From assembly GCA_004297165.1 (NCBI GenBank), contig SCUJ01000006.1, positions 1,052,464-1,116,463 on the forward strand: a stretch of 64,000 bases of DNA. Reading direction: 5' to 3'. The position numbers were made by a program, and so were the translations under genes. The notes under the pieces are model-generated. The model saw only the letters and a list, made by a program, of their open reading frames with translations. It did not search any database and was not told where the DNA came from. This document shows positions 1 through 64,000 of the stretch, one piece after another. The number at the start of each line of letters is the position of its first letter. The first letter of the stretch is position 1. Source of the stretch: Gammaproteobacteria bacterium. GTDB lineage: Bacteria; Pseudomonadota; Gammaproteobacteria; Eutrophobiales; Eutrophobiaceae.

Positions 1-1254
1 CCGCGCTCCAGCGAACGCTGGATCGCCTCGAAGACCACGATGCTGTTGTCCACCAGCATGCCGATGCCGATGGCGAGACCCAGCAGCGTCACCAGATTCA
101 ACGTGTAACCGGAGAGATACAGGATCGCGCCCGCGATCAGGAGGCTCACGGGCACCGCCACCGCGACCACCACGACGGCGCGCGCCTCGCGCAGGAACAG
201 GTACAACACGACGAGGGCAATCACGAAGCCCGAGAGGGCCAGCGATTTCAGGCGATCCAGTTGTTCCTCGACGGTGCTGGCGGCATCGAACCCGATCCGG
301 AAATCGATGCCGAACGGGGCGTACTCGCGCTGCAATTCCTCGATCCGCGTGCGCATGGCGCGCCCGAGTTGCACCAGATTTGCGCCCTCGTCCTGAAATA
401 CCAGCAGTCCGACGGCGGTCTTGCCGTTGACCCTGAATACGCTCTCCTGCCGCGCCGTGCCCATTTCGATTTCGGCAACATGCCGCAACAACACCGGCCG
501 CTCGGGGATCAGGCGGATCTCCCCGAGCGCGGCCAGCCCGCGCGGCCGGCCGTCCAGTATGACTTCCACTCGCCGGCTGTGATCCTTGGCCCCGCCGAGA
601 TAACGCAGACGCCGCACGGACCTGCCGAGCGCCTCCGTCACTTGCTCGGCGCGCACCCCAAGCGCCGCGCAGCGGTCGGGGTCGATCCAGATGGTCACCT
701 CGCGCGGCGCGCCTCCATTCACCCACACCTGGCTGATCCCCGGCAGGGCCGCCACCCGCGGCTGGATCTGTTCATCCACCAGATCGCGCAGGACGTTCTC
801 GTCGTGATCGCCCATGACCTGAACAATCATTACGAAGCGGCTCAGGGCCGATAGGTCCTGGGAGGATACATTTATAAATGTGCCTTCCGGCTGGGTGCGG
901 TTGAGTTCCGCGGCGATCTGTCGCAGTTCCAATTCCCGCGTCTTGTGATCGCTGCCCCGTTCGAATTGCATTTGCATGCTGCCCCGGTCGCCGTTCACCT
1001 CGCCCCAGGTTTCTTCCAGGCCGGCCAGTTCCCCGGCGCGCGCTTCGAGCGGCATCAGGATCTCGCGCTCCACGGTGTCGGGGTCGGAACCTGGCCGCTG
1101 AAATTGCACATACAACTGCTCGCCGCTTATCGCGGGCAATAACTCGACGGGGATGCGGTACCAGGCATACAGACCGAGCAGCGCCAGCGCGAGGAAAAAC
1201 ATCGACACCGCCATGGGGCGCTGGATGAGCAAGGCGAACGGGCTGCGTTGCATA
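1..1254 (-). CDS. RND efflux permease (AcrB/MdtC-like); only the N-terminal ~418 aa lie in the window, the 3' end runs off the window start
   Basis: Hand translation of the minus strand from the ATG at 1254 gives MQRSPFALLIQRPMAVSMFFLALALLGLYAWYRIPVELLP..., a typical HAE1/RND N-terminus (TM1 plus large periplasmic loop). It is absent from the ORF track because there is no stop inside the window. It starts 10 nt after the stop of the upstream RND gene. Confidence 0.75.
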
Positions 1255-1264
1255 CGCTGTGACT

Positions 1265-4200
1265 TCAACGAGGGCGCAGTCGATCGAGCGCCATATACAA
1301 GCAGGGGGTCAGCGTCAAAGAACTGATCGTCGAGGTGATGATGCCGCCGATAATGACCAATGCCATCGGACTGCGTAATTGCGCGGCCTCGCCGCTGCCG
1401 AGCGCCAGGGGAACCATTGCCAGCGCCGTGGTTGCCGAGGTCATAAGGATGGGGCGCAGTCGTAGTGAAGCCGCCTTCGCCAGGGCTTTGCGCCGCTCCA
1501 TCCCATCCTGGATAAGCTGTTGCGCCATCGTCGCGAGGAGAATGGCGTCATTTACCGCGACTCCCGCCAGTACGATCAAACCGAGCATCGCCATGATGCC
1601 GATGGGATCGCCCAGTGGCACGAATATCATCGCCACGCCTATCAGTCCCGCCGGTATCGCGCTGAGCACGGTCAGCGGGTGCAATAAAGATTCGAAGGTT
1701 CCCGCCAGCACCATCAGCACCAGTAATATCGCCAGCAACCCGGCCCAGGTTAGATCCCTGGTGGTTTGTTGCCGTTCCAGCTCCTCGCCCGCCAGGCTGG
1801 CTTCAAGTCCGGCCGGCAAATCCGTGGCCGCCAGCGCGTTCGCAACCGCCGTTCGCGCCTGTGGCACCGTGTAACCCGGCGCAATGCGGGCGGTGACCTG
1901 CGCGATCCGCCGTTGATCCTTGCGGAATATCTCCCGGGCCCCGGCCTCTGCCTTCAATTCGGCTACATCGCCGATAGTCAGGCGCTGGCCGTTGCGGCCC
2001 GTGAACGGCAGCGACAACAACTCATCCGGACCGACCTTGGGCAGCATCAGCATGACATCCCGCTCCTCGTCACCCATGGTGATGGTCGTGACCTTCAAAC
2101 CTTCCAGCGAGGTCTCCAACACGGACCCGACGGTCTCGAGATCCACCCCCAGCCCGTCCGCGAGCGTCTGGCGCAGGTTGATGCGCATCTCCGGCGGCGC
2201 GCCTTCGAAGGACGAGCGGACATTCCACAGCGCCTTTTCCCCGGCAAGGCTGGCCTGCACCCGCTCGGCGCCCAGGCGCAGATCATCGAGGGAATTGCCG
2301 GTGATCGCGACCGTGATTGGCGGGCCCGTGGCGCCCAGCGCGCTGGCCAGGGCGGAATTGCCGACCTCCCAGGCGATCTCCGTCCCGTACAATTCCGCGA
2401 CCGCCGGGATCGCCGCCCGGACTATCGCCCCGGCCGGCTGGCCGCCGGCAGCCAACCGGACGCGCATCTCGGCGGTGTTCTCCTCGGTCTGCACCTCGCG
2501 GATCAGTCGATCATCCTCGGGCAGCCGGCCGACCTCGGACAGGATCGCCTCCACATCGCCGGCGGCGACTTCCTTCAGGATGGATTCGATGAGCGCGACG
2601 ACCTCGGCGGTGGCCTCCACCTTCTGACCGGGCGGTCCCACCACGCGCAGACTGAACTGGCGCGGATCGGCGGGCGGGAGTAACTCGGTCCCCAGCCGGT
2701 ACAACGACCCTACGGCGATGACCGAGAGGACCGTGCTGACGACGACGACAGTCCAGGGTCTGCCCAGCAATTGATACACCATGACTTCCAGCCGTTTACT
2801 GCCGGGATCGACATCACGAGTCTTCTCGCGCGGCAGCAACCAGACGGAAAGCGCCGGGATTAGCAATACCGCAACCACGAGGGAAACCAAAACGGAAACC
2901 ACCACCGTGAAGGCGATTCCGCTGACCAGTCTGGCGGCCATCCCCTCGATAAAAATCACCGGCAGGAACACGACACAGTGCGTCAGCGTGCTGGCGACAA
3001 TGGCGCCGGCAACGATGCCGGCGCCCCGGGCCGCCGCCTGTATTGGCGCATCGCCCGCGGCCCGGCGGCGGAAGATGCTCTCCATGACCACGATGGCGTT
3101 ATCCATCAGCATCCCGGCGCCGAGCGCCAGACCGCCGAGCGTCATCAGGTTGAGGCTGTGCCCGGCGAAGCCGAGGCTGAAGACCGTGGCGAGCAGCGAC
3201 ACCGGCACGGACACCGAGACAATCAGGATGGGCGCCGGACTGCGCAGGAACAGAAACAGGACCGCGATGGCGAGTGCGATGCCGATCATGGCCGCGTTTT
3301 CCACATCGGCGATGGCATCCTCCACCAGCGCGGCCTCGTCCGCGATGACCTTGACCTCGAGTCCCGGCAGATCCGCATCGAGTCCATTCAGCGCCTCGCG
3401 CACCATGCGCGACACCGTGACGGTGTTGGCGCCCGCCTCCTTGTAAACGGACAGGCCCACGCCCTCGATGCCGTCCACGCGCACGAGGTGTTTGATATCG
3501 GCATCGGCCAGCGCCACCTCGCCCAGATCGGCGACATGCACCGGAACGACGCCCCGCTGGCCGGTGTCGACATAACTCACCACCACCCGGCCGATATCCT
3601 CCGGACCGGTGAACCGTGACAATCCCCTGACCAGGAATACATGATCGGCCTCCGCCAGCGTGCCGGCGTTGATGTCGATGTTGGTGGCGCTGATCCGGTT
3701 GCGCACGTCATTGATGGTGAGCCCGTAAGCCTCGATCCGCGCGCGGTCCAGCCGCACCTGCACCTCGCGTTCACGGCCGCCGGTCACCCGGACCTCGGCC
3801 ACGCCCTGCAACTGCTCCAGGGCCGGGGCAATCTGGCGCTCGGCCTGCTCGCGCAGATCGGCGAGATCCGTGCGCTCGTTGACGGCGACGAGACCGAGCG
3901 TCAGCACCGGCAGTTGCCGCGGATCGAAGCGGCGGACTCGCACCTCATCCACATCCGGGTCCGCGGCGATCGGCGCGACTGCCCGGTTCACCTCCACCAG
4001 GCCGAGATCGATATCGGCATTCCAGTCGAAGGTCACCCGCGTGATTAATTGCCCCGAGCGGGCGATCTGATCCACCGCGCGCAGTCCGCGCACGGTGAAG
4101 AGCAGTTGTTCGATGCGCTCGCCGTACAACTGTTCCATCTCCACGGCGGGACGCTCGCCGGAACTGACGGATACGAGCACGGTGGGACTTTGAATGTCCG

Positions 4201-4315
4201 GGAAGAGATCCAGCGGCAGGCCGCGCCAGGAGACGCAGCCGAGGACCACCACGACCACGGCGAACACGGTCATCGCTACCGGGCGGCGGGCCGCGATGCC
4301 TGCGAGGTATTCCAT
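1265..4315 (-). CDS. RND efflux permease, HAE1 family (AcrB/MdtB-like), 1016 aa
   Basis: 1016-aa ORF starting MEYLAGIAARRPVAMTVFAVVVVVLG.... Length and TM-rich segments match the 12-TM RND topology. In tandem with a second RND gene, as in MdtBC-type pumps. Confidence 0.85.
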   Translation of the reverse strand: MEYLAGIAARRPVAMTVFAVVVVVLGCVSWRGLPLDLFPDIQSPTVLVSVSSGERPAVEMEQLYGERIEQLLFTVRGLRAVDQIARSGQLITRVTFDWNADIDLGLVEVNRAVAPIAADPDVDEVRVRRFDPRQLPVLTLGLVAVNERTDLADLREQAERQIAPALEQLQGVAEVRVTGGREREVQVRLDRARIEAYGLTINDVRNRISATNIDINAGTLAEADHVFLVRGLSRFTGPEDIGRVVVSYVDTGQRGVVPVHVADLGEVALADADIKHLVRVDGIEGVGLSVYKEAGANTVTVSRMVREALNGLDADLPGLEVKVIADEAALVEDAIADVENAAMIGIALAIAVLFLFLRSPAPILIVSVSVPVSLLATVFSLGFAGHSLNLMTLGGLALGAGMLMDNAIVVMESIFRRRAAGDAPIQAAARGAGIVAGAIVASTLTHCVVFLPVIFIEGMAARLVSGIAFTVVVSVLVSLVVAVLLIPALSVWLLPREKTRDVDPGSKRLEVMVYQLLGRPWTVVVVSTVLSVIAVGSLYRLGTELLPPADPRQFSLRVVGPPGQKVEATAEVVALIESILKEVAAGDVEAILSEVGRLPEDDRLIREVQTEENTAEMRVRLAAGGQPAGAIVRAAIPAVAELYGTEIAWEVGNSALASALGATGPPITVAITGNSLDDLRLGAERVQASLAGEKALWNVRSSFEGAPPEMRINLRQTLADGLGVDLETVGSVLETSLEGLKVTTITMGDEERDVMLMLPKVGPDELLSLPFTGRNGQRLTIGDVAELKAEAGAREIFRKDQRRIAQVTARIAPGYTVPQARTAVANALAATDLPAGLEASLAGEELERQQTTRDLTWAGLLAILLVLMVLAGTFESLLHPLTVLSAIPAGLIGVAMIFVPLGDPIGIMAMLGLIVLAGVAVNDAILLATMAQQLIQDGMERRKALAKAASLRLRPILMTSATTALAMVPLALGSGEAAQLRSPMALVIIGGIITSTISSLTLTPCLYMALDRLRPR

Positions 4316-4320
4316 TACTT

Positions 4321-5493
4321 CTATTGACCGGTCACGCGGACATGCATCTGATCGGTGAGCGTCTCCAGCCCCCGTACGACGACGCGATCGCCGGGTTCGA
4401 CGCCCTTGCTCACTTCCACTTGCGTATCATCGCCGAGGCCGACCGTAACCTCCTGCTGCGCCACGCGCTGGCCGCGCAGCACGAACACTACCCGCTTGCC
4501 GCCGCGCTCGGCGAGCGCCCGGCGGGGTATCACCGGGACCTGCTCGCGGCGCTCCCCGATCAGGGTCACCTCCACGAACATGCCCGGTCGCAGCAGGCCG
4601 TCGCCGTTTTCGATCTCCACTTCCGCGCGCACGGCGCGGGTCTTCTGATCGATGGTCGGGGAGAGCCGCAGCACCTTGCCCTTGAAATCCCGATCCGGCC
4701 AGGCGTGATAACGGGCGTGCGCCTCCATGCCGGGGCGCACGGCGGCGATGTCCTCGCCCACCAGATCGATATCGGCTATCAGGACATTCAGCGGCGCGAT
4801 CTGGGCGATCATCTGGCCGGGATTGACCTGTTGCCCGTTCGCAAGCAACTGACCCGTATCATCCCTGGCCAGTTTCAGGATCGCGCCGTCGATCGGCGTG
4901 ACCAGGACATTCCGGCTGAGATTGTGGCGGGCCCGCTCCAGTTCCAGTTTGGCCTCCTCGAAGATGTCTTCCTTGGATTTCAACTCGTTCTGCGACACAT
5001 ACAGGCCCCGCTCATGGATCTTCCGGGCGGATTCGAGTTCGCTCGAGGCGGCTGCGTAGTGTGTCTGCGCGGCGGTCAGGCGGGCGGCAAGGCGCACATC
5101 CTCGCCGACAATCCGGGCGATCTCGTCGCCCGCATGCACCAGGTCGCCTTCGGCCAGACGGCCGGACGGTCCTGCGCCGATCTCCAGCCGGCCGGTCATC
5201 AACACGTCGAGCGTGATGACCTCGGTCACCCGCAGCGTGCCGGAGGAGAGGATGCGATCTTCCACGGTCGCGGTGCCGACGGGCTCGACCGACACGGGCA
5301 CGCGAAATTCCACCTCCTGGTTCTGCATGCCGGGATCGCAGGCCGCGAGCAGGCCGGCCAGGGCAAAGACCAGCGTAACCTGGATGAAATGAAATGGAAT
5401 CCAGGAAAGGATTCTCCTACAGCTTTTTGACGATACAACCCCCTCTCCCACCGGGAGACGACTACCGGGGTGAGGGCCGTATATTAGCGTCAT
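4321..5493 (-). CDS. RND/efflux periplasmic adaptor subunit (membrane fusion protein, HlyD/AcrA family), probable lipoprotein
   Basis: 390-aa ORF with a lipobox-like LAGLLAACD, beta-barrel/lipoyl-like and coiled-coil segments. The ATG at 5493 overlaps the TGA of the upstream permease gene (ATGA overlap). Confidence 0.8.
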   Translation of the reverse strand: MTLIYGPHPGSRLPVGEGVVSSKSCRRILSWIPFHFIQVTLVFALAGLLAACDPGMQNQEVEFRVPVSVEPVGTATVEDRILSSGTLRVTEVITLDVLMTGRLEIGAGPSGRLAEGDLVHAGDEIARIVGEDVRLAARLTAAQTHYAAASSELESARKIHERGLYVSQNELKSKEDIFEEAKLELERARHNLSRNVLVTPIDGAILKLARDDTGQLLANGQQVNPGQMIAQIAPLNVLIADIDLVGEDIAAVRPGMEAHARYHAWPDRDFKGKVLRLSPTIDQKTRAVRAEVEIENGDGLLRPGMFVEVTLIGERREQVPVIPRRALAERGGKRVVFVLRGQRVAQQEVTVGLGDDTQVEVSKGVEPGDRVVVRGLETLTDQMHVRVTGQ

Positions 5494-8400
5494 TGCGCAA
5501 TCTCCTGTTCGTCCTGTTTGGCGTCATCGGTATTGTTTCCGTTCGCGGGCGACCAGGCGATGGCGTCGGCGACCACCAGCGTTCCGTCCGTCTTGTCGGT
5601 AAGCTCGACGCTAACCTCGCCCGCGGGCAGATAATATTCTCCGACCAGGATCCAGCCATTGATGCTGCCGTTGGCGTTGAAATTGACTTCCTCCCGGCCC
5701 TCCGCCGTGACAATGGTCAGCGGCCAGATGCCGCGCCTGTCAGGCGGTATATAAGGTATCAACGGCATGTGGAACTCCAGCTCCCAGTTGCCGGCAGCGG
5801 GGATCTGCGCCTTCATGATGACGCGATTGTCCCCTTTGCCCGGCCGGATATAGGCCAGCGTGTGCCGGTAACGGCCGAAGGTATTGCGTCCGGCGCGGCG
5901 ACGCCATTCCGCCGGGATGCCCTGGCCGGTGGCCACGGGCAGACCCTGATCTTCGCCGGCATCGATCCCCTGGCCCAGCAAACGCATGCCCGAGACCTTC
6001 GCGCCCATGACCGCCGAGAAGCCCGGGTCCAGATCGTCCACGATGATGCGATCGTCGGAACCCTGGTCCCAGGGCGTTGGCATTACGCCGTTGACGGGTT
6101 CGACCTGCCGCTCCTGGATGTCCTCCGTAGCCAGCGTCTGCGCCAGGAAATCCTCCCGGTTCAGCGCCAGGTACGGTTCGACGTAGACGGCGACCGGCGG
6201 CTTGGACAGGACCGTGCCGAAACGGACCGCCGATCGGCCGTCAACCCGGAAGGGTTCGCTGCGGGTCCGGTTGGCATAGTCCTGTTGATCTTCCGCGGTC
6301 ATGGTCCAGGCGACCCGCGCGAAACCGGTCACCGGCTCGTCGTTGCGCACGCGCACCAGCAACTGGTATGCGCTCTCGCCGCTTTCGGTGTCTGGCAACC
6401 GGTAAAACTCGACGTTATCCGCGATGAAGCCGGGAAGATCGGCGGTGCCGAACCAATCGTCGAACAGCGCGCCGAGATCCCCGCCCGCGCCCGCGGCGGC
6501 GGTCACGAGGTCCGTGCGGGTGAAGGATTGTCCCGCGCGCTCCTTCAGCAGTTGCGCCAGCATCCGGCCGGTGGTCTCAGGCCCCAGGCTGTCATAGATC
6601 GCCTGCGCCAGTTTGCCGGCCTTCAGCGTCAGCACATCGATGGTCTTCTGCGGGTCGGCGTAGGGATCGAGGTCGGATAGCGGCGTCTGCAACGCCGCGT
6701 CCCACACCTTGGTTTGCGTGGTAAAGGCGGTGATGAGCGCATCGGTGACGCTGCTCGCGCCGCGGCCCTGGATGGAGTTGATGACGCTGGTCGCCGTCTG
6801 ATTTATAGAGGTGAAGAGATGGGCGGAGAAATAACTGCGCTGGCCCGAGAGGATCAGCGTCGCGAGTTCTTCCAGGGTGTAATCGAGCGCGATGGCGTCC
6901 GGTCCGTAGGCCGAGGTCCGGTGGGCGTAGATCGATTGCGCCGCCCCGGTGAACAGGTTGCCGCCGGAGACGTCGTTGTTGAAGAAGCCGATCAGGCGGT
7001 CGCGATCGATGCGGGCCTTGCCGCCTTCCTGATCGAAATCCCGCTTGTTGCCGAAACTGTTGCCGATATCGAAATCGAACCGCGCCGTCGGGAACCCGCT
7101 CTCCCGCAGCAACATGAGTCCGGGCGGCGCGAGCGCGGTGTTGAGGCGCCAGCCGCCCTGGAACGACCGCAGCCGGGACGGCACTTCCACCAGCGTGAAG
7201 GCGTCAAAGGGATAGTCCAGACCCGCCGTGCGATTAATCTCCAGGCGATCCGCGACCCAGCGCTCCACTTCATCGCGCGATTCTCCCAGCAAGGCAAGGT
7301 TCTGGTCATGATCGGGATGGACCAGGACCTCGAAATTTATACCGTCGATCTCGGTCGCATAACTCTTGAATTCGGAGGCAAGCAACGCCACTTCGGGCAG
7401 ATCCACCCTGGGCGCGAACCGGAACCTGGCCTGGTCCGCGCTCTTATCGATCGGCGTTCGTTTGCCCGGACCCGCCACGATCCAGTCGGATGGAACTCCA
7501 ACCTCGAGGTCGATGGTAAAAAAGTCCCGCCGCCGTTTGCGCGTATCGTCCCTGCCCACCGCGGCGCCCGCCGAGGGCAGCCAGTGGATTCCTGGCATCA
7601 GCGCCACGTACCGGCGATCGAAGACCCCGGGTTCGAAACCGAGTAATCCGACCTGGGCGTCCGACGTCTTGAGGTTTTCCATCTTCAACGAGCTGTCGAG
7701 ATAGGCGAAAAAGACCACCGGACTGCCATGATATTCCAGCGCGAGATCCAGCGATTCCCCCGCCGGGAGGGGCTGTGGCAACTGGATATCGAGCAGGCCA
7801 TCGGCGTGCGTTATCGAGAGCGCCGCACCGTCGCCGGCGCTCGCACTGTCGACCGTGAAGCCTGGGTTAAGGGTGAACAGCAGTTTATCGAGCCCCATCT
7901 CCGCCGGGGCTTGCAGCCGTATTCGCAGCTTGACGGTCAGGTTCTTGCCCGGCTCGATGCCTACGGACCCGCTGAGCGTTTGGAGATCCGGGAACGGGTC
8001 CGCGACGCGGGCGGTATGCGCCGCCGTCCACCGCTCCGCACGGGCCAGGGCATTGCCGCGCATCCCGGAGGCGCCTGCGAGCGACGCCAGCCCGATGATC
8101 ATCAAACCGGCTGAGATTCCCGCGGTCAAACCACGCCGACCGCCGTCCAGACGGGGATGAATGACCGCCGCGATCCCGACCAGGCCCAACGCAAAGGCCA
8201 GGTAGCCGGCGCGCTGCAACCAGCCTTCGGGCCGCAACATCGAGGGGACGATATCCGAGGGAAAATCCATCATGGTCATGCCGAGAAAATCGACGTAGGG
8301 CGCATGGATCGCCGGCCACGTGATGGTCGCCCAGTACATCCCGGCAAGCAGGGCCACCGACAGCAAGGCGGCGATCAAACGGTGCCGGACCAGCAAGGTA

Positions 8401-8933
8401 ATCGTGAAGACCAGGGCAAAGTTGAAGGCGAGCGCCGGGAGCGTCATCGGCAGCGCGAAACCGATGAGCGATACGGGTTCGATCGCCCGGCCAAGGGGCG
8501 AACCCACCAGCGGCAGGAGCCAGCCCAGGGTTTGCAGCAGCAGCGCGAGGAGTATCACCGGGATCCACGCGCAGAGCAGCAACCCGATGAATCTCCCCGC
8601 GATCAATTCAAGGTTGGTCAGCGGCCTGGCATCGAGGACTTCCACCATGCTCTCCCGGACATCGCGGGCGCGGACATCGAAGGCGAGGAAGATGACGCCT
8701 ATGGTAAAGCCGGTAAGGTAGACCGAGCCGATGGCGCTGACGAGATAACGCGGATTGATCATGCCGATGGTCGGGGAAAACGCGGAACCGAAGGCGTGGA
8801 TGGCGCTGTAATAAAAGAACAGCAGCAGACCGCCGCCGAAGGCCAGGGCAAGAAACAGCCAATAACGGGTCAAACGCCGGGTCAGACGGGCCTCAGTCCG
8901 CGCAACCGCCAGTATCTTTGTCACATCGATCAT
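5490..8933 (-). CDS. ABC-2 family transporter permease (N-terminal ~330 aa, multi-TM) fused to a large C-terminal extracytoplasmic domain resembling an M1 aminopeptidase-N fold; no HExxH seen, so probably catalytically inactive
   Basis: Long ORF. N-terminus MIDVTKILAVARTEARLTRRLTRYWLFLALAFGG..., with 6-7 hydrophobic helices. GGAGGAG RBS 7 nt upstream of the ATG at 8933 (the ORF track's 8993 start is less likely). The C-terminal ~800 aa resemble 'ABC transporter permease/M1 family aminopeptidase' fusion proteins, but I could not find HExxH. Confidence 0.55.
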   Translation of the reverse strand: MIDVTKILAVARTEARLTRRLTRYWLFLALAFGGGLLLFFYYSAIHAFGSAFSPTIGMINPRYLVSAIGSVYLTGFTIGVIFLAFDVRARDVRESMVEVLDARPLTNLELIAGRFIGLLLCAWIPVILLALLLQTLGWLLPLVGSPLGRAIEPVSLIGFALPMTLPALAFNFALVFTITLLVRHRLIAALLSVALLAGMYWATITWPAIHAPYVDFLGMTMMDFPSDIVPSMLRPEGWLQRAGYLAFALGLVGIAAVIHPRLDGGRRGLTAGISAGLMIIGLASLAGASGMRGNALARAERWTAAHTARVADPFPDLQTLSGSVGIEPGKNLTVKLRIRLQAPAEMGLDKLLFTLNPGFTVDSASAGDGAALSITHADGLLDIQLPQPLPAGESLDLALEYHGSPVVFFAYLDSSLKMENLKTSDAQVGLLGFEPGVFDRRYVALMPGIHWLPSAGAAVGRDDTRKRRRDFFTIDLEVGVPSDWIVAGPGKRTPIDKSADQARFRFAPRVDLPEVALLASEFKSYATEIDGINFEVLVHPDHDQNLALLGESRDEVERWVADRLEINRTAGLDYPFDAFTLVEVPSRLRSFQGGWRLNTALAPPGLMLLRESGFPTARFDFDIGNSFGNKRDFDQEGGKARIDRDRLIGFFNNDVSGGNLFTGAAQSIYAHRTSAYGPDAIALDYTLEELATLILSGQRSYFSAHLFTSINQTATSVINSIQGRGASSVTDALITAFTTQTKVWDAALQTPLSDLDPYADPQKTIDVLTLKAGKLAQAIYDSLGPETTGRMLAQLLKERAGQSFTRTDLVTAAAGAGGDLGALFDDWFGTADLPGFIADNVEFYRLPDTESGESAYQLLVRVRNDEPVTGFARVAWTMTAEDQQDYANRTRSEPFRVDGRSAVRFGTVLSKPPVAVYVEPYLALNREDFLAQTLATEDIQERQVEPVNGVMPTPWDQGSDDRIIVDDLDPGFSAVMGAKVSGMRLLGQGIDAGEDQGLPVATGQGIPAEWRRRAGRNTFGRYRHTLAYIRPGKGDNRVIMKAQIPAAGNWELEFHMPLIPYIPPDRRGIWPLTIVTAEGREEVNFNANGSINGWILVGEYYLPAGEVSVELTDKTDGTLVVADAIAWSPANGNNTDDAKQDEQEIAQ

Positions 8934-8961
8934 TTGCATTCTCCTCCGCGCCCGCGCCGGA

Positions 8962-9879
8962 TCAGTTGTCTGCCATCGCCAGTTCTTCGACATGGCGGCC
9001 GCGGCCGGCCATGAACGCGAGATAGGCCTCTTCGAGCGTGATATCCTCGACCAGCCTGGCCCCCGCGGGCCCGGTCCCTTCCTTGATCACGCCGCGCAAG
9101 GTCACAAGGCCATTCTTGAATGTCCGGGCGACGATCTCCATCCGCTCCCCCGCCTCCGCCTCCGCGGTTTCGGGCACCGTTATCTCGCACACCTTGTTGC
9201 GCGCGAGCGCGACGAGTTCGGACGGAGAACCGCGAAATTGGAGTTTGCCGTGATCGATCAAGGCAAGGTCCGAGCAACCCGACCCCAGATCGGCGACGAT
9301 GTGGGTGGAGAGAACGATGACGCGGTCCCGGCTGAGGTCGGTCATGAGTTGACGGAAACGCAGACGCTCCTCCGGGTCGAGCCCGACGGTCGGCTCGTCC
9401 ATGATCAACACCCTGGGTTCATGCACCAGGGCCTGCGCCACGCCGAGCCTTCTAAGCATGCCGCCGGAGAGTTGTTTCACCTTGCGATCGGCGACCTTCT
9501 CCAGACCGACGGACGCGAGCACCGCCGCGATGCGTTGTCCGCGGGACTTGCCATCCTTCATGCCGGAGAGCATGGCCAGGGTATCCAGGACCTCCTCCAC
9601 GCACTGCAACCTCCAGGCGCCGAATTCCTGGGGCAGATAGCCCAGCAGATTACGCACCGCGCGCCGGTTCTCCACCACGTCCATCCCGTCAACCGTGACC
9701 CGGCCGCGCGTCGGCGCGAGCAAGGTGCAGATGATCCGCATGAAGGTGCTCTTGCCGGCGCCATTGGAACCGAGCAGTCCGAACAATCCGGCGTCGATCT
9801 CCAGATTCACTCCGTCCAGCGCGACCGTGCCGCCGCGATAGACGTGCCCAAGATTTTCCGCAACGATCATACTGGCCAT
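8962..9879 (-). CDS. ABC transporter ATP-binding protein (ABC-2 type exporter ATPase)
   Basis: Walker A GSNGAGKST, ABC signature LSGGMLRR, Walker B VLIMDEP, H-loop STH. Confidence 0.9.
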   Translation of the reverse strand: MASMIVAENLGHVYRGGTVALDGVNLEIDAGLFGLLGSNGAGKSTFMRIICTLLAPTRGRVTVDGMDVVENRRAVRNLLGYLPQEFGAWRLQCVEEVLDTLAMLSGMKDGKSRGQRIAAVLASVGLEKVADRKVKQLSGGMLRRLGVAQALVHEPRVLIMDEPTVGLDPEERLRFRQLMTDLSRDRVIVLSTHIVADLGSGCSDLALIDHGKLQFRGSPSELVALARNKVCEITVPETAEAEAGERMEIVARTFKNGLVTLRGVIKEGTGPAGARLVEDITLEEAYLAFMAGRGRHVEELAMADN

Positions 9880-9943
9880 AAACGTGCATCCTCATCTATG
9901 CATATTTAAAGAGTAGGCGAATTGTACAACGATTGTCGTTATG

Positions 9944-9991
9944 GTGTTATATGCAACTATAACACTTATCGCATCACCTCCAATGCGATAA
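9944..9991. promoter_or_regulatory. Two abutting perfect palindromes (GTGTTATA-TGCAAC-TATAACAC, then TTATCGCAT-CACCTCCA-ATGCGATAA) in the divergent promoter region between the ABC/RND operon and the acyl-CoA synthetase gene; candidate operator sites
   Basis: Seen directly: 8-6-8 palindrome at 9944-9965 followed immediately by a 9-8-9 palindrome at 9966-9991, 65-110 bp upstream of the ABC ATPase start codon. Confidence 0.35.
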
Positions 9992-10314
9992 TTTCAGGGT
10001 GAGACTGGCGACGCTGACAGATCACCCAACCGGAGTGCGTGAATTAGATTTCGGATCGCCCAGTGCCCGATAAAAAATTTCACTCCGTACCCCCTCGCCC
10101 TGATTCTACAACCATCGTCTCCATGAATGTCACTCGGTATTCGGCGGGCGTCGCTCAAGACTCGGTCAGTGACGCCATGTTCCGCGTTCAATAATTACCG
10201 GGTAATGGTATGTTCAGATTGGCCCCAGGTCCGTAAAATACTTTTTTATCCGAATCCGGCCGCCACGGCTGGATTGGTTCGATAATAATCATAACGTTTA
10301 CGGGAGTAGTGCAT

Positions 10315-12372
10315 ATGTCCCCCTTTGAGACAGTAACCAACATTTTCCAGTCCGCTCACGCTGATGGCCGGGATACGCTTACCACCGTCGAGATAAAACG
10401 TCTCCTGGACTTTGGGGACGATCTCAAGCCGGCAACCGGCGCGGGACATGCCAGCATCTCGATAGGGATACGCCGCTTGCGGGATTTCGGCATGGTGATC
10501 GAGGCTGGCATAGCCGGAGAGGATCTCGGGATCTATGGCGGGGCCTTGCGCCGCGGTCAGGCAACGGCGACCGCGCTGACCGGACTCACCGATGCCCGCG
10601 GTTTCCTGGATACGTTCCGCGGCACGGTCGGATACCGCAAGCTCACCGCTCGCGCAGGCGCAGAGGCACAAGCGCTGGATAACGCGCTGGAAGCATGTTT
10701 CGCGCGTTTGATCGGAATAGCCAACACACTCGCCCCGGAGCATCCCGACACAAACTGGGTCATCGATGAACTCGAACTCACCCTGGCGACTTCGGATCGG
10801 CAACGGTTATTGCAGGAAAATTGCCGCTGCCGTTTCTCACGTAACGCGCCGGCCCGGACCGCGCGACCCATCGGGAAGATCGACAACCTGCTGCACCCCC
10901 AATCCATCGGTATCGTCGGGGTCTCCGCCAAGGGCATGAATTTCGGCCGCATCATCCTGAACAATATCGTGAGCGGCGGTTATGACAAGAACAAACTGCG
11001 CATCATCCGGCCCGGCGAGACGGAGATCGACGGGGTGAAGTGCGTCGAGAGTTTCGCGGCAATGAATGGCAAGCTGGACCTGATCATCATGGCCGTGGCC
11101 GCCGATGCGGCCTTCTCCATGGTGGACGAGATCATCAGCACGGATGCCGCCGAGTCCGTCATGCTGATCCCCGGCGGTCTGGGGGAGACCCAAAAAAGCC
11201 TGGAACCGACCGCGCGGATGAACGCGAAGATCGACGCGGCGCACCGGCAACCGGGGGGCGGCCCAATCTTCCTCGGCGGCAACTGTCTCGGTGTGATCTC
11301 CCATCCGGGCAATTACGACAGTTGGTTCGTTCCGCCCGAGCGACTGCCGCGTCCGCGGATCAAGGCACGGAGAAATACCGCGCTGATCAGCCAGAGCGGG
11401 GCCTTCATGGTCACCCGGATCGGCAAGCACCCCTGGCTGGATCCCGCCTACATGATCGCGGACGGCAATCAGAACGATCTCTCCCACAGCGATCTGCTGC
11501 GGTATTTCAACACCCGCGACGAGATCGAGGTGATCGGAATTTATATCGAGGGCTTCCGGGATCTGGACGGCGTCGCCTTCGCCCACGCGGTGCGGGAGGC
11601 GGTGCGCAAGGGGAAACAGATCGTCGTCTACAAGGTCGGGCGCACGGAATCGGGGCAGAAGGCCGCCATCGGACACACCGCCTCGACGGCCGGCGATTTC
11701 ACCCTGGCCGAGACCCTGTTGCGCCAGGCCGGCGCCATCGTGACCAACGACCTGACCGACTTCACGGACCTGATGTACATCGCCGATTGCCTGCACCATA
11801 AACAGATTAACGGCAAGCGAATCGGCACCATCAGCGGCGCGGGCTTCGAGGCCGTCGCGATGGCGGACAGCCTCGAAACGGACGGTTTCTCCCTGGAGAT
11901 GGCGGCGCTGACTCCGGAAACCGTAAAGCGCCTGGAACAGATATTGATCGACAAAAAACTGGACGCACTGATGGAGGTCCGCAACCCCATCGACATCAAT
12001 CCCGCGGCGGACGACGAGGCCCACCTGCGCTGCACGGTCGCCTTCGCCGAGGATCCCAACGTCGATGCCGTCGTGTCGAGCATGGACCCCGCCTCCCCCA
12101 TGATCATGGGCCTGGAGAAATCCAGCCGGCCGGGATTCGACATCCACAACGAGAAGAGCCAGGTGAACACCTTCCCGAAGATGGTGCGGGAATGCAATAA
12201 ACCGATCGTCTGTGTCGCGGACAGCGGTCCGCTCTATGACGTCATGGCGACGAAGCTCATGGATCAGGGCGTGTGTCTGTTCCGGTCCTGCGAACGCGCC
12301 ACACGCGCCCTGTCCCGGTACGTGGAGGCGCGACTGCGCGCGGAGGCGATCCGCAAACAGGCACGATCATGA
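10315..12372 (+). CDS. Acetate--CoA ligase (ADP-forming)/NDP-forming acyl-CoA synthetase family protein with a ~190-aa N-terminal extension
   Basis: CoA-binding domain (IGIVGVSAKG...), succinyl-CoA-synthetase-like and ATP-grasp parts. GGGAG RBS 8 nt upstream of the ATG at 10315 (a GTG at 10309 is also possible). Confidence 0.75.
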   Translation: MSPFETVTNIFQSAHADGRDTLTTVEIKRLLDFGDDLKPATGAGHASISIGIRRLRDFGMVIEAGIAGEDLGIYGGALRRGQATATALTGLTDARGFLDTFRGTVGYRKLTARAGAEAQALDNALEACFARLIGIANTLAPEHPDTNWVIDELELTLATSDRQRLLQENCRCRFSRNAPARTARPIGKIDNLLHPQSIGIVGVSAKGMNFGRIILNNIVSGGYDKNKLRIIRPGETEIDGVKCVESFAAMNGKLDLIIMAVAADAAFSMVDEIISTDAAESVMLIPGGLGETQKSLEPTARMNAKIDAAHRQPGGGPIFLGGNCLGVISHPGNYDSWFVPPERLPRPRIKARRNTALISQSGAFMVTRIGKHPWLDPAYMIADGNQNDLSHSDLLRYFNTRDEIEVIGIYIEGFRDLDGVAFAHAVREAVRKGKQIVVYKVGRTESGQKAAIGHTASTAGDFTLAETLLRQAGAIVTNDLTDFTDLMYIADCLHHKQINGKRIGTISGAGFEAVAMADSLETDGFSLEMAALTPETVKRLEQILIDKKLDALMEVRNPIDINPAADDEAHLRCTVAFAEDPNVDAVVSSMDPASPMIMGLEKSSRPGFDIHNEKSQVNTFPKMVRECNKPIVCVADSGPLYDVMATKLMDQGVCLFRSCERATRALSRYVEARLRAEAIRKQARS

Positions 12373-14183
12373 GCAAGACACTGATCCTGTCGGGCCTGCT
12401 GTCAGGCAGCCTTTGCTGCGCCGGACAGGTCATCGCCCAAACGACGGATTGGTTGAGCTACAACAACGGCCTGGATGGCCAGCGTTACTCGCACCTCGAG
12501 TCTATCAACGTCGCCAACGCCAGCCAGTTGGGGGAAATCTGCCGCGTGCAGATAGACGGTCCGGCCTCGTTTCATGCGGGGCTCATCGCAAGCGGCGGCC
12601 TGATCTACACCAACACCAGCCGCACGACGGTCGCCATCGATGCCCGGACCTGCGAGGTGCGCTGGAAGTACGATTATCAGCCGGAAGAGGCCCGATGCGG
12701 TGGCTCCAACCGCGGGCTGGCGCTGCACAACGGCAGACTCTATCGCGGCACCTGCGACGGCCGGCTGATCGCCCTCGATGCCGCAACGGGAAAACTGCTG
12801 TGGAAGAACGTCATCGCCGTGCCGGCGTTGGGAGAGAGCACCTCCGCCGTGCCGCTCGCCTGGCAGAACCTGGTGTTCATGGGCATCGGCGGGAGTGAGG
12901 TGGGGATCCGCGGACGGGTGATGGCCTACGACGCGACCACGGGTCAGGAGTTGTGGCGCTTTCATACCATCCCGATGGGAGACGAGATCGGCGCGAATAC
13001 CTGGAAGCGTCCCGAGACTGCGAAGACCGGTGGCGGCGGCGTGTGGGGCGCCATGTCGCTCGACGTGACGAGAGGAGAATTGTACGTCCCGGTCGGCAAT
13101 CCCTGGCCGGATATCGATCGGGATTACCGCCCCGGCGACAACCTGTTCACCGATTCCGTCGTCGTTCTCGATGCCCGCACCGGGGCGCTGCGGTGGTGGC
13201 ATCAGGTCGCCCCGCAAGACTGGATGGATTTCGATCTGGCGGCGGCGCCCATGCTCTACCGGGGCAACGGCGCGAGGGATTATGTCGCCATTGGCGGCAA
13301 GGATGGTTATCTCACCGTGGTGGACCGGGACACTCATAAGCAAGTATTCAAAACGCCGGTCACGACGGTCGAACACATTCATGACAAACCCTCCCGAGAA
13401 GGGACGCGGATGTGCCCTGGCTATGCCGGGGGTGTGGAGTGGAACGGACCCGCCCTGGACAGGACGACCGGCAATCTGATCGTCGGCGCTGTGGACATCT
13501 GCTTCATCGTCACCCTGGGGAAGGCGACCTACAAGGCAGGGCAACTCGATTTTGGCGGAACCGTGGCCCCGGATGGCGAGGCGACCGGCTGGATCACCGC
13601 CGTGGACAGCGAAACCGGGGAAGTCAAATGGCGCTACCACGCGGATAAACCCGTGGTGGCGGGCATCACCCCGACTGCGGGCGGAGTGACCTTCGCCGGC
13701 GATCTCGCGGGCAACTTCCTGGTCTTCGAAAGCGCGAGCGGCGACCTGCTGCACAAGGTCGATGTGGGCGGCGCGATGGCCGGCGGCGTGATTACCTACG
13801 CCATCGACGACCGGCAATATGTCGCCTTCGCATCCGGCAACATCTCCAGAAATGCCTTCGGCGATATTGGCTTTCCCAGCGTGGTCATCATGACCCTCAA
13901 TCCGGAGAACCCGCCCCGCGCGATCGATGCCACCGTCAAGGACGTGCAGGGGATCGCCAACGGCCGGCTCCTGTTTGGCGAGGTATGCGCCTCCTGCCAC
14001 GGCACGGACGGGAACCTCGTCCCCAATCACCCGCTAAGCAAGCTGGCGGCAAAAATGAACCTGGAGGATGCCGTCGATTACATCAAGGATCCGGCAGTGC
14101 CAATGCCGAACCTGTACCCGGATCTGATCGACGATCAAGCGGTGCTCAACGTGGCGCGGTATATTTTGGAAGAGTTGAACTGA
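12370..14183 (+). CDS. PQQ-repeat beta-propeller protein (quinoprotein dehydrogenase-like) with a C-terminal mono-heme c-type cytochrome domain (CASCH); secreted
   Basis: Signal peptide MSKTLILSGLLSGSLCCAGQVIA. Repeated W/G-rich propeller blades (ATGKLLWK, TGQELWRF, TGALRWWH, TGEVKWRY). A CxxCH heme motif near the C-terminus. The ATG overlaps the stop of the upstream gene (ATGA). No vicinal Cys-Cys ring, so not a canonical MDH/ADH. Confidence 0.7.
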
Positions 14184-14206
14184 ATAACCTTGGCTTGGGG
14201 CTCCAA

Positions 14207-14623
14207 TCAAATCCCCACCACCGCAGCGCCTATGGCGAGTTTCTTTCCGTCCTGATTTTCAGCCTGCAATTCCAATCGGATGATGCGCGGACTGCCCTCT
14301 TCGATGGCCGTGATCCGGCCCGTGCAGACGATGCAGTCTCCGGGTCTGGAGGGTGCGAGCAGGCGGGTCTGAAATTCCAGAAGGGATTGCTGCGGGACCC
14401 AGTTCGTGAGCAGGCGGCCGAGATACGCCATGGTCAGCATGCCGGGCCCGATGACGTCATCGAGGCCGGCAACGTTTCTGGCGTAATCGCTGTCCACATG
14501 GATAGGATTGTAATCGCCGGAGGCGCCGCAGTAGAGGGCGAGCGTCAAACGGGTGAGCGGCGGCGCCCGGAATTCTGGAATCGCGTCGCCGACCTTGAAT
14601 TTGAATTCCTTGATCGTATTCAT
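14207..14623 (-). CDS. MaoC family dehydratase (hot-dog fold, R-specific enoyl-CoA hydratase-like subunit)
   Basis: MNTIKEFKFKVGD...DYNPIHVD... hydratase motif. The start is at an internal Met of the 193-aa track ORF and overlaps the upstream partner by 4 nt. Confidence 0.75.
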   Translation of the reverse strand: MNTIKEFKFKVGDAIPEFRAPPLTRLTLALYCGASGDYNPIHVDSDYARNVAGLDDVIGPGMLTMAYLGRLLTNWVPQQSLLEFQTRLLAPSRPGDCIVCTGRITAIEEGSPRIIRLELQAENQDGKKLAIGAAVVGI

Positions 14624-15072
14624 GACCCCGCGCGCCGTTGGACAACTATCGTCTGCTCCGCTTCGCAGACCACTCGCCCCTCGCCGTCCTTGAACTCGGT
14701 GACCACGACGATGAACTCCAGCGCGCCGTTTTTCCGCGCATAGATGTCGCTCACCCGTTTCTGACCGTACAGCGTATCTCCCGCGCACGCCGGGAGGCGA
14801 TAGCGGAAGCTTTGTTCGCCATGGAGGATCTCGGCGAAATCGAGGCCGAAGAGATGCAGAGTATCGAAGGGATCGGGGATATCCTTGCCGAGGCAGAAGG
14901 GATAGGTCGGCGGCATGGGCAGCGAGCGGTAGCCGGCGGTGCGCGCGGCGTCCTCATCGGTATAGATCGGATTCGTCTCGCCAATCGCCTTGGCAAACAA
15001 CCGCAATCGCCCCTTCTCCAGTTCCACCTGGAAGGGCGGGAAACGATGGCCGATCAGGGTTCGATCAAGCAT
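14620..15072 (-). CDS. MaoC-like N-terminal dehydratase subunit (hot-dog fold partner of the downstream MaoC protein; HadA/HadB-like two-subunit hydratase)
   Basis: 150 aa, FAS1-like dehydratase/MaoC_dehydrat_N features. Translationally coupled to 14207-14623. Confidence 0.7.
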   Translation of the reverse strand: MLDRTLIGHRFPPFQVELEKGRLRLFAKAIGETNPIYTDEDAARTAGYRSLPMPPTYPFCLGKDIPDPFDTLHLFGLDFAEILHGEQSFRYRLPACAGDTLYGQKRVSDIYARKNGALEFIVVVTEFKDGEGRVVCEAEQTIVVQRRAGS

Positions 15073-15087
15073 CGCGATCCCTGCCGG

Positions 15088-15456
15088 TCACCAGAGCCCG
15101 AGTTGCAGACGGGATTCCTCCGTCATGTACTCCGGTTTCCAGAACGGGTCCCAGACCAGTTCGAAGGCGACGTCCGTTACGCCGTCTACCGCGAGCAGTG
15201 CCCGGCGGATCATCCCCGGGATCTCTTCCGAGACGGGGCACGAAGGCGTCGTGAGCGTCATCACCACCTTGACCTTGCCGTCCTCCCGGATCCTGAGATC
15301 GTAGATGAGACCCATCTCGAAGATGCTCACGGGTATCTCGGGGTCGTACACCGTGCGCAGGGCCTCGACGATCTGTGGTTCAAAAGGAGAAGTCTCTGTC
15401 CCGACCATATAAGGCACGGGGCGGGCATCGGGATCGAAGGGCTCGAAGTCAGGCAT
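15088..15456 (-). CDS. DUF59/MIP18-family Fe-S cluster assembly protein (SufT/PaaD-like)
   Basis: 122 aa; ...IVEALRTVYDPEIPVSIFEMGLIY...TLTTPSCPVSEEI... matches the DUF59 signature. Confidence 0.65.
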   Translation of the reverse strand: MPDFEPFDPDARPVPYMVGTETSPFEPQIVEALRTVYDPEIPVSIFEMGLIYDLRIREDGKVKVVMTLTTPSCPVSEEIPGMIRRALLAVDGVTDVAFELVWDPFWKPEYMTEESRLQLGLW

Positions 15457-15518
15457 GGCGGGCGTGGGCGATATAATGCATATATTCGTATTATAATACT
15501 TATTTAAGAATTCATTGA

Positions 15519-16013
15519 TTGATCATGGCATTACCTGGAGTCCGGTTATTCGACATGAACACAACGATTACAGGGGATTCGTTGCTGATCCGGGAGGCCC
15601 GCGCCGACGACCTCGCGGCCATCATCGGGATCGATGATCAGGTCACCAACATCGCCAAGCCCGAATACTGGCGGGATATGTTCACCCAATACGAACTTAA
15701 CCGGGAACACCGGTTTTTTTTGGTGGCGGACGAGTACGCGAAGGTCGTCGGCTTCATCATCGGCGAGGTCCGGGCCTGGGAATTCGGTTCCGCGCCCTGC
15801 GGCTGGGTCTTTGCCATCGGCGTCGATCCCGCCCGTCGCCAGTCCCAGGTCGCATCCAGAATGCTCGCCGCGCTCTGCGATCAGTTCGCGCAGGCCGGCG
15901 TCACCAAGGTGCGCACCATGACCTCCCGCCAGGATCACGTCCTGCTTTCCTTCTTCCGCAGCCAGGGGTTGATGGCCGGTCCGTATCAGCAACTGGAGAA
16001 GGACCTGTCATGA
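15519..16013 (+). CDS. GNAT family N-acetyltransferase
   Basis: Acetyl-CoA-binding core (VFAIGVDPARRQSQVASRMLAAL). The start may instead be the internal Met at 15555. Confidence 0.75.
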   Translation: MIMALPGVRLFDMNTTITGDSLLIREARADDLAAIIGIDDQVTNIAKPEYWRDMFTQYELNREHRFFLVADEYAKVVGFIIGEVRAWEFGSAPCGWVFAIGVDPARRQSQVASRMLAALCDQFAQAGVTKVRTMTSRQDHVLLSFFRSQGLMAGPYQQLEKDLS

Positions 16014-16486
16014 AACTTCAGCGCGCGACGCTGCTCGGCCTCTACGCCATCATTGAACTCGCCGATCAGCCGGATCTGCAACTCTCCCGCAGTGAGATCG
16101 CGCGCAAGTTCGATGTCTCCAGCAATCATTTGTCGAAGGTGATGCGCGAGCTCGGCAAGGCCGGGCTCGTGGAGGCCGTGCGCGGCGTCGGCGGCGGCTA
16201 TCGTTTCTGCGGCAACGCCAGACGCACCACGCTGCTCGATATCATCCAGATCTTCGAGGACTTCCGCTTCGACAGCCCGGACCAGCGGGAGCCGGGGATG
16301 GGTACCGAGATCGGCAAGGCCCTGGACCTCGTGCTTGGCGAGATCAACGAAAGCATAAACTCGACCTTGCGTTCCATCAGCCTCGCCACGATGTTGATGT
16401 TGAAAAATCGCCGCCAGGCTGTACCATCCGAACAGAGCACAGGTGATTCCTCGATTCAGTCATCCAGACCGGGACAATTATCATGA
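16010..16486 (+). CDS. Rrf2 family transcriptional regulator (BadM/IscR-like wHTH)
   Basis: MKLQRATLLGLYAIIELA...SRSEIARKFDVSSNHLSKVMRELGKAGLVEAVRGVGGGYRF is a canonical Rrf2 N-terminus. ATGA overlap with the flanking GNAT genes. Confidence 0.8.
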   Translation: MKLQRATLLGLYAIIELADQPDLQLSRSEIARKFDVSSNHLSKVMRELGKAGLVEAVRGVGGGYRFCGNARRTTLLDIIQIFEDFRFDSPDQREPGMGTEIGKALDLVLGEINESINSTLRSISLATMLMLKNRRQAVPSEQSTGDSSIQSSRPGQLS

Positions 16487-17484
16487 GTGAAGTAGACGCC
16501 CTTCCCTTAACCCGCCCCCTCACCGCCAGCGATTTCGATCAAGTGGTGGCCATCGACGCCAAGATCATCGGCCGATCCCGGCCCGGATTTTTCAGGAAAC
16601 GGCTCGCGGCTGCCCTCGCGGAGCCGGGCTATTTCATTTATATCGCCTGCGAGAGCGAAAACAAGTTGCAGGGCTTCCTGCTGGCGCGCCTGCTGGGCGG
16701 CGAATACGGGGAAGCGCAATCGATCGCCGTGCTGGACGCCCTCGGCGTCGCGCCGGTGAGCCAGGGGAAAGGCATCGGCACCCTGCTGATTCAGGAATTC
16801 GAACGGATCCTGCGGCGCAAACACATGCGCGAGATCCAGACGCAGACGGATTGGCGGCGTTTCAGTTTCCTGCGCTTTCTGTTCGCCAACGGCTTCCTGG
16901 TCGCGCCCGTGTATGTGCTGGAACGGGAGGTCAGCAATCTCGATACACGCCTGCGTGTCGATCCCGTGGCGAATCATGAAACCGCGAGCGGCGAACTCGA
17001 TTACAGCGATACCGGGACCCGCGGCGGCGAAACCCTGGCGCGCGATCGCGTGCCCTGCCGGAGCCTCGCAAGAGGCGATCTCGAAACGCTGATCCGCATC
17101 AACCGCAAGGTCACGGGCCTCGAGATGCGGGAGTTCTTTCAGCGCAAGGTGAAGGAGGTCCTGGACGAATCGGGCATCCGCGTCTCGCTCGTCGCGGAAG
17201 TGGACGGCCAGCCGGCTGGTTTCATCATGGCCCGGGTCGATTACGGCGAATTCGGCCGCACCGAGCCCGCCGCCGTGCTAGACGCCATCGCCGTCGATCC
17301 GGCCTATGGCCGGCAGCAGGTCGGCAGCGCCCTGCTATCGCAACTGCTTTCCAATCTCACGAGCCTCCGGCTCGAAGCCATCCGGACAGTGGTGCTGTCC
17401 AACCGCTTTGATCTCCTCAGTTTTCTGACGAAGAACGGATTCAAGCCGGGGCAGAGGCTGACCTTCTCCAAGCGGATTGATTGA
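16483..17484 (+). CDS. Tandem-GNAT (two acetyltransferase domains) protein
   Basis: 333 aa with two GNAT cores (…LDALGVAPVSQGKGIGTLLIQ… and …LDAIAVDPAYGRQQVGSALLSQ…). Confidence 0.75.
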   Translation: MSEVDALPLTRPLTASDFDQVVAIDAKIIGRSRPGFFRKRLAAALAEPGYFIYIACESENKLQGFLLARLLGGEYGEAQSIAVLDALGVAPVSQGKGIGTLLIQEFERILRRKHMREIQTQTDWRRFSFLRFLFANGFLVAPVYVLEREVSNLDTRLRVDPVANHETASGELDYSDTGTRGGETLARDRVPCRSLARGDLETLIRINRKVTGLEMREFFQRKVKEVLDESGIRVSLVAEVDGQPAGFIMARVDYGEFGRTEPAAVLDAIAVDPAYGRQQVGSALLSQLLSNLTSLRLEAIRTVVLSNRFDLLSFLTKNGFKPGQRLTFSKRID

Positions 17485-17566
17485 AATGGTTAGGTTCGCT
17501 GGAGTGGCGTTTTATCGATATACAAAAGGCGGAAATGAAAACGGCTTTTGGGCTGGGTACTAATAG

Positions 17567-18034
17567 TTGGGCCGCATATCAGCCATGACCACTCGCCCAC
17601 CCTCACAAGATCAACAATCGCTGGCGCATCTGCTTGATGTCGAGATCGGCGGCGATACCTTTGACGTAGCTGCCGCTAGAGTCATGGATGCAGTTGCACC
17701 GGCTATCGGCTATGAACCAGCGGAGCAGTCGAGCGAACGTCAGCGAGAATTTGCCAAATCGATTGGGCTAAACGTAATCGCAGACTCCAAACGAGTAGCG
17801 AGCGCAAAGATAGGCGAGGCGCTCTTCGCGAAGAACCAAGACGCAATTGCCACGCTGAATTTGAAACCACGAGACAGTGTCGTTCGTGTTGAGCACTTTG
17901 AGCACGAGGGAGAAATGCGCTCGGTCGAACAAGAATTTATCGTGTCGTCCATCCAGCGCAATGGGCGTGTATTCTTCAAGGGCGGCAACGGCCAGGGTGC
18001 TTGGCCTACGCAGCTAAGAAAACATGCGGGCTAA
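17567..18034 (+). CDS. Hypothetical protein (no recognisable domain); first ORF of the AT-richer islet
   Basis: 155-aa ORF. Lower GC than its surroundings. Followed by an AT-rich 277-bp spacer. Confidence 0.4.
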   Translation: MGRISAMTTRPPSQDQQSLAHLLDVEIGGDTFDVAAARVMDAVAPAIGYEPAEQSSERQREFAKSIGLNVIADSKRVASAKIGEALFAKNQDAIATLNLKPRDSVVRVEHFEHEGEMRSVEQEFIVSSIQRNGRVFFKGGNGQGAWPTQLRKHAG

Positions 18035-18311
18035 CCCGGCGGTCAACACGGTCCCGCGCAATCGGCGCTGCTCGCCGCTTGCACGAGCTGGTTACCTTGG
18101 ACGTTGAGGCTGTAGAAAAAGCCTATTTTGAAGGAAGCATCAAGGTAATTCGATATCAGGTTCATTCGCTATGAATTTAGAGTAATGTTGTTGCCACCAG
18201 ACAATAAAATATTACCTCTAAAGCGTTTGATGCGCCTGTGGCAATGTGTTTGACGCGGATCTGGAATAATATCTGCTTGCGTCAATTTTACAAATCACCC
18301 TGTTTTCGTAC

Positions 18312-19094
18312 TTGTTCTACAGGCTCATTAGCCGCCAAGGAGGTTCGGTGAATCGCCTACACTTCACGCCCCCTTTCTGTCCCAGTGCGCTACCGTCGTG
18401 GGGGTGCCCGCATTGCAGTGATGGCGCACTCGCGCTCGTCAAGAAATCACTACGAGTCGAAGAGACTTCGGAATCCAAAAAAGACCGAAGTCACCCGGAC
18501 TGGGATCCGGAATGGATTAGGCAGAGATTTTCTATTCTGTTGCGATGCGGTCAATGTCACGAGCCTGTTTTTGCCGTTGGTAACGTGCGGTTAAAGGAAG
18601 ACCATGATGATGTCCACGGTTGGTCTTTGGCTGATGCGTTGGTCCCAACATTCTTTGAGCCCGCACCGCCCGTTATTCGGATTCCACCAGCTTGCCCAAA
18701 GGAAGTGGGTGCTGAAGTCACGGGGGCAAGCGCGTTGTACTGGTCAAGCCCATCCTCTGCGGCCAATCGAATCCGCGCTGCTATCGAGAGGCTTATGGAT
18801 GATCGCGGTATTTCTAGGAAAGGCAAGACTAAGAATGGAAAGTTCGTCGATCTCACTCTGCACGCCAGAATCGAGCGATTCGCAACAAAGAATCAAGAAG
18901 TCGGTCAAACGTTACTCGCCATCAAATGGTTGGGAAACACCGGAAGTCATTCAATGGACCTGACGGCAGACGATATGCTCGATGCGTTCGAACTACTCTT
19001 GCATGCTCTCGAAGAGATTTACGAGTCGAAATCCTTTCGTCTTAAGAAGCTTGCATCTTCAATCATCAAGAAGAAAGGCCCCGTTACAAAATGA
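18312..19094 (+). CDS. Hypothetical protein: N-terminal C4 zinc ribbon (CPHC...CGQC) plus a C-terminal region with a DUF4145/HEPN-like K-x2-GN-x3-H signature
   Basis: 260 aa. CxxC-x33-CxxC near the N-terminus. C-terminal ...LLAIKWLGNTGSHSMDLTADDMLDAFELLLHALEEIY... resembles the R..GN..(A)H core of DUF4145 (Pfam PF13643), recalled from memory, not searched. Confidence 0.45.
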   Translation: MFYRLISRQGGSVNRLHFTPPFCPSALPSWGCPHCSDGALALVKKSLRVEETSESKKDRSHPDWDPEWIRQRFSILLRCGQCHEPVFAVGNVRLKEDHDDVHGWSLADALVPTFFEPAPPVIRIPPACPKEVGAEVTGASALYWSSPSSAANRIRAAIERLMDDRGISRKGKTKNGKFVDLTLHARIERFATKNQEVGQTLLAIKWLGNTGSHSMDLTADDMLDAFELLLHALEEIYESKSFRLKKLASSIIKKKGPVTK

Positions 19095-19376
19095 AAACGG
19101 CTAACCCGGCAGTCTGAGGGACCTCCACGAATTCATGTCCCAAAGCTCTCTGCTTGAGCCCTTGAGAGAAGACCCGTGATGGCATTACTGAGAGCGGTTC
19201 ACAAAAGCGTCGTAATTGGCCGTCTCCAGAGTCCCCGCCCCAGGAAGGGTATCGACAGAACGTGACAGCGAAACTCGGTATTAGCTAGTTTTTAACGGTG
19301 CAGGCCACTCTCACGTGCTGCCAGGCCGAGTAGTCGTGTTGGGCTGAATGGAATGAAGCCCAACATTATTATTTCT

Positions 19377-19406
19377 GCGTGGGCACGAAAAACGTGCCCA
19401 CCCTAC
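19377..19406. repeat. REP-like palindromic element copy 1 (GCGTGGGCAC-GAAAAAC-GTGCCCACCCTAC)
   Basis: Perfect 8-bp inverted repeat with a 7-nt loop plus a conserved CCTAC tail. Three copies in the window. Confidence 0.6.
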
Positions 19407-19422
19407 CCTGCTGAAGGATGCT

Positions 19423-20112
19423 GTGGGGCTCTGGCAGTTCGCTGAACCTTGCCTCTATTATCCCTATCACGATCATTTTGAAAAGGTTGCGACATCGCTT
19501 GAGCGTATCTGTCGCGAGGGCAACAAGGAAGACATGGAAACTTGGGGGCGCATTTCAGCCCTTGCCTCCCTGACGGGTCATATCGACTTTGCCCATTTGC
19601 TTGGCGCATTGAACAAACTGGATATTACCGAAGCGTGGCAGGGGGCAGCGAGTGTTTGGACCCACCCTAACAATATCAAACAACACCGCGAGCAATGCCT
19701 TGCAGGTATCGAAGCGGGACTGAAAGAAGACATCTCTCATGCAGCGGCAGTCGCTCGACAAGTAGACAAAATCTTCCGGGATAATGCTCCACCGACCCCC
19801 ATCCCGATAGAATTGGTTCGGCTTTGCTTTAGCGTGTTCGAAAACGATAGCGAAAACAAACATCACCGCCTGTTTGGATTTGACGACTGGCTCAATGCCA
19901 CTTCGCAGCGCGACCCGGAGCTCGCCTTAGCCGCAACCGAAATTTACCTAGCCTATATTAGTCGTACCAAACCATATTTTTATGACCATGAAAATCGACT
20001 TGTCCAGCTAATGACCAGGCTTTTTGCTGAAGCTGAGGAAAGGGAAGAATCCGATCAAGGTGTAATGCTTAAACGCGTAGTATCAGTTCAAGATATACTG
20101 TTATCATTGTGA
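19423..20112 (+). CDS. Hypothetical protein (predicted alpha-helical, no recognisable domain)
   Basis: 229-aa ORF in the islet. Lies directly upstream (97 nt) of the orphan higA-like gene. Confidence 0.4.
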   Translation: MGLWQFAEPCLYYPYHDHFEKVATSLERICREGNKEDMETWGRISALASLTGHIDFAHLLGALNKLDITEAWQGAASVWTHPNNIKQHREQCLAGIEAGLKEDISHAAAVARQVDKIFRDNAPPTPIPIELVRLCFSVFENDSENKHHRLFGFDDWLNATSQRDPELALAATEIYLAYISRTKPYFYDHENRLVQLMTRLFAEAEEREESDQGVMLKRVVSVQDILLSL

Positions 20113-20208
20113 GTGAATTCTATCGACGATTGGCTAAAGGCCGCCGAGAGACAATAAGTCAGCTCTCGTGATAACGAGTAAATAGTTGACTACCATTAAA
20201 GAAATATC

Positions 20209-20508
20209 ATGACCAAGAGAGACATTTCACCTATTCATCCCGGCGAGATCCTGCTGGAAGAATTTCTTTTGCCGATGGGTATTTCCCAATATCGCCTGGC
20301 AAAAGATATCAGCGTACCTCAACGTCGCATAAGTGAAATTGTCCAGGGAAAACGCTCGATTACTGCCGACACTGCCTTGCGCCTGGGTCGTTATTTCAGG
20401 ATGGAGGCGCAATTCTGGCTAAATCTCCAGTCTCGTTTCGATCTCCTGAATGCTGAAACAGAGCTGGCCAAACGGCTGGATAAAGAAGTCGTCCCACATG
20501 CTGCTTGA
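20209..20508 (+). CDS. higA: HigA-family addiction-module antitoxin (XRE-type HTH)
   Basis: 99 aa; ...GEILLEEFLLPMGISQYRLAKDISVPQRRISEIVQGKRSITADTALRLGRYF... is the characteristic HigA HTH. No RelE/HigB-like ORF nearby. Confidence 0.8.
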   Translation: MTKRDISPIHPGEILLEEFLLPMGISQYRLAKDISVPQRRISEIVQGKRSITADTALRLGRYFRMEAQFWLNLQSRFDLLNAETELAKRLDKEVVPHAA

Positions 20509-20609
20509 TAAAACGGATTATAACAATCCAACAACGATTTTTTCGGCGAGTGAAATCTGGATTTTGCTGCACCGCATCCTGGCTTGATTGTCGATATCCG
20601 CGTGGGCAC

Positions 20610-20640
20610 CAACAGCGTGCCCACCCTACGAAATCTGGAT
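20610..20640. repeat. REP-like palindromic element copy 2 (GCGTGGGCAC-CAACAGC-GTGCCCACCCTACG)
   Basis: Same family as 19377-19406. Lies between the convergent higA and fdx genes, overlapping the fdx stop. Confidence 0.6.
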
Positions 20641-20882
20641 TATCCGTGGATCCGATCGTATTTCGCTTGTAGATCTTCCTGGGTCTCCTCCCAGTCCGGA
20701 TTGGGGACGATGCAGGCGGAGGGACAGACGGCCCGGCATTGCGGTTCGTCCTCGGCGCCCACGCACTCGGTGCATTTCATCGGGTCTATCCGATAGGGTT
20801 CGCCGGCGGTGATTGCCTCGTTGGGACAGGGATCCACGCAGGCATCGCACATCGTGCAGTCGGCATTAATCATCAAGGCCAT
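20640..20882 (-). CDS. fdx: 2[4Fe-4S] ferredoxin (YfhL/Fdx-type, 80 aa), probable electron donor to benzoyl-CoA reductase
   Basis: Two CxxCxxC...CP cluster motifs (CTMCDACVDPCP; CTECVGAEDEPQCRAVCP). Immediately downstream of bcrD, as in the Thauera bcrCBAD-fdx arrangement (established knowledge). Confidence 0.8.
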   Translation of the reverse strand: MALMINADCTMCDACVDPCPNEAITAGEPYRIDPMKCTECVGAEDEPQCRAVCPSACIVPNPDWEETQEDLQAKYDRIHG

Positions 20883-20956
20883 TGGTCAGTCTCCACAATA
20901 ATTCTTTTTTCGGGTTGAAACAGCTTTTCATAATGACTCGCGTATTGCAATTCCTG

Positions 20957-21796
20957 TCACGCCGCCCGGTTCGCGGCCAACTCCTCCAGCCGCGTATGCC
21001 GGTACGCGCCCCAGAGCGCGGCGCCGATCGCGCCGGCATAGATCGAATCGGGATGGGACAGGACCTTGACGTCCATCTTCTGCGCCGTGACCGCCTCGTT
21101 GAGTGCGGCGATCAGGCCGACATCGGTGGCGAGCCCGCCGGTGGTCATGACAATCCCCTCCTTGACCTTGATCGATTTAAGTAGTTTGGCCATGCGATCC
21201 GCCATGGAGATGTGGATCCCCTTCAGGATGTTGCTCGCGCTGATGCCCCGCGAGACCATGTTGATGACATCGGTCTCGGCCAGCACCGCACAGATGCTGC
21301 TCACGGCCTCCGGGTCATCGCTCTTCAGCGAGAGCTCGCCGATCTCGTCCTGGGCGACGCCGAGATAACGGGCGATGTTCTCCAGGAACTGGCCGGAGCC
21401 CGAGGCGCACTGGCTGGTCATCTTGTAACCGAGCACCTTGCCGCGGGGATCAATCTTGATGGCCCGGCCGTGCAGCGCGCCGATATCCATCACCGACAGG
21501 GTCTGGTCGTTGAGATAGACCGCGCCGCGCGCATGCGTGGTCATGGAGTAGAAATGGCCGGTGCTGTAGGCGATGCTCTCGCCCTCGCCGGTCGTCGCGC
21601 AATAATCGATGGCCTTACGCTCGAGATGGTTGCGCTTGAGGACCTCGTCATAGGCCTGCTCAGTAAGCGCGAACGGGTCCTGTGTGCGGATCCGGTAGCA
21701 ACTCTTGTCCAGCCATTCGGTCTTGTCGCCCGTCGTTCTGAACAAGGCCAGCTTTACCGCGCTGGCGCCGATATCTATGCCCGCTGTCGTGACCAT
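20957..21796 (-). CDS. bcrD: Benzoyl-CoA reductase subunit D (BcrD/BadG; BadF/BadG/BcrA/BcrD ATPase family)
   Basis: Start MVTTAGIDIGASAVKLALFR is an acetate/sugar-kinase-fold ATPase N-terminus. About 280 aa as for Thauera BcrD. The start is 1 nt after the bcrA stop. The ORF track start at 22078 is an over-extension. Confidence 0.8.
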   Translation of the reverse strand: MVTTAGIDIGASAVKLALFRTTGDKTEWLDKSCYRIRTQDPFALTEQAYDEVLKRNHLERKAIDYCATTGEGESIAYSTGHFYSMTTHARGAVYLNDQTLSVMDIGALHGRAIKIDPRGKVLGYKMTSQCASGSGQFLENIARYLGVAQDEIGELSLKSDDPEAVSSICAVLAETDVINMVSRGISASNILKGIHISMADRMAKLLKSIKVKEGIVMTTGGLATDVGLIAALNEAVTAQKMDVKVLSHPDSIYAGAIGAALWGAYRHTRLEELAANRAA

Positions 21797-21797
21797 A

Positions 21798-23114
21798 TCA
21801 GTGCTCCATAACCGCCCGGTAGGCGAAGGTGGCGGCCCCGAGGGAGCCGGTGTAGATCGAATCGGGATTGATGTTGATGGTGACCTTGCCGTAGTTCTCA
21901 TCGACCAACTCACGCAAGGCGTTGACGGCGGCCTGGTTCTTGGCGACGCCGCCGGTGAAGGTGAACTGATCGGTGATGCCGCCGGAGCGGGCGATGATGG
22001 ACATGGCGCGCAGGATGATGGAGCGATGGAGACCGCCGAGGATATCCGCGCGGTCCTCGCCGAGCGCGAGCCGATCACGCAGCTCCGCGCCCGCGAACAC
22101 CGTGCAGGTGGAGTTTATCTTCACCTGTTTCTTGGCCTTTAGCGCCATCGGGCCCAGCTCGTGCAGACCGATCTTCATCTCGTCAGCGATGTAGCCAAGA
22201 TAGCGGCCGCAACCGGCGGCGCAGCGGTCGTTCATTTGAAAATTCTGCACGATGCCGTTCGCGTCCACCTGGATCGCCTTGGTATCCTGCCCGCCGATAT
22301 CCAGCACGGTGCGCGTGCCGTGGTACATGATATGCGCGCCGAGGCCGTGGCAGAGGATCTCGGAACGGATGTGCTCCTTGGAGAACGGCAGGCGGACGCG
22401 GCCGTAGCCGGTGCCGATCACATAACTCTCCTCCAGCTCGACGGCGAGCGCCCGATCCACCGCCTGCTGCATCGAGGCGCTGGACATCCTGTCCTCCCCA
22501 GCCTCCGTCAACAAATTCTCCAGTCCGCGGACGATCTTGCCCTTGAGATCCGCGGTCGGCGGGCGGTTTTCCACCTCGATGATGGCCTTGTCGTATACGG
22601 CGATGACCTGATCGAAGGGCAGATTCGCCTGCTTGCATACCTCGCCCGCGACGGCCAGATAAAAGGAACCGGCGATGTCGCGGAAGAAATCGGATTTGCG
22701 TTCGGCCCCAGGCTGGAACAATGCGCCGGCCTGGTCCGCGACCCGGCGGAAGATCTCGTCCAGCGCCTCGCGCACGGCCGCCTCCTTGTCCTTGAAGCGC
22801 GCCGCCGTGGCGAACTCGAGGCAGGTCCGGCGCAGGTCCTGCAACTGCTCCATGAACTGTTCGCGCCGGAAATTCCGCTCCAGATCGCGCAGGAAGGCAT
22901 CGATATCCACCATGCCGGATTGCGACTGTTCCAGCTCCCGGCGCAGGAGGGTGAACCGGGAGTCGATATAGGCCTCCTGCTTCGAGACCGCGGCGGCGGT
23001 GTCGTAGTTGGATCGGGAGTTGGTGATGCCGCGCCCCAGGACATCCTTGTTCTCGTCCATGAGGATGGCCTTGGTGGTGGTGGAGCCGAGGTCGATGCCG
23101 ATAAAACATTTCAT
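21798..23114 (-). CDS. bcrA: Benzoyl-CoA reductase subunit A (BcrA/BadF ATPase)
   Basis: Start [21 protein letters not shown]; about 439 aa. Second, non-identical ATPase subunit of a class I BCR. Confidence 0.8.
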
Positions 23115-23133
23115 CTCTGGTTCTCCTCTGCGG

Positions 23134-24432
23134 TCACGCGGCGCGCCGCTTCTGATCGACCATCTGGAAATAGCTCTCCAGCCGGTTCTTGACATTGGCG
23201 GCGGAGAAATAGCGCGGGTCCACGAGGTCGGTCTCCACGAACGCGGCTGGTTTCCCGGTGCGCTTCTCCACCTCGCGCATCATGAGCAACTGTCCCGCGG
23301 AGAAGCTGTTGCAGCTCTTGATCGAGTTGATCAGCAGGCCGTCCGCCTCATAGTCGTTGATGTAGTTCACGAGCATGTCGACCCGTTGCGGCAGGTTCAT
23401 GTTGGTGTAACATCCGAGGCAGTAATCGGCGAGCGATTCCAGCGGGTGTTCCGGGTCGTGCCGGAAGCCGAAATCGTAGACCCCGCCCACCTTCGTGTAG
23501 GAGCTGGCTACGACCACCGCGCCGTCGTCATAGAACATCTTCCAGAACTCGCGGAGATTGGTGTAATTCGGCGGGCCTTCGACCACGAGCCGGTATTTCT
23601 CCTCGCCCATGTTACCCTCCGGCGTGACCGGCCCGAGGCCGGCGTCGATGCGGGCCTGGATCTCCGCCCGCAGCAGCCGGTAATACTCCGTCGCATCCCG
23701 CGTCCCACGGAAGGCGGAGAAGATCGGGCCCACGTAATAGACACCGCCGAAATAGGCATCGATCGGCGAGGGCTTGTGGCGCGCGGTTTGCAGCACCCAG
23801 ACCAGGTCATCCTCCGCCCTGGCGGATTCCCGCAGGTATTCGCGCAGGCGATCGATGTCGAACTTCACGCCGCTGATCCGCTCCAGCGTCGGGATGACCT
23901 CCTCCTTCAACTGCTTGACCACATACTTGCGCATGTTCTCGGTGATCTTGCCGCCGCCCTGGTAGGGCACATGGAGCATTACGGTCGGGCACTTGTACTG
24001 GTGGCGCAGCAGCTCGAACCACTTGAGGAAGGTGAAACAACCGGTATACGACAAGAGCAGGATGTCGGGCTCCGGCAACCGTTCCCCGGTCGGGCCGATG
24101 TTGCCGTTGTAGACCATGCCGAGGTCGGTCTTCACATAGGTGCAGACGTCCTCGGAATGGCCGGCGCGCTCGGCGTCGAAGATGAAATTCCCCGACTTCT
24201 TGCGCATGCCCATCTGCAGGGCATTGATCTCGGGAAAGTTGCCGACCATGTCGAAGCACATCACCAGCTCGTTGATGTTGCCGGGAACGAAGGTGTAGGA
24301 GACCTTCTCGCCGGTCTGCGGCGCCCGCGCGAGACGCGTGAAATTGCCGGCGATCATCTCCTTCTGCTTCTCCATCGACTGATCCTTCTGGGCCTCGCGG
24401 AGATCGATCTTTTTCGTGGCGACTGTAGTCAT
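23134..24432 (-). CDS. bcrB: Benzoyl-CoA reductase subunit B (BcrB/BadE; 2-hydroxyglutaryl-CoA dehydratase D-component family)
   Basis: 432 aa, HgdB-like. Position and size match Thauera BcrB. Confidence 0.8.
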
Positions 24433-25610
24433 GCGTTTTCACCCCACAGTTTGATGGAATCGGCGAAGGTGCCCGCCTGTTCGCGGATCGGCTGCATCTG
24501 CCCGGAGTTCTCCGCGTATTTGAAAGCGATATAGGGGATGCCCGCGGCATTGAGGGCATCCTGGAGCATCGGGCGCTCCAGCAGGGCCGGGTCGCAGAAG
24601 CTCGGCGCGGCGAAGATAACGCCTTCCGCCCCGCTCTTGCGCACGGCCTCGACCAGGTACTGCCCCTTGTCGGCCTCGATCGGCTCGTAGGTGGCCGAGG
24701 TCTTGGTGGAATGATGCAGGAAGGCGCGCGCCAGGGCCTCGATCGGGTCCCCCGTCTCGCTGACCGGTTCCTGCATCCACCGGTTGATCAGCATGAAGTC
24801 GTCATCCACGACATAACAGCCGGCGAGTTCGAGCGACTTGATGAGATTGAGCGGCGGTTGCTCGCAGAACATCCCGCTGAGGACGATCTTGCAGTTGTCG
24901 CGGCGTGGACGATCCGCGCTCCTCGCGGCCTTGATATAGGATTCGACAAGGACATTGTGATCCTCCACGGGGAGCAGCATCCCGGCGCGGGAGAGCAGAT
25001 AGGCTTCTGTGGCCGGAACCTTCCAGGGTTCTGCGGCGCGCAAAATGTAAAGTTCCTTGATTAATTCGCGGTTGCGGTTGAAGAGCACAATGGATACGCG
25101 CAGCGCCGCATCCGTGATCTCGTTGCCGCTGAGATTTTCGAAATCGTGCCGCAGCTCCTGCAATTCATTGACATAGAATTCGCCGCCGACCCGATCGTCA
25201 TAATTCTGCGGCATGTCGTAGTAATGCGCGTACATGTCGGGGCGGATCAGTTGCAGCATCCCGGTGAGATTCCGGATGACGTCGCAGATGCTGGGGAAGA
25301 GCATGCCGTCGACAAAATCCAGCCGTTTAGTCAGGAACAATTCGATGGTCGAACGGGGTATCCGGCAGATGTAACTTTGATAATACGCGTCGCCCTGGAT
25401 GACCTCGATCTGATCGCCGCCGCCAAAGATGCCGAGCGGCAGCATGCCCGCGGCGTGGATCAACTCCCGCGGCACATAGATGGGCATGAAACCGACGACC
25501 TTGCGATCCGGTTCCGCCGCCTTCCATTCCCTTGCGGCGGTGAAGTGCAGGTCTTCAAACAGGGACTGGCAGCGCTGGATGATCTGGTCGGTGGTGGCCA
25601 TGTCTCTCAT
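24429..25610 (-). CDS. bcrC: Benzoyl-CoA reductase subunit C (BcrC/BadD; HgdA/HgdB-like)
   Basis: 393 aa. 4-nt overlap with bcrB. Order C-B-A-D as in Thauera aromatica. Confidence 0.8.
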   Translation of the reverse strand: MRDMATTDQIIQRCQSLFEDLHFTAAREWKAAEPDRKVVGFMPIYVPRELIHAAGMLPLGIFGGGDQIEVIQGDAYYQSYICRIPRSTIELFLTKRLDFVDGMLFPSICDVIRNLTGMLQLIRPDMYAHYYDMPQNYDDRVGGEFYVNELQELRHDFENLSGNEITDAALRVSIVLFNRNRELIKELYILRAAEPWKVPATEAYLLSRAGMLLPVEDHNVLVESYIKAARSADRPRRDNCKIVLSGMFCEQPPLNLIKSLELAGCYVVDDDFMLINRWMQEPVSETGDPIEALARAFLHHSTKTSATYEPIEADKGQYLVEAVRKSGAEGVIFAAPSFCDPALLERPMLQDALNAAGIPYIAFKYAENSGQMQPIREQAGTFADSIKLWGENA

Positions 25611-25680
25611 CTCTTAATGAATCTCTTCGTTATTGTTCCGCTTTGCGGTATAACAGGCAATCAACAAAGTAGAGCAAGTT

Positions 25681-25695
25681 TAATTCCAGGAATTA
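25681..25695. promoter_or_regulatory. Perfect palindrome TAATTCC-A-GGAATTA in the AT-rich divergent bcrC/korA promoter region; candidate operator
   Basis: Seen directly in the 177-bp intergenic region, which also contains several TATAAT-like runs (ggtataataatactataatact). Confidence 0.3.
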
Positions 25696-25787
25696 CATGG
25701 GATTGTCAATAATGGTATAATAATACTATAATACTACTTAGTCAATCAGGACCAACAATCCCCGATCCGATCCGGAGTTTATACATT

Positions 25788-27536
25788 GTGAATTCGAACA
25801 GTCAGAGTCATTTAGTCTCCACTGGCGCCCTTTCCGTCGCCGTGGTCGGCAGTGGCGGGGCCGGGGCCATCACGACCGGTACATTATTACTCGAGGCCGC
25901 GTCACGACAGGGGCATTACGGCATTCTCACCCGCACCGTCGGTCCCCAGATCCGCGGGGGCGAGGCCGCCGCCCTGGTGCGCCTCGGCACGCAGCCCATC
26001 GATTGCATCGGCGACGGCTTCGACATCCTGCTCGCCATGGACTGGAATAATTTCGATCGCCTTGCCGCCGAGATCCCGCTCTCGACGAAAAGCTTGATCA
26101 TCGCCGACCCTGAACAGGGCGATGTACCCGAGGTCGTCCGCGACACCGGGGCCGTTATCTGCAACCTGCCCATCGGCGAGCTGGCGAAGGCCGTTAACAA
26201 GGGCCGGCCCAACATGCTCGCGTTCGGCATTATCGCCGAGTTGCTGGACCTGCAAACCGCATCGGTCGGGGCCGTGCTTGAAAAGCAACTCGCGAAGAAG
26301 GGCGAACAGGCCTTGCAGAGCAGCCTGGAAACCGTGCGTGCGGGCCGCGCCGCTGCAACCGGACTCGCCAAGCGAACCCTGGCGGGTCAAGGCTCGCGGC
26401 AGGACGGCCGCTGGTTGATCACAGGCAATCATGCCTGCGGCTACGGGGCGTTGCGGGGCGGGATCCGCTTCGTGGCCGCCTATCCCATCACCCCGGCGAC
26501 CGAGGTCCTGGAATGGCTGTCCTCCGGGCTTATGAAGTCCGGCGGGCGGCTGGTTCAGGCGGAGGATGAATTGGCCTCCATTAACATGATCGTCGGCGCC
26601 TCCTACGGGGGCATCCCATCTCTGACCGCGACCTCCGGCCCCGGCTTGTCTCTCATGATGGAAAGCCTGGGGCTTGCGGTAGCCGCCGAGATCCCGCTAG
26701 TCGTGATCGATGTGATGCGCGTCGGGCCTTCCACGGGCATCGCCACCAAGGCCGAGCAGAGCGACCTGAACATCGCCGTCTACGGATTCCATGGCGACGC
26801 CCCGCACGTGGTCGTGGCGCCGAACTCGGTCGGTGATTGCGTCGCAACCACGCAGTGGGCCGTGCAACTGGCGGAGTCCATGCAGGCGCCGGTGATTGTC
26901 CTCACCGATCAGTACATGGGACAGACCAAATCCATCATCGATCGACCTGCCTTGGCGGAGGCCGGGGCCGGGCGGCTCACGTGCGACAACCCCGCGCCCG
27001 ATTACGCGCGTTATGCCAATACCGAGAGCGGCATCTCGCCCATGACGATCCCTGGAACTCAGGGCGGACAATACACCGCGGACGGTCTGGAACATTCGGT
27101 CAAGGGCATCCCCTCGACGCGGGCGGAAGATCACGAACAGCAGATGGAGAAGCGCCGGCGCAAGATCCATGACTTCGACTACGGCGAGCGGTGGGCGGAT
27201 GTGGAGGGTGCGGGTCGGCACGCCATACTGACCTGGGGCTCGACCACCGGGGCGGTGCGCGAGGCGCTCGATCAATTGCGGCGCACTGGCGTGGATGACA
27301 TCAAACTCATATCGCTCCGCCTGATCACGCCGGCACAGCCGGAGAAATTCGCGGAAGCGATCGCGGGCGTCGACCGGGTCCTGGTCATCGAACAGAATCA
27401 TTCCGGGCAACTGCGGCATTTTCTGCGCGCCCACTACGACCTGCCCAAGGACATCGAATTTTACAACCGGGCCGGCCCCATCCTGTTCCGGCCGGGCGAG
27501 ATTGGCGACTGGATCAAACAATGGAGGTCGGCATGA
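25788..27536 (+). CDS. korA: 2-oxoglutarate:ferredoxin oxidoreductase alpha subunit (fused gamma/alpha)
   Basis: 582 aa. N-terminal catalytic gamma-like domain (AVVGSGGAGAITTG) then the alpha pyruvate-flavodoxin-oxidoreductase core. Paired with a TPP-binding beta subunit. Adjacent to the bcr genes, as KorAB regenerates reduced ferredoxin in Thauera. Confidence 0.85.
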   Translation: MNSNSQSHLVSTGALSVAVVGSGGAGAITTGTLLLEAASRQGHYGILTRTVGPQIRGGEAAALVRLGTQPIDCIGDGFDILLAMDWNNFDRLAAEIPLSTKSLIIADPEQGDVPEVVRDTGAVICNLPIGELAKAVNKGRPNMLAFGIIAELLDLQTASVGAVLEKQLAKKGEQALQSSLETVRAGRAAATGLAKRTLAGQGSRQDGRWLITGNHACGYGALRGGIRFVAAYPITPATEVLEWLSSGLMKSGGRLVQAEDELASINMIVGASYGGIPSLTATSGPGLSLMMESLGLAVAAEIPLVVIDVMRVGPSTGIATKAEQSDLNIAVYGFHGDAPHVVVAPNSVGDCVATTQWAVQLAESMQAPVIVLTDQYMGQTKSIIDRPALAEAGAGRLTCDNPAPDYARYANTESGISPMTIPGTQGGQYTADGLEHSVKGIPSTRAEDHEQQMEKRRRKIHDFDYGERWADVEGAGRHAILTWGSTTGAVREALDQLRRTGVDDIKLISLRLITPAQPEKFAEAIAGVDRVLVIEQNHSGQLRHFLRAHYDLPKDIEFYNRAGPILFRPGEIGDWIKQWRSA

Positions 27537-28372
27537 ACGAGACTGCGGTTGCGCTCAACAAACCGACCCCGGCGGATTACCGCTCGGGGATCAAGCCGAT
27601 CTGGTGCCCCGGTTGCGGGGATTACTCCGTGCTGCTCGAGATCACCAAGGCGCTGGCCGCGCTCGAACTCCCGGCGGCGGAGGTCGCCATCGTCTCCGGG
27701 ATCGGTTGTTCCTCGCGGATCCCGGCCTACAGCAGTTGCTACGGGTTTCATGGGGTGCACGGGCGCGCCCTGCCGGTGGCGACCGGCCTCAAGGTCGCGC
27801 GTCCGGACCTTACCGTGATCGCGACCGGCGGCGACGGCGACGGATTCTCCATCGGCGGCAATCATTTTCTCCATGCCTGCCGGCGCAATGTCGATATCAC
27901 TTATATCGTCATGGACAACCAGGTCTATGGCATGACCAAGGGCCAGGCCTCGCCCACCACCGATCCCGACTGGGACAGCGTCCTGACGCCGGGCGGCACC
28001 GGGATACGCCCCTTTCAGCCGCTGGTGATCGCACTCGCCTCGGGCGCGAATTTCGTCGCCCGCGGCTTTGCCGGCGATCCGGCGGGCACGACCGAGATGA
28101 TCATCGAGGGGATCAAGCACCCCGGATTCTCCTTCATCCAGATCCTGAGCCCCTGCGCCACCTTCCGCCCGGATCAGCGGGAATGGCGCAACCTGGTCCG
28201 GCCGGCCCCGGTCCCCTTCACCACCGATCCGTCCCGCGCCGCCAACCGCATCATGACCGATGACGGCTTCAATCTCGGGATCCTCTATCGCGGCGATCGC
28301 CCGCCCTATGAATCAGGACGGAAGTCCGAGCCCAGGGATATTGATGCGATCGCGGAGGAATTCGTCCTATGA
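27533..28372 (+). CDS. korB: 2-oxoglutarate:ferredoxin oxidoreductase beta subunit (TPP-binding)
   Basis: MNETAVALNKPTPADYRSGIKPIWCPGCGDYSV... and the GDGDGFSIGGNH TPP motif. ATGA overlap with korA. Confidence 0.85.
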   Translation: MNETAVALNKPTPADYRSGIKPIWCPGCGDYSVLLEITKALAALELPAAEVAIVSGIGCSSRIPAYSSCYGFHGVHGRALPVATGLKVARPDLTVIATGGDGDGFSIGGNHFLHACRRNVDITYIVMDNQVYGMTKGQASPTTDPDWDSVLTPGGTGIRPFQPLVIALASGANFVARGFAGDPAGTTEMIIEGIKHPGFSFIQILSPCATFRPDQREWRNLVRPAPVPFTTDPSRAANRIMTDDGFNLGILYRGDRPPYESGRKSEPRDIDAIAEEFVL

Positions 28373-28890
28373 CTGCCGGGCCTCGACCAGCGAATATCGC
28401 TGAGTTACTGACGCATGCACTCGCATTGGAGATTGAGGCCAGCGAGCGCTACGCGGATCTCGCCGAGCAGATGAAGTCGCATAACAACCTTCGCATTGCG
28501 AAGTTGTTCGGCAAGATGGCGGACATCGAGAAACTCCATGTGGACCACATCCGCAAGATGATCGAACGGCATGGGGTCAAACTGTCAGAACCAGCGAATT
28601 ATTACTGGACCTCTCCCGAAGGACCGGAAACCACAGACCCGCTCGACCTGCATTACCTCATGACCCCGCGCCAGGCGTTGGAACTCGCACGACACAATGA
28701 AGCGCGGGCGCGCGATTATTATGCCCATCTCGCCACGGATGCGCAGGATGGAGAAACCCGCCGCATGGCGCAAGAGTTGGCGGCGGAGGAAGAAGAGCAT
28801 GTCGCCCTGATCGACGCCTGGCTCGCCAAGGTCCCGGAGACCGACGCGGACTGGGACGAGGACGATGACCCGCCGTTCTTGCAGGATTAG
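28369..28890 (+). CDS. Ferritin-like/rubrerythrin-family diiron protein (no rubredoxin domain)
   Basis: Two E...ExxH diiron half-sites (EIEASERY...EKLHVDH; ELARHNE...EEEEHVAL). 4-nt overlap with korB. Confidence 0.7.
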   Translation: MTAGPRPANIAELLTHALALEIEASERYADLAEQMKSHNNLRIAKLFGKMADIEKLHVDHIRKMIERHGVKLSEPANYYWTSPEGPETTDPLDLHYLMTPRQALELARHNEARARDYYAHLATDAQDGETRRMAQELAAEEEEHVALIDAWLAKVPETDADWDEDDDPPFLQD

Positions 28891-28896
28891 GGAAAC

Positions 28897-28993
28897 TCTG
28901 AATAAGTACTCACCGTTCGGGCTGAGCTTGTCGAAGCCCTTGATTTTACGAGTACGCATTTCGACAGGCTCAATGCGAACGGACTTATTCAGA
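28897..28993. other. Extended imperfect inverted repeat (about 18-bp bulged outer stem enclosing smaller hairpins) filling the convergent intergenic region; candidate bidirectional terminator or small structured RNA
   Basis: TCTGAATAAGT(actca)CCGTTCG at 28897-28919 pairs with CGAACGG-ACTTATTCAGA at 28976-28993. Inner GGGCT...AGCCC hairpin. Confidence 0.3.
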
Positions 28994-29004
28994 ATTTCCT
29001 TAAG

Positions 29005-29553
29005 TTAGCCCTGTATCGCAGCGGGCATGACCACGTTGATTATCTTTTCAACGTCCGGCCGATCGGCGGGCCCCCGACCAACATGATGCAGCCGGACGAT
29101 CCCGCCGGGGTCGATCAGGACATCGCCGCCGCGTTGCATCACATCGGCGCCGGCCCGTCTCAGGCCCTGTCCTTTCCGTAATTCGCGCACATAGGCCAGC
29201 CAACTCGCGGGTCCCCAGACATCCATGAACGAGGCCCGCAACATGCCATAGGCCCGATAAAGCCCCCGCGTTTCGTCGATGAGCAGCGGCCACTCGATCC
29301 CGGTCTCCTCGATATAGGCACGGCAGAGGAATGGTCGGTCAAACGTAACCACGGCAACGCGCACATCCAGTGCCTCCAGATCCGCCTGCCGTTCGCGCAA
29401 CTGCGCGAGATGCCCACGGCAGGGCAGTCAACCGAGATGCCGGTGAAAGACGAGCAGGAGCCAGTGGCCGGAGAAATTCTGCAGGCAGCAGATCCTGCCC
29501 TGGAAGTCAGGCAAGGAAAATGGCGCAGCGGGCCGGTCGGTTTGTAACTGCAT
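29005..29553 (-). CDS. Peroxiredoxin-like (AhpC/TSA_2/Redoxin-family) thiol-disulfide oxidoreductase, probable selenoprotein with U-x-x-C motif (in-frame TGA at 29428-29430)
   Basis: Two track ORFs (29428-29715 and 29005-29400, both minus) are in the same frame, separated only by a TGA. Joined protein: MQLQTDRPAAPFSLPDFQGRICCLQNFSGHWLLLVFHRHLG-U-LPCRGHLAQLRERQADLEALDVRVAVVTFD... The TGA sits exactly where Prx-like proteins have the first Cys of CxxC, and a stem-loop follows it. Confidence 0.6.
29386..29422 (-). promoter_or_regulatory. SECIS-like stem-loop beginning 6 nt downstream of the in-frame UGA (7-bp lower stem, internal loop, 6-bp GC-rich upper stem, AGUU apical loop)
   Basis: Minus-strand RNA: UGA cugcc-CUGCCGU-gggcauc-UCGCGC-AGUU-GCGCGA-ACGGCAG. 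Apical loop about 26-29 nt after the UGA, as in bacterial SECIS elements. Confidence 0.5.
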
Positions 29554-29653
29554 GGTATCCTGCAAAGACTGGTCGATATAAATTTCACACATATATATGC
29601 CAAGTCGGGCGGACTGTATAGAATTCAAAATAAATTTATAAAGGGAAACCGCC

Positions 29654-31303
29654 ATGACCAGAATGACCTGCGGCACCGCCATCGTCAAAACCCTCCAACA
29701 ATACGGCGTCGACACCGTCTTCGGCGTTCCCGGCGCGCAGACCTACGACTTCTTCGATGCCATTGCCCAGGCCGATCCGCCGATCCGCTACATCGGCGCT
29801 CGGCATGAGCAGAGCACCGCCTACATGGCCTTCGGTTACGCCAAGGCGACCGGCCGGGTCGGCGTCTATTCCGTGGTGCCGGGACCGGGCATGCTCAACT
29901 CGGCGGCCGCCCTCTGTTCCGCCTATGGCGCGAGCACGCCGATACTCTGTGTCACAGGCCATGTGCCGACCCAATTCATCGGTTCGGGCAAGGGTGCCCT
30001 GCACGAGTTGCCCGATCAACTCGCGACCCTGCGCTCGCTTACGAAATGGGCGGGGCGCATCGATCACCCCGCGCAGGCCCCGGAACAGGTCGCCGAGGCC
30101 TTCCGGCAGATGCTTTCCGGACGCCCGCAACCGGCCGCGCTGGAGATCCCGTGGGACATTCTGGCCATGAGCGGCGAGGTCGATCTGCCCCCGGCCGTGG
30201 CCCCGCTCCCGGCGCCGACGCCGGACCAGGCGCAGATCGACGCGGCCATCGCCCTGCTCAAGGCGGCGCGCAATCCCATGATCATGGTCGGCGGCGGGGC
30301 CTTGCACGCCGCGCGGGAAGTGCTGGCGCTCGCGGAATTGCTGCAAGCCCCCGTGGTCTCCTTTCGCAGCGGCCGAGGCATCGTGAGCGACGCGCATCAT
30401 CTCGGCTTCAACTGCGCGGAAGGCGCGTTGCGCTGGCCGGAAACGGATGTCCTGATCGGGATCGGTTCGCGCATGGAACTGTCCTGGGCCCGCTGGACGG
30501 GACCGGCGCGCCCGCAGAACCTGAAACTCATCCGCATCGACATCGATCCCAAAGAGATGATCAGGCACCGCGCCGACGCCGCGATCCTCGCCGATGCCGT
30601 AACCGGGACCGCTGCCCTCACGGCCGCCTGCGCGGCGGAAGGCATCCTGGCGCCATCGCGCGAGGCGGAATTTTCGCGCCTCAAACATAACCGTCGCGCC
30701 GAGATTCAAAAAAAACTGCAACCCGAGGCGGATTATTTGCGGGTGATTCGAGAGCGCCTTCCCCAGGATGGATTTTTCGTGGAGGAGGTCTCCCAGGTGG
30801 GGTTCTCCTCCTATGTCAGTTTCCCGGTTTATTCGCCCCGCACCTTCGTCACCTGCGGCTACCAGGGCACACTCGGATTCGGCTTTCCCACCGCGCTGGG
30901 CGTCAAGCTGGCCCATCCGGATCGCCCGGTCGTCGCCATCAGCGGCGACGGCGGCTTCATGTTCGGGATGCAGGAACTCGCCACAGCGGCGCAGTACGAC
31001 ATCGGCCTGGTGACCATCGTTTTCAACAACCATTCGTATGCGAACATCCGCCGCGACCAGAAGCGCTTTTATCAGGGTCACCTGCTGGGGGCCGATCTTC
31101 AAAATCCCGACTTCGTCGCACTGGCGCGCGCCTTCGGGGTGGACGGTTACCGGGTTGATTCGCCGGCCGCCCTCGGCCCCTGCCTCGAACAGGCGTTGGT
31201 CAAGGGCGCCCCGGCCTTGATCGAGGTGGAGGTTGCAATCGACTCCGAGGCCTCGCCCTGGCAATTCCTCATGCCGGGGACGGCCTACGGCGCCGCGCCA
31301 TAG
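29654..31303 (+). CDS. Thiamine pyrophosphate-dependent enzyme (acetolactate synthase large subunit/benzoylformate decarboxylase/Xsc-like fold), substrate unknown
   Basis: 549 aa. N-terminal TPP pyrimidine-binding domain, central domain, and C-terminal GDGGFMF...NN TPP-binding motif. Confidence 0.8.
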   Translation: MTRMTCGTAIVKTLQQYGVDTVFGVPGAQTYDFFDAIAQADPPIRYIGARHEQSTAYMAFGYAKATGRVGVYSVVPGPGMLNSAAALCSAYGASTPILCVTGHVPTQFIGSGKGALHELPDQLATLRSLTKWAGRIDHPAQAPEQVAEAFRQMLSGRPQPAALEIPWDILAMSGEVDLPPAVAPLPAPTPDQAQIDAAIALLKAARNPMIMVGGGALHAAREVLALAELLQAPVVSFRSGRGIVSDAHHLGFNCAEGALRWPETDVLIGIGSRMELSWARWTGPARPQNLKLIRIDIDPKEMIRHRADAAILADAVTGTAALTAACAAEGILAPSREAEFSRLKHNRRAEIQKKLQPEADYLRVIRERLPQDGFFVEEVSQVGFSSYVSFPVYSPRTFVTCGYQGTLGFGFPTALGVKLAHPDRPVVAISGDGGFMFGMQELATAAQYDIGLVTIVFNNHSYANIRRDQKRFYQGHLLGADLQNPDFVALARAFGVDGYRVDSPAALGPCLEQALVKGAPALIEVEVAIDSEASPWQFLMPGTAYGAAP

Positions 31304-31323
31304 CAGGTTTCTGGTCAATCCCG

Positions 31324-32046
31324 TTGTCTGACCTTGTAGCCTGGGTGCTCGCCGCCGGCATCCTCCTCTTCGGTTGCTGGCTGCAAACCGCGCTCGGATT
31401 CGGCATGGCGGTGGTCGCCACGCCCATCATCGTGATCATCCGGCCGCAATGGGTGCCCGTGGTATTGAGCATCACCGCCCTGCAACTGTGCCTGGTCAAC
31501 ACCTGGAACCAGCGGCAATACTGTGATTTCAGTGGCATGCTGACGCCGGTCCTGACCCGCATCCCCGGCACCTGCGCGGGGATCTGGCTGCTGCTGCGCA
31601 TGGAGACGCGCACGCTGCAAATCCTCGTCGCCGTCTGTGTACTTTTGGCGGTGCTGGTCAGCGTCAGCGCCGCGCAGTTCCGTACCACGCCATTTCGGCT
31701 CGGTCTCGCGGGCTTTTTCAGCGGGCTCATGGGCACTTCCACTTCCATAGGCGGACCGCCCATGGCCCTGGTCATGCAGCATGGAGACCCGCGCACTGTC
31801 CGCGCGAATCTCTCCCTCTATTTTACCTATGGGTGCCTGATCAGCCTCGCGGGTTACGCCCTCTCCGGATTGCTCGATCGTCAACTCGTCCTGATTAGTC
31901 TCAGCTTCCTGCCCATCTCCCTGTTGGGATTCTTCACCGGCATCCGGGCGCGTCAATTCATCGACAAAAAACGGTTCAGGGTACTGTTGCTGGGGTTGTG
32001 CATCCTGTCCGCAAGCGTGGCCCTGGCCACGGCGCTGCTATGGTAG
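31324..32046 (+). CDS. TauE/SafE (TSUP, DUF81) family sulfite/anion exporter
   Basis: 240 aa, 7-8 TM helices, Gly-rich repeated halves typical of TSUP. Confidence 0.75.
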   Translation: MSDLVAWVLAAGILLFGCWLQTALGFGMAVVATPIIVIIRPQWVPVVLSITALQLCLVNTWNQRQYCDFSGMLTPVLTRIPGTCAGIWLLLRMETRTLQILVAVCVLLAVLVSVSAAQFRTTPFRLGLAGFFSGLMGTSTSIGGPPMALVMQHGDPRTVRANLSLYFTYGCLISLAGYALSGLLDRQLVLISLSFLPISLLGFFTGIRARQFIDKKRFRVLLLGLCILSASVALATALLW

Positions 32047-32111
32047 TACATTCGATTTGCAGTCTGGTTAACTTTGGATAAATATAGCGGCCTGTTTTTG
32101 GAGGAGTCATC

Positions 32112-32873
32112 ATGCAGACAGCAAAAAAGAAACCCATCGCCCTGATCGCCATTGTCCTCATCCTGGTCATTATCGGGTTATCCCTATTTTCGAGGCGCCT
32201 GGCGACCCCGCTGGAACCCGCCGCCAACGAACCGGCGTCAGCAACAACACCGGCCGCACCCCCTGCCACTGCGCCAGCCCCAACAGTATCCGACGCCGCC
32301 GCAGCACCGGCCGCGGCCGTGAGCACTCCATCTGCCTCCGCCGGATCCGCCCAGGCTTGGTCCGTTGTAGAGGGCGAGAGCCGCCTCGGTTTTGAAGGCG
32401 ATTATTCCGGCTCCGGTTTCTCCGGCCAGTTCCCGCGGTTTACGGCGGTCATCAATTTTGACCCGGACCATCTGGAAGATTCCGGCTTTAATGTGACCGT
32501 GGACACCACCTCGGTCACCACCTTCAACGCGGACTGGGATTCGAATCTTGGGACCAAGGACTGGTTCGACTTCGGCAGCTATCCCAACGCCACCTATGTG
32601 ACCCACTCTTTCCGCAATCTGGGACCGGGGCAATTCGCAGCGCTCGGCACCCTCGACCTCAAGGGCCACCAGAAGGAGGTGGAGTTGCGCTTCCAATGGA
32701 CCACCAACGCGGAAGGACAAACCCTGCTGGAAGGCCAGGCCAAGCTGCTCGGCGACGCCGAGGTCAATCGTCAGGATTTCCGGATCGGTGACGGCGAGTG
32801 GTACGAGAACAGCACCGTCGGTTACAAGGTGATGGTGAAGGTCAGCCTGCTCCTGCAAAAAGCCCCGCAATAA
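32112..32873 (+). CDS. YceI family periplasmic protein (polyisoprenoid-binding) with an Ala/Pro-rich linker
   Basis: Signal anchor plus a low-complexity linker. The C-terminal ~170 aa have YceI-like beta-barrel motifs (SRLGFEG..., GTLDLKGHQKEVEL). Confidence 0.7.
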   Translation: MQTAKKKPIALIAIVLILVIIGLSLFSRRLATPLEPAANEPASATTPAAPPATAPAPTVSDAAAAPAAAVSTPSASAGSAQAWSVVEGESRLGFEGDYSGSGFSGQFPRFTAVINFDPDHLEDSGFNVTVDTTSVTTFNADWDSNLGTKDWFDFGSYPNATYVTHSFRNLGPGQFAALGTLDLKGHQKEVELRFQWTTNAEGQTLLEGQAKLLGDAEVNRQDFRIGDGEWYENSTVGYKVMVKVSLLLQKAPQ

Positions 32874-32941
32874 ACCTCAGACGGGGAACCTCGGCGCCTC
32901 GCGGAGGTTCCCCTCCCCCTCCGGCGCCGGACAGGCCGGTA

Positions 32942-33580
32942 TCAGATGGAATAATCCATGGTGTGCAATCCGCACTCGCGGTCGCTCTTGACCTTGGTGG
33001 GATCGAAATAGTTTTCCACCTGTGGGAGCGCATGCTCCTTGAGATAGACCTCCATGTCGGCCTCGGACCAGTGCAGGAACGGCGCCACCTTGAGCACGCC
33101 GTTCGGCCCCTTGCTGATGACCTCCAGGGATTTGCGGAAGGTGGTCTCCTCCCGCCGGATCGCCGTGATCCAGAACCTGGGCTTCAAGGCGTCCAGGGCC
33201 CGCTGAAAGGGTTCGAGCTTGACCTGCCGGGTGAATTCCGGATGCAGATCGCTGCTCAGGCTGGGTATGCCCTTCATCAAGGCATCGCGTCTGGCCGCGG
33301 TGATCTGCGGGATGTAGATATGTATGTTGAGTTGCAGATCCTTAATCAACTTCTCGGCGTAAACATAGGTTTCCCAGGTGTTGTAGCCCGAGTCGACCCA
33401 GACCACGGGTATATCGGACCGCACCCGCGTCGCGGCATGGAGCATGACGGCCGAATAGGGCCCAAAGCTCGTGCTTACGATGGCCGGCTCGGCCTGGTTC
33501 ACGGTCCACTGGATGATCTCATGCGGCATTTTATCCGCCAGTTCATGATTGCCCAGCGACTGCAACTCGTCAGGTGACAC
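32942..33580 (-). CDS. cysH: Phosphoadenosine phosphosulfate (PAPS) reductase family protein (CysH-like, thioredoxin-dependent type; no Fe-S Cys pairs)
   Basis: 212 aa. PAPS_reduct fold (IVSTSFGPYSAVMLH...) and the C-terminal ECGLH catalytic motif. Confidence 0.7.
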   Translation of the reverse strand: MSPDELQSLGNHELADKMPHEIIQWTVNQAEPAIVSTSFGPYSAVMLHAATRVRSDIPVVWVDSGYNTWETYVYAEKLIKDLQLNIHIYIPQITAARRDALMKGIPSLSSDLHPEFTRQVKLEPFQRALDALKPRFWITAIRREETTFRKSLEVISKGPNGVLKVAPFLHWSEADMEVYLKEHALPQVENYFDPTKVKSDRECGLHTMDYSI

Positions 33581-33707
33581 GTCGTTTAAGTTCCGTAAAA
33601 GCTAGAGGTTGATGAAAAACGCAGTATTATATTGATATTGGCAGGATGAGTCATTTTCAATTGCCATTTCCGGCGCCAGCAGGGGCTTTTTAAGGGGAAT
33701 CCTCCAC

Positions 33708-34718
33708 ATGCTTGATGAAAACAACCGTCGCCTGCGACAGCTCGACACCCTGATCGAGATGACCCGTCTCATTAATTCCACCCTCGATACCCATCTGGTG
33801 CGTGAAAAATCGATCGCCGCCATCATGCAATTGATGGATTCCGAGGCCGCCAGCATGCTCCTGCTCGACGCCGGGACCAACGAGTTGTACTTCGAGGTCG
33901 CCCTAGGCGAAAAACATAACGAGATCCAGTCCATCCGCATCGAGGCCGGCAAAGGCATCGCCGGCCATGTGGCCCGCACGGGCATCCCCCTCATCGTGAA
34001 GGATGCGCAGAAAGACGATCGTTTTTATCCCGGCGTCGATGAGACCAGCGGCTTCAAGACGCGCGATATCCTGTGCGTGCCCATCATTTCCAAGGAACAG
34101 ACGCTCGGGGTTTTGCAGGCCATCAACCGGCGCGAAGGCGAATTCGGCGAAGAGGATGAGATCATCCTGCACGCCCTCGCGAACCAGGTTGCGGTCGCCA
34201 TCGAGAACGCCGCCCTGTATCGGGATTCCATCTCCGACGGCCTGACCGGGATCTACCAGCGCCGCTATCTGGACCTGCGCCTCAAGGAGGAGATGCACAC
34301 CGCGAAACGCTACCAGCACCCGCTCTCCATCATGATGCTCGATGTCGATCATTTCAAACAGGTCAACGATCGCTATGGCCATACCTCCGGGGATGAAGTG
34401 CTGAAAAAGGTCGCGGCGGTCATGAAGCAGGGCACCCGCATGAGCGATGTCGTCGGCCGTTATGGCGGGGAAGAGTTCATGATTATCGTGCCCTTCATCG
34501 CCCAGCGCGATGTGGAGAGCCTCGCCGAGCGCATCCGCCGCGCCATCGCCGCGAGCGACATCAACGGCATCAAGGTGACGATCAGCATCGGCGTCGCGCA
34601 TTTCGATGGCCGCCCCGGCAAGGTGGAATATGACCGCCTGCTGGAACTGGCGGACAATGCCCTCTATGAGGCGAAGACCAGCGGCCGGAATAAAGTCGCG
34701 GTGCGACTGCCAAGATAG
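33708..34718 (+). CDS. GAF domain-containing diguanylate cyclase (GGDEF, intact RYGGEEF A-site)
   Basis: GAF (res ~20-170), then GGDEF with RYGGEEF and DxLT. Confidence 0.85.
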   Translation: MLDENNRRLRQLDTLIEMTRLINSTLDTHLVREKSIAAIMQLMDSEAASMLLLDAGTNELYFEVALGEKHNEIQSIRIEAGKGIAGHVARTGIPLIVKDAQKDDRFYPGVDETSGFKTRDILCVPIISKEQTLGVLQAINRREGEFGEEDEIILHALANQVAVAIENAALYRDSISDGLTGIYQRRYLDLRLKEEMHTAKRYQHPLSIMMLDVDHFKQVNDRYGHTSGDEVLKKVAAVMKQGTRMSDVVGRYGGEEFMIIVPFIAQRDVESLAERIRRAIAASDINGIKVTISIGVAHFDGRPGKVEYDRLLELADNALYEAKTSGRNKVAVRLPR

Positions 34719-34824
34719 CTGTCAACGTGGCAGCGTGAATTATCGTATTGTCAGCCTGAGGTTTTCTGCCCCATACTTGCGGCATTCTCCACCGATGAGG
34801 CGACCAGACGCTGGTTGAACCCGC

Positions 34825-35496
34825 ATGCATCCATCCCGTAAATCCGTTCTTGTCCTTTTAATTCTCTGGTCGGTCGCCGGTCTGTGCGGCGATGCCTTCA
34901 AGGAAGGCGGCGAGGCTTACAAGCAGGGGGATTACGCGACCGCGGCGGCCAAATTCAAGGAAGTGGCGGAGGTGGGCGATCATCGCGCCATGTACGCCCT
35001 GGGTTCCATGTACGCCTCGGGCAATGGGGTGACGAAGGATTATCAGCAGGCCTTTACCTGGTTCAGCAAGGCGGCCGGTTACGGACGCACCGACGCGCAA
35101 TACAAACTTGGCCTGATGTACGACATCGGGATTGGCGTGAAAAAAAATCCGCGCCGCGCCATCCGCCTCTACGACGCCGCGGCAAAGAAAGGTTATGCCC
35201 ATGCCCAGTTCCGTCTGGGTCTGATGTACGCGCAGGGCAACGGCGTGAAGCAGGACAACATCAAGGCCTATGCATGGTTCAAGACAGCGGAGACCAACTA
35301 TGCGGCGGAAAGCGCCGCCGAACCCACCGACGCCGACGCCGCACCCGTGGATGGGCAACCTCCTGCAGATGACCCTTTCGCCGCGATCCATGCCGGGATG
35401 ATTCAAACCGCACTGCAGGACCTGACCGCGAAGCTGACGCCGGATGAGTTGCGCGCTGCGCAATCCCTGGCGCAGGAGTATCTGCGCCTTCGCTAA
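34825..35496 (+). CDS. Sel1-repeat (TPR-like) periplasmic protein
   Basis: Signal peptide plus four to five Sel1 repeats (A..Y.LG.MY..G.GV..D...A..W..KAA). Confidence 0.75.
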   Translation: MHPSRKSVLVLLILWSVAGLCGDAFKEGGEAYKQGDYATAAAKFKEVAEVGDHRAMYALGSMYASGNGVTKDYQQAFTWFSKAAGYGRTDAQYKLGLMYDIGIGVKKNPRRAIRLYDAAAKKGYAHAQFRLGLMYAQGNGVKQDNIKAYAWFKTAETNYAAESAAEPTDADAAPVDGQPPADDPFAAIHAGMIQTALQDLTAKLTPDELRAAQSLAQEYLRLR

Positions 35497-35580
35497 CGGC
35501 AGGCGGGATTGACTCAACCCGCGGATACCCATACATTGTCCGCGATTTTTTTAAAGCCACCGGAACCACAGGCTCAGCCC

Positions 35581-36933
35581 ATGCAAAACAAGAATAACAA
35601 CGACTCCTTCGAATCCCTCTCCCCTGCCGAAAAGCTCCAGTTTCGCCTGGATGCCTGGAAAGAAAGCGCCGGACGGACCTTCGCGTCGGATGAGGTCAGA
35701 GACCTCTACCGAAAGCGCGTCGGCCGTCTGATCGACGCCATGACCCTAAAGGATTCCGGGGAGACGCCGGCGGCCTTGCTGATCGGCGGCTACACGGCGC
35801 GCTTCGGCGGCGCGAGCCAGGCGGACATCTATTACAACAGCGAAAACATCTGCAAGGCGGTGATCCGCTTCATCGAGGAATTCAAACCTGACTATGCCTT
35901 CGGCACCATGGCGCCGACCGGACCCATCTATGACCTGCTCGGTTACAACACCTATCGCTGGCCGGGCGGGAAACTCCCCCCGGACGTCTCCTTCCAGTAC
36001 GTCGAGGGCGAATATATGCCCGCCGGCGATTACGACGCCCTGATCAACGACCCTACGGGCTACATGATGCGCCGCTATGCCCCGCGGGTCTTCGACAACC
36101 TGAAAGGTCTGGCCCGGATGCCCAATTTCTTCAAGACCATGCAGATCACCGAGGTCATCAGCATGGTCATGGCCTTCACCCATCCGGAGTTGCGTGAGGC
36201 GCTCGAGAGATTGCTCAAGGCCGGCGAGATGCTGAAGGCCGGGATGGAGAAATCCCGCAAGACCAACCTGGAATTGACGGAACGCTACGGCGTCTCGGGT
36301 TTCTTCACCAACATCTGCTTCGCGCCCTTCGACATGATCGGGGACACGCTGCGCGGCACCCAGGGCGTGCTGATGGACATCTACCGCCGCCCCGACAAGC
36401 TGCTCGCCGCCTGCGAGGCCGTGGTCCCTGCCGCCATCGACATGTCCATCACCAACCGCATGCCCGGCGCCCCGCCGATCTCCTTCATCCCCCTGCACAA
36501 GGGCGCGGACGCCTTCATGTCGCGCGAACAGTTCAAAGTCTTCTATTGGCCAACCCTGCGCAAGCAGATCGACGGCATCATCGAGGCGGGCATGATCCCC
36601 CTGCTCTTCGTCGAGGGCGGTTACGACAAGCGCCTCGACCTCATCGCCGAGGCGGGACTGCCGAAAGGCAAGACCGTCTGGCTGTTCGACCGCACCGATA
36701 TGCAAAAGGCGAAGGAGTATCTGGGCGATGTCGCCTGCATCGCCGGCAACGTCCCCGCCTCGCAGTTTTCCGCGGGCACGCCGGAGAGCATCGAGGAACA
36801 ATGCCGGCAACTGATAGCAACCGCCGGCAAGGGTGGCGGCTTCATACTTTCATCCGGCAGCCCCATCGATCAGGCCAAGGCGGAAAACGTTCATGCCTTC
36901 TACCGGGCTGGAAGGAAATATGGCTTGAAGTAG
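35581..36933 (+). CDS. Uroporphyrinogen decarboxylase (URO-D) family protein (MtaA/CmuA-like methyltransferase fold; function unknown)
   Basis: About 450 aa with URO-D-like TIM-barrel segments. Start taken at MQNKNNND (the track ORF starts at 35509). Confidence 0.65.
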   Translation: MQNKNNNDSFESLSPAEKLQFRLDAWKESAGRTFASDEVRDLYRKRVGRLIDAMTLKDSGETPAALLIGGYTARFGGASQADIYYNSENICKAVIRFIEEFKPDYAFGTMAPTGPIYDLLGYNTYRWPGGKLPPDVSFQYVEGEYMPAGDYDALINDPTGYMMRRYAPRVFDNLKGLARMPNFFKTMQITEVISMVMAFTHPELREALERLLKAGEMLKAGMEKSRKTNLELTERYGVSGFFTNICFAPFDMIGDTLRGTQGVLMDIYRRPDKLLAACEAVVPAAIDMSITNRMPGAPPISFIPLHKGADAFMSREQFKVFYWPTLRKQIDGIIEAGMIPLLFVEGGYDKRLDLIAEAGLPKGKTVWLFDRTDMQKAKEYLGDVACIAGNVPASQFSAGTPESIEEQCRQLIATAGKGGGFILSSGSPIDQAKAENVHAFYRAGRKYGLK

Positions 36934-36996
36934 GCTTCTGTCTGCCTATACTTGTAGTTGAGTGGTAGCCACTTCACCTGCCACGATCCGTGGCAC

Positions 36997-37036
36997 GAAC
37001 CCCCGTCCCGCCAATGGCCCCACGGGGGTTCTTCGT
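36997..37036 (+). terminator. Candidate rho-independent terminator (GAACCCCCGT-15 nt loop-ACGGGGGTTC followed by TTCGTT)
   Basis: 10-bp perfect GC-rich stem 64 nt after the URO-D-family stop. Preceded by a second small hairpin CCACG-atc-CGTGG at 36981-36993. Confidence 0.4.
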
Positions 37037-37438
37037 TAAGGCCAACTACGCCTTCCGGTTTTAGCCCGCCAGCTCCTACCCATTCAAACCAGCCCCTGGA
37101 TATGAAAAGCTGGGCCCTATCATAAAAATTGGGCGCAGTAAATAGTCCATTTGCATCCCTCCTGGCATCGGATATAGACTTTGTCCAGATCTAGTATTTC
37201 ATACTGAATATTTAATGAGATTAAACACATTTTCCTACCCAAAACAGGGTATATCAATGATGGAACGACGAGGGTAGAATTTTCAACTATAGTGAAACAG
37301 ACCTTCCACCACTGCATAAAATTTACAGAGTAAGACCATAAGATTACAGAACTTTTTCGATAGATATTTTCGCGAAGGGTTGCACGAGATCTTAAACCGG
37401 TAATCCCATGCCTCGGCAGTTACAGTGGAGTCTTCGTA

Positions 37439-37906
37439 GTGGCTAAAACGGCAACATTGGTTCAACTGGTCCTGTTCATCGTTGACGAGCAAACCTACGC
37501 GCTGCCGCTGGCCGCGGCGGAGCGGGTCCTGCGCATAGTCGAAATCACGCCCCTGCCGGGAGCCCCCGACTCCGTCGAAGGCGTCATCAATATTCAGGGC
37601 GATGTGGTCATTGTCGTGAGCGTCCGCAGACGCCTCGGCCTTGCCGAACGGTCGGCAGGGGCGGCCGACAGCCTGATTGTGGCGCGAGCGCGCGCCAGGC
37701 GAGTCGCCATCATCGCGGAGTCCGTGGTGGGCGTTGTAGAGCGCCCGGTTGACGCTGTGGTAAGCGCCGGCCACATCACGCCCGGCATCGAACCTATCGA
37801 GGGCGTGCTCAAGACGAGTGAAGGCCTGGTATTGATCCACGATCTGGACCGGTTCTTCTCGGCTACGGAAGAACAGTTCCTGGATCAGGCCCTGGAAAGG
37901 CTCTGA
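37439..37906 (+). CDS. cheW: Chemotaxis coupling protein CheW (WspB-like)
   Basis: 155 aa single CheW domain (…YALPLAAAERVLRIVEITPLPGAPDSVEGVINIQGDVV…). Confidence 0.8.
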   Translation: MAKTATLVQLVLFIVDEQTYALPLAAAERVLRIVEITPLPGAPDSVEGVINIQGDVVIVVSVRRRLGLAERSAGAADSLIVARARARRVAIIAESVVGVVERPVDAVVSAGHITPGIEPIEGVLKTSEGLVLIHDLDRFFSATEEQFLDQALERL

Positions 37907-37909
37907 CGT

Positions 37910-39364
37910 ATGTCTGTCGATGTGCCAAATGCGTTGCCCGATTCTCTGCTGTCGCAGTTGAGCGATTTCCTCGAATCGCAGATGGGCCTGCACTTTCCGG
38001 AAGAGCGCTGGCGCGATTTGGAAAGCGGAGTCGCCGCCGCCGCCCGGGACTTTGGCCTTCGGGACGCGGAATCCTGCGCCAGGTGGCTTTTATCCGCACC
38101 CCTGGCGCGCAACCGCGTCGAAGTCCTGGCCTGCCACCTGACCGTCGGCGAGACTTATTTCTTTCGCGAGCAGAGAAGTCTCGAAGTCCTCAAGGAGCAA
38201 ATTCTGCCCGAACTGCTCCGCTCCGGGATCGGGGCAGAGCGGCGCCTTCGAATCTGGAGCGCGGGCTGCTGCACCGGCGAGGAGCCGTACTCCATCGCCA
38301 TGCTTCTGGACCAGCATATCCCCGCTCCCGTGGCGAATAACCTCTCCCTCCTGGCGACGGACATCAACCCGCGGTTCCTGAGCAAGGCGGCGCAGGGCGT
38401 GTACGGCGAGTGGTCGTTCCGCAGCACGCCGGGATGGATGAAAGAGCGGTATTTCAGGAAAAGGAAAGACGGGCGCTACGCCCTGCTGCCGCAGATCAGG
38501 AACCGTGTGACATTCTCGTACCTTAATCTAGCAAACGACGTTTACCCGTCGCTCCTGAACAACACCAACGCGATGGACGTGATCTTCTGCCGCAACGTGT
38601 TGATGTATTTCAGTGCGGATCGGGCAAAGCAGGTGGCCGAGGGTCTTTACCGTTCACTCGTCGACGGCGGGTGGTTGATCGTCAGCCCGGTGGAAAACTC
38701 GAACACTCTGTTCTCCTCGTTTTCGGCAATCCAGTTCCCTGGCGTCGTGGTGTACCGGAAGATCGTGGGGGCCGCCCAGCGAGTTGCCATCATGGGCAAC
38801 CAGACCTCCGCGTTTTTCCCGGCAGCCGAGAGCATGAACCAGCCGGTCCCGGCTCCCTGGACAAGATCCGTTGCGCCGGACGAGACGCCGCCTGCGCCGG
38901 GCGTCCCGGAAATAGGGGATGCAGGCATAAAGCCTGCCCAGGGAAAGGACGACGGGACTGCATTTTCAAGCGCCGCGCGCCGTTGCGCAAACGAGGGCAG
39001 GCTCGCCGAGGCCGCCGAGTGGTGCGAGAAGGCGATTGCAGCCGACAAGCTGAATCCGGCGCACTACTATCTGCTCGGGACCATCCGGCAGGAGCAGGGG
39101 CAGCCGGAGGCGGCGCGGCGGTCGTTGCTACGCGCCTTATATCTCGATCCCGAATTCGCACTTGCCCATTTCGCTCTGGCGAACATCGAGTTGTCGCAAG
39201 GCCGGTGCATTCAGGCCGAGCGACATTTCTCGAACTCACTTGCGTTGCTGCGGGCGCGGCCGCATGACGAATCTCTCCCGGAATCGGAGGGACTGACCGC
39301 GGGGCGGTTGGTCGAGATCGTCGCCTCCATCCTGGCAAGCCAGCCGCGCACCCGGGTGGCGTGA
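37910..39364 (+). CDS. cheR: Chemotaxis protein methyltransferase CheR with C-terminal TPR repeats (WspC-like)
   Basis: CheR_N plus a SAM-dependent MTase (RIWSAGCCTGEEPYSIAM) plus C-terminal TPRs. Confidence 0.85.
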   Translation: MSVDVPNALPDSLLSQLSDFLESQMGLHFPEERWRDLESGVAAAARDFGLRDAESCARWLLSAPLARNRVEVLACHLTVGETYFFREQRSLEVLKEQILPELLRSGIGAERRLRIWSAGCCTGEEPYSIAMLLDQHIPAPVANNLSLLATDINPRFLSKAAQGVYGEWSFRSTPGWMKERYFRKRKDGRYALLPQIRNRVTFSYLNLANDVYPSLLNNTNAMDVIFCRNVLMYFSADRAKQVAEGLYRSLVDGGWLIVSPVENSNTLFSSFSAIQFPGVVVYRKIVGAAQRVAIMGNQTSAFFPAAESMNQPVPAPWTRSVAPDETPPAPGVPEIGDAGIKPAQGKDDGTAFSSAARRCANEGRLAEAAEWCEKAIAADKLNPAHYYLLGTIRQEQGQPEAARRSLLRALYLDPEFALAHFALANIELSQGRCIQAERHFSNSLALLRARPHDESLPESEGLTAGRLVEIVASILASQPRTRVA

Positions 39365-39383
39365 GCGTGAGAGACATGCCCGC

Positions 39384-40010
39384 ATGAGCACGCATAAACC
39401 GCCGCTGCGAAAGAAGGTAGCCATCGACTGGCGCGAGGTCCATCGGCGCCTTGAGATGGCCCGCGCTGACGCCGAGTGCATATGGGCGCCGGACGCCAGG
39501 GTGACCCAACGGGTACTAAAGGCCAGGGCGCAGGAACTGGCCAGGGAACCAGAAAAAGTGCAGCTCGCCGATGCGCAGGTGGAAATCCTGGAATTTATCC
39601 TGGCGCAAGAGAGGTATGCGGTCGAATCGCGACATGTCCGGGAGGTCTATCCTCTGGAGAATCTGACGCCGCTCCCCTGCACGCCGCCATTTGTGCTCGG
39701 CATCATCAATCTGCGCAGCGAGATTGTCTCAGTTATCGATATTAAAAAGTTTTTCGATCTGCCGGAGAAGGGGCTGACCGATCTCAACAAGGTCATCGTT
39801 CTCCAGTCCGGGCCGATGCTTTTCGGCATTCTTGCGGACATCATCGTCGGTGTGCGCCGGATCCGGGCGGCGGAAATCCAGCCGTCCCTGCCAACGCTCT
39901 CCGGTGTCCGGGAAAAATATCTGCGAGGCATCACCTCGGATCGAACGGTCCTGCTCGACGCGGGGAAACTCCTGGCGGACGAGCAAATCATCGTGCAGGA
40001 ACAGGTTTGA
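39384..40010 (+). CDS. cheW: CheW-like protein (WspD-like second coupling protein)
   Basis: 208 aa with a CheW domain (…YAVESRHVREVYPLENLTPLPCTPPFVLGIINLRSEIVSVIDI…). Confidence 0.8.
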   Translation: MSTHKPPLRKKVAIDWREVHRRLEMARADAECIWAPDARVTQRVLKARAQELAREPEKVQLADAQVEILEFILAQERYAVESRHVREVYPLENLTPLPCTPPFVLGIINLRSEIVSVIDIKKFFDLPEKGLTDLNKVIVLQSGPMLFGILADIIVGVRRIRAAEIQPSLPTLSGVREKYLRGITSDRTVLLDAGKLLADEQIIVQEQV

Positions 40011-40071
40011 GATAGAGCCGCCGGGACCGCGGACCATGAATGGCAACGCATACAAATAAGGGGAAATAATC

Positions 40072-41709
40072 ATGAGGTGGTTTTTCGATCTGACCACGCG
40101 GGGCAAGCTGCTCGTTTGTTTCGGTCTGATATTCGCTCTGTTGTCATGGGTGATTGCAACCGCGTACACCGGAATCGTTACCATCCGGGAGTCCCAGGAG
40201 CGTCTCTACGACGAACACTTCGCCAACGTGCGCGATCTGATGGTTCTGCGCGCGTATCAAAATCAGATACGGGCCCTGATGCTCGAAGTGCAGTTGTTGA
40301 CCCAACGCACGGAACAGGATCCGCTGCTGGCGCAGGCCGCGGAACGCTCGCTACAGATCGACCGCCTCATCCTCGACCTCCTGGCGCGGGCGAAGCGCGA
40401 CCCTCAGCGGCAGTCGCGGATCGAGGAGTTACAATCCACCTGGCAGGCATTCGCCAAAACCAAGGACACCGAGATCATTCCCCTGATCCTCGCCGGCAGG
40501 ATCGCCGAATCGCAGGAACTCGCGGCCGGTGTGCAACAAGGGCGGCAGCAGAAGATTCGCACCATCGCCGAGGAGTTAGGCAAGTTGGTCGAAGAAGATG
40601 CGCGCCTCGCCGTGGCTGATGCCGGCGTTCGGGCCAACCAGTCGTTTCGCATTTTTCTGTTGGTCGGGATAGCGGCCGTGGTGATCGGCATCGCGCTGGC
40701 GCTGTTAATGGAGCGGGTTATCGCGGGACCGTTGCGCGACTTGTCGCGCGCCGCGGATCAGGTCGCGTCGGGCATTCTCACCATCGATGTGCCCCAGGAC
40801 AATCGCGCCGACGAGGTCGGCACGCTGGTGCGCGCGTTCGGCGCCATGGTCGGGAACCTGCGGCGCACAACCCAGGAACTGAACGAAGGCGTCGGCGTAC
40901 TCGCTTCTTCGTCCAGCGAGATTCTCGCCACCACGGCGCAGGTCGCATCCAGCGCGGCGGAGACGGCCAGTGCGGTGAGCGAGACCACGGCCACGGTGGA
41001 GGAAGTCAAGCAGACGGCGCAGGTGGCGGGCCAGAAGGCGAAGTATGTTTCAGAAAGCGCCCAGAAAGCGGCGCAGGTTTCCCAGGCCGGCCGCAAGTCG
41101 GTGGAGAACGCCATCCAGGGCATGCAGCGCATCCAGGAGCAGATGGAATCGATCGCCGAAAGCATCGTGCGGCTGTCGGAGCAGAGTCAGGCGATCGGGG
41201 AGATCATCGCCGCGGTGAGCGATCTGGCGGAGCAATCGAACCTGCTGGCGGTGAACGCCGCCATCGAAGCAGCCAGGGCCGGCGAGCAGGGCAAGGGCTT
41301 CGGGGTGGTGGCGCAGGAAGTGAAGAGCCTGGCCGAACAGTCCAAGCAGGCAACCGCGCAGGTGCGCGCCATCCTCGGCGAGATCCAGAAAGCCACCGGC
41401 GCCGCGGTGCTGGCCACCGAGCAAGGGTCCAAGACGGTGGAAGCCGGCATGAAGCAATCCACGGAAACCGGCGAATCGATCCGCCTGCTGACCGACAGCA
41501 TCAATGAAGCGGCTCAGGCGGCGACGCAGATTGCGGCGTCGAGCCAGCAGCAGATAGTGGGCATGGATCAGGTAGCGCTGGCGATGGAGAACATCAAACA
41601 GGCCAGCGTGCAGAACGTGGCCGGCACCAAACAGGCGGAGACCGCTGCGCAGGGTCTGCATGAACTGGGACTGAAGCTGAAGCAATTGGCGGAGCAGAAC
41701 AAGGCATAA
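40072..41709 (+). CDS. Methyl-accepting chemotaxis protein (TM-periplasmic 4-helix-bundle sensor-TM-HAMP-MCP signalling domain; WspA-like)
   Basis: 545 aa. Two TM segments flank a ~150-aa periplasmic region. Highly conserved MCP signalling core (…[33 protein letters not shown]…). Confidence 0.85.
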
Positions 41710-41750
41710 CGGCATGCCGCGACAACTTAAATTATGACGGAGATCAAGCC

Positions 41751-43211
41751 ATGACCATCGGAAAAAAATTTTTCGGCGGCTACGCCCTTGTGCTGGCGCT
41801 TCTGGCAATCGTGATGTCTATCGCTTTCTACTCTCTCTCCAGAATTCAGGCGGCCTATGATGGATTCATCGACGTAGACGAGCGGCTGGTCGACGGCGCT
41901 GGTAAGTTGCGTTTCGAGATGAACGGTCAGGTTTCCAGCTACCGGGGCATTCTTCTCTACCCGGATCTCCAGAGCAGCCATCAGGAGGAATTGCTGGCTA
42001 GCCGACGCCGGGTCACCGAGGTCATCGGAACGATGCGCCAACTCGTTTACACCGCCGAAGAACGCAGCATGCTGGAGGAGATCGCAACCCAGCAGGCGAG
42101 GAACGAGCGGAATCAGGATCAGGTCATCGAACTAGCGCGGCAAGGAAAGCAGGCGGAGGCGCTGGCGCTGGGGATCGAGGAAGTCCGCCCCCTCAACCGC
42201 GCCCTGGACGACTTGGCGGAGCGCTTCCGCGACCGCCAATTGAAACTGTTGACAGAGGGAAGGACCGAACTCGCGGCGACGATTAATTTCTTCATGATCA
42301 TGATGGCAAGCGTCTCGCTGCTCGGATTCGTTGCCGGTCTGGGCATCGCGTTTTATCTCGGCCGCGCCATCACCAGCCAGTTACGCGAAAGCATCGCCCA
42401 ACTGTCGTCGTCCGCGGCCGAAATCCTCGCGACGACCGCGCAGGTGGCCTCCGGCGCCACCGAGACGGCGAGTGGGGTGAGCGAGACCACGGCGACGGTG
42501 GAGGAAGTGAAGCAGACGGCGCAGGTTTCCACCCAGAAGGCGAAGTACGTCTCCGAGAGCGCGCAGAAGGTCGCGCAGGTCTCGCAGTCCGGGCGCAAGT
42601 CGGTGGAAGACTCCATTCAAGGCATGCATGTCATCCAGGAGCAAATGGAATCCATTGCCGGGAGCATCGTGCGGCTCTCCGAGCAAAGCCAGGCGATCGG
42701 GGAGATCATCGCCACGGTGAACGATCTCACGGAGCAATCGAACCTGCTGGCGGTCAACGCCGCGATCGAGGCGGCCAGGGCCGGCGAGCAGGGCAAGGGT
42801 TTTGCCGTGGTGGCGCAGGAGGTGAAAAGTCTCGCGGATCAGTCCAGGCAGGCGACGGCGCAGGTGCGCGCCATTCTGGGCGACATCCAGAAAGCGACCA
42901 GCGCCGCGGTGCTGGCGACCGAGCAGGGCAACAGGGCGGTCGAGGCGGGGGTGAGGCAATCGGCGGAGACGGGCGAGTCGATCAGGCTCCTGGCCGAAAG
43001 CATCATGGAGGCGGCGCAGGCGGCGACCCAGATCGCGGCGTCGAGCCAGCAACAAATGGTGGGGATGGACCAGGTGGCGCTGGCGATGGAGAACATCAAG
43101 CAGGCCAGCATGCAGAACGTGGCGGGCGCCAGGCAGGCGGAAATCGCCGCCCACGATCTCAACGAACTGGGTCAGAAGTTGAATCACTTGATCGCAAGCA
43201 AATCCGACTGA
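41751..43211 (+). CDS. Methyl-accepting chemotaxis protein, paralog of the upstream MCP (different sensor, near-identical signalling domain)
   Basis: 486 aa. The C-terminal ~260 aa are nearly identical at protein and DNA level to 40072-41709. Confidence 0.85.
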
Positions 43212-43215
43212 TTGG

Positions 43216-45540
43216 GTGTCTGCCATGGCCAGGAAGAACGACGATTTCCAGAAAAGGCTCCTGGCGACCTTCCGGGTCGAGGCCAACGAGCATCTTCAGG
43301 CGATGTTTTCGGGTCTCGCCGAACTGGAAAAGACGCCGGCAGGAAACCAGCGGCTGGAAACCCTCGAGAGGGTCTATCGCGAGGCGCATAGTCTGAAGGG
43401 GGCTGCGCGGGCCGTGAACCTCGCGGAGATCGAGTCGGTGTGCCATGCGCTGGAAAATGTCTTCGCCGGGTTGAAGAGCAGCCTTGTTGCCGCTTCGCCG
43501 TCGCTTTTTGATCTCCTGCATAAGACCCTGGACGCTCTCGGAGGGCTTCTCGCCGCCGATGCGCAGACACAGACCGAAGTCCGGAAGCCGGTGGTTGCGA
43601 CGCTGATTCGGCAACTCGACTCTGTGGCGAGCGGTTCAGCCTCCGGGGATGCAGGTAACGCTTCGCCGCCGCCGGCGGCAACCCCTGCCCTTACAGTGGC
43701 CGAGCCCGCTGTGACTGCCGGTACTGAGTCAGTTCAGCAGACCTCCGGTCCCGGATCTGGGACGATCAGGGTTTATACGGAAAAACTCGACACGGTGATG
43801 CGGCAAGCGGAAGAACTGCTTGCGCCGCGGCTGACAGCGGGCCAACGCGCCGCGGAATTGCACGAATGCAGGACCGCGCTCGCTGTCTGGAAAAAGGAAC
43901 GGGTTAAAGTCGCTCCGGCTTTACGGGCGGTTGAGCGGTCCTTCATGCAGCCGGCCAAGACCCATGGCGCCGCAAGCGAGCGGCGAGAACTGACCCGGCT
44001 GCTTGAGTATCTGGAAACGGAGAACGCTTTATTGACCGGCCTCGAGGACCGGCTGGCGAAGCTGGAGCGGTCTGCCGGGCGCGATCAGCGCATGCTGGCC
44101 GTAATGACCGACAACCTGCTTCACGACGTGAAGGAGATGCACCTCTTGCCGTTCTCGTCGCTGCTCGAAGTTTTACCGCGGTTTACCCGTGAATTCGCCC
44201 GCGACCAGGCCAAGGAGGCGGTACTCGTCATTCAGGGAGGTGAGATCGAAATTGACCGGCGCATCCTGGAGGAAATGAAGGATCCGCTCATCCATATGCT
44301 CCGGAATTGCATCGATCATGGCATCGAGATGCCTGCGGAACGGGAGCGGAAACATAAACCAACGCACGGAACGATCACTATCGCAATTTCACAGAATGAC
44401 AGCGGCAAGGTCGAGATCCTCGTCGCCGACGACGGCGCTGGCATAGACGTGGCCAGGGTGAAATCCGCCGCCTGCAAGATCGGCATCGTATCCGCCGAAG
44501 AAGCGCACAAGCTCGGCGAACAGGAGGCGATCGCGCTCGCCTTCCAGTCCGGCATTTCAACCAATCCCATCATCACGGACAGTTCCGGGCGGGGACTCGG
44601 GCTTGCCATCGTTAGGGAAAAGATCGAGCGTCTCGGCGGCGCTATCGCCGTCGAATCGCGTACCGATGCGGGAACGAGCTTCCGCATGGTCGTGCCGCTG
44701 ACCCTTGCCACGTTTCGGGGCATCCTCGTGCGCGCCGGTGAACAACTTTTTGTGATTCCCGCAATCAACGTCGAACGGGTGGCGCGAGCGGGTCTGGAGG
44801 AAATACGGACCGTGGAAAACCGCGAAACGATTCCACTCGACGGCCAGCCCGTTTCTCTGGTCTGGCTCAGCGACGTGCTGGAGCTCTCGCGTAAGGGCGC
44901 CGCGGACAGACCAGTGGATAAGGCGCAGGTGGTTGTTCTCAGCCTGGGTCTCACGCGTATTGCATTCCGGGTGGAAGAAATCCTCGGCGAGCAGGAGGTG
45001 TTGGTCAAGGCGCTCGGCCCGCAACTCGCGCGCGTGCGCAACGTTGCCGGCGCGACTGCACTGGGAACGGGTCAGGTGGCGCCGGTGCTGAACGCGCCGG
45101 ACCTGATAAAGTCGGCCATGAAACTGGCCGGGGCTCCGAGCGCGCACGCGGCCATCGAGCAATCCACGGATTTGAAAAAACAATCCATCCTCGTCGTGGA
45201 GGACTCAATCACCTCTAGGGCTCTGCTGAAGAACCTATTGGAAGCGGCTGGTTACACAGTCGCCACGGCGGTGGACGGCGTCGATGCCTATACCTCGCTC
45301 AAGACCGGCGCGTTCGATCTGGTGGTGTCCGACGTGGAGATGCCGCGCATGGATGGATTTGATCTTACGGCCAAAGTACGGGCGGACAAGCGGTTGTCGG
45401 AGTTGCCCATAGTCCTGGTCACGGCGCTGGAGTCGCGCGAGCATAGGGAGCGCGGGGTCGACGCCGGCGCGAATGCCTACATCGTCAAAAGCAGCTTCGA
45501 TCAGAGCAACCTGCTGGAAGTGATCGGGAGACTGATATGA
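43216..45540 (+). CDS. cheA: Hybrid chemotaxis histidine kinase CheA with C-terminal receiver domain (CheA-CheY fusion, WspE-like)
   Basis: Hpt (…EAHSLKGAARAV…), dimerisation, HATPase_c (…DDGAGIDV…GRGLGLAIV…), CheW-like domain, then REC (ILVVEDS…DVEMPRMDG…). Confidence 0.85.
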   Translation: MSAMARKNDDFQKRLLATFRVEANEHLQAMFSGLAELEKTPAGNQRLETLERVYREAHSLKGAARAVNLAEIESVCHALENVFAGLKSSLVAASPSLFDLLHKTLDALGGLLAADAQTQTEVRKPVVATLIRQLDSVASGSASGDAGNASPPPAATPALTVAEPAVTAGTESVQQTSGPGSGTIRVYTEKLDTVMRQAEELLAPRLTAGQRAAELHECRTALAVWKKERVKVAPALRAVERSFMQPAKTHGAASERRELTRLLEYLETENALLTGLEDRLAKLERSAGRDQRMLAVMTDNLLHDVKEMHLLPFSSLLEVLPRFTREFARDQAKEAVLVIQGGEIEIDRRILEEMKDPLIHMLRNCIDHGIEMPAERERKHKPTHGTITIAISQNDSGKVEILVADDGAGIDVARVKSAACKIGIVSAEEAHKLGEQEAIALAFQSGISTNPIITDSSGRGLGLAIVREKIERLGGAIAVESRTDAGTSFRMVVPLTLATFRGILVRAGEQLFVIPAINVERVARAGLEEIRTVENRETIPLDGQPVSLVWLSDVLELSRKGAADRPVDKAQVVVLSLGLTRIAFRVEEILGEQEVLVKALGPQLARVRNVAGATALGTGQVAPVLNAPDLIKSAMKLAGAPSAHAAIEQSTDLKKQSILVVEDSITSRALLKNLLEAAGYTVATAVDGVDAYTSLKTGAFDLVVSDVEMPRMDGFDLTAKVRADKRLSELPIVLVTALESREHRERGVDAGANAYIVKSSFDQSNLLEVIGRLI

Positions 45541-45562
45541 GCGCGAGCACGCGGAGCCGCCC

Positions 45563-46612
45563 ATGATAAAAGTCCTGGTGGTGGAAGATTCGCCCGCGGT
45601 GCGCGAGTTTCTCGTTCACCTGTTCGGTTCCGATCCCGGCATCAAGGTGGTAGGAACGGCGAACGATGGGGAGCAAGCACTCGACGCCGTGCGGCGCCAT
45701 CGACCCGACGTGATCACGATGGACATCCACATGCCGAGAATGGACGGGCTGGATGCCACGCGCCGGATTATGGAAACGTACCCCACGCCTATCGTCATCG
45801 TCAGCGGAAGCACTGATCCGCGGGAGGTCGCGACCACGTTTCGCGCGATGGAGGCGGGCGCCGTGGCCGTGTTGCGTCGGCCGGCGGGCATCGGTCATCC
45901 GGACCATGAAGCCACCGCCGGCGAGTTGATCCGGACCGTGAAACTGATGTCCGAGGTCAAGGTAATCAAGCGCTGGCCCAAGGGTCAGCGCCGCGCGGAG
46001 GTCCCGCGTACGGCGGCGGCAAATCCCGTGCTGGTCGAAGCGAGAGTAAAGGTCATCGCCATCGGCGCCTCGACCGGCGGTCCACCCGTGCTGCAAACCA
46101 TTCTCGCGGCGCTGCCGCGGGATTTGCCGACGCCGGTGCTGATTGTGCAGCACATGGCTGCCGGATTCACTCAGGGGTTCGTCCAGTGGCTGGCACAAAC
46201 GTCCAGCCTGCCCGTGCATCTTGCCGCGCACGATGAACCTGTCCGTCCGGGCCATGTGTATGTGGCCCCCGATGAATTTCAGATGCGCGTCGAGCGGAGC
46301 GGAAAAATCGTCCTGACGAAAGACGCGCCAGAGAACGGATTGCGTCCTTCAGTTTCCTATCTTCTGCGTTCGGTGACTGAGGTCTATGGAAGCGATGCCA
46401 TAGCCGGCCTGCTCACCGGCATGGGACACGACGGCGTCGAGGAGTTGCGGCAGTTGAAGGACAAAGGTGCGATTACATTCGCCCAGGACAAGGACAGCTC
46501 AGTCGTGCACGGCATGCCGGGCGAAGCGATCAAGCGCGATGCGGCGACGCTGGTTCTCCCACCAGAGAAAATTGCCGCGACGCTGGCGAATCTAGCGAAA
46601 AATCACATGTAA
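45563..46612 (+). CDS. cheB: Chemotaxis response regulator protein-glutamate methylesterase CheB (REC plus CheB methylesterase; WspF-like)
   Basis: REC (KVLVVEDS…DIHMPRMDG) plus methylesterase (IAIGASTGGP…). Confidence 0.85.
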   Translation: MIKVLVVEDSPAVREFLVHLFGSDPGIKVVGTANDGEQALDAVRRHRPDVITMDIHMPRMDGLDATRRIMETYPTPIVIVSGSTDPREVATTFRAMEAGAVAVLRRPAGIGHPDHEATAGELIRTVKLMSEVKVIKRWPKGQRRAEVPRTAAANPVLVEARVKVIAIGASTGGPPVLQTILAALPRDLPTPVLIVQHMAAGFTQGFVQWLAQTSSLPVHLAAHDEPVRPGHVYVAPDEFQMRVERSGKIVLTKDAPENGLRPSVSYLLRSVTEVYGSDAIAGLLTGMGHDGVEELRQLKDKGAITFAQDKDSSVVHGMPGEAIKRDAATLVLPPEKIAATLANLAKNHM

Positions 46613-46627
46613 TCCCGGGTATCAGCC

Positions 46628-49588
46628 ATGAAAACCAAGAAAAACAAGATGGGCGGCGTGGAGATCCTCATCGCCGAGGACAGTGCAACGCAAAGAAAGC
46701 AGTTGGAGCATTTGCTGTGCGAGCACGGCTATGCGGTCGTTGCCGCGCCCGACGGCAAACAGGCCCTGGCGGCGGCCCGCGGGCGCAAGCCGTCTCTCAT
46801 CATCAGCGATGTCATGATGCCGGAACTGGACGGCTTCGCGCTGTGCCGGGAAATCAAGCGTGACGAGCAACTCAAGGACGTTCCGGTGATCCTGCTCACC
46901 TCGCTCACCAACGTGCGGGACATCATGCAGGGGCTGGAATGCGGCGCCGATAATTTCATCCGCAAGCCGTACGAGGAGCGCTACCTGCTCGCCCGCGTCG
47001 ATTACCTGCTGATGAACCGCGAACTGCGCAAGAATCAGAAAATGAGCATGGTGGTGGAAATCTATCTCGGCGGGCAGCGGCATTTCATCACCGCCGAGCA
47101 ACAGCAGATCGTGGACTTGCTGATTTCGATCTACGAGGAGGCCGTCCACATCAACGAGGAACTTAAGGTGCGGCAGCGCGAGCTGGCGGACTCGAACCAG
47201 TCCTTGTCCGCCCTCTACCGGGTAGCGCAGGGACTGAATCACGCGGTGAGCGAGCGCGAGGTCTGCGAGAGGTCGCTCGAACACGCGCTGGAGCTGCCGG
47301 GAGTGTGGGCGGGGTGGATCTCCCTGTGGGAGAAGGAGACCAATGCCTTTCGCACGGCGGCGGTGCGCAACCTGCCACCCGCGCTGCAGGGCGAAGGCGC
47401 TATGGGGGGCTCTTGCGAGTGTCAGCGGCGGCTCATTGCGGGAGAGCTTAATCACGTCACCAATATCCTGGAGTGCGAACGGTTGAAGGACGCCGCGGAG
47501 GGCAACCGCGGCCTGCGCTACCACGCCAGCGTCCCGTTGCGGATCGGCGACCGGAACCTGGGCATCATGAACCTGGTGGGGGCGGAGCAAGGCTTGTTCA
47601 GGGATGACGAACTGGAAACGCTCTACGGGATCGGGAATCAGATGGCTGTGGCGCTGGAGCGGGCCCGGCTGCACGAGCACCTGGAGCGACTGGTGGAGGA
47701 GCGCACCGTGGCGCTCACCGCGGAGATCGCCGAGCGCAAGGAACAGGAGGCGAGGGTCATCCGGCTCAATCGCATCTACAGCGTACTCAGCGGCATCAAT
47801 ACCACCATCGTGCGCGTCCGCGAACGGCAGCAACTCTTCGACGAGGCGTGCCGCATTGCGGTGGAGCATGGCAAGTTCGTATTCGCCTGGATCGGCACTC
47901 TTGATGCTGACACCCGGCAGGTCACGCCGCTCGCCAAGGCAGGCCGCGACGGCGGCTACCTGGCGCAGATCAATCTGACCGCCTTGGCGGACGCTCCTGG
48001 AAATTGCCCGCTGATCGCGCGGGCGCTGAATCAAGCGAGCCCGGTGATTTGCAACGACATCGCCACGGACGAGGCCATGCTATCGTGGCGCGCCGAAGCG
48101 TTGCGCCGCGGCTATCGTTCGGTGGCGGTGTTCCCGCTCGTTGTGGAAGACCGGCCAATCGGCGTGTTCCCGCTCTACGCGCCGGAGCCGAATGCCTTCG
48201 ACGAGGAGGAGATGAGACTGCTGGTCGAGATGGCCGGCGATATTTCGTTCGCTCTGGACCACCTCAAGAAAGAGGAACAGCTCAACTATCTCGCCTGTTT
48301 CGACCCTCTTACGGGGCTTCCGAACCGGGCATTGTTTTGGGATCGTCTCGATCAGCGGGTCGGCATCGCGCGCCGCGACCAACAGGCATTCTCCGTGATC
48401 ATGCTCGACATCGAGCGGTTCAGCGCCGTCAACGAAACCCTGGGCCGGCAGGTCGGAGACGAACTGTTGCGTCAGTTCGCCCGGCGCCTGAAGCAGGCGT
48501 TCGACGAAACCGACCTCCTGGCGCGTCTCGCGGACGACCGTTTCGGCCTCGCTACGAGGCATGGCGATGACGGCGCGGACATCGCCCATATCCTCGAGCG
48601 GATTATTTCCGGTATCCAGGGGCAGGCGTTTCGAGTAGAAGGCAGCGAGTTGCGTGTCGCGGCGAAAGCGGGGGTGGCGTCCTTCCCCGCCGACGGCGAG
48701 GACGTGGAGGACCTATACCGCAATGCCGAGGCGGCGCTGAAAAAAGCCAAGCTCTCGGGAGACAGATACCTGTTCTACACCCCCGAGTTCAATGCCCGGG
48801 TGGCCGAGAAACTGGCGCTTGAAAACAAGCTGCGCCGCGCGCTGGAGGAAGAACAACTGGTTCTGTATTACCAGCCGAAGATCGACCTCATAACGGGGCG
48901 GATCAGCGGGCTGGAGGCGTTGATGCGCTGGAACGATCCCGAGACAGGCCTGGTCCCGCCGCTGAAGTTCATCCCCCTGCTTGAGGAAACGGGGATGATC
49001 CTCGAGGCAGGCCGTTGGGCCCTGGCGCAGGGGTTATCGGATTACCGGATGTGGCGGGCGAAAGGCCTGCAGTCCCCGCGGATCGCCGTCAATGTATCGC
49101 CGATCCAGCTCCGGCAGAAGGATTTCGTAGCCACAGTGGAGGGCTTGCTGGACGGGGCCGGCGAGGCGGCTGCCGGGCTGGAGCTGGAGATTACCGAGAC
49201 CTTGATCATGCAGGACATCAAGGCGAACATCGGGAAGCTCAAGGCCATCCGGGAGATGGGGATCAGGGTCGCGATCGACGATTTCGGCACCGGTTATTCA
49301 TCGCTCAGCTATATCGCCCGGCTGCCCATCGGCGCCCTGAAGATTGATCGGGCGTTCATCGCAAACATGACGAGCAGCCCCGACGATCTGAGCATCGTGT
49401 CCACGATCATTGCCCTGGCGCATTCCCTGAATTTAAGGGTCACTGCGGAAGGCGTAGAAACCGAGGAACAGGTAAAACTCCTGAGATTGCTCAAATGCGA
49501 CGAGTTCCAGGGCTACCTGTACAGTCCCGCGGTCCCGGCGGAGGGAATCGAACAGTTCCTGCGCGAGGACAAATCACAGCCGGGTTAG
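46628..49588 (+). CDS. Response regulator: REC-GAF(Cys motif)-coiled coil-GAF-degenerate GGDEF-EAL (predicted c-di-GMP phosphodiesterase)
   Basis: REC (VEILIAEDS…DVMMPELDG), GAF with GSCECQRRLIAGEL…LECERL, a second GAF, GGDEF with the GG(D/E)EF site replaced (…DDRFGLA…), and an intact EAL (GLEALMRWN, DDFGTGYSSL). Confidence 0.8.
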   Translation: MKTKKNKMGGVEILIAEDSATQRKQLEHLLCEHGYAVVAAPDGKQALAAARGRKPSLIISDVMMPELDGFALCREIKRDEQLKDVPVILLTSLTNVRDIMQGLECGADNFIRKPYEERYLLARVDYLLMNRELRKNQKMSMVVEIYLGGQRHFITAEQQQIVDLLISIYEEAVHINEELKVRQRELADSNQSLSALYRVAQGLNHAVSEREVCERSLEHALELPGVWAGWISLWEKETNAFRTAAVRNLPPALQGEGAMGGSCECQRRLIAGELNHVTNILECERLKDAAEGNRGLRYHASVPLRIGDRNLGIMNLVGAEQGLFRDDELETLYGIGNQMAVALERARLHEHLERLVEERTVALTAEIAERKEQEARVIRLNRIYSVLSGINTTIVRVRERQQLFDEACRIAVEHGKFVFAWIGTLDADTRQVTPLAKAGRDGGYLAQINLTALADAPGNCPLIARALNQASPVICNDIATDEAMLSWRAEALRRGYRSVAVFPLVVEDRPIGVFPLYAPEPNAFDEEEMRLLVEMAGDISFALDHLKKEEQLNYLACFDPLTGLPNRALFWDRLDQRVGIARRDQQAFSVIMLDIERFSAVNETLGRQVGDELLRQFARRLKQAFDETDLLARLADDRFGLATRHGDDGADIAHILERIISGIQGQAFRVEGSELRVAAKAGVASFPADGEDVEDLYRNAEAALKKAKLSGDRYLFYTPEFNARVAEKLALENKLRRALEEEQLVLYYQPKIDLITGRISGLEALMRWNDPETGLVPPLKFIPLLEETGMILEAGRWALAQGLSDYRMWRAKGLQSPRIAVNVSPIQLRQKDFVATVEGLLDGAGEAAAGLELEITETLIMQDIKANIGKLKAIREMGIRVAIDDFGTGYSSLSYIARLPIGALKIDRAFIANMTSSPDDLSIVSTIIALAHSLNLRVTAEGVETEEQVKLLRLLKCDEFQGYLYSPAVPAEGIEQFLREDKSQPG

Positions 49589-49690
49589 ATTGGGAGAATA
49601 ACGAACCGGGGCGCGAACCTGCGGCAGGTCGTGAATCGCCGTGACGTAGGCGAATCGGGTAAACCACAGAGGCAAGACGAGGCACGATCC

Positions 49691-52600
49691 ATGAAATCCG
49701 GGAATAAATGGCGCGGCGGCATCGAAATCCTCATCGCCGAGGACAGCCGGACCCAGACGGAACGATTACGGCATCTGCTCGAGCAACGCGGCTATGCGGT
49801 CGTGACCGCCGCCAATGGCAAGCAGGCGCTTGAAACTGCTCGCAAACACGTTCCGACGCTGATCATCAGCGATGTCCTGATGCCGGAACTGGACGGCTAC
49901 GGCCTTTGCAAGTCGATCAAGGCCGACGAGAAGCTGAGGGATATCCCGGTCATGCTGGTGACCACGCTCTCCGACCCTCAGGACGTCATCCGGGGCCTGG
50001 AGTGCGGGGCGGACAACTTCATCCGCAAGCCGTACGAAGACAAATTCCTGCTGTCGCGCATCGACTACCTGCTGATGAACATCGAACTGCGCAAAAACCA
50101 GAAAGTGCAGATGGGCGTGGAGATCAAGCTGGGCAACCGGAAACATTTCATCAGCGCCGAGCGCCAGCAGATACTGGACCTGCTGATCTCGACCTTCGAG
50201 CAGGCGGTGCAGATCAACGAAGAACTCAAGCTGCGGGATAAGGAACTGGCGCATTCCAACCAGGTGCTCAACGGACTCTACCTCATTGCCGAAGGACTGA
50301 ATAAGGCAGTCACTGAACAGGAAGTCGCGGAAACAGTGCTGGAACGGGCGCTGGAACTGCCGGGAATCCAGGCCGGCTGGATCTCCCTGCGGGAAGGAGA
50401 ATCTGGCTTCCGGCTGCTCGCCGCGCGCAACTTGCCGCACGCACTCGAGGCGCCCGGCGCCATGGAGGGCGATTGCGCCTGCCGTCGCCGACTGGTTTCC
50501 GGCGAACTCACCTCGGTCATGAACACACTGGAGTGCGAAAGGCTGGAAAGAACCGGGGGCGACGCGCGCGGGCTGCGCTACCACGCCAGCGTTCCGCTTT
50601 GGCTGGGCGAGCGGACGGTGGGCGTGATGAACCTGATCGGACCGAGAAAAGGCCTGTTCAATGAGGATGAATTGCGGATCCTGTACGGGATAGGCAATCA
50701 GGTCGCGGTAGCGCTTGAGCGGGCGGGCCTGCGCGAGCATCTGGAGCAGTTGGTAAGTGAGCGAACCGCCAAGCTCGAAACGGAAATTGCGGAGCGAAAA
50801 CGAATCGAGAAGGAACAGGCGCGGCTGGTGGCGATCATCGAGACCACCTCCGATTTTATCGGGACCAGCGACCCGGATGGCAAGGTGCTTTACCTGAACC
50901 AAGCGGGCCTGCGGATGCTCGGATACGAATCGGCACAGGACATGCCCATGGCGCGGATCGCTGAAGTCCATCCGGAGTGGGCGGCGAAGCTGGTGCTGGA
51001 GGCGGGTATCCCCCACGCCCTCGATCATGGAAGCTGGAGTGGGGAAACCGCCTTCCTGCACCGCAATGGGCGCGAGATCCCGGTTTCGCAGGTCATCATC
51101 GCGCACAAGGGGGCAAACGGCTCGGCCGAGTTCCTGTCGACAATAGCGCGCGACATTACCGCGCCCAAGGAGGCGGAGCGCAGGATCCGGATGCAATTGG
51201 ATAACTTGGGCCTGTTGGATCAGATCACCCGCGCGATAGGCGAGCGCCAGGATTTGCGCAGCATTTTTCAGGTGGCTATCAGAAGCCTCGAGGACAGCCT
51301 GCCGATCGATTTCGGTTGTATCTGCCTGCATGACCCGACTGCCAATGCCCTGACTGTCGACTGCGTCGGAGTGAAGAGCGAGACGCTGGCTCATTCACTG
51401 ACGATGGATGAACGGACGATTATCGGCGTCGACGACAATGGCCTGGGGCGCTGTGTCCAGGGGCTACTGATCTATGAGCCGGATATAGGCCAGGCGCCAT
51501 TCCCGTTTACCGAGCGCCTCGCCCGCGGTGGATTGCGATCGGTGGTTCTGGCGCCATTGGGGGTAGAAAGCCGGGTCTTCGGCGTGCTGGTTGCCGCGCG
51601 TCACAGGGCCAGCGCCTTCAGCAGCGTCGAGTGCGAGTTCCTGCGGCAGTTGAGCGAGCACGTGGCGCTCGCCGCCCACCAGGCGCAACTCTACGACGCC
51701 CTGCGACAGGCCTACGACGACCTGCGCCAGACCCAGCAGGCGGTGATGCAGGAGGAGCGCCTGCGCGCGTTGGGGCAGATGGCGAGCGGCATTGCCCACG
51801 ACATCAACAATGCCCTTTCGCCTGTATCGCTGTATGTGGAATCGTTGCTGGACACGGAGAAGAACCTCAGCAAAAGGGCTCGCGGTTACCTGGAGACCGT
51901 TCAACGAGCGGTCGAGGATGTGGCGCAGACAGTGGCGCGCATGCGCGAGTTTTACCGCAAACGCGAGCAACAGATCGAGCTTGCGCCCGTGCATATGAAC
52001 GACATGGTGCGGCAGGTTGTCAATCTGACCCGTGCCCGTTGGAGCGACCAGCCGTTGCAAAACGGCATCGTAATCCGAGTGCTGATGGAACTCGCGCCCA
52101 ATCTGCCGGAGATCATGGGGGTGGAGAGCGAGTTCCGCGAGGCGCTCACCAACCTGGTCTTCAACGCCGTGGACGCCATGCCGGAAGGCGGCCACCTGAA
52201 GCTGCGAACCAGGCTCGTCGCTTCCGGCAAGGGAAGGTCAAGTGTGGAGGTCGAGGTCGAGGACAGCGGCAGCGGCATGGACGAAGACACGCGCCGGCGT
52301 TGTCTAGAGCCGTTCTTTACCACCAAGGGCGAGCGCGGCACGGGCCTGGGCCTCGCCATGGTGTTCGGGATGGCGCAGCGGCACAGCGCCGAGATCGAGA
52401 TCGGCAGCGCTCTTGGCGTCGGTACTATTGTGCGGCTGATTTTTGCAGTTCCTTCCGCCATACAGACGGATACTTCCGGACAACCCGTGAATGAGCCCGA
52501 TCCGCCGTTGCGGCTGCGCCTGCTGCTGATAGACGATGACCCGATCCTCTTGCAGTCGCTGCGCGATGCGCTGGAGGCGGATGGCCATATCATCATTACG

Positions 52601-52906
52601 GCGAACAGCGGCGAAGCGGGCATTGCCGCGTTCCATGCCTCTCTCGATCGCGGTGAATACTGCGCCGCGGTGATCACCGACCTTGGCATGCCCCACGTGG
52701 ATGGCCGCCAGGTTGCCGCCACCGTAAAGAAAGCCACCCCCGCCATGCCGGTGATCCTTCTTACGGGCTGGGGTCGGCGGCTGGTCGCGGAAGGCGAAAT
52801 CCCGCCGCACGTCGACCGCGTTCTGGCAAAACCGCCAAAACTGCGCGAGCTGCGCGAAGCCCTCGCGCAACTCTGCCGACCTGTACCATCCGGGGCGAAT
52901 ACATGA
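49691..52906 (+). CDS. Hybrid sensor histidine kinase/response regulator: REC-GAF(Cys motif)-PAS-GAF-HisKA-HATPase-REC
   Basis: The N-terminal REC-GAF is paralogous to 46628-49588 (…GDCACRRRLVSGEL…LECERL). H-box MASGIAHDINNAL. HATPase (…GTGLGLAMV…). C-terminal REC (LLLIDDDP…). The start may be the GTG at 49631 instead. Confidence 0.8.
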   Translation: MKSGNKWRGGIEILIAEDSRTQTERLRHLLEQRGYAVVTAANGKQALETARKHVPTLIISDVLMPELDGYGLCKSIKADEKLRDIPVMLVTTLSDPQDVIRGLECGADNFIRKPYEDKFLLSRIDYLLMNIELRKNQKVQMGVEIKLGNRKHFISAERQQILDLLISTFEQAVQINEELKLRDKELAHSNQVLNGLYLIAEGLNKAVTEQEVAETVLERALELPGIQAGWISLREGESGFRLLAARNLPHALEAPGAMEGDCACRRRLVSGELTSVMNTLECERLERTGGDARGLRYHASVPLWLGERTVGVMNLIGPRKGLFNEDELRILYGIGNQVAVALERAGLREHLEQLVSERTAKLETEIAERKRIEKEQARLVAIIETTSDFIGTSDPDGKVLYLNQAGLRMLGYESAQDMPMARIAEVHPEWAAKLVLEAGIPHALDHGSWSGETAFLHRNGREIPVSQVIIAHKGANGSAEFLSTIARDITAPKEAERRIRMQLDNLGLLDQITRAIGERQDLRSIFQVAIRSLEDSLPIDFGCICLHDPTANALTVDCVGVKSETLAHSLTMDERTIIGVDDNGLGRCVQGLLIYEPDIGQAPFPFTERLARGGLRSVVLAPLGVESRVFGVLVAARHRASAFSSVECEFLRQLSEHVALAAHQAQLYDALRQAYDDLRQTQQAVMQEERLRALGQMASGIAHDINNALSPVSLYVESLLDTEKNLSKRARGYLETVQRAVEDVAQTVARMREFYRKREQQIELAPVHMNDMVRQVVNLTRARWSDQPLQNGIVIRVLMELAPNLPEIMGVESEFREALTNLVFNAVDAMPEGGHLKLRTRLVASGKGRSSVEVEVEDSGSGMDEDTRRRCLEPFFTTKGERGTGLGLAMVFGMAQRHSAEIEIGSALGVGTIVRLIFAVPSAIQTDTSGQPVNEPDPPLRLRLLLIDDDPILLQSLRDALEADGHIIITANSGEAGIAAFHASLDRGEYCAAVITDLGMPHVDGRQVAATVKKATPAMPVILLTGWGRRLVAEGEIPPHVDRVLAKPPKLRELREALAQLCRPVPSGANT

Positions 52907-55900
52907 TCCCCACTCCACTGGCCCGCATACTAATCGTCGACGACGAGGCAGCGCAGATGCGCGCTCTTTGCGATACGCTACGTGATCAGGGCTACGAAAC
53001 CACGGGCTGCGCGACGGGAGAAGATGCCCTCAAGGCATTACATGGAATGCAGTACGATCTGCTGCTCACCGATCTGATGATGCCGGGCATGGACGGCGTC
53101 GATCTGCTTGCTCAAGCCATGAAGATCGATCCGCAGATCGTCGGCATCCTCATGACCGGCATGGGCACGATCGAAACCGCGGTTCGCGCCATGCAGGCGG
53201 GGGCGCTCGATTATATAGTCAAACCTTTCAAGGTGAGCGTAATACTGCCAGTGCTCGAGCGCGCGCTGGGCATCCGGAGGTTGCGGCTGGAGAATATGGA
53301 ATTACGCAACACCGTGGCGTTCCACGAGTTGAATCAAGCCATCGCCTATACGCTTGACCCTAATGTCCTGCTCGAAAAGATCGCCAGCGCCGCGCTCGCG
53401 CAATTCGAGGCCGATGAGGCCTCGATCATGCTGCTCACCGACGACGGCCGTTCGCTCTACGTAGCGGCGGTTCAGGGCGGGCAAAGGGACACGCTGCTCG
53501 GTGCGCGCGTGCCTGTCGGCGAAGGCATCGCGGGCTGGGTGGCCGCGCGCCTCGAGCCGCTGGTGCTGGAAGGCGAAATCAAGTACCCGGGCCAGACGCC
53601 AGTTCATCCTCGCGCCGATATCCAATCCGCCTTGTCCATGCCCCTGATCGCGCGCAACAGGTTGATCGGCGTGATCAATGTCAGTTGCATCCGCAAGCGC
53701 CGGGCCTTCCCCATTGGGCAGGTCAATGTACTCAGCATCTTCACCAATGCCGCCGCCGCCGGCATCGAAGCGGCGCGTCTATACCAGGATGAGCGCAAGG
53801 CCGACGCGCGCTACCGCGAGGTGCTGCACATGGCCGCCGACGGCATCGTCTCGATCGATGAAGAACAGCGCATCGTCGTATTCAACGATAGCGCGGAAAA
53901 GCTTTTCGGCTACCGCGCCAATGAGGTCCTTGGCAGGCCGCTCGATCTACTCTTACCTGAGGCAGCCGCCGCCGCCCATCGCCAGCACGTGCCAGCCTTT
54001 GGAAAGGGCCCGGACCAATCGCGCGAGATGGGCATACTCGGCCAGCGGCTGTTCGGCCGGCGTAAGGACGGCGTGCTGTTTCACGTCGAAGTGGGGATTT
54101 CCAAGCGCCCGGAGAACGGCAAGCTGCTCTACACGGCGGTGGTGCGCGACATCACGCAACGCGTGCGACATGAAGACCGGATCGCGCGCTTGACCCGGCT
54201 CTACGCGACCCTCTCGGATATCAATTCCGCTATCGTGCGCATCACCGATGAGACCATGCTGTTCTCGGAGATCTGCCGGATCGCGGTCGAATGCGGCAAG
54301 TTCACCGCCGCGTGGATAGGAACTTACGACGAGAACGCCAGCGATATTGTACTGGTTACAAGCGCTGGCAACACACCCGCGAAAAATCGCTACCACATCG
54401 ACCCCAAGTCGCCTGAGGATCCGGGAAATACCTTAATCGCTATCCAGGAGAAACGGATCGTCTGGGACAACGACCTTGCCGCCACGCTGGATCGCGGAAC
54501 CACTCTGCGTAAGGACGCCATAGCGCTCGGCGCCCGCTCGGGTGCTATATTGCCGTTTATCCTCAACAACGCCGTTCGGGCGGTCATGTTCCTGAACTCC
54601 GATGCCCAGGATGCCTTCGGGGAAGAGGAGCTTGCCTTGTTGCACGAATTGGCTGGTGACGTCTCGTTCGCGCTTGATCACATTATAAAATCCGGGCAGG
54701 TAAAATATCTCGCCACTCACGATCAGTTGACCGATCTGCCGAACCGCGCGCTGTTCATGGACCTGCTCGCACAGTCCGTGTCCGCGGCACACGCCAAAGG
54801 AGAAATGCTGGCCGTCGTTTTTACCGATATTGAGCGCTTCAAACTGATCAATGACACATTCGGCCGGCTGGCGGGCGATCGGCTGTTGCGGCAAATCGCG
54901 GATCGCACCAAGAACATCGTCAGAGATCACTCCGGTCTCGCGCGGGTCGGCGCGAACAGTTTTGCCGCTATCCGCGGCAACTTCACGCAGGCCCTGGATC
55001 TGGCAAAAACCATCCTACATCGTATAGAAATGGTATTTTCCGAACCTTTCATGGTTGAAGGAAAGCTGCTGAATCTCTCCGCCCGTTGCGGAGTCGCAAT
55101 CTTTCCCACCGATGGCGCGAATGCCGAAACGCTTTTCAAGAACGCGGAAACGGCGCTTAAACGATCAAAGTCCATGCTTGAGCGAGTCGTCTTTTACACA
55201 CCTGATCTTAATGCCAGGATGGCGGAACAGCTCGCCTTGGAGAACAAGCTGCGCAAGGCGCTGGAGAAGGACGAATTCATCCTGCATTACCAACCCAAGA
55301 TCGATTTTGCCACGGGCCGCATCACCGGCTTCGAGGCGCTGATCCGGTGGCAGGACCCGGTGAGCGGGCTCGTGCCGCCGATGCGTTTCATCCCGCTGCT
55401 CGAGGAAACGGGCCTGATCCTCCCGGTGGGCCGCTGGGCGATCGCGGAGGCTGTGCGCACCATCGCGGCTCTGCGCGCCAAGGGCCTGCCCCAGGTGCGA
55501 ATTGCGGTCAACGTCTCCCCCATTCAGTTGCGGCAGACAGATTTTGTGCGTTCTGTCGAGGAAGCTATCGCGGTGGCGGGCGATGGACCACACGGCCTCG
55601 ATCTCGAGATCACCGAGAGCATGATCATGCACGACATCGAGGCGAATATCCGGACATTCAATACGCTACACAGCCTGGGTGTGGAACTCGCGATTGACGA
55701 TTTCGGCACCGGCTACTCATCGCTCGCCTACATGGCGCGCCTGCCCGTCGACACGATCAAGATAGACCGCCTTTTCATTCGGGATCTTACAGATAACGAA
55801 AACAGCCGATCGGTCGTTTCCTTGATCATCTCGCTGACGCACACGCTTGGCCGGAAGGCGGTTGCGGAGGGAGTGGAGACCGAGGCGCAGGCAAGGTTGC

Positions 55901-56001
55901 TGCGGCAACTCAACTGCGACCAGTACCAGGGCTTTCTGTTCAGCAAGCCGGTGGCAGTAACCGAAATCGAACGCTTGATGCTTGCTGCGCCAAATAAATA
56001 G
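52903..56001 (+). CDS. Response regulator: REC-GAF-PAS-GAF-degenerate GGDEF-EAL (predicted c-di-GMP phosphodiesterase)
   Basis: REC (ILIVDDEA…DLMMPGMDG), GAF, PAS (…VVFNDSAEKLFGY…), GAF, GGDEF-like with the motif lost (…RVGANSFAAI…), EAL intact (GFEALIRWQ). ATGA overlap with the kinase gene. Confidence 0.8.
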   Translation: MIPTPLARILIVDDEAAQMRALCDTLRDQGYETTGCATGEDALKALHGMQYDLLLTDLMMPGMDGVDLLAQAMKIDPQIVGILMTGMGTIETAVRAMQAGALDYIVKPFKVSVILPVLERALGIRRLRLENMELRNTVAFHELNQAIAYTLDPNVLLEKIASAALAQFEADEASIMLLTDDGRSLYVAAVQGGQRDTLLGARVPVGEGIAGWVAARLEPLVLEGEIKYPGQTPVHPRADIQSALSMPLIARNRLIGVINVSCIRKRRAFPIGQVNVLSIFTNAAAAGIEAARLYQDERKADARYREVLHMAADGIVSIDEEQRIVVFNDSAEKLFGYRANEVLGRPLDLLLPEAAAAAHRQHVPAFGKGPDQSREMGILGQRLFGRRKDGVLFHVEVGISKRPENGKLLYTAVVRDITQRVRHEDRIARLTRLYATLSDINSAIVRITDETMLFSEICRIAVECGKFTAAWIGTYDENASDIVLVTSAGNTPAKNRYHIDPKSPEDPGNTLIAIQEKRIVWDNDLAATLDRGTTLRKDAIALGARSGAILPFILNNAVRAVMFLNSDAQDAFGEEELALLHELAGDVSFALDHIIKSGQVKYLATHDQLTDLPNRALFMDLLAQSVSAAHAKGEMLAVVFTDIERFKLINDTFGRLAGDRLLRQIADRTKNIVRDHSGLARVGANSFAAIRGNFTQALDLAKTILHRIEMVFSEPFMVEGKLLNLSARCGVAIFPTDGANAETLFKNAETALKRSKSMLERVVFYTPDLNARMAEQLALENKLRKALEKDEFILHYQPKIDFATGRITGFEALIRWQDPVSGLVPPMRFIPLLEETGLILPVGRWAIAEAVRTIAALRAKGLPQVRIAVNVSPIQLRQTDFVRSVEEAIAVAGDGPHGLDLEITESMIMHDIEANIRTFNTLHSLGVELAIDDFGTGYSSLAYMARLPVDTIKIDRLFIRDLTDNENSRSVVSLIISLTHTLGRKAVAEGVETEAQARLLRQLNCDQYQGFLFSKPVAVTEIERLMLAAPNK

Positions 56002-56110
56002 TAGCGAGACGGGGATGGCAACAATTCTTATCAAGCGGTTTGGGAACATGACATAATGGAAACCTCCGGGCACAGCGCCGGGTCACTCACACGCTTGCAG
56101 GGTCACGATC

Positions 56111-57091
56111 ATGAGCACAGCAAATATCATTCGGACGGTCGGCATCGGGATACTGGCCTATCTCCTGGTTATCGTGATCCTGATCTTTTACTGGGACGTG
56201 GAACCGGATCTGTTCGAGGTGCGCAGCGAAGCGGGCGCCGTCAACGCCCGATCCGTCACCGGGACGACCACTACCCGCACCTTGATCCGGGTGATGAACA
56301 CCGTACTCGACAAACGCGGAGGTTTTCTTACGAACGACATCCTCCCGCCGGGCTTGGTCATGGACAACATCCCCAACTGGGAATTCGGCGTCATCACCCA
56401 GAGCCGTGATATGGCGCGCGCACTGCGCAATGACATGAGCCGATCCCAGACCCAATCGACCGAAGACCCCGACCTCTCCGTCGCCGATCCCCAGTTTCAT
56501 TTCGACACCGAATCCTGGATGCTGCCGGACAGCGAGGGCGAATACCGGCGCGGCATCGCCTCACTGGAAAGCTACCTCAACCGCCTGAACGTGGTGAGCG
56601 ACACCGACGCCCAGTTTTACGCCCGCGCCGACAACCTGCGGGAATGGCTGGCGATCGTGGAAAAGCGGCTGGGCAGCCTCTCGCAGCGGCTCAGCGCCAG
56701 CGTCGGTCAGGTGCGGATCAACACCGATCTGCAGGGCGATTCGGCCGCCACCCAGTCCACCGAGAAACCTCACATTGTCACCGTGAAGACTCCATGGCTC
56801 GAGATCGACGATGTCTTTTACGAGGCGCGGGGTTCGGCCTGGGCCTTGCTGCACTTCCTGCGCGCGATTGAGGTGGATTTCGGATCGGTATTGGAAAAAA
56901 AGAACGCCCTGGTAAGCCTGCGCCAGATCATCCGGGAGCTGGAGTCCACACAGGAATACGTCTGGAGCCCGATGATCCTGAATGGCACCGGCTTCGGTTT
57001 CGTCGCCAATCATTCGCTGGTGATGGCCTCTTACCTGTCTAGGGCCAATGCGGCGGTCATCGACCTGCGCAATCTGCTCCAGCAAGGATAG
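56111..57091 (+). CDS. Conserved membrane-anchored hypothetical protein (possibly DUF2333 family)
   Basis: 326 aa, with a single N-terminal TM (IGILAYLLVIVILIFYW). The family assignment is from memory only. Confidence 0.45.
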   Translation: MSTANIIRTVGIGILAYLLVIVILIFYWDVEPDLFEVRSEAGAVNARSVTGTTTTRTLIRVMNTVLDKRGGFLTNDILPPGLVMDNIPNWEFGVITQSRDMARALRNDMSRSQTQSTEDPDLSVADPQFHFDTESWMLPDSEGEYRRGIASLESYLNRLNVVSDTDAQFYARADNLREWLAIVEKRLGSLSQRLSASVGQVRINTDLQGDSAATQSTEKPHIVTVKTPWLEIDDVFYEARGSAWALLHFLRAIEVDFGSVLEKKNALVSLRQIIRELESTQEYVWSPMILNGTGFGFVANHSLVMASYLSRANAAVIDLRNLLQQG

Positions 57092-57094
57092 AGA

Positions 57095-57562
57095 ATGCGG
57101 AGGACAAGGCCCAGCCTCCGGCATATTTCAATCTGCCTGATCTTCCTGTTCCATACGCTCGCAGGGTGCGCGGAGGAACAGGTTGCCGCCGCTCCCTTGA
57201 AGACCCTCATCGTGCGCACGGCTGAGCGCGACATCCGATACCGTGTCGAGATCGCGGACGATGACGCCTCCCGCACCCGCGGCCTCATGGACCGTAAATA
57301 TCTGCCGGAGGATCAGGGGATGCTGTTCGACTTCCATGCCGATGAGCAACTCTCTTTCTGGATGAAGAATACCTATATCCCGCTCGATATGCTCTTCATC
57401 GACGGCCGGGGCGTGATCCGGAGGATCGTCCCGAATACCGAACCCCTGTCCACCCGCGCCATCCCCAGCGGCCAGCCGGCGCGTTATGTGCTGGAGCTCA
57501 ACGCCCGGCAGGCGGAGCGGCAGAATATCAAGGTCGGGGACAGCATCCTGCCGCCGGAGTGA
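57095..57562 (+). CDS. DUF192 domain protein (secreted)
   Basis: Signal/lipobox (…FHTLAGCAEE) and the DUF192 core (RTRGLMDR…GMLFDF…SFWMKNTYIPLDMLFIDGRG). Confidence 0.65.
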   Translation: MRRTRPSLRHISICLIFLFHTLAGCAEEQVAAAPLKTLIVRTAERDIRYRVEIADDDASRTRGLMDRKYLPEDQGMLFDFHADEQLSFWMKNTYIPLDMLFIDGRGVIRRIVPNTEPLSTRAIPSGQPARYVLELNARQAERQNIKVGDSILPPE

Positions 57563-57584
57563 TGGCGGCCTGCCTCGCTCTACC

Positions 57585-58613
57585 GTGGCGAAACTCATTA
57601 CCAAACGCGGTCTTCTGAAGACATTCCTTGCGCTAACCATGTTGGCGCTGATCACTGCCGGGGTGTTCGCGGCGCTGCTCTCCTACGGAACATCCATGCC
57701 CGGCGTTTCTTATGCAGGGCCACTGCCGGATGTCCCGGAAATAAACGAAACCGGGGAAAGGCTTGCCACTCATGTGCGGACGCTGGCTGGAGATATTGGC
57801 GAGCGGCACTTCTGGCGCGGGCGATCCCTGGACGATGCGGCGAATTACATCGAAGAGCGATTCAGGGAGTTTCGCTACGTCCCGCGGATCGAGGAGGTGG
57901 ACAACCGGGGGGCGAGAAATATTCTTGTCGATTTGCACGGCACGCGGGCGCAACAACGCATCCTGGTCATCGGCGCGCATTATGACAGCAGATTGTTCAC
58001 ACCGGGGGCGGACGACAACGCCTCCGGCGTGGCCATGCTGCTCGAACTCGCCCGCGCCTTCTCCGGCAGGCGGCAACCGCTGACCCTGAGATTCATCGCC
58101 TTCACCAACGAGGAGCGCCCGTTTTTCGGCACGCCACGCATGGGCAGCCGGGTGAGCGCCGAGCGTTCCCGGACGGCCGGCGAGGAGATCGTCGGCATGT
58201 ATTCGCTGGAGATGCTAGGTTTCTACTCGGATGAACAAGGCAGTCAGCGGTATCCGCGGGTGATCAAAAATAAGTATCCAGATGCCGGAAACTTTGTGGC
58301 GTTCGTCGGCAACCTCAATTCCCGATCCTTCCTGCACGAGTCACTCGCAGTGTTCCGTAACCGCGCTCGCTTCCCTTCGACGGGGTTAAGCATGCCGCAA
58401 TTGCTCGTACCCGGCATCCGCCGCTCGGATCATTCCTCCTATTGGGTGAACGGGTATCCGGCGGTGATGATCACTGACACGGCTGAATACCGCAATCCGA
58501 ATTACCATCAACTCACGGACACGCCGGACACCCTGGATTACGATCGCATGGCGCTGGTGCTGGAAGGTCTCATCGCGATGATCGAATCGATGGCCGCGGA
58601 TACATCGGAATGA
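57585..58613 (+). CDS. M28 family zinc peptidase (membrane-anchored/secreted aminopeptidase-like)
   Basis: GTG start with an N-terminal signal anchor (KLITKRGLLKTFLALTMLALITAGVFA). M28 metal-binding motifs (…IGAHYDS…, DDNASGVAMLLELA, …NEERPFFG…). The track start at 57486 overlaps the upstream gene. Confidence 0.7.
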   Translation: MAKLITKRGLLKTFLALTMLALITAGVFAALLSYGTSMPGVSYAGPLPDVPEINETGERLATHVRTLAGDIGERHFWRGRSLDDAANYIEERFREFRYVPRIEEVDNRGARNILVDLHGTRAQQRILVIGAHYDSRLFTPGADDNASGVAMLLELARAFSGRRQPLTLRFIAFTNEERPFFGTPRMGSRVSAERSRTAGEEIVGMYSLEMLGFYSDEQGSQRYPRVIKNKYPDAGNFVAFVGNLNSRSFLHESLAVFRNRARFPSTGLSMPQLLVPGIRRSDHSSYWVNGYPAVMITDTAEYRNPNYHQLTDTPDTLDYDRMALVLEGLIAMIESMAADTSE

Positions 58614-58621
58614 TAATCCAT

Positions 58622-58640
58622 GGGCATGACTTCAATGCCC
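58622..58640 (+). terminator. Small hairpin GGGCAT-gacttca-ATGCCC just after the M28 peptidase stop
   Basis: 6-bp perfect stem 9 nt after the stop. Weak; no clear U-tract. Confidence 0.25.
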
Positions 58641-58662
58641 TCGCGGAATCAACGTTGAATCA

Positions 58663-58692
58663 CGTGGGCACAAACAACGTGCCCACCCTACG
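58663..58692. repeat. REP-like palindromic element copy 3 (CGTGGGCAC-AAACAAC-GTGCCCACCCTACG)
   Basis: Same family as 19377 and 20610. Again between convergent genes. Confidence 0.6.
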
Positions 58693-58734
58693 ATCTGAAC
58701 TATCTGATAGAAGCGCTGATGGCGCGCTGATCAA

Positions 58735-59769
58735 TCATTGTTCATTCCACCGGAACAGCGTGGCGGCAGCGACAAGAAATACGACACTCATCAGCCCCAG
58801 GACCCAGAGGTGGCCGCCAATTTCAGCGAGACCCGCGCCCTCAATCATGATGTCCCGCGCTCCCTGCACCATGTGCGTCAGCGGCAGGCAATCCGAAATG
58901 AACGTGAGCCAGGGGGGGGCATCGTCCATGGAGAACCAGACCTCCGAGAGCAGCATCATGGGAAAGGTGAAGAGGTTTAATATCCCGTTCGCGAGTTCCT
59001 CGCTGGCGGTGCGGCAGGCCACGATGAGCGCGAGCGCTATCATCGAGAAACTCCCCAGAACCGTTATCAGGAACAGGTCGAAATAATTTCCCAGCATGAC
59101 GAAATCGAGGAACAGGTCGCAACCGATGTAGACCACGGCGGCGCTGACCAGCATGATTACCAGCCTGGAAATCACCTGGGCGGTGACGAACTGCAAGCGT
59201 GTCACCGGCGTGACCTGGAGGCGCTTGAGCACGCCATTCTTGCGGTAGCGCACGATGACGTAGCCGATCCCGAACAGGCATCCGAACATGATATTCATCC
59301 CAAGGACGCCGGGGATCACCCAGTCCACGTAGCGCACACGCCTGCCGCTTACGGTGCGCCTTTCCATTGAATCGCCGGTCTCCGCCAGCAGCAGTTTCTC
59401 TGCGGCCCGGCTTTGCACGGAGAGGTCATTGATCCAGTAGGCCTCCGGTTCGCTGCCGTCCAGCAACAGATCAAGCTGGTGATAGCGCATCCGGTCCAGG
59501 GCCTGCTCGCGGTTGTCGTATTCGATGCGCTTGATCCAGGGCGCGGCAATATAATCCGCCACCTCGCCCTGCCCGCCGGCGCCATTGACGATGCCGACCT
59601 TGAAGATCCCCTGTTCATCGCTGGAAAAGGCGAAGCCAATCGCGGCGATGATGCAGGCCGGAAAAACGAATGACCAGATGAGGGTCCCCCGATCCCGGTA
59701 GAACTCCTTGCCGCGGGCGACGAACAGTGCGGTCGTCACCCGGATGAAATCGGATGGCAGGTTACTCAC
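58735..59769 (-). CDS. ABC-2 type transporter permease
   Basis: 344 aa, six TM segments, ABC2_membrane-like. 8-nt overlap with the upstream ATPase gene. Confidence 0.75.
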   Translation of the reverse strand: MSNLPSDFIRVTTALFVARGKEFYRDRGTLIWSFVFPACIIAAIGFAFSSDEQGIFKVGIVNGAGGQGEVADYIAAPWIKRIEYDNREQALDRMRYHQLDLLLDGSEPEAYWINDLSVQSRAAEKLLLAETGDSMERRTVSGRRVRYVDWVIPGVLGMNIMFGCLFGIGYVIVRYRKNGVLKRLQVTPVTRLQFVTAQVISRLVIMLVSAAVVYIGCDLFLDFVMLGNYFDLFLITVLGSFSMIALALIVACRTASEELANGILNLFTFPMMLLSEVWFSMDDAPPWLTFISDCLPLTHMVQGARDIMIEGAGLAEIGGHLWVLGLMSVVFLVAAATLFRWNEQ

Positions 59770-60646
59770 GCAGGGTATGTCCGGTAAGTTTCAGAAACAG
59801 GTCCTCCAGGGTAGGCTGCCGCACGCTCAGGGAATTCAACTGGGCGCCGTGCTGGATCAGCCGTTGCAGTGTGTCGTTGACCGAGCGGCTCTGGATCTCG
59901 ATCCGGCCGTTTTTCCGCGCGACCGGCTCGCCGATTTCGATGCCCAGCGGATCGAAATCCTGCGTGTCAATACAGACATAGAAATATCCGAAATGCTCCT
60001 TGAGCAGGGCCGTCGGAGAGCCCTCCGCGATTATCCGGCCATGATCGATGATGATCAGGTGATCGCAGAGGATCTCCGCCTCATCCATGTAATGAGTCGT
60101 CAACAGGACGGTCTTGCCCTGCGCCTTGATCCGTTCGATCAGTTTCCAGAGGTTGCGGCGCGATTGCGGATCGAGTCCGGTGGTGGGCTCGTCGAGGAAG
60201 ACGATCTCCGGGTCATTGATGAGCGAGAGGGCGAACATCAGGCGCTGCTTCTGGCCGCCTGAGAGTTTCGTGGCCGTCTGCTCCAGCAACGATTCGAGGT
60301 CACAGAGCGCGATCAGTTCGGGGAGCGGCAGGGTCTTGGCATAAAGCGAATGAAAGAGTTCCAGGATCTCGCGGGTCTTCAAGTGGTCCATCATCGAGGT
60401 GGCCTGGAACTGAATCCCCGCCTGCAGGCGGAAACTGGCATCGCGCGGAGCGCCGCGAAAGAGGATCTCGCCCGTGGTCGGGCGGGTGATTCCCTCGATC
60501 ATCTCGATGGTGGTGGTCTTGCCGGCGCCGTTCGGTCCAAGCAGGCCGAAACAAATGCCTTCCGGGATCTGGAAGGAGATATCGGCTACGGCGACCAGGT
60601 CCTTGAAACACTTCCTGAGATTGCGGACTTCCAATATGGCAGACAT
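59762..60646 (-). CDS. ABC transporter ATP-binding protein
   Basis: Start MSAILEVRNLRKCF. Walker A GPNGAGKTT, signature LSGGQKQR, Walker B IVFLDEPTTGLD. The track ORF is over-extended to 60799. Confidence 0.85.
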   Translation of the reverse strand: MSAILEVRNLRKCFKDLVAVADISFQIPEGICFGLLGPNGAGKTTTIEMIEGITRPTTGEILFRGAPRDASFRLQAGIQFQATSMMDHLKTREILELFHSLYAKTLPLPELIALCDLESLLEQTATKLSGGQKQRLMFALSLINDPEIVFLDEPTTGLDPQSRRNLWKLIERIKAQGKTVLLTTHYMDEAEILCDHLIIIDHGRIIAEGSPTALLKEHFGYFYVCIDTQDFDPLGIEIGEPVARKNGRIEIQSRSVNDTLQRLIQHGAQLNSLSVRQPTLEDLFLKLTGHTLRE

Positions 60647-61037
60647 GATTTGGATCAGATAATGTTGGGCATCATTTGTAGTTTCACGAACATCTCGACA
60701 TTCTTCCAGCAGGCGCTGCACCGGGCTTATCATCGCAGATAATCTCCGGGCTTGCCACAATCCACACCGGGTTGATTGGATACGCGCAAGGCGCCGCAAT
60801 GGCCTTCGCGCTGACTTTCAGCTAAGCTTACCGCTCGAATCTTTCATAATATAACAGCCAAAACACTCGCGCCCTCGGTGGGCGCGCTCAAGCAATGGCA
60901 GATGGCGCGGGTTACTCAAACCCGTGGAAATGTTATCGAACCTGGCAGCTTTGCTGACCCTGCCAATACGGGCGGGGATTCAGGGGTTCACTCAAGCATG
61001 GCTTACATGCAGAACAAGAAGCTACGGATAGATTTCG

Positions 61038-63404
61038 ATGATGCGACTGAAAAGTCTGACCAGCCGAATGGTGGTGTTTTATTCGCTGCTGCTTGCGGCG
61101 GCGCTCATCATCGTATTCATTCTGGTTACCAATTCCGGTTATAAAATCGCCCGCCAGCAGAACAATCAGGAGCTGGCGACCGGCGAGCGGGTATTTCGTC
61201 AATCGCTGATCCAGAACCAGCAACAGTTAACCCTGGCGGCCAATGTCTTGGCGGCGGATTACGGCTTTCGCAACGCAATCACCAGCAACGATCTCGATAC
61301 GATACTGTCGGCGCTGAATAATCATGGCAGGCGCATTCAGGCCAGTCTGATGATGCTGGCGTCGCTCGATGGCGAGATGATCGCCTCGACTCTGGATCCC
61401 TCATATCAGGGACAAACACTGACAGCCCCGGAATTGATACAGAAGGCCGAAGCAGCGGGATTTTTTACCGATATTCTGCGCGCCGGACGCAATGTATACC
61501 AAATCGTCGTCGTCCCGGTTTTGGCGCCCCAACCTGTTGCCTGGATAATCCTCGGTTTTATCATCGACAACCGGCTGGCGCTGGACCTGCAGGCGTTAAC
61601 TTCACTACACATCAGTTTTTTTGCCAATAACGACGACGGCTCCTGGTCGATCCTGGCATCCACGCTGCCGCAAGCATTACAGGAAGATATGTTATCCGCC
61701 GTGAGCGCGACGGCGGGAAGGGATACTGGAATCAAACCAATGGAGATCGACGGTTATGCATCCCTGCTCACACCCCTGAGCCTGATACAGAACTGGAAGA
61801 TTGTCGCGTTGTTACAACGCTCGACGGTTGAGGCCATGCAACGCTTCGACCCCCTGCGCACGACATTGCTGATACTGGCGTTGGTCAGTCTGGGTCTGAC
61901 TATCCTGGGCAGCATCTTTATTGCCAGAAACATCACCCGTCCCATTAACGATCTTTCATTGCTGGCGCAAAAGATTAAGGATGGGGATTACAGCCAGGCT
62001 GCCGAAGCGACGGATATCAGGGAAATCGGCACGCTGGCGGAAAGCATCAACCTGATGCGGGAAGCGATCGCGACCAGGGAATCCGAGATCCGCAGGCTCG
62101 CCTATGAAGACACCTTGACCGGTCTGCCTAACAGAATCATGTTCAACAACGAACTGAACAGGATGACCAGGACGGCGTTCGAACGGGGCGAGCGTTTCCG
62201 CGTGCTGTTACTCAACCTGAACCGGTTCAAGGACATCAACGATATTCTCGGGCATGATGCCGGGGATGATGTCCTCAGGTTCGTGGCGAAACGTTTGCCT
62301 GGCGTCCTGCGGGAGACCGACAAGGTCGCCTGCATGGGCGGTGACGAATTTGCTGTCATGTTGCCGATGGGTTCAGCCGATCATCTGGACATCGTCATGC
62401 CGCGCATTCTTGCAAATCTCGAAAAGCCGTTCATGGTGGCGAACCAGTTGGTGGATATCACCTTCAGCATCGGGATAGCGAACTTCCCGGAACATGGCAT
62501 GGACGCTGGTTCCCTGATCAGATGCGCCGATATCGCCCTCAATAGCGCCAAGCGGCACCGGAACGTCTATGAGGTTTACGACAGCAATCTCGAAGCGAGT
62601 CGGCAGGAACATCTGCACTTGCTTGGCGATTTGCGCAGTGCCGTGGAAAACAACGAACTTTGTCTTTACTACCAGCCCAAGGTTCAGTTATCCACTGGCA
62701 AAACTGTCGCCGCCGAATCCTTAATCCGTTGGCGACATCCGGTACGCGGCTACATCGCCCCGAATGAATTCATCCCTTTCGCGGAACATACTGGCATCAT
62801 CAGGATGATATCAGCCTGGGTTATTGAGAATGCATTGAGGCAAATCGGGGTCTGGCAAGCAAGAGGATTGCAACTCGGGCTTTCCGTGAACATCTCGGCG
62901 CGGGACCTTCTGAACGATAAATTGCCGGGGATGCTCGAATCGCAACTGCGGGAAAATGGTCTCGCGCCAGAGTCGATATGCCTGGAAATAACCGAAAGCG
63001 CCCTGATGGAAAACCCCGTTAATTCCCAACATACGGTGCTCGGACTGCACGGCATGGGTCTGGAGATCTCCATCGACGACTACGGAACGGGCTACTCATC
63101 GCTGTCATATGTAAAGAATCTACCCGTGGATGAGTTGAAAATAGATCGGGCATTTATAATGCACATGGACGAAAATGAAAATGATCTCGCGATCGTCCGG
63201 TCGACCATCGACCTGGGACATAGCCTGGGTCTCAGGGTCGTGGCGGAAGGAGTGGAAACTGAAAGACAGTATAATCTGCTGCGCAGCCTGGGATGCGATC
63301 TGGCACAGGGTTATTACATTGCAAAACCCATAATCGCCGATGAATTTGAAGCCTGGCTTAACGGCAATAAACCGATCGAGTCGCTGCGCACGCTGCAAGC
63401 CTGA
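61038..63404 (+). CDS. Membrane sensor protein: periplasmic double-sensor (Cache-like) domain-TM-HAMP-GGDEF (intact GGDEF)-EAL (ESL variant)
   Basis: TM1 near the N-terminus, ~270-aa periplasmic region, TM2, HAMP, GGDEF (CMGGDEFAV), EAL domain with AESLIRW and DDYGTGYSSL. Confidence 0.8.
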   Translation: MMRLKSLTSRMVVFYSLLLAAALIIVFILVTNSGYKIARQQNNQELATGERVFRQSLIQNQQQLTLAANVLAADYGFRNAITSNDLDTILSALNNHGRRIQASLMMLASLDGEMIASTLDPSYQGQTLTAPELIQKAEAAGFFTDILRAGRNVYQIVVVPVLAPQPVAWIILGFIIDNRLALDLQALTSLHISFFANNDDGSWSILASTLPQALQEDMLSAVSATAGRDTGIKPMEIDGYASLLTPLSLIQNWKIVALLQRSTVEAMQRFDPLRTTLLILALVSLGLTILGSIFIARNITRPINDLSLLAQKIKDGDYSQAAEATDIREIGTLAESINLMREAIATRESEIRRLAYEDTLTGLPNRIMFNNELNRMTRTAFERGERFRVLLLNLNRFKDINDILGHDAGDDVLRFVAKRLPGVLRETDKVACMGGDEFAVMLPMGSADHLDIVMPRILANLEKPFMVANQLVDITFSIGIANFPEHGMDAGSLIRCADIALNSAKRHRNVYEVYDSNLEASRQEHLHLLGDLRSAVENNELCLYYQPKVQLSTGKTVAAESLIRWRHPVRGYIAPNEFIPFAEHTGIIRMISAWVIENALRQIGVWQARGLQLGLSVNISARDLLNDKLPGMLESQLRENGLAPESICLEITESALMENPVNSQHTVLGLHGMGLEISIDDYGTGYSSLSYVKNLPVDELKIDRAFIMHMDENENDLAIVRSTIDLGHSLGLRVVAEGVETERQYNLLRSLGCDLAQGYYIAKPIIADEFEAWLNGNKPIESLRTLQA

Positions 63405-63418
63405 GGGTATCTATCCGA

Positions 63419-64000
63419 ATGAAACGGAGTCCGCTGGCGATCATCTGGCTTTTGCCAAGCCTGCTGCCCTTTTCGCAACCCGTTAGCGCCGAATGGCTGC
63501 TGGATTCTTCAATCGCCCTGCAAATCAACGATAATCTGCCGAATGCCTCACTGGATCAGGATATCAAGAGCGACACAGCGTTTGACTTCGGGTTCTCGCC
63601 CGGTTTTTATTCCCAGATTTCGGGCGCCACGAGTCTGGCTGTAAGTGCTGATCTGGGCATCACGCGGCAGTTTGATTATAAGGATCTGGATCTGATTGCA
63701 ATCGGTTTGACTGGCTCTGTAAGACACAAATTCGGCCTGGGTAATTCAGCTCCGTGGGCCAGGATCGCGGGTTCCGCAAGCTACCTTGAGTATAAGGACG
63801 GCCAGCGGGATGGATGGTTTTACGCGGCGTCGATTGAAGGGGGGAAACAGCTGGCGGAACAGCTATCGATATGGGGCGGTTACAGGTTCGAGCTGCGCCG
63901 TGCCGAGCAGATAATCTCGATCCCGGCATTGGTCAGTAATTTCGGCATCGGCGGGGAGGCATTCGATACGGCTGCACATAACCTGGATATCAACGCAGCG
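63419..64000 (+). CDS. Secreted hypothetical protein, probable outer-membrane beta-barrel; 3' end beyond window
   Basis: Hand translation: MKRSPLAIIWLLPSLLPFSQPVSAEW..., with a signal peptide then alternating hydrophobic/polar beta-strand-like segments. No stop before 64000. Confidence 0.4.
   Translation, partial: MKRSPLAIIWLLPSLLPFSQPVSAEWLLDSSIALQINDNLPNASLDQDIKSDTAFDFGFSPGFYSQISGATSLAVSADLGITRQFDYKDLDLIAIGLTGSVRHKFGLGNSAPWARIAGSASYLEYKDGQRDGWFYAASIEGGKQLAEQLSIWGGYRFELRRAEQIISIPALVSNFGIGGEAFDTAAHNLDINAA

Follow-up and report, generated by a model that had tools for sequence, protein, structure and literature searches.

Several described export systems share parts with the locus analyzed here. 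MdtABC of Escherichia coli and MuxABC combine an adaptor with two paralogous RND permeases that form a B2C heterotrimer; in these systems as in this locus, the adaptor gene is directly followed by the two RND genes, and the paralogs differ in their proton-relay residues. YbhGFSR (YbhFSR is described in PMC7190983) and YhiI-RbbA-YhhJ, both of E. coli, are ABC-2-type exporters encoded with an HlyD-family adaptor and likewise unite an ABC-2 ATPase, permeases and a membrane fusion protein (MFP) in one operon. The tripartite efflux pump MacAB-TolC joins an ABC transporter to a periplasmic adaptor; MacB is a type VII transporter whose nucleotide-binding domain (NBD) is fused at the N-terminus; it has four TM helices, with a periplasmic domain inserted between the first two. 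NosDFY and the ABCA family are type V ABC systems that work by means of large domains outside the cytoplasm, a separate beta-helix protein in the case of NosD and an insertion between TM1 and TM2 in ABCA.

The window, a stretch of 64,000 nucleotides from a gammaproteobacterial contig (SCUJ01000006.1), contains the following genes and signals:

9921..9950, minus strand: sigma-70-like promoter candidate, ATAACA-18-TACAAT, ~40 nt upstream of A1 (consensus match only)
8962..9879, minus strand: A1, stand-alone ABC ATPase of the ABC-2/ABCA-like type, 305 aa (ABC_tran, 7e-30)
8941..8947, minus strand: Shine-Dalgarno sequence GGAGGAG, 7 nt before the P1 ATG at 8933
5490..8933, minus strand: P1, 1147-aa giant ABC-2 permease with seven TM helices and, C-terminal to them, a periplasmic ectodomain
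4321..5493, minus strand: MFP, predicted periplasmic adaptor lipoprotein, 390 aa (TIGR01730)
5338..5349, minus strand: MFP lipobox LAAC (Cys52), just upstream of EVEFRVPV, the conserved N-terminus of the mature protein
1265..4315, minus strand: RND1, full-length RND permease, 1016 aa (ACR_tran, 4.7e-195)
1..1253, minus strand: RND2, 417 visible codons from the ATG at 1253 (ACR_tran, 9.5e-77), the remainder lying beyond the window start

All five minus-strand ORFs named in the initial annotation are present, and its description of a single, tightly coupled transcription-unit-like block, in which a pair of paralogous RND genes and a single adaptor gene accompany an ABC-2-type system, with junctions of -4 to 28 nt, holds. 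Direct reading of the sequence gives 28 nt between the A1 stop and the P1 ATG at 8933 (an alternative P1 ATG lies at 8939), an ATGA overlap of the P1 TGA with the MFP ATG (-4), 5 nt between the MFP stop and the RND1 ATG, and 11 nt between the RND1 stop and the RND2 ATG; the ribosome-binding site at the A1/P1 junction and the P1/MFP overlap are as annotated, whereas the latter two distances had been given as 6 and 10 nt. The sigma-70-like site at 9950..9921 is the sole promoter-like match on the minus strand within 1..10400 and is located in a low-GC intergenic region. Terminator-like matches show no excess over chance (9 against 6.5 +/- 3.2 expected), and none of the 9 falls in the gaps between the minus-strand genes.

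These five genes are the first part of a conserved seven-gene operon with the order A1, P1, MFP, RND1, RND2::TM-linker::NBD2, P2. The five-gene unit annotated originally is only a part of it because the window edge truncates RND2. In a contig that is 98.5% identical to positions 1..17568 of the window (L001), RND2 runs on in frame and reaches 1573 aa; residues 1304-1447 match ABC_tran. The full protein consists of the RND part, ~6 further TM helices and a complete ABC ATPase domain (NBD2). Next comes P2, the gene for a small, six-TM ABC-2 permease whose orthologs match ABC2_membrane_2 (down to 5.4e-8). Thus, what closes the operon is an RND-ABC fusion and a second ABC-2 permease, not the pair of RND permeases that had been stated, and instead of a single adaptor with an ABC system on one side and two RND genes on the other, two ABC halves bracket the adaptor and RND genes, with a covalent link between ABC and RND. 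RND2 and NBD2 share one ORF in all 42 judgeable loci; in two others (L011 and L056), both are present in different reading frames, which we read as frameshifts, and a more distant RND-RND-NBD version, with 28% RND identity, is found in L087. Neither a curated family with the RND::NBD architecture nor a paper describing such a fusion was found; for an RND pump subunit joined in one protein to an ABC motor, we could not find an earlier description.

Loci were compared by tblastn (n=83; 80 from a P1-seeded genome scan and 3 from exact-protein look-ups). The complete seven-gene order, and within it the A1-P1-MFP-RND1-RND2 arrangement first annotated, is present on one strand in 42 of the 83, a co-occurrence figure biased towards loci with P1 because the scan was seeded with this protein; 21 further loci are colinear up to the contig end. 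The operon is found in at least three bacterial phyla, at 35-70% protein identity: the carriers, nearly all of them MAGs, belong to Gammaproteobacteria, Acidobacteriota (Vicinamibacterales, Thermoanaerobaculia, Holophagae and isolate Mor1) and Desulfobacterota. The flanking genes vary between loci, and the block is therefore self-contained. One locus (L085) encodes MFP-RND1-RND2::NBD2-P2 with unrelated GST and PhyH genes in place of A1-P1, and 14 orphan P1 paralogs have no adjoining ATPase, adaptor or RND gene, which indicates that, in genomes at least, A1-P1 and the RND::NBD2-P2 half can occur without each other.

The best NCBIfam matches of A1, GldA and DrrA, are both below cutoff, and its best solved relatives are the NBDs of ABCA7, ABCA1 and ABCA4 (~1e-54) and NosF (4e-31). 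NBD2 is a paralog of A1 over the full length (35% identity; hhalign 4e-71), and both belong to the same broad DrrA/GldA/RbbA-like group as the ATPases of YbhGFSR and YhiI-RbbA-YhhJ, systems which, however, include no RND component, giant ectodomain or secondary-transporter fusion. The Walker A, Q-loop, LSGG, Walker B D-E and H-loop motifs of A1 (66 orthologs) and every ATPase motif of NBD2 (42 orthologs) are invariant, which supports the prediction that both are active ATPases. In an AF2 model (pLDDT 82), two helices, a strand (vEVRyLrKvYG) and four long helices precede the NBD. Profile matches to NBD2 begin only at profile position 12-16, A1 aligns with NBD2 from A1 residue 14, and the detached strand is in register with A1 residues 5-15. 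The putative identity of this strand as beta1 of NBD2 rests on the model and a weak alignment with A1 (E 0.12; the match to an ABC-2 motif of P2 is comparably weak, E 0.039).

The best solved relative of RND1 is MdtB (9lyq_B, 2.6e-85), and the designation of the RND pair as MdtBC-like stands as an analogy only: against the MdtC and MdtB equivalogs, RND1 and RND2 score 335 and 326 bits, far below the cutoffs of 1774 and 1584, and the D-D/K proton-relay signature of AcrB and MdtB is absent from both. The TM4 D-D and TM10 Lys of MdtABC are replaced by D-N and N-D in RND1 (D405-N406 at 3098..3103 and N922-D923 at 1547..1552) and by D-N and N-P in RND2 (TM4 D402-N403 at 45..50), so that RND1 has two membrane carboxylates and RND2 only the TM4 Asp, with Asn-Pro in TM10. 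Both residues of the TM4 pair and of the TM10 pair of RND1, and its TM11 Arg (R954), are invariant in 50 orthologs. The unlike relay residues suggest a division of labour between the paralogs. Also in contrast to MdtABC, RND2 has ~6 extra TM helices and an ABC ATPase, and ABC-2 genes flank the RND genes. The adaptor scores 177 bits against TIGR01730 RND_mfp (cutoff 94.9), and its lipobox is present in at least 52 of 63 orthologs; judged by sequence, it is a bona fide RND_mfp lipoprotein. Its best solved relatives, TriA-TriB (6e-20), MacA (4e-14) and ZneB, include both RND-type and ABC-type adaptors. Neither the cluster nor the scanned ORFs of the window include an outer-membrane factor gene.

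From the gene content and order, the fusion, the folds, the motif conservation and the lipobox, we infer, with a probability of roughly 0.55, that the operon encodes one composite inner-membrane and periplasmic export machine; the tight junctions and the single upstream promoter-like site support this reading. The A1 and NBD2 ATPases, with the membrane domains of P1 and P2, would form one heterodimeric type V (ABC-2/ABCA-like) module that is physically tethered to the RND module because NBD2 belongs to the RND2 polypeptide. NBD2 would be kept at the membrane by the two linker helices and by the four hydrophobic helices that follow its first beta-strand as an insertion. RND1 and RND2 would assemble into a heterotrimer like MdtB2C, and a single RND2 per trimer would supply exactly one NBD2, resolving the mismatch between three-fold and two-fold symmetry. 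The single lipoprotein adaptor would bridge to an outer-membrane channel encoded elsewhere.

The alternative that survives best, albeit an unlikely one, is mere co-transcription of two or three transporters that work independently: a homodimeric ABC-2 exporter of A1 and P1, a tripartite pump of MFP and RND1/RND2, and an ABC-2 exporter made of NBD2 and P2, which would handle related substrates in sequence, for example from cytoplasm to periplasm to outside, without forming a single complex. On paper, none of the modules lacks a component, either of the fully canonical NBDs could homodimerize, the A1-P1 pair is missing beside the RND half in L085, orphan P1 copies occur, and functional cooperation of single-component pumps with RND pumps without physical contact is established. 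However, the strict retention of the RND2::NBD2 fusion (42/42 loci) implies that at least the RND and NBD2/P2 parts are one physical entity, an NBD fused within a trimeric RND protein cannot simply homodimerize, and the exact gene order with tight or overlapping junctions is retained across three phyla.

P1 has the following domains and sites:

8010..8933, minus strand: membrane domain, residues 1-308, ABC-2/type V fold with an extra seventh helix
6450..7988, minus strand: pseudo-M1-aminopeptidase domain, residues ~316-828
7140..7157, minus strand: GGWRLN at the M1 GAMEN position, residues 593-598 (aligned by eye)
6972..6986, minus strand: FFNND at the M1 HExxH position, residues 650-654, then GGN-L (FGNL in M1; register by eye)
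5556..5909, minus strand: C-terminal Golvesin_C/CBM35-like beta-sandwich, residues ~1009-1126

The sequence is identical to P0001, and its AF2 model has a pLDDT of 86.4 and a pTM of 0.82. The family comprises 1418 representatives of 50%-identity clusters at E<=1e-3, nearly all of 1100-1200 aa among the matches listed. The closest solved relative of the membrane domain is NosY; unlike the type VII MacB, both P1 and P2 are of the NosY-like type V/ABC-2 kind, with marginal similarity to each other (hhalign E 0.004, probability 8%). The seventh TM helix places the C-terminal part in the periplasm, so that, in contrast to NosDFY and the ABCA family, the ectodomain is a C-terminal pseudo-M1 peptidase plus CBM, neither a separate protein nor a TM1-TM2 insertion, and RND and MFP genes are linked. 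The initial annotation assigned ~800 aa to an aminopeptidase-N-like domain; the M1 fold is there but accounts for only ~520 of the ~840 aa of the ectodomain, the rest being beta-sandwich domains and the Golvesin_C/CBM35-like module.

An intact HExxH...E zinc site was looked for and not found, in agreement with the original description of an extracytoplasmic M1-fold domain devoid of HExxH: P1 contains no HxxxH or HE dipeptide anywhere in its sequence and, in contrast to the M1 zinc aminopeptidases (PepN, ERAP1, LTA4H and Deinococcus M1 6a8z), none of the 118 relatives retains HExxH-E or GAMEN, none of 41 members matches the Peptidase_M1 profile, and the domain is fused to a membrane transporter. 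With the GAMEN register set by eye on the flanking YPF..T.VE.P and LLRES (YP..K.D.V..P and YRES in M1), and not by structural superposition, GGWRLN would correspond to GAMEN and FFNND to HExxH. G593, G594, W595 and R596 are conserved in 72-77 of 77 members, F650 in 64, F651 in 76, N653 in 71, D654 in all 77, and T673, at the expected third zinc ligand position, in 70. Across the family, the M1 His, Glu, His and distal Glu positions read F/Y, F, D and T, and GAMEN is replaced by GGWR[LM]D. Because the zinc site is lost family-wide, a non-catalytic role appears to be the sensible reading.

Such a pseudo-enzyme, whose remodelled pocket is strongly conserved (E583, R589, GGW595R, E611, FF-ND654, GGN), would also fit a slightly less probable alternative, in which the ABC parts are mechanotransmitters or regulators like FtsEX-EnvC, LolCDE or NosDFY, and ATP hydrolysis moves the ectodomain so that it gates, assembles or loads the RND-adaptor pump, or acts on an envelope polymer bound by the CBM-like domain. 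NosY comes from a complex that works via a periplasmic partner, the CBM35/xanthan-lyase-like module suggests glycan binding, and control of a catalytically dead peptidase-fold protein by FtsEX is an established precedent. Gating and transport nevertheless fit these data alike, and ABCA-like NBDs with two ABC-2 membrane domains are equally compatible with a genuine type V exporter. That the domain is still a hydrolase with an unconventional metal or catalytic site, processing a periplasmic peptide during export, is quite improbable: the M1 fold is intact and E535, H542, E583, E611 and D654 are invariant, but the zinc-ligand and GAMEN positions are replaced. Finally, although the predominance of MAGs and the fragmented gene on some long-read contigs (L084, L085 and L166) might hint at an artefact of assembly or gene calling, such as an overlooked stop or a frameshift in binned metagenomes, this is hardly credible for a frame that is uninterrupted in 42 independent loci from several phyla, assemblers and studies, including closed chromosomes (OZ..., CP011806), with a conserved linker and no start codon or RBS context between RND2 and NBD2.

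Under the composite-exporter reading, the dead M1-aminopeptidase shell and CBM35-like module of P1 would mediate ATP-driven capture or hand-over of the substrate, sharing with MacAB-TolC the idea of ATP-driven periplasmic mechanotransmission, and the RND/adaptor part would expel the substrate by proton-motive force, so that both energy sources would power the exporter. An amphiphilic molecule whose head group is a glycan or a peptide is a possible substrate.

The minus strand at the start of the window carries five co-directional genes within positions 1..9879, and Pfam and NCBIfam profiles confirm for each of them the class proposed in the initial annotation. These genes and the single promoter-like site are:

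8962..9879, minus strand: A1, stand-alone ABC ATPase, 305 aa
5490..8933, minus strand: P1, giant ABC-2 permease with an ectodomain, 1147 aa
4321..5493, minus strand: MFP, lipoprotein adaptor, 390 aa
1265..4315, minus strand: RND1, RND permease, 1016 aa
start at 1253, running past the window start, minus strand: RND2, second RND gene
9950..9921, minus strand: sigma-70-like site, the sole one on this strand, in the AT-richer gap before A1

The junctions, in operon order, measure 28 nt, -4 nt (ATGA), 5 nt and 11 nt, within one base of the lengths initially reported. A second in-frame ATG for P1 is found at 8939; the GGAGGAG motif at 8941..8947 fits the start at 8933, which is shared by an identical public protein, P0001. 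Terminator-like matches are no more frequent than in shuffled sequences, and none is located in the gaps between the minus-strand genes. Taken together, the reading frames, domain classes, junctions, and promoter and terminator scans indicate that the observed gene cluster is real.

The operon was originally described as a single unit ending in two RND permeases, which holds within the window; the complete unit is larger, its remainder lying beyond the window start. A look-up with the exact P1 sequence identified contig L001 (GCA_040960765.1), which is 98.5% identical to window positions 1..17568 and extends beyond that boundary. In L001, RND2 is a protein of 1573 aa consisting of three parts:

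residues 7-1035: complete ACR_tran domain (5.6e-151)
residues 1049-1260: approximately six more hydrophobic helices
residues 1304-1447 (ABC_tran): complete ABC ATPase domain, denoted NBD2

The gene for P2, a small ABC-2 permease of 241 aa with six TM helices, overlaps the RND2 gene by 4 nt; P2 itself gives weak ABC-2 membrane matches, and its orthologs reach the Pfam ABC-2 cutoff. NBDs, ABC-2 membrane domains and RND paralogs are each encoded exactly twice in the operon, next to a single adaptor, and the same seven genes surround homologs at 55% (L002) and 46% (L003) identity. Because L002 and L003 have other flanking genes, the divergent neighbors (window 10309-14183, plus strand; L001 4751-8619), a CoA-binding/succinyl-CoA-ligase-like protein and a PQQ-dependent dehydrogenase with a cytochrome c domain, lie outside the conserved block. 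Elsewhere in the window, on the plus strand (37910-56001 and 61038-63404), there is a Wsp-like chemosensory cluster (CheR-TPR, two MCPs, CheA-CheW-REC, and CheB), followed by REC-GAF-GGDEF-EAL, REC-GAF-PAS histidine kinase, REC-GAF-PAS-GGDEF-EAL and dCache-HAMP-GGDEF-EAL proteins.

When 185,579 species genomes were scanned for P1 by profile, 223 relatives emerged; the best 80 of them, taken with 10-kb flanks, were combined with L001-L003 into 83 loci that were searched by tblastn with all operon parts. The colinear arrangement A1-P1-MFP-RND1-RND2-linker-NBD2-P2 is complete in 42 of the 83 loci and is followed up to the contig end in a further 21, with three clear exceptions (L037, L051, and L073). 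The five-gene order for which comparative genomics had been proposed is thus kept, but as part of this larger set. Carriers belong to Gammaproteobacteria (Pseudomonadales, Azotimanducaceae, Porticoccaceae, and Alteromonadaceae), Acidobacteriota (Vicinamibacterales, Thermoanaerobaculia, Holophagae, and isolate Mor1) and Desulfobacterota (Desulfatiglandales and Desulfobacteraceae). RND2 and NBD2 share one uninterrupted frame in 42/42 loci that show both; L011 and L056 hold both parts in different frames, which we read as frameshifts. A distant version (L087) retains 28% identity in the RND part and 49% in the NBD, and seeding from the fusion side recovered another complete cluster (L166).

In the textbook view, RND pumps are secondary efflux systems driven by protons and ABC pumps are primary ones driven by ATP, and a periplasmic adaptor is taken to work with one engine or the other. 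The strictly conserved covalent RND-ABC fusion suggests that both engines can sit in one machine, and the operon of the fusion contributes a further ATPase, a pair of ABC-2 membrane domains and one adaptor as well. The reading we favor, with a probability of roughly 0.55, is that all these parts form one machine; the competing view, under which the close linkage reflects co-transcription of independent pumps, appears rather unlikely.

Several loci depart from the common arrangement, among them L085, L167 and L168, which were also reached from the fusion side. L085 (2929-12723) encodes MFP-RND1-RND2::NBD2-P2, with GST and PhyH genes upstream in place of A1-P1 and with RND2 called in three pieces. 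In L167 (10001-13176) and L168 (10001-13308), a half-RND::linker::NBD2 gene (821-872 aa) and P2 stand alone; several IS transposases flank one of these loci and unrelated genes the other, and one is disrupted by IS elements. These loci are probably remnants, the alternative being a shorter natural variant. Orphan P1 paralogs, with no adjoining ATPase, adaptor or RND genes, occur in 14 of the 83 loci, for example, L029, L039, L041, L060 and L065 (P1 at about 10001-13400 in most) and L081 (5767-9174). Their neighbors are housekeeping genes (carB, purF-like, uvrA, aldo-keto reductase, Sel1, etc.) that provide no functional clue. Some genomes, such as Desulfatiglandales CAXXPR010000002, combine an operon copy with an orphan copy. 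Tandem P1-P1 duplications are present in L048 (6557-13492), L073 (6486-13384) and L078 (6550-13417); in L073, the tandem genes are followed by uvrA rather than by an adaptor and RND genes. At 50% identity, the P1 family falls into 1418 clusters with E<=1e-3 and 634 with E<=1e-30, and nearly all proteins among the 150 matches listed are 1100-1200 aa long. For the fusion, a word-indexed search with the linker alone found two proteins, and a metagenome scan returned ordinary ABC ATPases matched on generic Walker motifs.

The two ATPases are homologous over the whole NBD and C-terminal domain (35% identity; hhalign 4e-71). Both belong to the DrrA/GldA/ABCA group, with ABCA-family NBDs, TM_1403 and NosF as the closest relatives of solved structure, and the catalytic motifs are intact: Walker A, Q-loop, signature, Walker B D-E, D-loop and H-loop are kept in all A1 and NBD2 orthologs. 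In the AF2 model of linker plus NBD2 (30 homologs aligned; pLDDT 82), TM12 of the RND part is followed by two helices, a conserved strand 'vEVRyLrKvYGlPGP', four long hydrophobic helices and then the NBD from its second strand onward. NBD family profiles match only from their position 12-16 onward, and the detached strand aligns in register, weakly (E 0.12), with A1 residues 5-15. In our reading, four membrane helices are inserted into the NBD behind its first strand and set that strand apart from the remainder of the domain. Foldseek with the same model retrieved ordinary NBDs only. The possibility that the six linker helices are a degenerate ABC-2 membrane domain was also considered but is not supported: hhalign against P2 and the P1 membrane domain produces only a motif match of 25-33 residues (E 0.04-0.16), and global alignment fails. 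The detached strand of the fusion (L001 RND2 residues 1109-1133, IETRYLSKVYGLPGPVGRAW) resembles the post-TM2 motif of P2 (residues 88-112, IEQRTLEVTYTVPGGAHRVW): 25 aa align at 40% identity, with an hhalign E of 0.04-0.16. Both segments come after two TM helices and before four, and their resemblance could be due to chance or could be a trace of common origin.

Like RND2, RND1 has the full-length 12-TM architecture of HAE-1-like permeases (AcrB/MdtB type) with two large periplasmic loops (ACR_tran at 7-1010, 4.7e-195), shows 30-40% identity to RND2, and has MdtB as its best solved relative. The pair had been described as MdtBC-like: two paralogous RND genes do lie directly downstream of one adaptor gene, but the scores are far below the NCBIfam equivalog cutoffs for MdtC (1774) and MdtB (1584), at 334.6 and 325.8 for RND1 and 158 and 129 for the RND2 fragment, respectively. 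A glycine-rich, low-complexity loop (GIEGGGGGGGDSGGGGAQGGGLFGDS; L001 17681-22402, RND2 residues ~645-672) in the second periplasmic loop is the part of RND2 most divergent from RND1 and from solved RNDs. In AcrB, the proton relay consists of D407/D408 in TM4, K940 in TM10 and R971 in TM11. When RND1 is aligned with MdtB, DD is replaced by DN and K-N by N-D, so that the signature of TM4 Asp-Asp, TM10 Lys and TM11 Arg is lost. The residues at these positions are invariant family-wide, namely D-N / N-D / R in RND1 and D-N / N-P / R in RND2; RND1 accordingly has two carboxylates and an Arg, and RND2 one carboxylate only. The RND1 pattern recalls D405, E939 and K984 of CusA. Given this asymmetry between the paralogs, proton coupling would be the task of RND1, and RND2 would serve another function. 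A reading in which the ABC part regulates the RND pump or an envelope polymer, or acts on it as a mechanotransmitter, appears unlikely.

The adaptor passes the TIGR01730 RND_mfp cutoff (177.2 bits against 94.9), and its best solved relatives include both RND-type (TriAB, ZneB, and MexJ) and ABC-type (MacA) adaptors. It contains a lipobox, LAAC (Cys52), and of 63 orthologs at least 52 have a lipobox. No outer-membrane factor of the TolC/OprM type is encoded among the called genes of L001-L003 or the further 10 large ORFs scanned in the window.

The AF2 model of P1 (41 homologs; pLDDT 86.4, pTM 0.82) shows seven TM helices followed by the ectodomain. The Arg/Lys-rich N-terminus and the alternating loops indicate that the N-terminus is probably cytoplasmic and the C-terminal 840 aa periplasmic. 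The membrane domain has the ABC-2 fold, of a NosY-like kind; P0001 scores 9.5 bits (E 0.73) against Pfam ABC2_membrane, short of the 27.2 cutoff, and matches to this family are found in 16-17 of 41 P1 relatives (best 1e-7 to 1e-8). The ectodomain has the three-domain M1 fold, and the top 50 Foldseek matches of the P1 model are all M1 enzymes (1e-17). In the sequence this kinship barely shows: none of 41 P1 members matches Peptidase_M1 or Peptidase_M1_N at E<=1, and an hmmsearch of PDB with the family profile gives only marginal M1 matches (0.036-0.045), so that the M1 assignment rests on structure comparison. Neither the window nor the loci contain a genuine M1 gene for profile-profile alignment. 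By eye, the P1 segment 'YPF..T.VE.P...R..GGWR[LM]D.....P....LRES' lines up with M1 'YP..K.D.V..P.F..GAMEN.G...YRES', and 'FFxND..GGNL' with 'HExxH..FGNL'; in this register, the two zinc His would be replaced by F/Y and D, the catalytic Glu by F, and the distal Glu by T. The earlier prediction of a non-catalytic M1-like domain is supported: HExxH occurs in none of 118 family members, and FFxND and GGWR[LM]D take the places of the HExxH-(18)-E zinc site and the GAMEN exopeptidase motif. The replacement residues are almost invariant, which argues for a retained binding pocket and against decay; a still-active, unconventional hydrolase is highly improbable.

The complex, stoichiometry, dual energization and substrate path that we infer for the single machine, as the most economical assembly of these parts, are as follows. 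A1·P1 and NBD2·P2 would form a heterodimeric type-V ABC module, which NBD2 would tether to one RND2 subunit. That subunit would belong to an RND1:RND2 trimer of 2:1 composition, modeled on the MdtB2C stoichiometry, so that the dimeric and trimeric symmetries could be reconciled. The lipoprotein adaptor would sit on top and reach an outer-membrane factor encoded elsewhere. The ABC module might spend ATP on extracting or capturing substrate through the pseudo-peptidase/CBM ectodomain, and the RND module might draw on the proton-motive force to expel it. The analysis itself establishes the conserved linkage, the fusion, the folds and the intact motifs. An artefact is extremely improbable.

All parts of the operon fall into known classes (ABC-2/type V ABC, RND, MFP, M1 fold, and CBM35-like), and the system is a new combination of known kinds of parts that has no curated family or name. 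There is no NCBIfam model for P1, the linker or P2, and existing annotations read 'hypothetical', 'multi-copper enzyme maturation permease', 'RND permease, partial' or 'ATP-binding cassette domain-containing protein, partial'. The MacB permease of MacAB is of type VII (4 TM, a periplasmic domain between TM1 and TM2, and an N-terminal NBD), in contrast to P1, which has 7 TM, a C-terminal ectodomain and a NosY-like fold and whose NBD is encoded by a separate gene. The nearest operon precedents are YbhGFSR and YhiI-RbbA-YhhJ, which combine ABC-2 components with an adaptor, and MdtABC, with two RND genes; all lack an RND-ABC fusion, a membrane-inserted NBD, a pseudo-M1 ectodomain and the presence of both pump types around one adaptor. 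Literature searches for RND-ABC fusions, ABC-2 permease/M1 fusions and the ACR_tran and ABC_tran pair found no description, and neither did a term search in a large 2021 review of tripartite pumps. That this is a categorically new dual-energy pump is less likely than not, though a serious possibility. The same strength attaches to the fuller form, namely, the first RND transporter powered or gated in its cycle by a covalently attached ABC ATPase, uniting ATP hydrolysis and proton-motive force in one envelope machine, with a 2:1 RND heterotrimer bearing one membrane-anchored NBD paired to its free paralog and two ABC-2 domains, and a dead M1-peptidase 'hand' feeding the pump.

The system is widespread in uncultured Gammaproteobacteria, Acidobacteriota and Desulfobacterota of sediment, soil and marine habitats. 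If the single-machine reading is true, it would offer a natural means of studying how a two-fold ABC dimer meets a three-fold RND trimer, whether ATP drives or gates the RND cycle, and what role a catalytically dead aminopeptidase shell plays on a transporter.

Follow-up and report, generated by a model that had tools for sequence, protein, structure and literature searches.

RAZR (ring-activated zinc-finger RNase; PD-T7-4) of E. coli UMB1727 is a single-gene abortive-infection RNase, which is activated by ring-shaped phage proteins through oligomerisation (PMC13017515). PD-T7-4 ranks with the most frequent defence genes of integron cassettes (bioRxiv 10.1101/2024.07.02.601686), and HEPN toxins often are paired with small antitoxins (PMC3710099). 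The islet described here occupies positions 17485-20640 of a 64-kb stretch of DNA (hereafter the window), where it has a regulatory operon of BadL/BadM-like GNAT-Rrf2-GNAT type on one side and the benzoyl-CoA reductase operon, fdx-bcr, on the other; all of its features are given on the + strand. Composition, insertion status, strain variability and breakpoints were observed directly, as were domain architecture, fold and residue conservation. On this basis the islet is probably an allele of a defence hotspot that varies between strains and is supplied horizontally. It would be a mosaic and not a single system, with one intact RAZR-like defence candidate and otherwise cargo or debris.

The composition of the islet is unlike that of its surroundings, as the initial annotation had noted. 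GC content is 0.503 in the islet (17485-20639) and 0.612 in the rest of the window, the minimum-GC segment of 3155 bp in the entire 64 kb begins at 17401 according to a sliding-window analysis, and GC3 is 0.48-0.55 for the four islet ORFs compared with 0.73-0.86 for flanking genes. The surroundings have about 61% GC instead of the roughly 65% first estimated. GC is low at 18100-18300, where AT-rich runs had been pointed out, but the deepest trough of the islet (0.40) lies at 19950-20250. In the 46 loci that contain both the tandem-GNAT gene (GNAT2x) and fdx/bcrD, the distance between them is mostly 12-355 bp, and none of 77 distantly related loci carries any islet gene. This conserved GNAT-fdx adjacency and the lack of the islet in 77 relatives identify the islet as an insertion, in agreement with the proposal that a synteny check was meant to probe. 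Its horizontal acquisition and its relation to defence or toxin-antitoxin (TA) functions are likewise supported by the foreign composition, the insertion site and the different defence cargo of strains 98-99.5% identical. All four same-strand ORFs described earlier are present, but the 229-aa ORF is a gene fragment and two starts had to be revised. The notion that the ORFs and palindromes form one system did not hold: no co-occurrence of islet genes was found in other loci, and the palindromes are genome-wide host REPs. Nor are the components unassignable to named systems, as had been thought, because the zinc-ribbon/DUF4145 protein is built like RAZR (PD-T7-4), the presumed 155-aa ORF belongs to an integron-cassette family, the 229-aa unknown is the leftover 3' end of a STAND gene of Avs-like type, and HigA was orphaned by a higB deletion. 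An Rfam scan (E<=1) of positions 17000-21000 detected no RNA family.

Sister contigs that share an identical Fdx and are 98.4-99.5% identical at the nucleotide level have different cargo in this place; this comparison covers the right-hand part of the spot, from the fdx side up to a T5orf172 gene. Two contigs (L124, L129) contain intact higBA, REPs and an IS3-like start, whereas three others (L121-123) contain an intact 1522-aa nuclease-NACHT gene and a T5orf172/PDC-S57 gene. Relative to these strains, the breakpoints in the window are exactly 19410|19411 and 20179|20180. Three alleles are seen, namely higBA, Avs-like STAND with T5orf172, and the RAZR-like gene with a stray integron cassette, and the spot is a strain-variable defence hotspot of a fairly ordinary kind. 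Positions 19411-20157 hold what is left of a 1522-aa nuclease-NACHT-helical (Avs-like STAND) gene, namely its last 248 codons, and contain an in-frame TGA at 20110-20112. The sister strains L121-123, 126-128 and 130, which have the intact gene, are 99.5% identical to the window from 19411 rightwards, and position 20110 is T here (TGA) versus G (GGA) in the sister strains, which indicates a new nonsense mutation. Homologues of the 229-aa ORF have 307-390 aa, with homology beginning at 19411. The intact protein (L121) matches NACHT with 28.8 bits (cut-off 26.7) and has an LmuA-like N-terminus; full-length relatives of the 229-aa ORF had no match in Pfam, NCBIfam or PADLOC, and the 5' part of the gene is absent from the rest of the window. 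The ORF is a truncated, nonsense-mutated relic of the STAND gene, cut exactly at a REP. The adjacent higA (20209-20508; 99 aa) is intact and matches TIGR02607 above the cut-off (E=8.3e-32), and it indeed lacks the HigB/RelE partner whose absence the initial annotation had reported. All that is left of higB is a scar of 20 nt at 20180-20199, comprising the last six codons (EIVDYH) and the stop (tblastn match IVDYH*), whereas a sister strain (L124) has an intact 93-aa higB (Pfam HigB-like_toxin, E=3.7e-19) and homology to its higBA breaks at 20179|20180. A larger HigB remnant ('NE*' upstream) was ruled out by the sister-strain breakpoints. A RelE/ParE-family toxin gene precedes each of the closest plasmid homologues of higA. 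In the hotspot, higA is intact in all three alleles and higB was lost in two of them; higA evidently was orphaned by deletion of higB.

The zinc-ribbon/HEPN gene (18348-19094) is intact and codes for 248 aa. Its start most likely is GTG 18348, as in the public annotation, after an AAGGAGG ribosome-binding site at 18337-43; because this is the true start, the 260-aa version of the ORF had no exact match in a look-up. The region upstream (18110-18347) is AT-rich (about 47% GC), and no consensus sigma-70 site was called there on the + strand; presumably it contains the gene's own promoter. The suspected DUF4145/HEPN signature was confirmed (Pfam DUF4145, E=1.5e-17). In the N-terminal region, which is predicted to be beta-rich with high confidence, C20, C23, C67 and C70 form a Cys4 zinc ribbon and are invariant among 22 aligned homologues, and an invariant His (H201) is part of a K-W-L-G-N-x-G-S-H motif. 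Eight residues upstream of H201, 40 of 42 family proteins and 17 further loci have Lys, so that the Arg-His pair of RAZR (R146/H154, Rx7H) is absent; this Lys was matched to R146 from spacing and the DUF4145 motif and not by direct alignment with RAZR. PD-T7-4 is the best PADLOC match of the protein, weak but specific (PDLC04109; E=9e-4, 16.8 bits, profile positions 76-188, HEPN half only), and sister proteins match this profile with E=4e-5 to 6e-3. Sequence and fold searches did not recover the solved RAZR structures 9Y9C and 9Y6U. Members of the clade are known from plasmids, a P2-like phage and chromosomes. The homologues are single genes beside integrases, methylases and Abi genes; those examined had no attC flanks. 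A conserved pair of orfA and this gene was considered and rejected (0 co-occurrences in 34 loci). To judge from the sequence comparisons, the protein belongs to a sister clade of RAZR in which Lys takes the place of the canonical HEPN Arg; with this replacement, RNase activity would not be assured. The gene is the sole intact defence candidate of the islet and probably works; its product would most likely be a single-gene abortive-infection RNase, for which we infer RNase activity, a phage trigger and a defence phenotype.

The palindrome GTGGGCAC-N7-GTGCCCAC(CCTAC) occurs in three copies in the window, where 0.01 would be expected, and all are intergenic. Two copies do lie in or at the edge of the islet, as was noticed at the outset, but the third is far outside (58664-58691). 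Copy 1 (REP 19378-19406, palindrome 19379-19406) directly precedes the deletion breakpoint 19410|19411, and copy 2 (REP 20601-20629, palindrome 20602-20629) is located between the convergent higA and fdx, in the same place in all sister strains, with the 12-mer GAAATCTGGATT on both sides (20552-63, 20630-41). Read on the opposite strand, the palindrome is GTAGGGTGGGCAC-N7-GTGCCCAC, which is the pattern of a GTAG-type REP, and the same REP family is present in Sedimenticola loci (five copies in L056; also L047). The palindromes are host GTAG-type REPs and do not belong to any defence system. A terminator-like hairpin with a T-rich tail (GTTGGGC...GCCCAAC, 19337-19376) precedes copy 1, and L124 has a hairpin and REP module upstream of higBA to which 19309-19411 is about 80% identical. 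At the left junction (17485-17584), GTTAGGT (17489-95) comes first, then a hairpin resembling a terminator (17497-17519) and the 14-mer AAATGAAAACGGCT (17533-46), and last the cassette-type 5' boundary GTTGGGCCGCA. A composite of short repeats, AAATGAAAACGGCT and GGCTAACCCGGCAGTC, is found where the HEPN gene ends (19089-19114); the other copies are at 17533-46 and 18029-44, and each repeat is present twice in the window versus 0.02-0.13 expected. A 16-mer (GGCTAACCCGGCRGTC) follows orfA as well as the HEPN gene. The composite may be an attC R''/L'' remnant or a recombination scar.

The remaining gene, orfA (17585-18034), most likely starts at ATG 17585 and then codes for an integron-cassette-type protein of 149 aa instead of 155 aa. 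Its predicted fold (full length, pLDDT 96.6) consists of an SH3/Tudor-like barrel and two helical hairpin repeats. No match was found in Pfam, NCBIfam or PADLOC, and no homologue in viral contigs. Elsewhere the family sits in integron arrays downstream of intI, with canonical attC sites on either side: a homologue is the first cassette after intI in L087/L088, the intI of L110 is 65% identical, L106 has 5 attC sites, and further such arrays are L107, L108 and L111-113. In the islet, the 5' boundary GTTGGGCCGCA (17566-76) aligns with GTTAGCCCGCA, GTTAGGGCGCA and GTTAGGCCGCA upstream of these homologues. The 3' side holds a degenerate attC-like remnant (18029-18109) that consists of an R''-like GGCTAAC on the stop codon, homologous to R'' of a Xanthomonas cassette, and an imperfect hairpin from GGTCAAC to GTTGAGG (18041-18109; bottom-strand fold z = -2.8 versus top-strand z = -0.6). 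By these marks orfA is a putative stranded integron gene cassette, with attC reduced to vestiges. It is conceivable, although we consider it unlikely, that the entire islet is a decayed cassette array (CALIN/SALIN). In that case orfA, the HEPN gene and higBA would be separate cassettes, which an integron integrase working in trans had taken up and placed at a secondary GTT site by the GNAT stop, and whose attC sites have since eroded. Such an array would account for the preserved boundaries of orfA as a bona fide cassette family, the 16-mer after both genes, the bottom-strand bias of the hairpin, GTTAGGT 4 nt past the GNAT stop, the common orientation of all genes, and the TA and PD-T7-4-type cargo. 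However, a scan for canonical attC (RYYYAAC...GTTRRRY, arm complementarity) that recovers 24 distinct sites in control loci found none in the intergenic regions of the islet, including the orfA 3' remnant, and tblastn with a Xanthomonas IntI query found no intI in the 64 kb. Moreover, the examined HEPN-gene homologues lack attC, higBA of the sister strain has REPs and a promoter/operator at its sides instead of attC, and the STAND gene (4.6 kb) far exceeds cassette size.

Alternatively, the islet might be a graveyard of mobile DNA without any function, where the HEPN gene, orfA and higA merely have not decayed yet. Of the five gene units, two can be shown to be dead, namely the truncated STAND gene with its fresh nonsense mutation and higB with its 20 nt, and the consensus scan called no promoter. 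The replacement of the HEPN Arg by Lys could also be taken as decay, but Lys is the norm of the clade in >50 sequences from plasmids, phages and chromosomes and is therefore a conserved feature. As the HEPN gene also has a strong ribosome-binding site, a full-length ORF and all clade-invariant residues, and orfA is full length with a confidently predicted fold, this explanation is rather improbable. Hardly any weight can be given to the idea that the orphan HigA was recruited to act on the HEPN RNase or on orfA, as their antitoxin or repressor, in a non-canonical TA or regulated defence module. This idea draws on the persistence of higA in the two alleles without higB and on the small antitoxin partners of many HEPN toxins (PMC3710099). 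Yet a HigA is adjacent in 0 of 17 HEPN-homologue loci and 0 of 17 orfA loci, 1.1 kb with the terminator-like hairpin, a REP and the pseudogene separate the HEPN gene from higA, and in variant A higA is paired with its own higB.

If the islet is a hotspot allele with one intact RAZR-like gene, as we favour, its history and function would probably be as follows. The Avs-like nuclease-NACHT gene would have been deleted up to the REP, leaving the dead 3' end at 19411-20157; higB would have been deleted on arrival of the STAND element, with higA as the surviving half of higBA; and the REPs, which are host repeats, would have spread into the spot and now show where rearrangements joined. By analogy with RAZR, the HEPN domains would dimerise and oligomerise, and the zinc-ribbon domain might bind a ring-shaped phage assembly such as the portal. 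Ring binding would reposition the composite HEPN active sites so that single-stranded RNA is cleaved, and translation and phage production would halt. A more speculative and doubtful extension is that the Kx7H zinc-ribbon/HEPN proteins are a distinct sister family of RAZR, whose larger zinc-ribbon beta-domain senses other phage assemblies and whose active site uses Lys, and that the gene came to the hotspot in a two-cassette unit with orfA, bracketed by the 14-bp direct repeat AAATGAAAACGGCT and stranded outside any integron. If so, integron cassettes would be seeds of integrase-less defence islets. The locus offers a base-pair-resolved case of a small chromosomal defence hotspot turning over between near-identical strains, with deletion junctions at a REP and inside higB. 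For annotation, it shows that what had been called a '229-aa helical unknown' is a relic, as is the 'orphan HigA', and that neither is a novel component. The locus also draws attention to a widespread sister clade of RAZR, the recently characterised RNase; the clade has a larger sensor domain and Lys in place of the canonical HEPN Arg, and is a straightforward target for testing the generality of ring-activated HEPN immunity.

Compared with integron cassettes and CALIN/SALIN, such as the Xanthomonas ilvD-linked chromosomal integron, the islet retains a cassette 5' boundary and R'' core, has an orfA whose homologues are attC-bearing cassettes directly downstream of intI, and contains TA and PD-T7-4-type genes typical of cassette cargo. 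In contrast, the window has neither intI nor a canonical attC, and the islet holds a non-cassette gene fragment and REPs. GTAG-tagged REPs and BIMEs (PMC3733652, PMC2817692) share with the palindromes the GTAG head, the adjoining GC-rich palindrome (about 23 nt), the extragenic, multicopy distribution between convergent genes and, in Sedimenticola, the inverted pairs, although three copies are visible within these 64 kb. The 1522-aa protein of the sister strains resembles Avs-like STAND NTPases with an N-terminal Cap4/LmuA-like nuclease, as it combines a nuclease, NACHT and a helical part at the C-terminus; other genomes have the unit as two translationally coupled genes beside type I R-M or integrase/TA genes. 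The window differs by retaining only the C-terminal 248 codons with the nonsense mutation, and no complete effector, NACHT and sensor; there was no match to named Avs types, the only partial one being the PADLOC candidate PDC-M54A. HigBA type II TA systems are represented by an equivalog-level higA, by the 9-nt gap to the higB stop as in intact pairs, and by intact higBA in a sister strain, whereas higB is here reduced to its last six codons and the antitoxin is an orphan. RAZR differs from the islet protein in length (about 211-217 aa versus 248 aa), in its zinc-finger domain (1-65), which is exceeded by the islet zinc-ribbon domain by ~40 residues with extra beta-hairpins, and in having Rx7H where the islet clade has Kx7H, with Lys for the catalytic Arg; the PD-T7-4 profile match is marginal (E about 1e-3). 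Both, however, are encoded by one gene and proceed from an N-terminal Cys4 zinc ribbon through a conserved proline-rich linker to a divergent HEPN domain (DUF4145) at the C-terminus, in which the His is conserved, and both families are found on mobile elements and in defence contexts.

The segment at 17485-20639, between a GNAT-Rrf2-GNAT operon and the fdx-bcr (benzoyl-CoA reductase) operon, is compositionally foreign. Its GC content is 0.503 versus 0.612 for the remainder of the 64 kb, a scan of which placed the start of the lowest-GC 3155-bp window at position 17401, and GC3 is 0.48-0.55 in the four islet ORFs versus 0.73-0.86 in the flanking GNAT, Rrf2, fdx, and bcr genes. Other lower-GC stretches (0.45-0.55) at 60500-63500, 36500-37500, and 25500-25950 are milder than the islet. 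The odd composition noted in the initial annotation was thus confirmed, as were its four ORFs on one strand, with starts corrected to ATG 17585 for the first ORF (orfA) and GTG 18348, preceded by an AAGGAGG site, for the zinc-ribbon/HEPN gene. The reported DUF4145/HEPN (Pfam E=1.5e-17) and HigA (TIGR02607 E=8e-32) signatures also held.

The islet is an insertion. For comparison, we used 77 tandem-GNAT loci of other proteobacteria (at most 58% protein identity). All four islet genes are missing from each of the 77, and in the 46 that have fdx/bcrD the gap between these and the tandem-GNAT gene is typically 12-150 bp versus 3155 bp here, so that the synteny check proposed earlier identifies the islet as an indel between the GNAT operon and fdx. 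The GNAT - Rrf2 - tandem-GNAT operon (15519-17484) keeps its synteny with fdx-bcrDA in many Proteobacteria and resembles the BadL (GNAT)/BadM (Rrf2 repressor) module that regulates benzoate degradation in Rhodopseudomonas palustris (PMC6191541). If this likeness is true, the islet separates a regulator from its target operon.

The insertion site is a hotspot that varies between strains. Contigs of very close strains, found by exact look-up of the Fdx protein and 98.4-99.5% identical in nucleotide sequence over fdx-bcr, hold different DNA at this site. In two of them (L124 and L129, variant A), the match to the window is restricted to 20180 rightwards; in seven others (L121-123, L126-128, and L130, variant B), it begins exactly at 19411 and runs rightwards. 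The window represents a third allele. Foreign GC and GC3, absence of the islet genes from all 77 relatives, and differing alleles in close strains bear out the proposed horizontally acquired islet with a defence flavour. The idea of a single system that cannot be assigned did not survive, because the parts are a RAZR-like gene, an integron cassette, a truncated Avs-like gene, a higA relic, and host REPs. The islet is probably a mosaic allele of the hotspot, consisting of one plausibly working gene, a stray cassette, and relics, and its new content is modest.

Variant A explains the lone antitoxin gene higA (20209-20508). There, higA is preceded by an intact 93-aa higB (Pfam HigB-like_toxin E=3.7e-19), and the nearest annotated HigA homologues (60-65% identity) each have a RelE/ParE-family toxin upstream. 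In the window, the breakpoint relative to variant A lies at 20179|20180, and 20180-20199, 9 nt ahead of the higA start, encodes EIVDYH*, the final six codons of HigB. HigA, correctly described as lacking a toxin partner, was orphaned by deletion of higB. In variant A, the region upstream of higBA includes a module of hairpin and REP, a further REP accompanied by a duplicate of the higA 3' flank, and the beginning of an IS3-like transposase. In L124 (GCA_040960765.1), positions 6975-7609 contain the two REP copies and the 84% duplicate of the flank, and the contig ends in the first codons of the IS3-family transposase. This layout indicates that the hotspot has been rearranged more than once, in association with REPs and IS elements.

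Variant B accounts for the "229-aa helical unknown" (19411-20157), which is a pseudogene and not a novel component. Its relatives are 307-390 aa long; homology to them starts at 19411, four bases past the REP copy at 19378-19406 (REP1), and ends with the natural stop at 20157, and an in-frame TGA at 20110 interrupts this stretch. Variant B, with only 7 differences in 1300 nt, has a G at position 20110 (GGA, Gly). Its counterpart of the ORF forms the 3' end of an intact 1522-aa gene whose product combines an LmuA/Cap4-like nuclease at the N-terminus with a NACHT NTPase, and the adjacent T5orf172 gene matches the PADLOC candidate PDC-S57 (E=1.5e-21). The 5' 3.8 kb of this STAND gene is absent anywhere in the window. 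In unrelated genomes, a nuclease-STAND ATPase of ~1150 aa is followed by a translationally coupled ~388-aa gene, and the pair adjoins type I R-M or integrase/ParE-Phd genes; therefore, the unit is an Avs-like defence system. Its organization varies: a single 1522-aa ORF in the sister strains (L121), two genes overlapping by 4-28 nt in three unrelated genomes (L080, L081, and L082), an additional separate nuclease ORF in L081, and the 388-aa part alone at locus L078.

The 149-aa orfA, 100% identical to a protein of a Gammaproteobacteria MAG, belongs to a family of 209 cluster representatives and is, judging from sequence features, probably a stray integron cassette. In Xanthomonas arboricola, its homologue occupies the first cassette position behind intI, next to ilvD, with a textbook attC whose R'' (GGCTAAC) overlaps the stop codon; canonical attC sites lie on both sides of homologues in metagenome loci, and at L110 the homologue is 1.2 kb from intI. 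The window orfA retains the cassette 5' boundary (GTTGGGCCGCA) and GGCTAAC at the stop. On its 3' side there is solely a degenerate hairpin with a bias towards the bottom strand (z = -2.8, compared with -0.6 for the top strand), which does not pass a canonical attC scan, and the 64-kb window contains no intI. The predicted fold comprises two helical hairpins and an SH3/Tudor-like barrel (pLDDT 96.6). At locus L089 (5970-6860), a solitary homologue (75% identity) lies within a lipid-A modification operon, where its neighbours are an arnB-like and an arnC-like gene. It has GTTAACCCGCA upstream, GGCTAAC at the stop, and GTAG-type REP-like palindromes directly 3', and is a further cassette stranded outside an integron. 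Two repeats, each far above chance, are associated with orfA and the HEPN gene. The exact 14-mer AAATGAAAACGGCT (17533-17546 and 19089-19102) brackets both as a direct repeat with a 1556-bp unit, and the 16-mer GGCTAACCCGGCRGTC (18029-18044 and 19099-19114, one mismatch) lies 3' of each. They may derive from attC 5' arms of similar sequence, in which case an origin as a cassette array would be favoured, or they may be a scar left by recombination.

The palindromes are host REPs rather than components of a defence system, and they mark rearrangement sites. GTGGGCAC-N7-GTGCCCACCCTAC occurs at 19379, 20602, and 58664 (3 copies versus 0.01 expected), always between genes. REP1 lies where the deletion truncating the STAND gene has its junction, and REP2 (20601-20629), between the convergent higA and fdx, is present in all hotspot alleles. 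The third copy (58664-58691) occupies a classic REP position, flanked by two convergent genes whose ends are at 58613 (+) and 58735 (-). On the opposite strand the palindromes are GTAG-headed, a feature that typifies one REP superfamily (PMC3733652). Sedimenticola loci are rich in REPs of the window's family: S. selenatireducens (L056, 11650-16030) has at least five exact-core copies in ~4.4 kb, some as BIME-like inverted pairs, and the family is therefore shared with Sedimenticola, although the GNAT protein there is just 41% identical. An exact 12-bp direct repeat, GAAATCTGGATT (20552-20563 and 20630-20641, the second copy overlapping the fdx stop codon), encloses 66 bp with REP2 at their end. 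The repeat has the look of a target duplication; alternatively, it may have arisen by chance or belong to the REP unit, because the REP at 58664 precedes the similar ATCTGAACTATCTG.

The zinc-ribbon/HEPN gene (18348-19094) is intact and plausibly functional, and it encodes a putative RAZR-like abortive-infection RNase of a Lys-variant clade. In the family alignment, four Cys and an NRIR...E helix are invariant, a proline-rich linker is conserved, and the motif K-W-L-G-N-x-G-S-H is present. The AlphaFold model (pLDDT 90.5) pairs a beta-rich domain at the N-terminus with a helical one at the C-terminus. Full-length relatives are lone genes adjoining integrases, methylases, and Abi genes; their carriers include 135 plasmids and 13 IMG/VR contigs as well as the P2-like Salmonella phage SEN8. 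On the conjugative Enterobacter hormaechei plasmid pE5_001 (L119, 2477-3676), a Kx7H homologue adjoins an annotated "abortive infection protein"; that of SEN8 (L120, 272-1012), annotated merely as "DNA binding protein", lies at the genome end beside dinI and gpA. Zn-ribbon-DUF4145 fusions were on record already in 2013 (PMC3710099). The best PADLOC match, although weak (E about 1e-3), is PD-T7-4, which is reported to rank among the most frequent defence genes of integron cassettes (bioRxiv 10.1101/2024.07.02.601686) and was renamed RAZR in 2026. RAZR combines a zinc-finger domain with a DUF4145 HEPN RNase; it becomes active once 24 copies have gathered around a ring of phage portal protein or Gp77, after which it cleaves ssRNA and aborts infection, with R146 and H154 being essential (PMC13017515). 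The window protein is not a RAZR orthologue: it has 248 aa, a sensor domain longer by ~40 residues, and Lys at the HEPN Arg position. This Lys is shared by 40 of the 42 proteins in the family and by each of 17 additional loci inspected.

What the first reader, a model, noticed from the sequence alone, without database searches (positions are those of the whole stretch)
20640..29553. Thauera-type benzoyl-CoA reductase module (bcrCBAD-fdx) with its reductant-regenerating korAB and an attached peroxide-defence pair
Four minus-strand genes of sizes 393/432/439/280 aa in the order C-B-A-D, followed by an 80-aa 2[4Fe-4S] ferredoxin, reproduce the class I ATP-dependent benzoyl-CoA reductase locus of Thauera aromatica. 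Divergently transcribed from the same AT-rich promoter region are korA/korB (2-oxoglutarate:ferredoxin oxidoreductase, the known ferredoxin re-reducing system for BCR), then a ferritin/rubrerythrin-like protein and the Prx-like selenoprotein. Physical coupling of an extremely O2-labile enzyme with a diiron protein and a Sec peroxiredoxin suggests a dedicated oxidative-protection module. The downstream ring-hydrolysis genes (dch/had/oah) and the benzoate-CoA ligase are not in the window.
Basis: partly seen in the sequence, partly recalled or inferred. Interest (0 to 1): 0.5.

Follow-up and report, generated by a model that had tools for sequence, protein, structure and literature searches.

The report
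Benzoyl-CoA reductase module with KorAB partner
This is an ordinary, intact gene set for the ATP-driven enzyme that lets bacteria break the benzene ring without oxygen. Its electron-supply genes carry a conserved but unstudied di-iron protein gene, while the neighbouring selenoprotein gene is a separate unit with no general link to the enzyme.

Summary
The genes are real. bcrC-B-A-D (393/432/438/279 aa) and an 80-aa 2[4Fe-4S] ferredoxin lie on the minus strand. All four subunits score above NCBI's equivalog cut-offs for Thauera/Rhodopseudomonas-type class I benzoyl-CoA reductase.

korA-korB is transcribed divergently from a 177-bp, 36% GC region with back-to-back promoter-like sites.

The "peroxide-defence pair" splits in two:
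- **Rubrerythrin-like gene (173 aa):** it is the translationally coupled third gene of the kor operon (ATGA overlap in 83 of 93 loci). It follows korB in 52 of 63 and 27 of 33 related loci, and also where no bcr is nearby. It is therefore a KorAB partner, not BCR-specific. Only a structural-genomics structure exists (2OH3).
- **Selenoprotein (SelL-related, U-x-x-C):** it is on the opposite strand, behind a 115-nt hairpin. It recurs only in the closest relative found in another lineage and in none of 160 other loci.

Unlike about 80% of related loci, had-oah-dch are missing between korA and bcrC. No lower-pathway or ligase gene was found in the window.

A BadL/BadM-like GNAT–Rrf2–GNAT trio belongs to the module but is separated from fdx by a low-GC island.

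Verdict: a new member of a known kind; modest interest.

The parts
20640..20882 (-). fdx: 80-aa 2[4Fe-4S] ferredoxin (YfhL/Alvin type), the presumed electron donor to BCR
   Evidence: NF033683 scores 100.7 bits against a cut-off of 86. The Cys motifs CxxCxxCxxxCP and CxxC(x8)CxxxCP are visible in the translation. It is present after bcrD in 63 of 80 related loci.
20957..21796 (-). bcrD: ATPase-module subunit (279 aa)
   Evidence: TIGR02261 scores 440 bits (cut-off 313) and covers profile positions 3-262 of 262. Pfam PF01869 also matches.
21798..23114 (-). bcrA: ATPase-module subunit (438 aa)
   Evidence: TIGR02259 scores 711 bits (cut-off 578) and covers profile positions 1-432 of 432.
23134..24432 (-). 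bcrB: reductase-module subunit (432 aa; a 413-aa start is also possible)
   Evidence: TIGR02260 scores 818 bits (cut-off 487). bzdO scores 68 against 449, and HadB 174 against 750. The closest solved chains are 9g87 MbdO (E 6e-62) and 8s02 BzdO (E 1.5e-16).
24429..25610 (-). bcrC: reductase-module subunit (393 aa; homologues mostly 390 aa). Its stop overlaps the bcrB start.
   Evidence: TIGR02263 scores 660 bits (cut-off 421). The best database relative is 94% identical, and the best named ones are 'benzoyl-CoA reductase subunit C'.
25611..25787 (.). Divergent promoter region. The bcr promoter has -35 TTGACT and -10 TATTAT (25745-25717, minus strand). The kor promoter has TTGTCA-18-TATAAT (25703-25732, plus strand).
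   Evidence: GC is 0.36. The promoter-like sites match 10/12 and 11/12 positions. The block TTGACT...GTATTATAGTATTATTATACC is conserved in L177 and L002, while the rest of the spacer does not align.
25788..27536 (+). korA: alpha subunit (fused gamma and alpha domains) of a two-subunit 2-oxoacid:ferredoxin oxidoreductase
   Evidence: TIGR03710 scores 558 bits (cut-off 483). Pfam domains POR, POR_N and PFOR_II match. PDB 6n2n_A matches at E 7e-106 over the full length. It is divergent from bcrC in 64 of 80 loci.
27521..28372 (+). korB: TPP-binding beta subunit (283 aa)
   Evidence: PF02775 matches. TIGR02177 scores 259.7 bits, just under its 261.9 cut-off, and only profile positions 2-191 of 286 are matched. 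It is 61-80% identical to the korB of bcr loci.
28369..28890 (+). Rubrerythrin-like di-iron four-helix-bundle protein (173 aa, no rubredoxin domain); third gene of the kor operon
   Evidence: PF02915 scores 53 bits. Residues E21, E54, H57, E111, E141 and H144, the HYLMTP motif and the C-terminal DxDPPxLQ are conserved in 52 orthologues. PDB 2oh3_A matches at E 2e-37. Its start overlaps the korB stop (ATGA) in 83 of 93 loci. It follows korB where no bcr is near.
28887..29004 (.). Imperfect palindrome of about 115 nt between the convergent ferritin-like and Sec genes; likely a bidirectional terminator or insulator
   Evidence: Folding energy is -60.3 kcal/mol against -25.8 +/- 3.3 for shuffles, z = -10.5. 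It occurs once in the window.
29005..29553 (-). SelL-related thioredoxin-fold redox protein (182 aa) with in-frame UGA (29428-29430) in a G-U-L-P-C-R motif; a separate, convergent gene
   Evidence: NF040769 scores 188.6 bits (cut-off 120) with U replaced by C. Full-length homologues have Cys, or a 'W' read from TGA, at that column. Most database homologues are truncated to 125-135 aa. A hairpin follows the UGA, at -28.2 kcal/mol but z of only -1.2.
15519..17484 (+). BadL/BadM-like regulatory trio: GNAT (15519-16013), Rrf2 regulator (16010-16486) and a two-domain GNAT (16483-17484)
   Evidence: PF00583 and PF02082 (87.5 bits) match, as does TIGR00738. The same trio lies directly after fdx in L177 at 72-83% identity. 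GNAT homologues occur in 58-59 and Rrf2 in 25 of 81 bcr loci. The BadL/BadM precedent is PMC6191541.
17485..20639 (.). Low-GC, strain-variable island between the GNAT genes and fdx. It holds a DUF4145 protein (18312-19094), a 229-aa ORF whose DNA matches the 3' part of a large NACHT/AAA gene in L082 (19423-20112) and a HigA-like HTH protein (20209-20508).
   Evidence: GC of 18-20 kb is 0.51, against about 0.60. DUF4145 matches and HigA TIGR02607 matches. A 99%-identical strain (L082) stops aligning left of window position 19411 and carries a 1522-aa NACHT/AAA gene there.
14207..15456 (-). MaoC/hotdog hydratase pair (14207-14623, 14620-15072) and a DUF59/FeS_assembly_P protein (15088-15456). 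This block is shared with the closest relative's bcr locus; its role is unknown.
   Evidence: Pfam PF01575 and PF01883 match, and there are HadA-like hits. The three proteins are 59-82% identical to genes in the same arrangement in L177. They are almost absent from the other 80 loci.

Best explanation
Window 20640-28890 encodes a self-contained unit for ATP-dependent reduction of the benzene ring. The regulatory trio at 15519-17484 belongs with it.

**Catalysis.** BcrB and BcrC form the substrate-reducing module (HGD-D fold). BcrA and BcrD form the ATP-hydrolysing electron-activating module. The 2[4Fe-4S] ferredoxin is the electron donor. These roles are inferred from orthology to the Thauera and Rhodopseudomonas enzymes.

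**Electron supply.** The divergently transcribed korAB encodes a two-subunit 2-oxoglutarate:ferredoxin oxidoreductase that re-reduces the ferredoxin. This is inferred from conserved synteny, from the Thauera precedent and from similarity to PDB 6n2n.

**The di-iron protein.** A third gene, translationally coupled to korB, encodes a rubrerythrin-like di-iron protein. It is a conserved partner of this KorAB type whether or not bcr is present. Its most likely role is to remove O2 or H2O2, or otherwise protect or repair the O2-labile oxidoreductase, using low-potential electrons generated on the spot. That role is inferred and not shown.

**Regulation.** Expression is probably controlled at a conserved promoter/operator by an Rrf2 (BadM-like) repressor whose effector is made by neighbouring GNAT (BadL-like) acetyltransferases. 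This is inferred by analogy.

**The selenoprotein.** The SelL-related selenoprotein is an independent convergent gene. It is kept next to the kor operon only in this narrow clade.

**Missing steps.** The ring-hydration and ring-cleavage genes are not linked here and must lie elsewhere, if the organism has them.
For: - All four Bcr subunits exceed their equivalog cut-offs, with full-length profile coverage.
- Gene order and companions recur in 80 genome loci: korA in 64, korB in 63, fdx in 63, the ferritin-like gene in 52. In 80 oah-centred metagenome loci, korB occurs in 33 and the ferritin-like gene in 27; three of the six exceptions are cut by a contig end.
- The korB stop and ferritin-like start overlap by 4 nt in 83 of 93 loci.
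- Six di-iron ligands are invariant, and a solved homologue exists, 2oh3.
- The korAB-ferritin trio occurs without bcr beside the dnaA/rpmH region and elsewhere.
- KorA matches 6n2n at E 7e-106.
- The promoter block is conserved across three lineages.
- The GNAT-Rrf2-GNAT trio lies directly next to fdx in L177 and recurs widely. The BadL/BadM mechanism is published (PMC6191541).
- KorAB as the Thauera BCR reductant system, and korAB inside R. palustris benzoate clusters, are described in PMC9973337.
Against: - No dch/had/oah, BadH/I/K-like or ligase gene lies in the 64-kb window or the 10 kb beyond its right end. In 62-69 of 80 related loci had-oah-dch sit between korA and bcrC.
- The substrate range of this BCR is not established by sequence.
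- KorB is marginally below its subfamily cut-off, and its C-terminal third does not match the model.
- No experiment or paper links the ferritin-like protein to KorAB. Its protective role is a guess from its fold and position.
- About 10 loci, mostly Rhodobacteraceae, have korAB next to bcr without the ferritin-like gene. It is therefore not indispensable.
Confidence: 0.75

Rival explanations
1. The di-iron protein and the Sec-containing Prx-like protein form a dedicated two-protein peroxide-defence module attached to, and co-regulated with, the O2-labile BCR.
For: - Both are redox proteins placed beside the kor-bcr genes.
- The Sec gene is again convergent with the ferritin-like gene in L177/L178 (BcrC 84% identical, TGA conserved), although the outer flanks differ there.
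Against: - The Sec gene is on the opposite strand behind a -60 kcal/mol hairpin.
- It is absent from 80 + 80 other loci, including the next relative L002.
- SelL-like homologues elsewhere sit in unrelated contexts.
- The ferritin-like gene tracks korAB even without bcr.
- The Sec protein scores 21.8 bits against a 270-bit cut-off on the PrxU model. It has a CxxC-type motif, not a peroxiredoxin active-site motif.
Confidence: 0.1
2. The reductase is a paralogue specialised for a substituted benzoyl-CoA (methyl-, hydroxy-, amino- or halo-), or feeds a non-Thauera lower pathway, rather than being a plain benzoyl-CoA reductase of the Thauera pathway.
For: - The window and its three closest relatives (L177 85%, L002 77%, L003 76% mean BcrABC identity) form the only group lacking the had-oah-dch block between korA and bcrC.
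- L177 and L002 instead carry a BadH-like SDR (242-261 bits, below the 431 cut-off), crotonases and acyl-CoA dehydrogenases.
- A MaoC hydratase pair is kept next to the cluster in the window and in L177.
- Dedicated 4-methylbenzoyl-CoA reductases of this type exist (PMC4268860).
Against: - All four subunits pass the benzoyl-CoA reductase equivalog cut-offs by wide margins.
- They are 65-89% identical to enzymes encoded beside canonical had/oah/dch.
- L003, in the same group, has oah directly upstream of bcrC.
- L177 carries a regulator that passes the 'anaerobic benzoate catabolism' model PRK08154.
- Class I BCRs generally accept several analogues anyway (my own knowledge).
Confidence: 0.15
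3. The four genes encode a 2-hydroxyacyl-CoA dehydratase with its activator, not an aromatic-ring reductase.
For: The folds are shared: PF06050 HGD-D and PF01869. There are weak hits to HadB/HadC, at 174 and 168 bits.
Against: - There are two distinct ATPase subunits of 438 and 279 aa, each passing its BcrA or BcrD equivalog model.
- HadB/HadC scores are far below their 750/700 cut-offs.
- Synteny is with fdx and korAB and, in relatives, with had-oah-dch.
Confidence: 0.01

Closest known systems
Thauera aromatica bcrCBAD-fdx cluster with korAB (class I, Bcr-type benzoyl-CoA reductase and its 2-oxoglutarate:ferredoxin oxidoreductase)
   Same: Same four subunit families in the same C-B-A-D-fdx order. 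All pass the Bcr/Bad-type equivalog models. A two-subunit KorAB sits next to the cluster as the ferredoxin-reducing system.
   Different: The had-oah-dch genes are missing here. In 62-69 of 80 related loci, for example Azoarcus taiwanensis L049, they lie between korA and bcrC. Here korA abuts bcrC across a 177-bp promoter region. A 3-kb low-GC island separates fdx from the conserved GNAT/Rrf2 genes.
Rhodopseudomonas palustris badDEFG-badB with the BadM (Rrf2) / BadL (GNAT) control system
   Same: Same reductase type; the TIGR02259-63 models cover both. An Rrf2 regulator flanked by GNAT acetyltransferases lies beside the reductase genes (PMC6191541).
   Different: Orthology of the window's Rrf2 and GNAT proteins to BadM and BadL was not tested. 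There are three GNAT domains here, one single and one tandem. No badA ligase lies in the operon. korAB is present here, whereas most R. palustris strains use AadN instead (PMC9973337).
PDB 2OH3, 'COG1633 uncharacterized conserved protein' (structural-genomics entry; from memory, Magnetospirillum magnetotacticum)
   Same: It aligns over residues 9-169 at E 2e-37. The E/ExxH/E/ExxH ligands, the HNN and HYLMTP motifs and the acidic C-terminal tail are shared.
   Different: No function or partner has been assigned to 2OH3. The link to korB (ATGA overlap in 83 of 93 loci) is shown only by the comparisons made here.
Rubrerythrin / erythrin-type peroxidases
   Same: Four-helix-bundle di-iron site. 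Pfam PF02915 scores above its gathering score.
   Different: There is no rubredoxin domain. The protein scores 24.9 bits against a 200-bit cut-off on the rubrerythrin equivalog. It carries family-specific motifs (HYLMTP, C-terminal DPPxLQ). Peroxidase activity is untested.
Magnetococcus-type two-subunit 2-oxoglutarate:ferredoxin oxidoreductase (PDB 6N2N/6N2O; identity of the entry from memory)
   Same: KorA aligns end to end at E 7e-106. The alpha (gamma+alpha fused) / beta architecture is the same.
   Different: Substrate specificity is not established here. The KorB C-terminal third diverges from the PorB_KorB model.
SelL-related redox proteins (NF040769), Prx-like thioredoxin-fold selenoproteins
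   Same: Scores 188.6 bits against a 120-bit cut-off. The U/C-x-x-C motif sits in the same column as in the Cys homologues.
   Different: It is not a canonical peroxiredoxin. No conserved link to bcr or kor exists outside the immediate clade.

Membership tests
Class I ATP-dependent benzoyl-CoA reductase, Bcr/Bad (Thauera/Rhodopseudomonas) type | Four different subunits: two HGD-D-fold (B, C) and two BcrAD_BadFG ATPase-fold (A, D) | tested here: met
   PF06050 matches twice and PF01869 twice. The ORFs are intact and cover the profiles end to end.
Class I ATP-dependent benzoyl-CoA reductase, Bcr/Bad (Thauera/Rhodopseudomonas) type | Each subunit scores above the curated equivalog cut-off of the Bcr-type model and below that of the Bzd-type model | tested here: met
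   Subunits A, B, C and D score 711, 818, 660 and 440 bits against cut-offs of 578, 487, 421 and 313. The bzd models score 68-139 bits against cut-offs of 380-454.
Class I ATP-dependent benzoyl-CoA reductase, Bcr/Bad (Thauera/Rhodopseudomonas) type | Operon order C-B-A-D followed by a small 2[4Fe-4S] ferredoxin | tested here: met
   The same order is seen in 63-78 of 80 related loci.
Class I ATP-dependent benzoyl-CoA reductase, Bcr/Bad (Thauera/Rhodopseudomonas) type | ATP-dependent two-electron reduction of benzoyl-CoA to the cyclic dienoyl-CoA | not testable with these tools
   Needs an enzyme assay. The preferred substrate (benzoyl-CoA or a substituted analogue) cannot be read from sequence here.
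Thauera-type benzoyl-CoA pathway locus | dch, had and oah linked to bcr | tested here: not met
   tblastn of L049 Dch/Had/Oah, which pass TIGR03189/03201/03200, finds nothing in the window. Nothing is found in the 10 kb beyond its right end either. Presence elsewhere in the genome could not be tested.
Two-subunit 2-oxoglutarate:ferredoxin oxidoreductase (KorAB) | Alpha subunit with fused POR (gamma) and POR_N domains, plus a TPP-binding beta subunit | tested here: met
   TIGR03710 scores 558 bits against 483. 6n2n matches at E 7e-106.
Two-subunit 2-oxoglutarate:ferredoxin oxidoreductase (KorAB) | Beta subunit above its curated cut-off | tested here: inconclusive
   TIGR02177 scores 259.7 bits against 261.9. 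NF008820 scores 282.8 against 402. Only the N-terminal two thirds match the model.
Two-subunit 2-oxoglutarate:ferredoxin oxidoreductase (KorAB) | Specificity for 2-oxoglutarate and reduction of the BCR ferredoxin | not testable with these tools
   Inferred from synteny and from the Thauera precedent cited in PMC9973337.
Rubrerythrin (canonical) | Di-iron four-helix bundle with E, ExxH, E, ExxH ligands | tested here: met
   E21, E54/H57, E111 and E141/H144 are invariant in 52 orthologues. PF02915 scores 53 bits.
Rubrerythrin (canonical) | C-terminal rubredoxin-like FeCys4 domain; equivalog score | tested here: not met
   The protein is 173 aa with no Cys-rich tail. NF045767 scores 24.9 bits against 200. 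It is an erythrin-like or COG1633 protein, not a rubrerythrin proper.
SelL-related redox selenoprotein | Family model score, and an in-frame UGA aligned with the redox Cys of homologues | tested here: met
   NF040769 scores 188.6 bits against 120. The alignment column holds U, C or 'W' within G-x-L-P-C-R. The TGA is conserved in L177.
SelL-related redox selenoprotein | Bacterial SECIS hairpin just 3' of the UGA, and Sec machinery in the genome | tested here: inconclusive
   A hairpin of -28.2 kcal/mol with an AGUU loop is present, but z is only -1.2 in this GC-rich context. No tRNA gene of any kind is in the window.
Peroxiredoxin (AhpC/Prx) | Score above the cut-off of a Prx equivalog model | tested here: not met
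   BCP scores 28.5 bits against 140, AhpC 25.5 against 272 and PrxU 21.8 against 270. The motif is UxxC/CxxC.
BadM/BadL-type control of BCR genes | Rrf2 repressor gene paired with a GNAT gene beside the reductase operon | tested here: met
   The same trio abuts fdx in L177.
BadM/BadL-type control of BCR genes | Orthology to R. palustris BadM/BadL; acetamidobenzoate as effector | not tested
   No R. palustris sequences were compared. The mechanism is taken from PMC6191541.

The most novel reading that the evidence does not exclude
The 173-aa rubrerythrin-like protein is a dedicated third component of two-subunit 2-oxoglutarate:ferredoxin oxidoreductases. It would be an in-operon O2/H2O2 scavenger or cluster-protecting partner that docks through its conserved acidic DPPxLQ tail and draws on the low-potential electrons KorAB makes. 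That would help explain how facultative anaerobes run KGOR and class I BCR at oxic/anoxic interfaces. In this clade it may additionally have recruited a Sec-containing SelL-type thiol oxidoreductase.
Probability: 0.3. Interest if true: 0.55.

Novelty: new member of a known kind. Interest (0 to 1): 0.3.

Why it matters
The reductase, ferredoxin and KorAB arrangement is textbook anaerobic aromatic metabolism, so the locus mainly marks an uncultured gammaproteobacterium as a probable anaerobic aromatic degrader.

The useful by-product is comparative. A di-iron protein known only as a structural-genomics structure is translationally coupled to korB in most loci examined, with or without bcr. That gives a concrete, testable candidate for how an O2-labile ferredoxin-reducing enzyme is protected or serviced.

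The work also shows that the apparent selenoprotein link is local to one clade. This prevents over-interpreting it.

Tried and rejected
1. An exact-match look-up of BcrB found only a 2.9-kb metagenome contig. The ferritin-like protein located the source population: JGI 3300048071 and related samples, and an NCBI gammaproteobacterial MAG contig of 1.78 Mb. Only +/-10 kb could be read.
2. I tried to find the organism's own Oah with a metagenome scan using an Oah alignment. Whether the lower pathway lies elsewhere remains untested.
3. One look-up was wasted on an ORF with an over-long start.
4. Walking 10 kb beyond the right end of the window found branched-chain oxoacid dehydrogenase, acyl-CoA dehydrogenase and thiolase genes, but no aromatic-pathway genes.
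5. An Rfam scan of the window found nothing. ARAGORN found no tRNA or tRNA-Sec.
6. Literature searches for the ferritin-like protein with korAB, BCR or 2OH3 found nothing relevant. The Carmona 2009 review was not held.
7. The 2-hydroxyacyl-CoA dehydratase reading was rejected on scores.
8. An apparent 345-aa fusion ORF in L049 that matched window 27877-28887 is an alternative-frame artefact over korB plus the real ferritin-like gene.
9. No short repeats were found in the promoter spacer.
10. A neighbour-joining tree timed out. A ranking by identity replaced it.

Full report
**What is there**

- Minus strand: fdx 20640-20882 (80 aa), bcrD 20957-21796 (279 aa), bcrA 21798-23114 (438 aa), bcrB 23134-24432 (432 aa) and bcrC 24429-25610 (393 aa).
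- Plus strand: korA 25788-27536, korB 27521-28372 and a ferritin-like gene 28369-28890.
- The Prx-like gene (29005-29553) has an in-frame TGA at 29428-29430. It lies on the minus strand, so it converges on the ferritin-like gene and does not continue the kor unit.

The bcrC-korA spacer is 177 bp at 36% GC, in a window averaging about 60%. It carries back-to-back sigma-70-like sites with 11/12 and 10/12 matches.

**Identity of the reductase**

All four subunits exceed NCBIfam's equivalog cut-offs for the Bcr/Bad-type enzyme, with end-to-end profile coverage.
- BcrA scores 711 bits against a cut-off of 578.
- BcrB scores 818 against 487.
- BcrC scores 660 against 421.
- BcrD scores 440 against 313.

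The Azoarcus bzd-type models (68-139 bits against cut-offs of 380-454) and the 2-hydroxyisocaproyl-CoA dehydratase models (168-174 against 700-750) fall far short. The Pfam domains are those expected.

The ferredoxin passes the YfhL-type di-cluster model. The closest solved chains to BcrB are class I reductase subunits, MbdO 9g87 and BzdO 8s02.

It is not met. "Thauera-type class I BCR" is supported.

**Source and relatives**

- The nearest BcrC in the 5.8-billion-protein set is 94% identical. The named relatives are "benzoyl-CoA reductase subunit C" from gammaproteobacterial MAGs.
- The best GTDB species representative is only 77% identical (L002).
- An exact copy of the ferritin-like protein is annotated "MAG: rubrerythrin [Gammaproteobacteria bacterium]" on a 1.78-Mb contig.
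- Strains about 99% identical occur in several JGI metagenomes, L082-L085.

**Comparative anatomy**

I fetched 80 genome loci centred on bcrC and compared them with the window's proteins.
- bcrB, bcrA and bcrD are present in 78, 73 and 72 loci, and fdx in 63.
- korA and korB are present in 64 and 63 loci, in nearly all of them on the strand opposite to bcrC and upstream of it.
- The ferritin-like gene follows korB in 52 loci.
- The Prx-like gene and the downstream TPP enzyme are present in none.

In most loci about 3.2 kb separates korA from bcrC. In Azoarcus taiwanensis (L049) that space holds had, oah and dch, each passing its equivalog model. These three genes are present in 62, 69 and 65 of the 80 loci.

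The window has no match to any of them. The window ORFs scanned carry no crotonase or AMP-ligase domain. The 10 kb beyond the right end also holds no aromatic-pathway gene.

The compact korA<>bcrC arrangement is shared by the window's three closest relatives: L177 (85% mean BcrABC identity), L002 (77%) and L003 (76%, with oah only). All others are 65-73% identical.

Those relatives carry other CoA-ester genes nearby. They include a BadH-like SDR below its cut-off, crotonases, acyl-CoA dehydrogenases and a regulator that passes the "anaerobic benzoate catabolism" model. None of these is in the window.

Whether the lower pathway exists elsewhere in the genome is untested.

**The ferritin-like gene belongs to korAB**

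- An alignment of 52 orthologues shows invariant E21, E54, H57, E111, E141 and H144. This is the E/ExxH/E/ExxH di-iron set. It also shows family-specific HNN, HYLMTP and C-terminal DxDPPxLQ motifs.
- Its start codon overlaps the korB stop (ATGA) in the window and in 83 of 93 loci.
- In an independent oah-centred metagenome sample it follows korB in 27 of 33 loci. Three of the six exceptions are cut by a contig end.
- When I sampled distant homologues of the ferritin-like protein itself, the korA-korB-ferritin trio appeared with no bcr nearby. In three loci it lies beside the mnmE-yidC-rnpA-rpmH-dnaA region, and in one next to unrelated genes.

The gene is therefore a partner of this KorAB type, not of BCR as such.

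Other facts about the protein:
- It has a solved homologue, 2OH3 (E 2e-37, ligands and tail conserved), annotated only as an uncharacterized COG1633 protein.
- An exhaustive search finds 329 cluster representatives (at 50% identity) at E <= 1e-10.
- It lacks a rubredoxin domain and fails the rubrerythrin equivalog.
- I found no paper connecting it with korAB or BCR.
- KorA itself aligns end to end with the two-subunit oxidoreductase of 6n2n. KorAB as the ferredoxin-reducing system for BCR is established for Thauera (cited in PMC9973337).

A protective, O2/H2O2-consuming or cluster-servicing role is the most economical inference. It is not shown.

**The selenoprotein**

The gene is probably a real selenoprotein gene.
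- With U replaced by C it scores 188.6 bits (cut-off 120) on the SelL-related redox model.
- Full-length homologues carry Cys at that column of a G-x-L-P-C-R motif, or a "W" that must come from TGA read as Trp.
- Most database homologues are 125-135 aa, that is, truncated after the TGA.
- The TGA is conserved in L177.
- A hairpin follows the UGA, but it is not exceptional for this GC content.

Its link to the BCR module is weak.
- It is on the opposite strand.
- The 114-nt gap folds into a hairpin of -60.3 kcal/mol, z = -10.5.
- It is absent from 160 other loci.
- Homologues in Myxococcales and Phycisphaerae have unrelated neighbours.
- It fails every peroxiredoxin equivalog.

Only its retention next to the ferritin-like gene in L177/L178, where the outer flanks differ, hints at more than chance.

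At 15519-17484 lie a GNAT, an Rrf2 regulator and a two-domain GNAT. In L177 the same trio (72-83% identical) directly follows fdx. GNAT homologues occur in 58-59 and Rrf2 in 25 of 81 loci.

This mirrors the R. palustris BadL/BadM system. There a GNAT makes acetamidobenzoates that release an Rrf2 repressor from the reductase promoter (PMC6191541).

The bcr promoter block, TTGACT...GTATTATAGTATTATTATACC, is conserved in the window, L177 and L002, while the rest of the spacer is not. That is consistent with an operator overlapping the promoter.

In the window the trio is separated from fdx by a 3-kb low-GC island containing a DUF4145 protein and a HigA-like protein. The 99%-identical strain L082 stops aligning to the left of window position 19411 and carries a 1522-aa NACHT/AAA gene there.

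**Verdict**

- The BCR, fdx and korAB interpretation is correct and already known as a type.
- The "peroxide-defence pair" is half right. The di-iron gene is a conserved, uncharacterized member of the kor operon. The selenoprotein is a clade-local neighbour.
- The locus is atypical in lacking the linked had-oah-dch genes.
- Novelty: new member of a known kind. Interest is modest and rests mainly on the korAB-associated di-iron protein.

Noticed in passing
window 17485-20639: A low-GC (about 0.51) island lies between the conserved GNAT genes and fdx. It holds an ORF with no family hit (17567-18034), a DUF4145 protein (18312-19094), a 229-aa ORF with no family hit (19423-20112) and a HigA-like HTH protein with no HigB. 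The 99%-identical strain L082 stops aligning left of window 19411 and has a 1522-aa NACHT/AAA gene there, whose 3' part aligns with the 229-aa ORF. This may be a strain-variable hotspot, possibly defence-related.
   Followed up: partly
window 28887-29004: An imperfect palindrome of about 115 nt fills the whole gap between the convergent ferritin-like and Sec genes (-60.3 kcal/mol, z = -10.5). It occurs once in the window. It is not present in L177, where the gap is only 28 bp.
   Followed up: partly
window 25717-25745; L177 about 9740-9790; L002 about 9870-9920: The bcr promoter and a 21-nt AT-rich block (GTATTATAGTATTATTATACC) are conserved across three lineages, while the surrounding spacer is not alignable. 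It is a candidate operator for the Rrf2 regulator.
   Followed up: partly
window 14207-15456: A heterodimer-like MaoC/hotdog hydratase pair and a DUF59/FeS_assembly_P protein are kept next to the bcr regulatory genes in both the window and L177. They are almost absent from 80 other bcr loci. The pair could be an alternative hydratase for this clade, which lacks a linked dch.
   Followed up: partly
L177 18709-21173; L002 1093-4774 and 15050-16207: The closest relatives carry several genes beside bcr instead of had-oah-dch. These are a regulator passing the 'anaerobic benzoate catabolism' model (PRK08154), BadH-like SDRs (below cut-off), crotonases, acyl-CoA dehydrogenases and a glutaryl-CoA-dehydrogenase-like gene. 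This may indicate a different lower pathway in this clade.
   Followed up: partly
proteins P0243, P0247, P0256, P0261: Database homologues of the SelL-like protein show 'W' exactly where the window has UGA, and most others are truncated to 125-135 aa. Public gene calls systematically misread this selenoprotein family.
   Followed up: partly
window 27521-28372: KorB matches only positions 2-191 of the 286-position PorB_KorB model and falls 2 bits under the cut-off. The C-terminal third of this KorB lineage is divergent, and it is the part that abuts the coupled ferritin-like gene.
   Followed up: no
window 37364-56001: A complete chemotaxis cluster (CheW, CheR, CheW, two MCPs, CheA-CheY hybrid, CheB) is followed by three large response-regulator/GAF/PAS proteins: 46613-49588 with GGDEF and EAL domains (Pfam), and 49589-52906 (HisKA/HATPase) and 52903-56001 (GGDEF-EAL) per the Pfam annotation of the aligned locus L095. 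It appears to be a che-like pathway wired to c-di-GMP signalling.
   Followed up: no
window 5490-9086 (minus): A 1198-aa ORF has no NCBIfam hit and only a C-terminal Golvesin_C domain. It lies between an ABC ATPase gene and an RND efflux operon.
   Followed up: no
window 10237-12372: A 711-aa protein has CoA_binding_2 and Succ_CoA_lig domains, like an ADP-forming acyl-CoA synthetase, and an unassigned N-terminal region of about 200 aa. It is followed by a PQQ-dependent dehydrogenase. Its relation to the bcr module is unknown.
   Followed up: no
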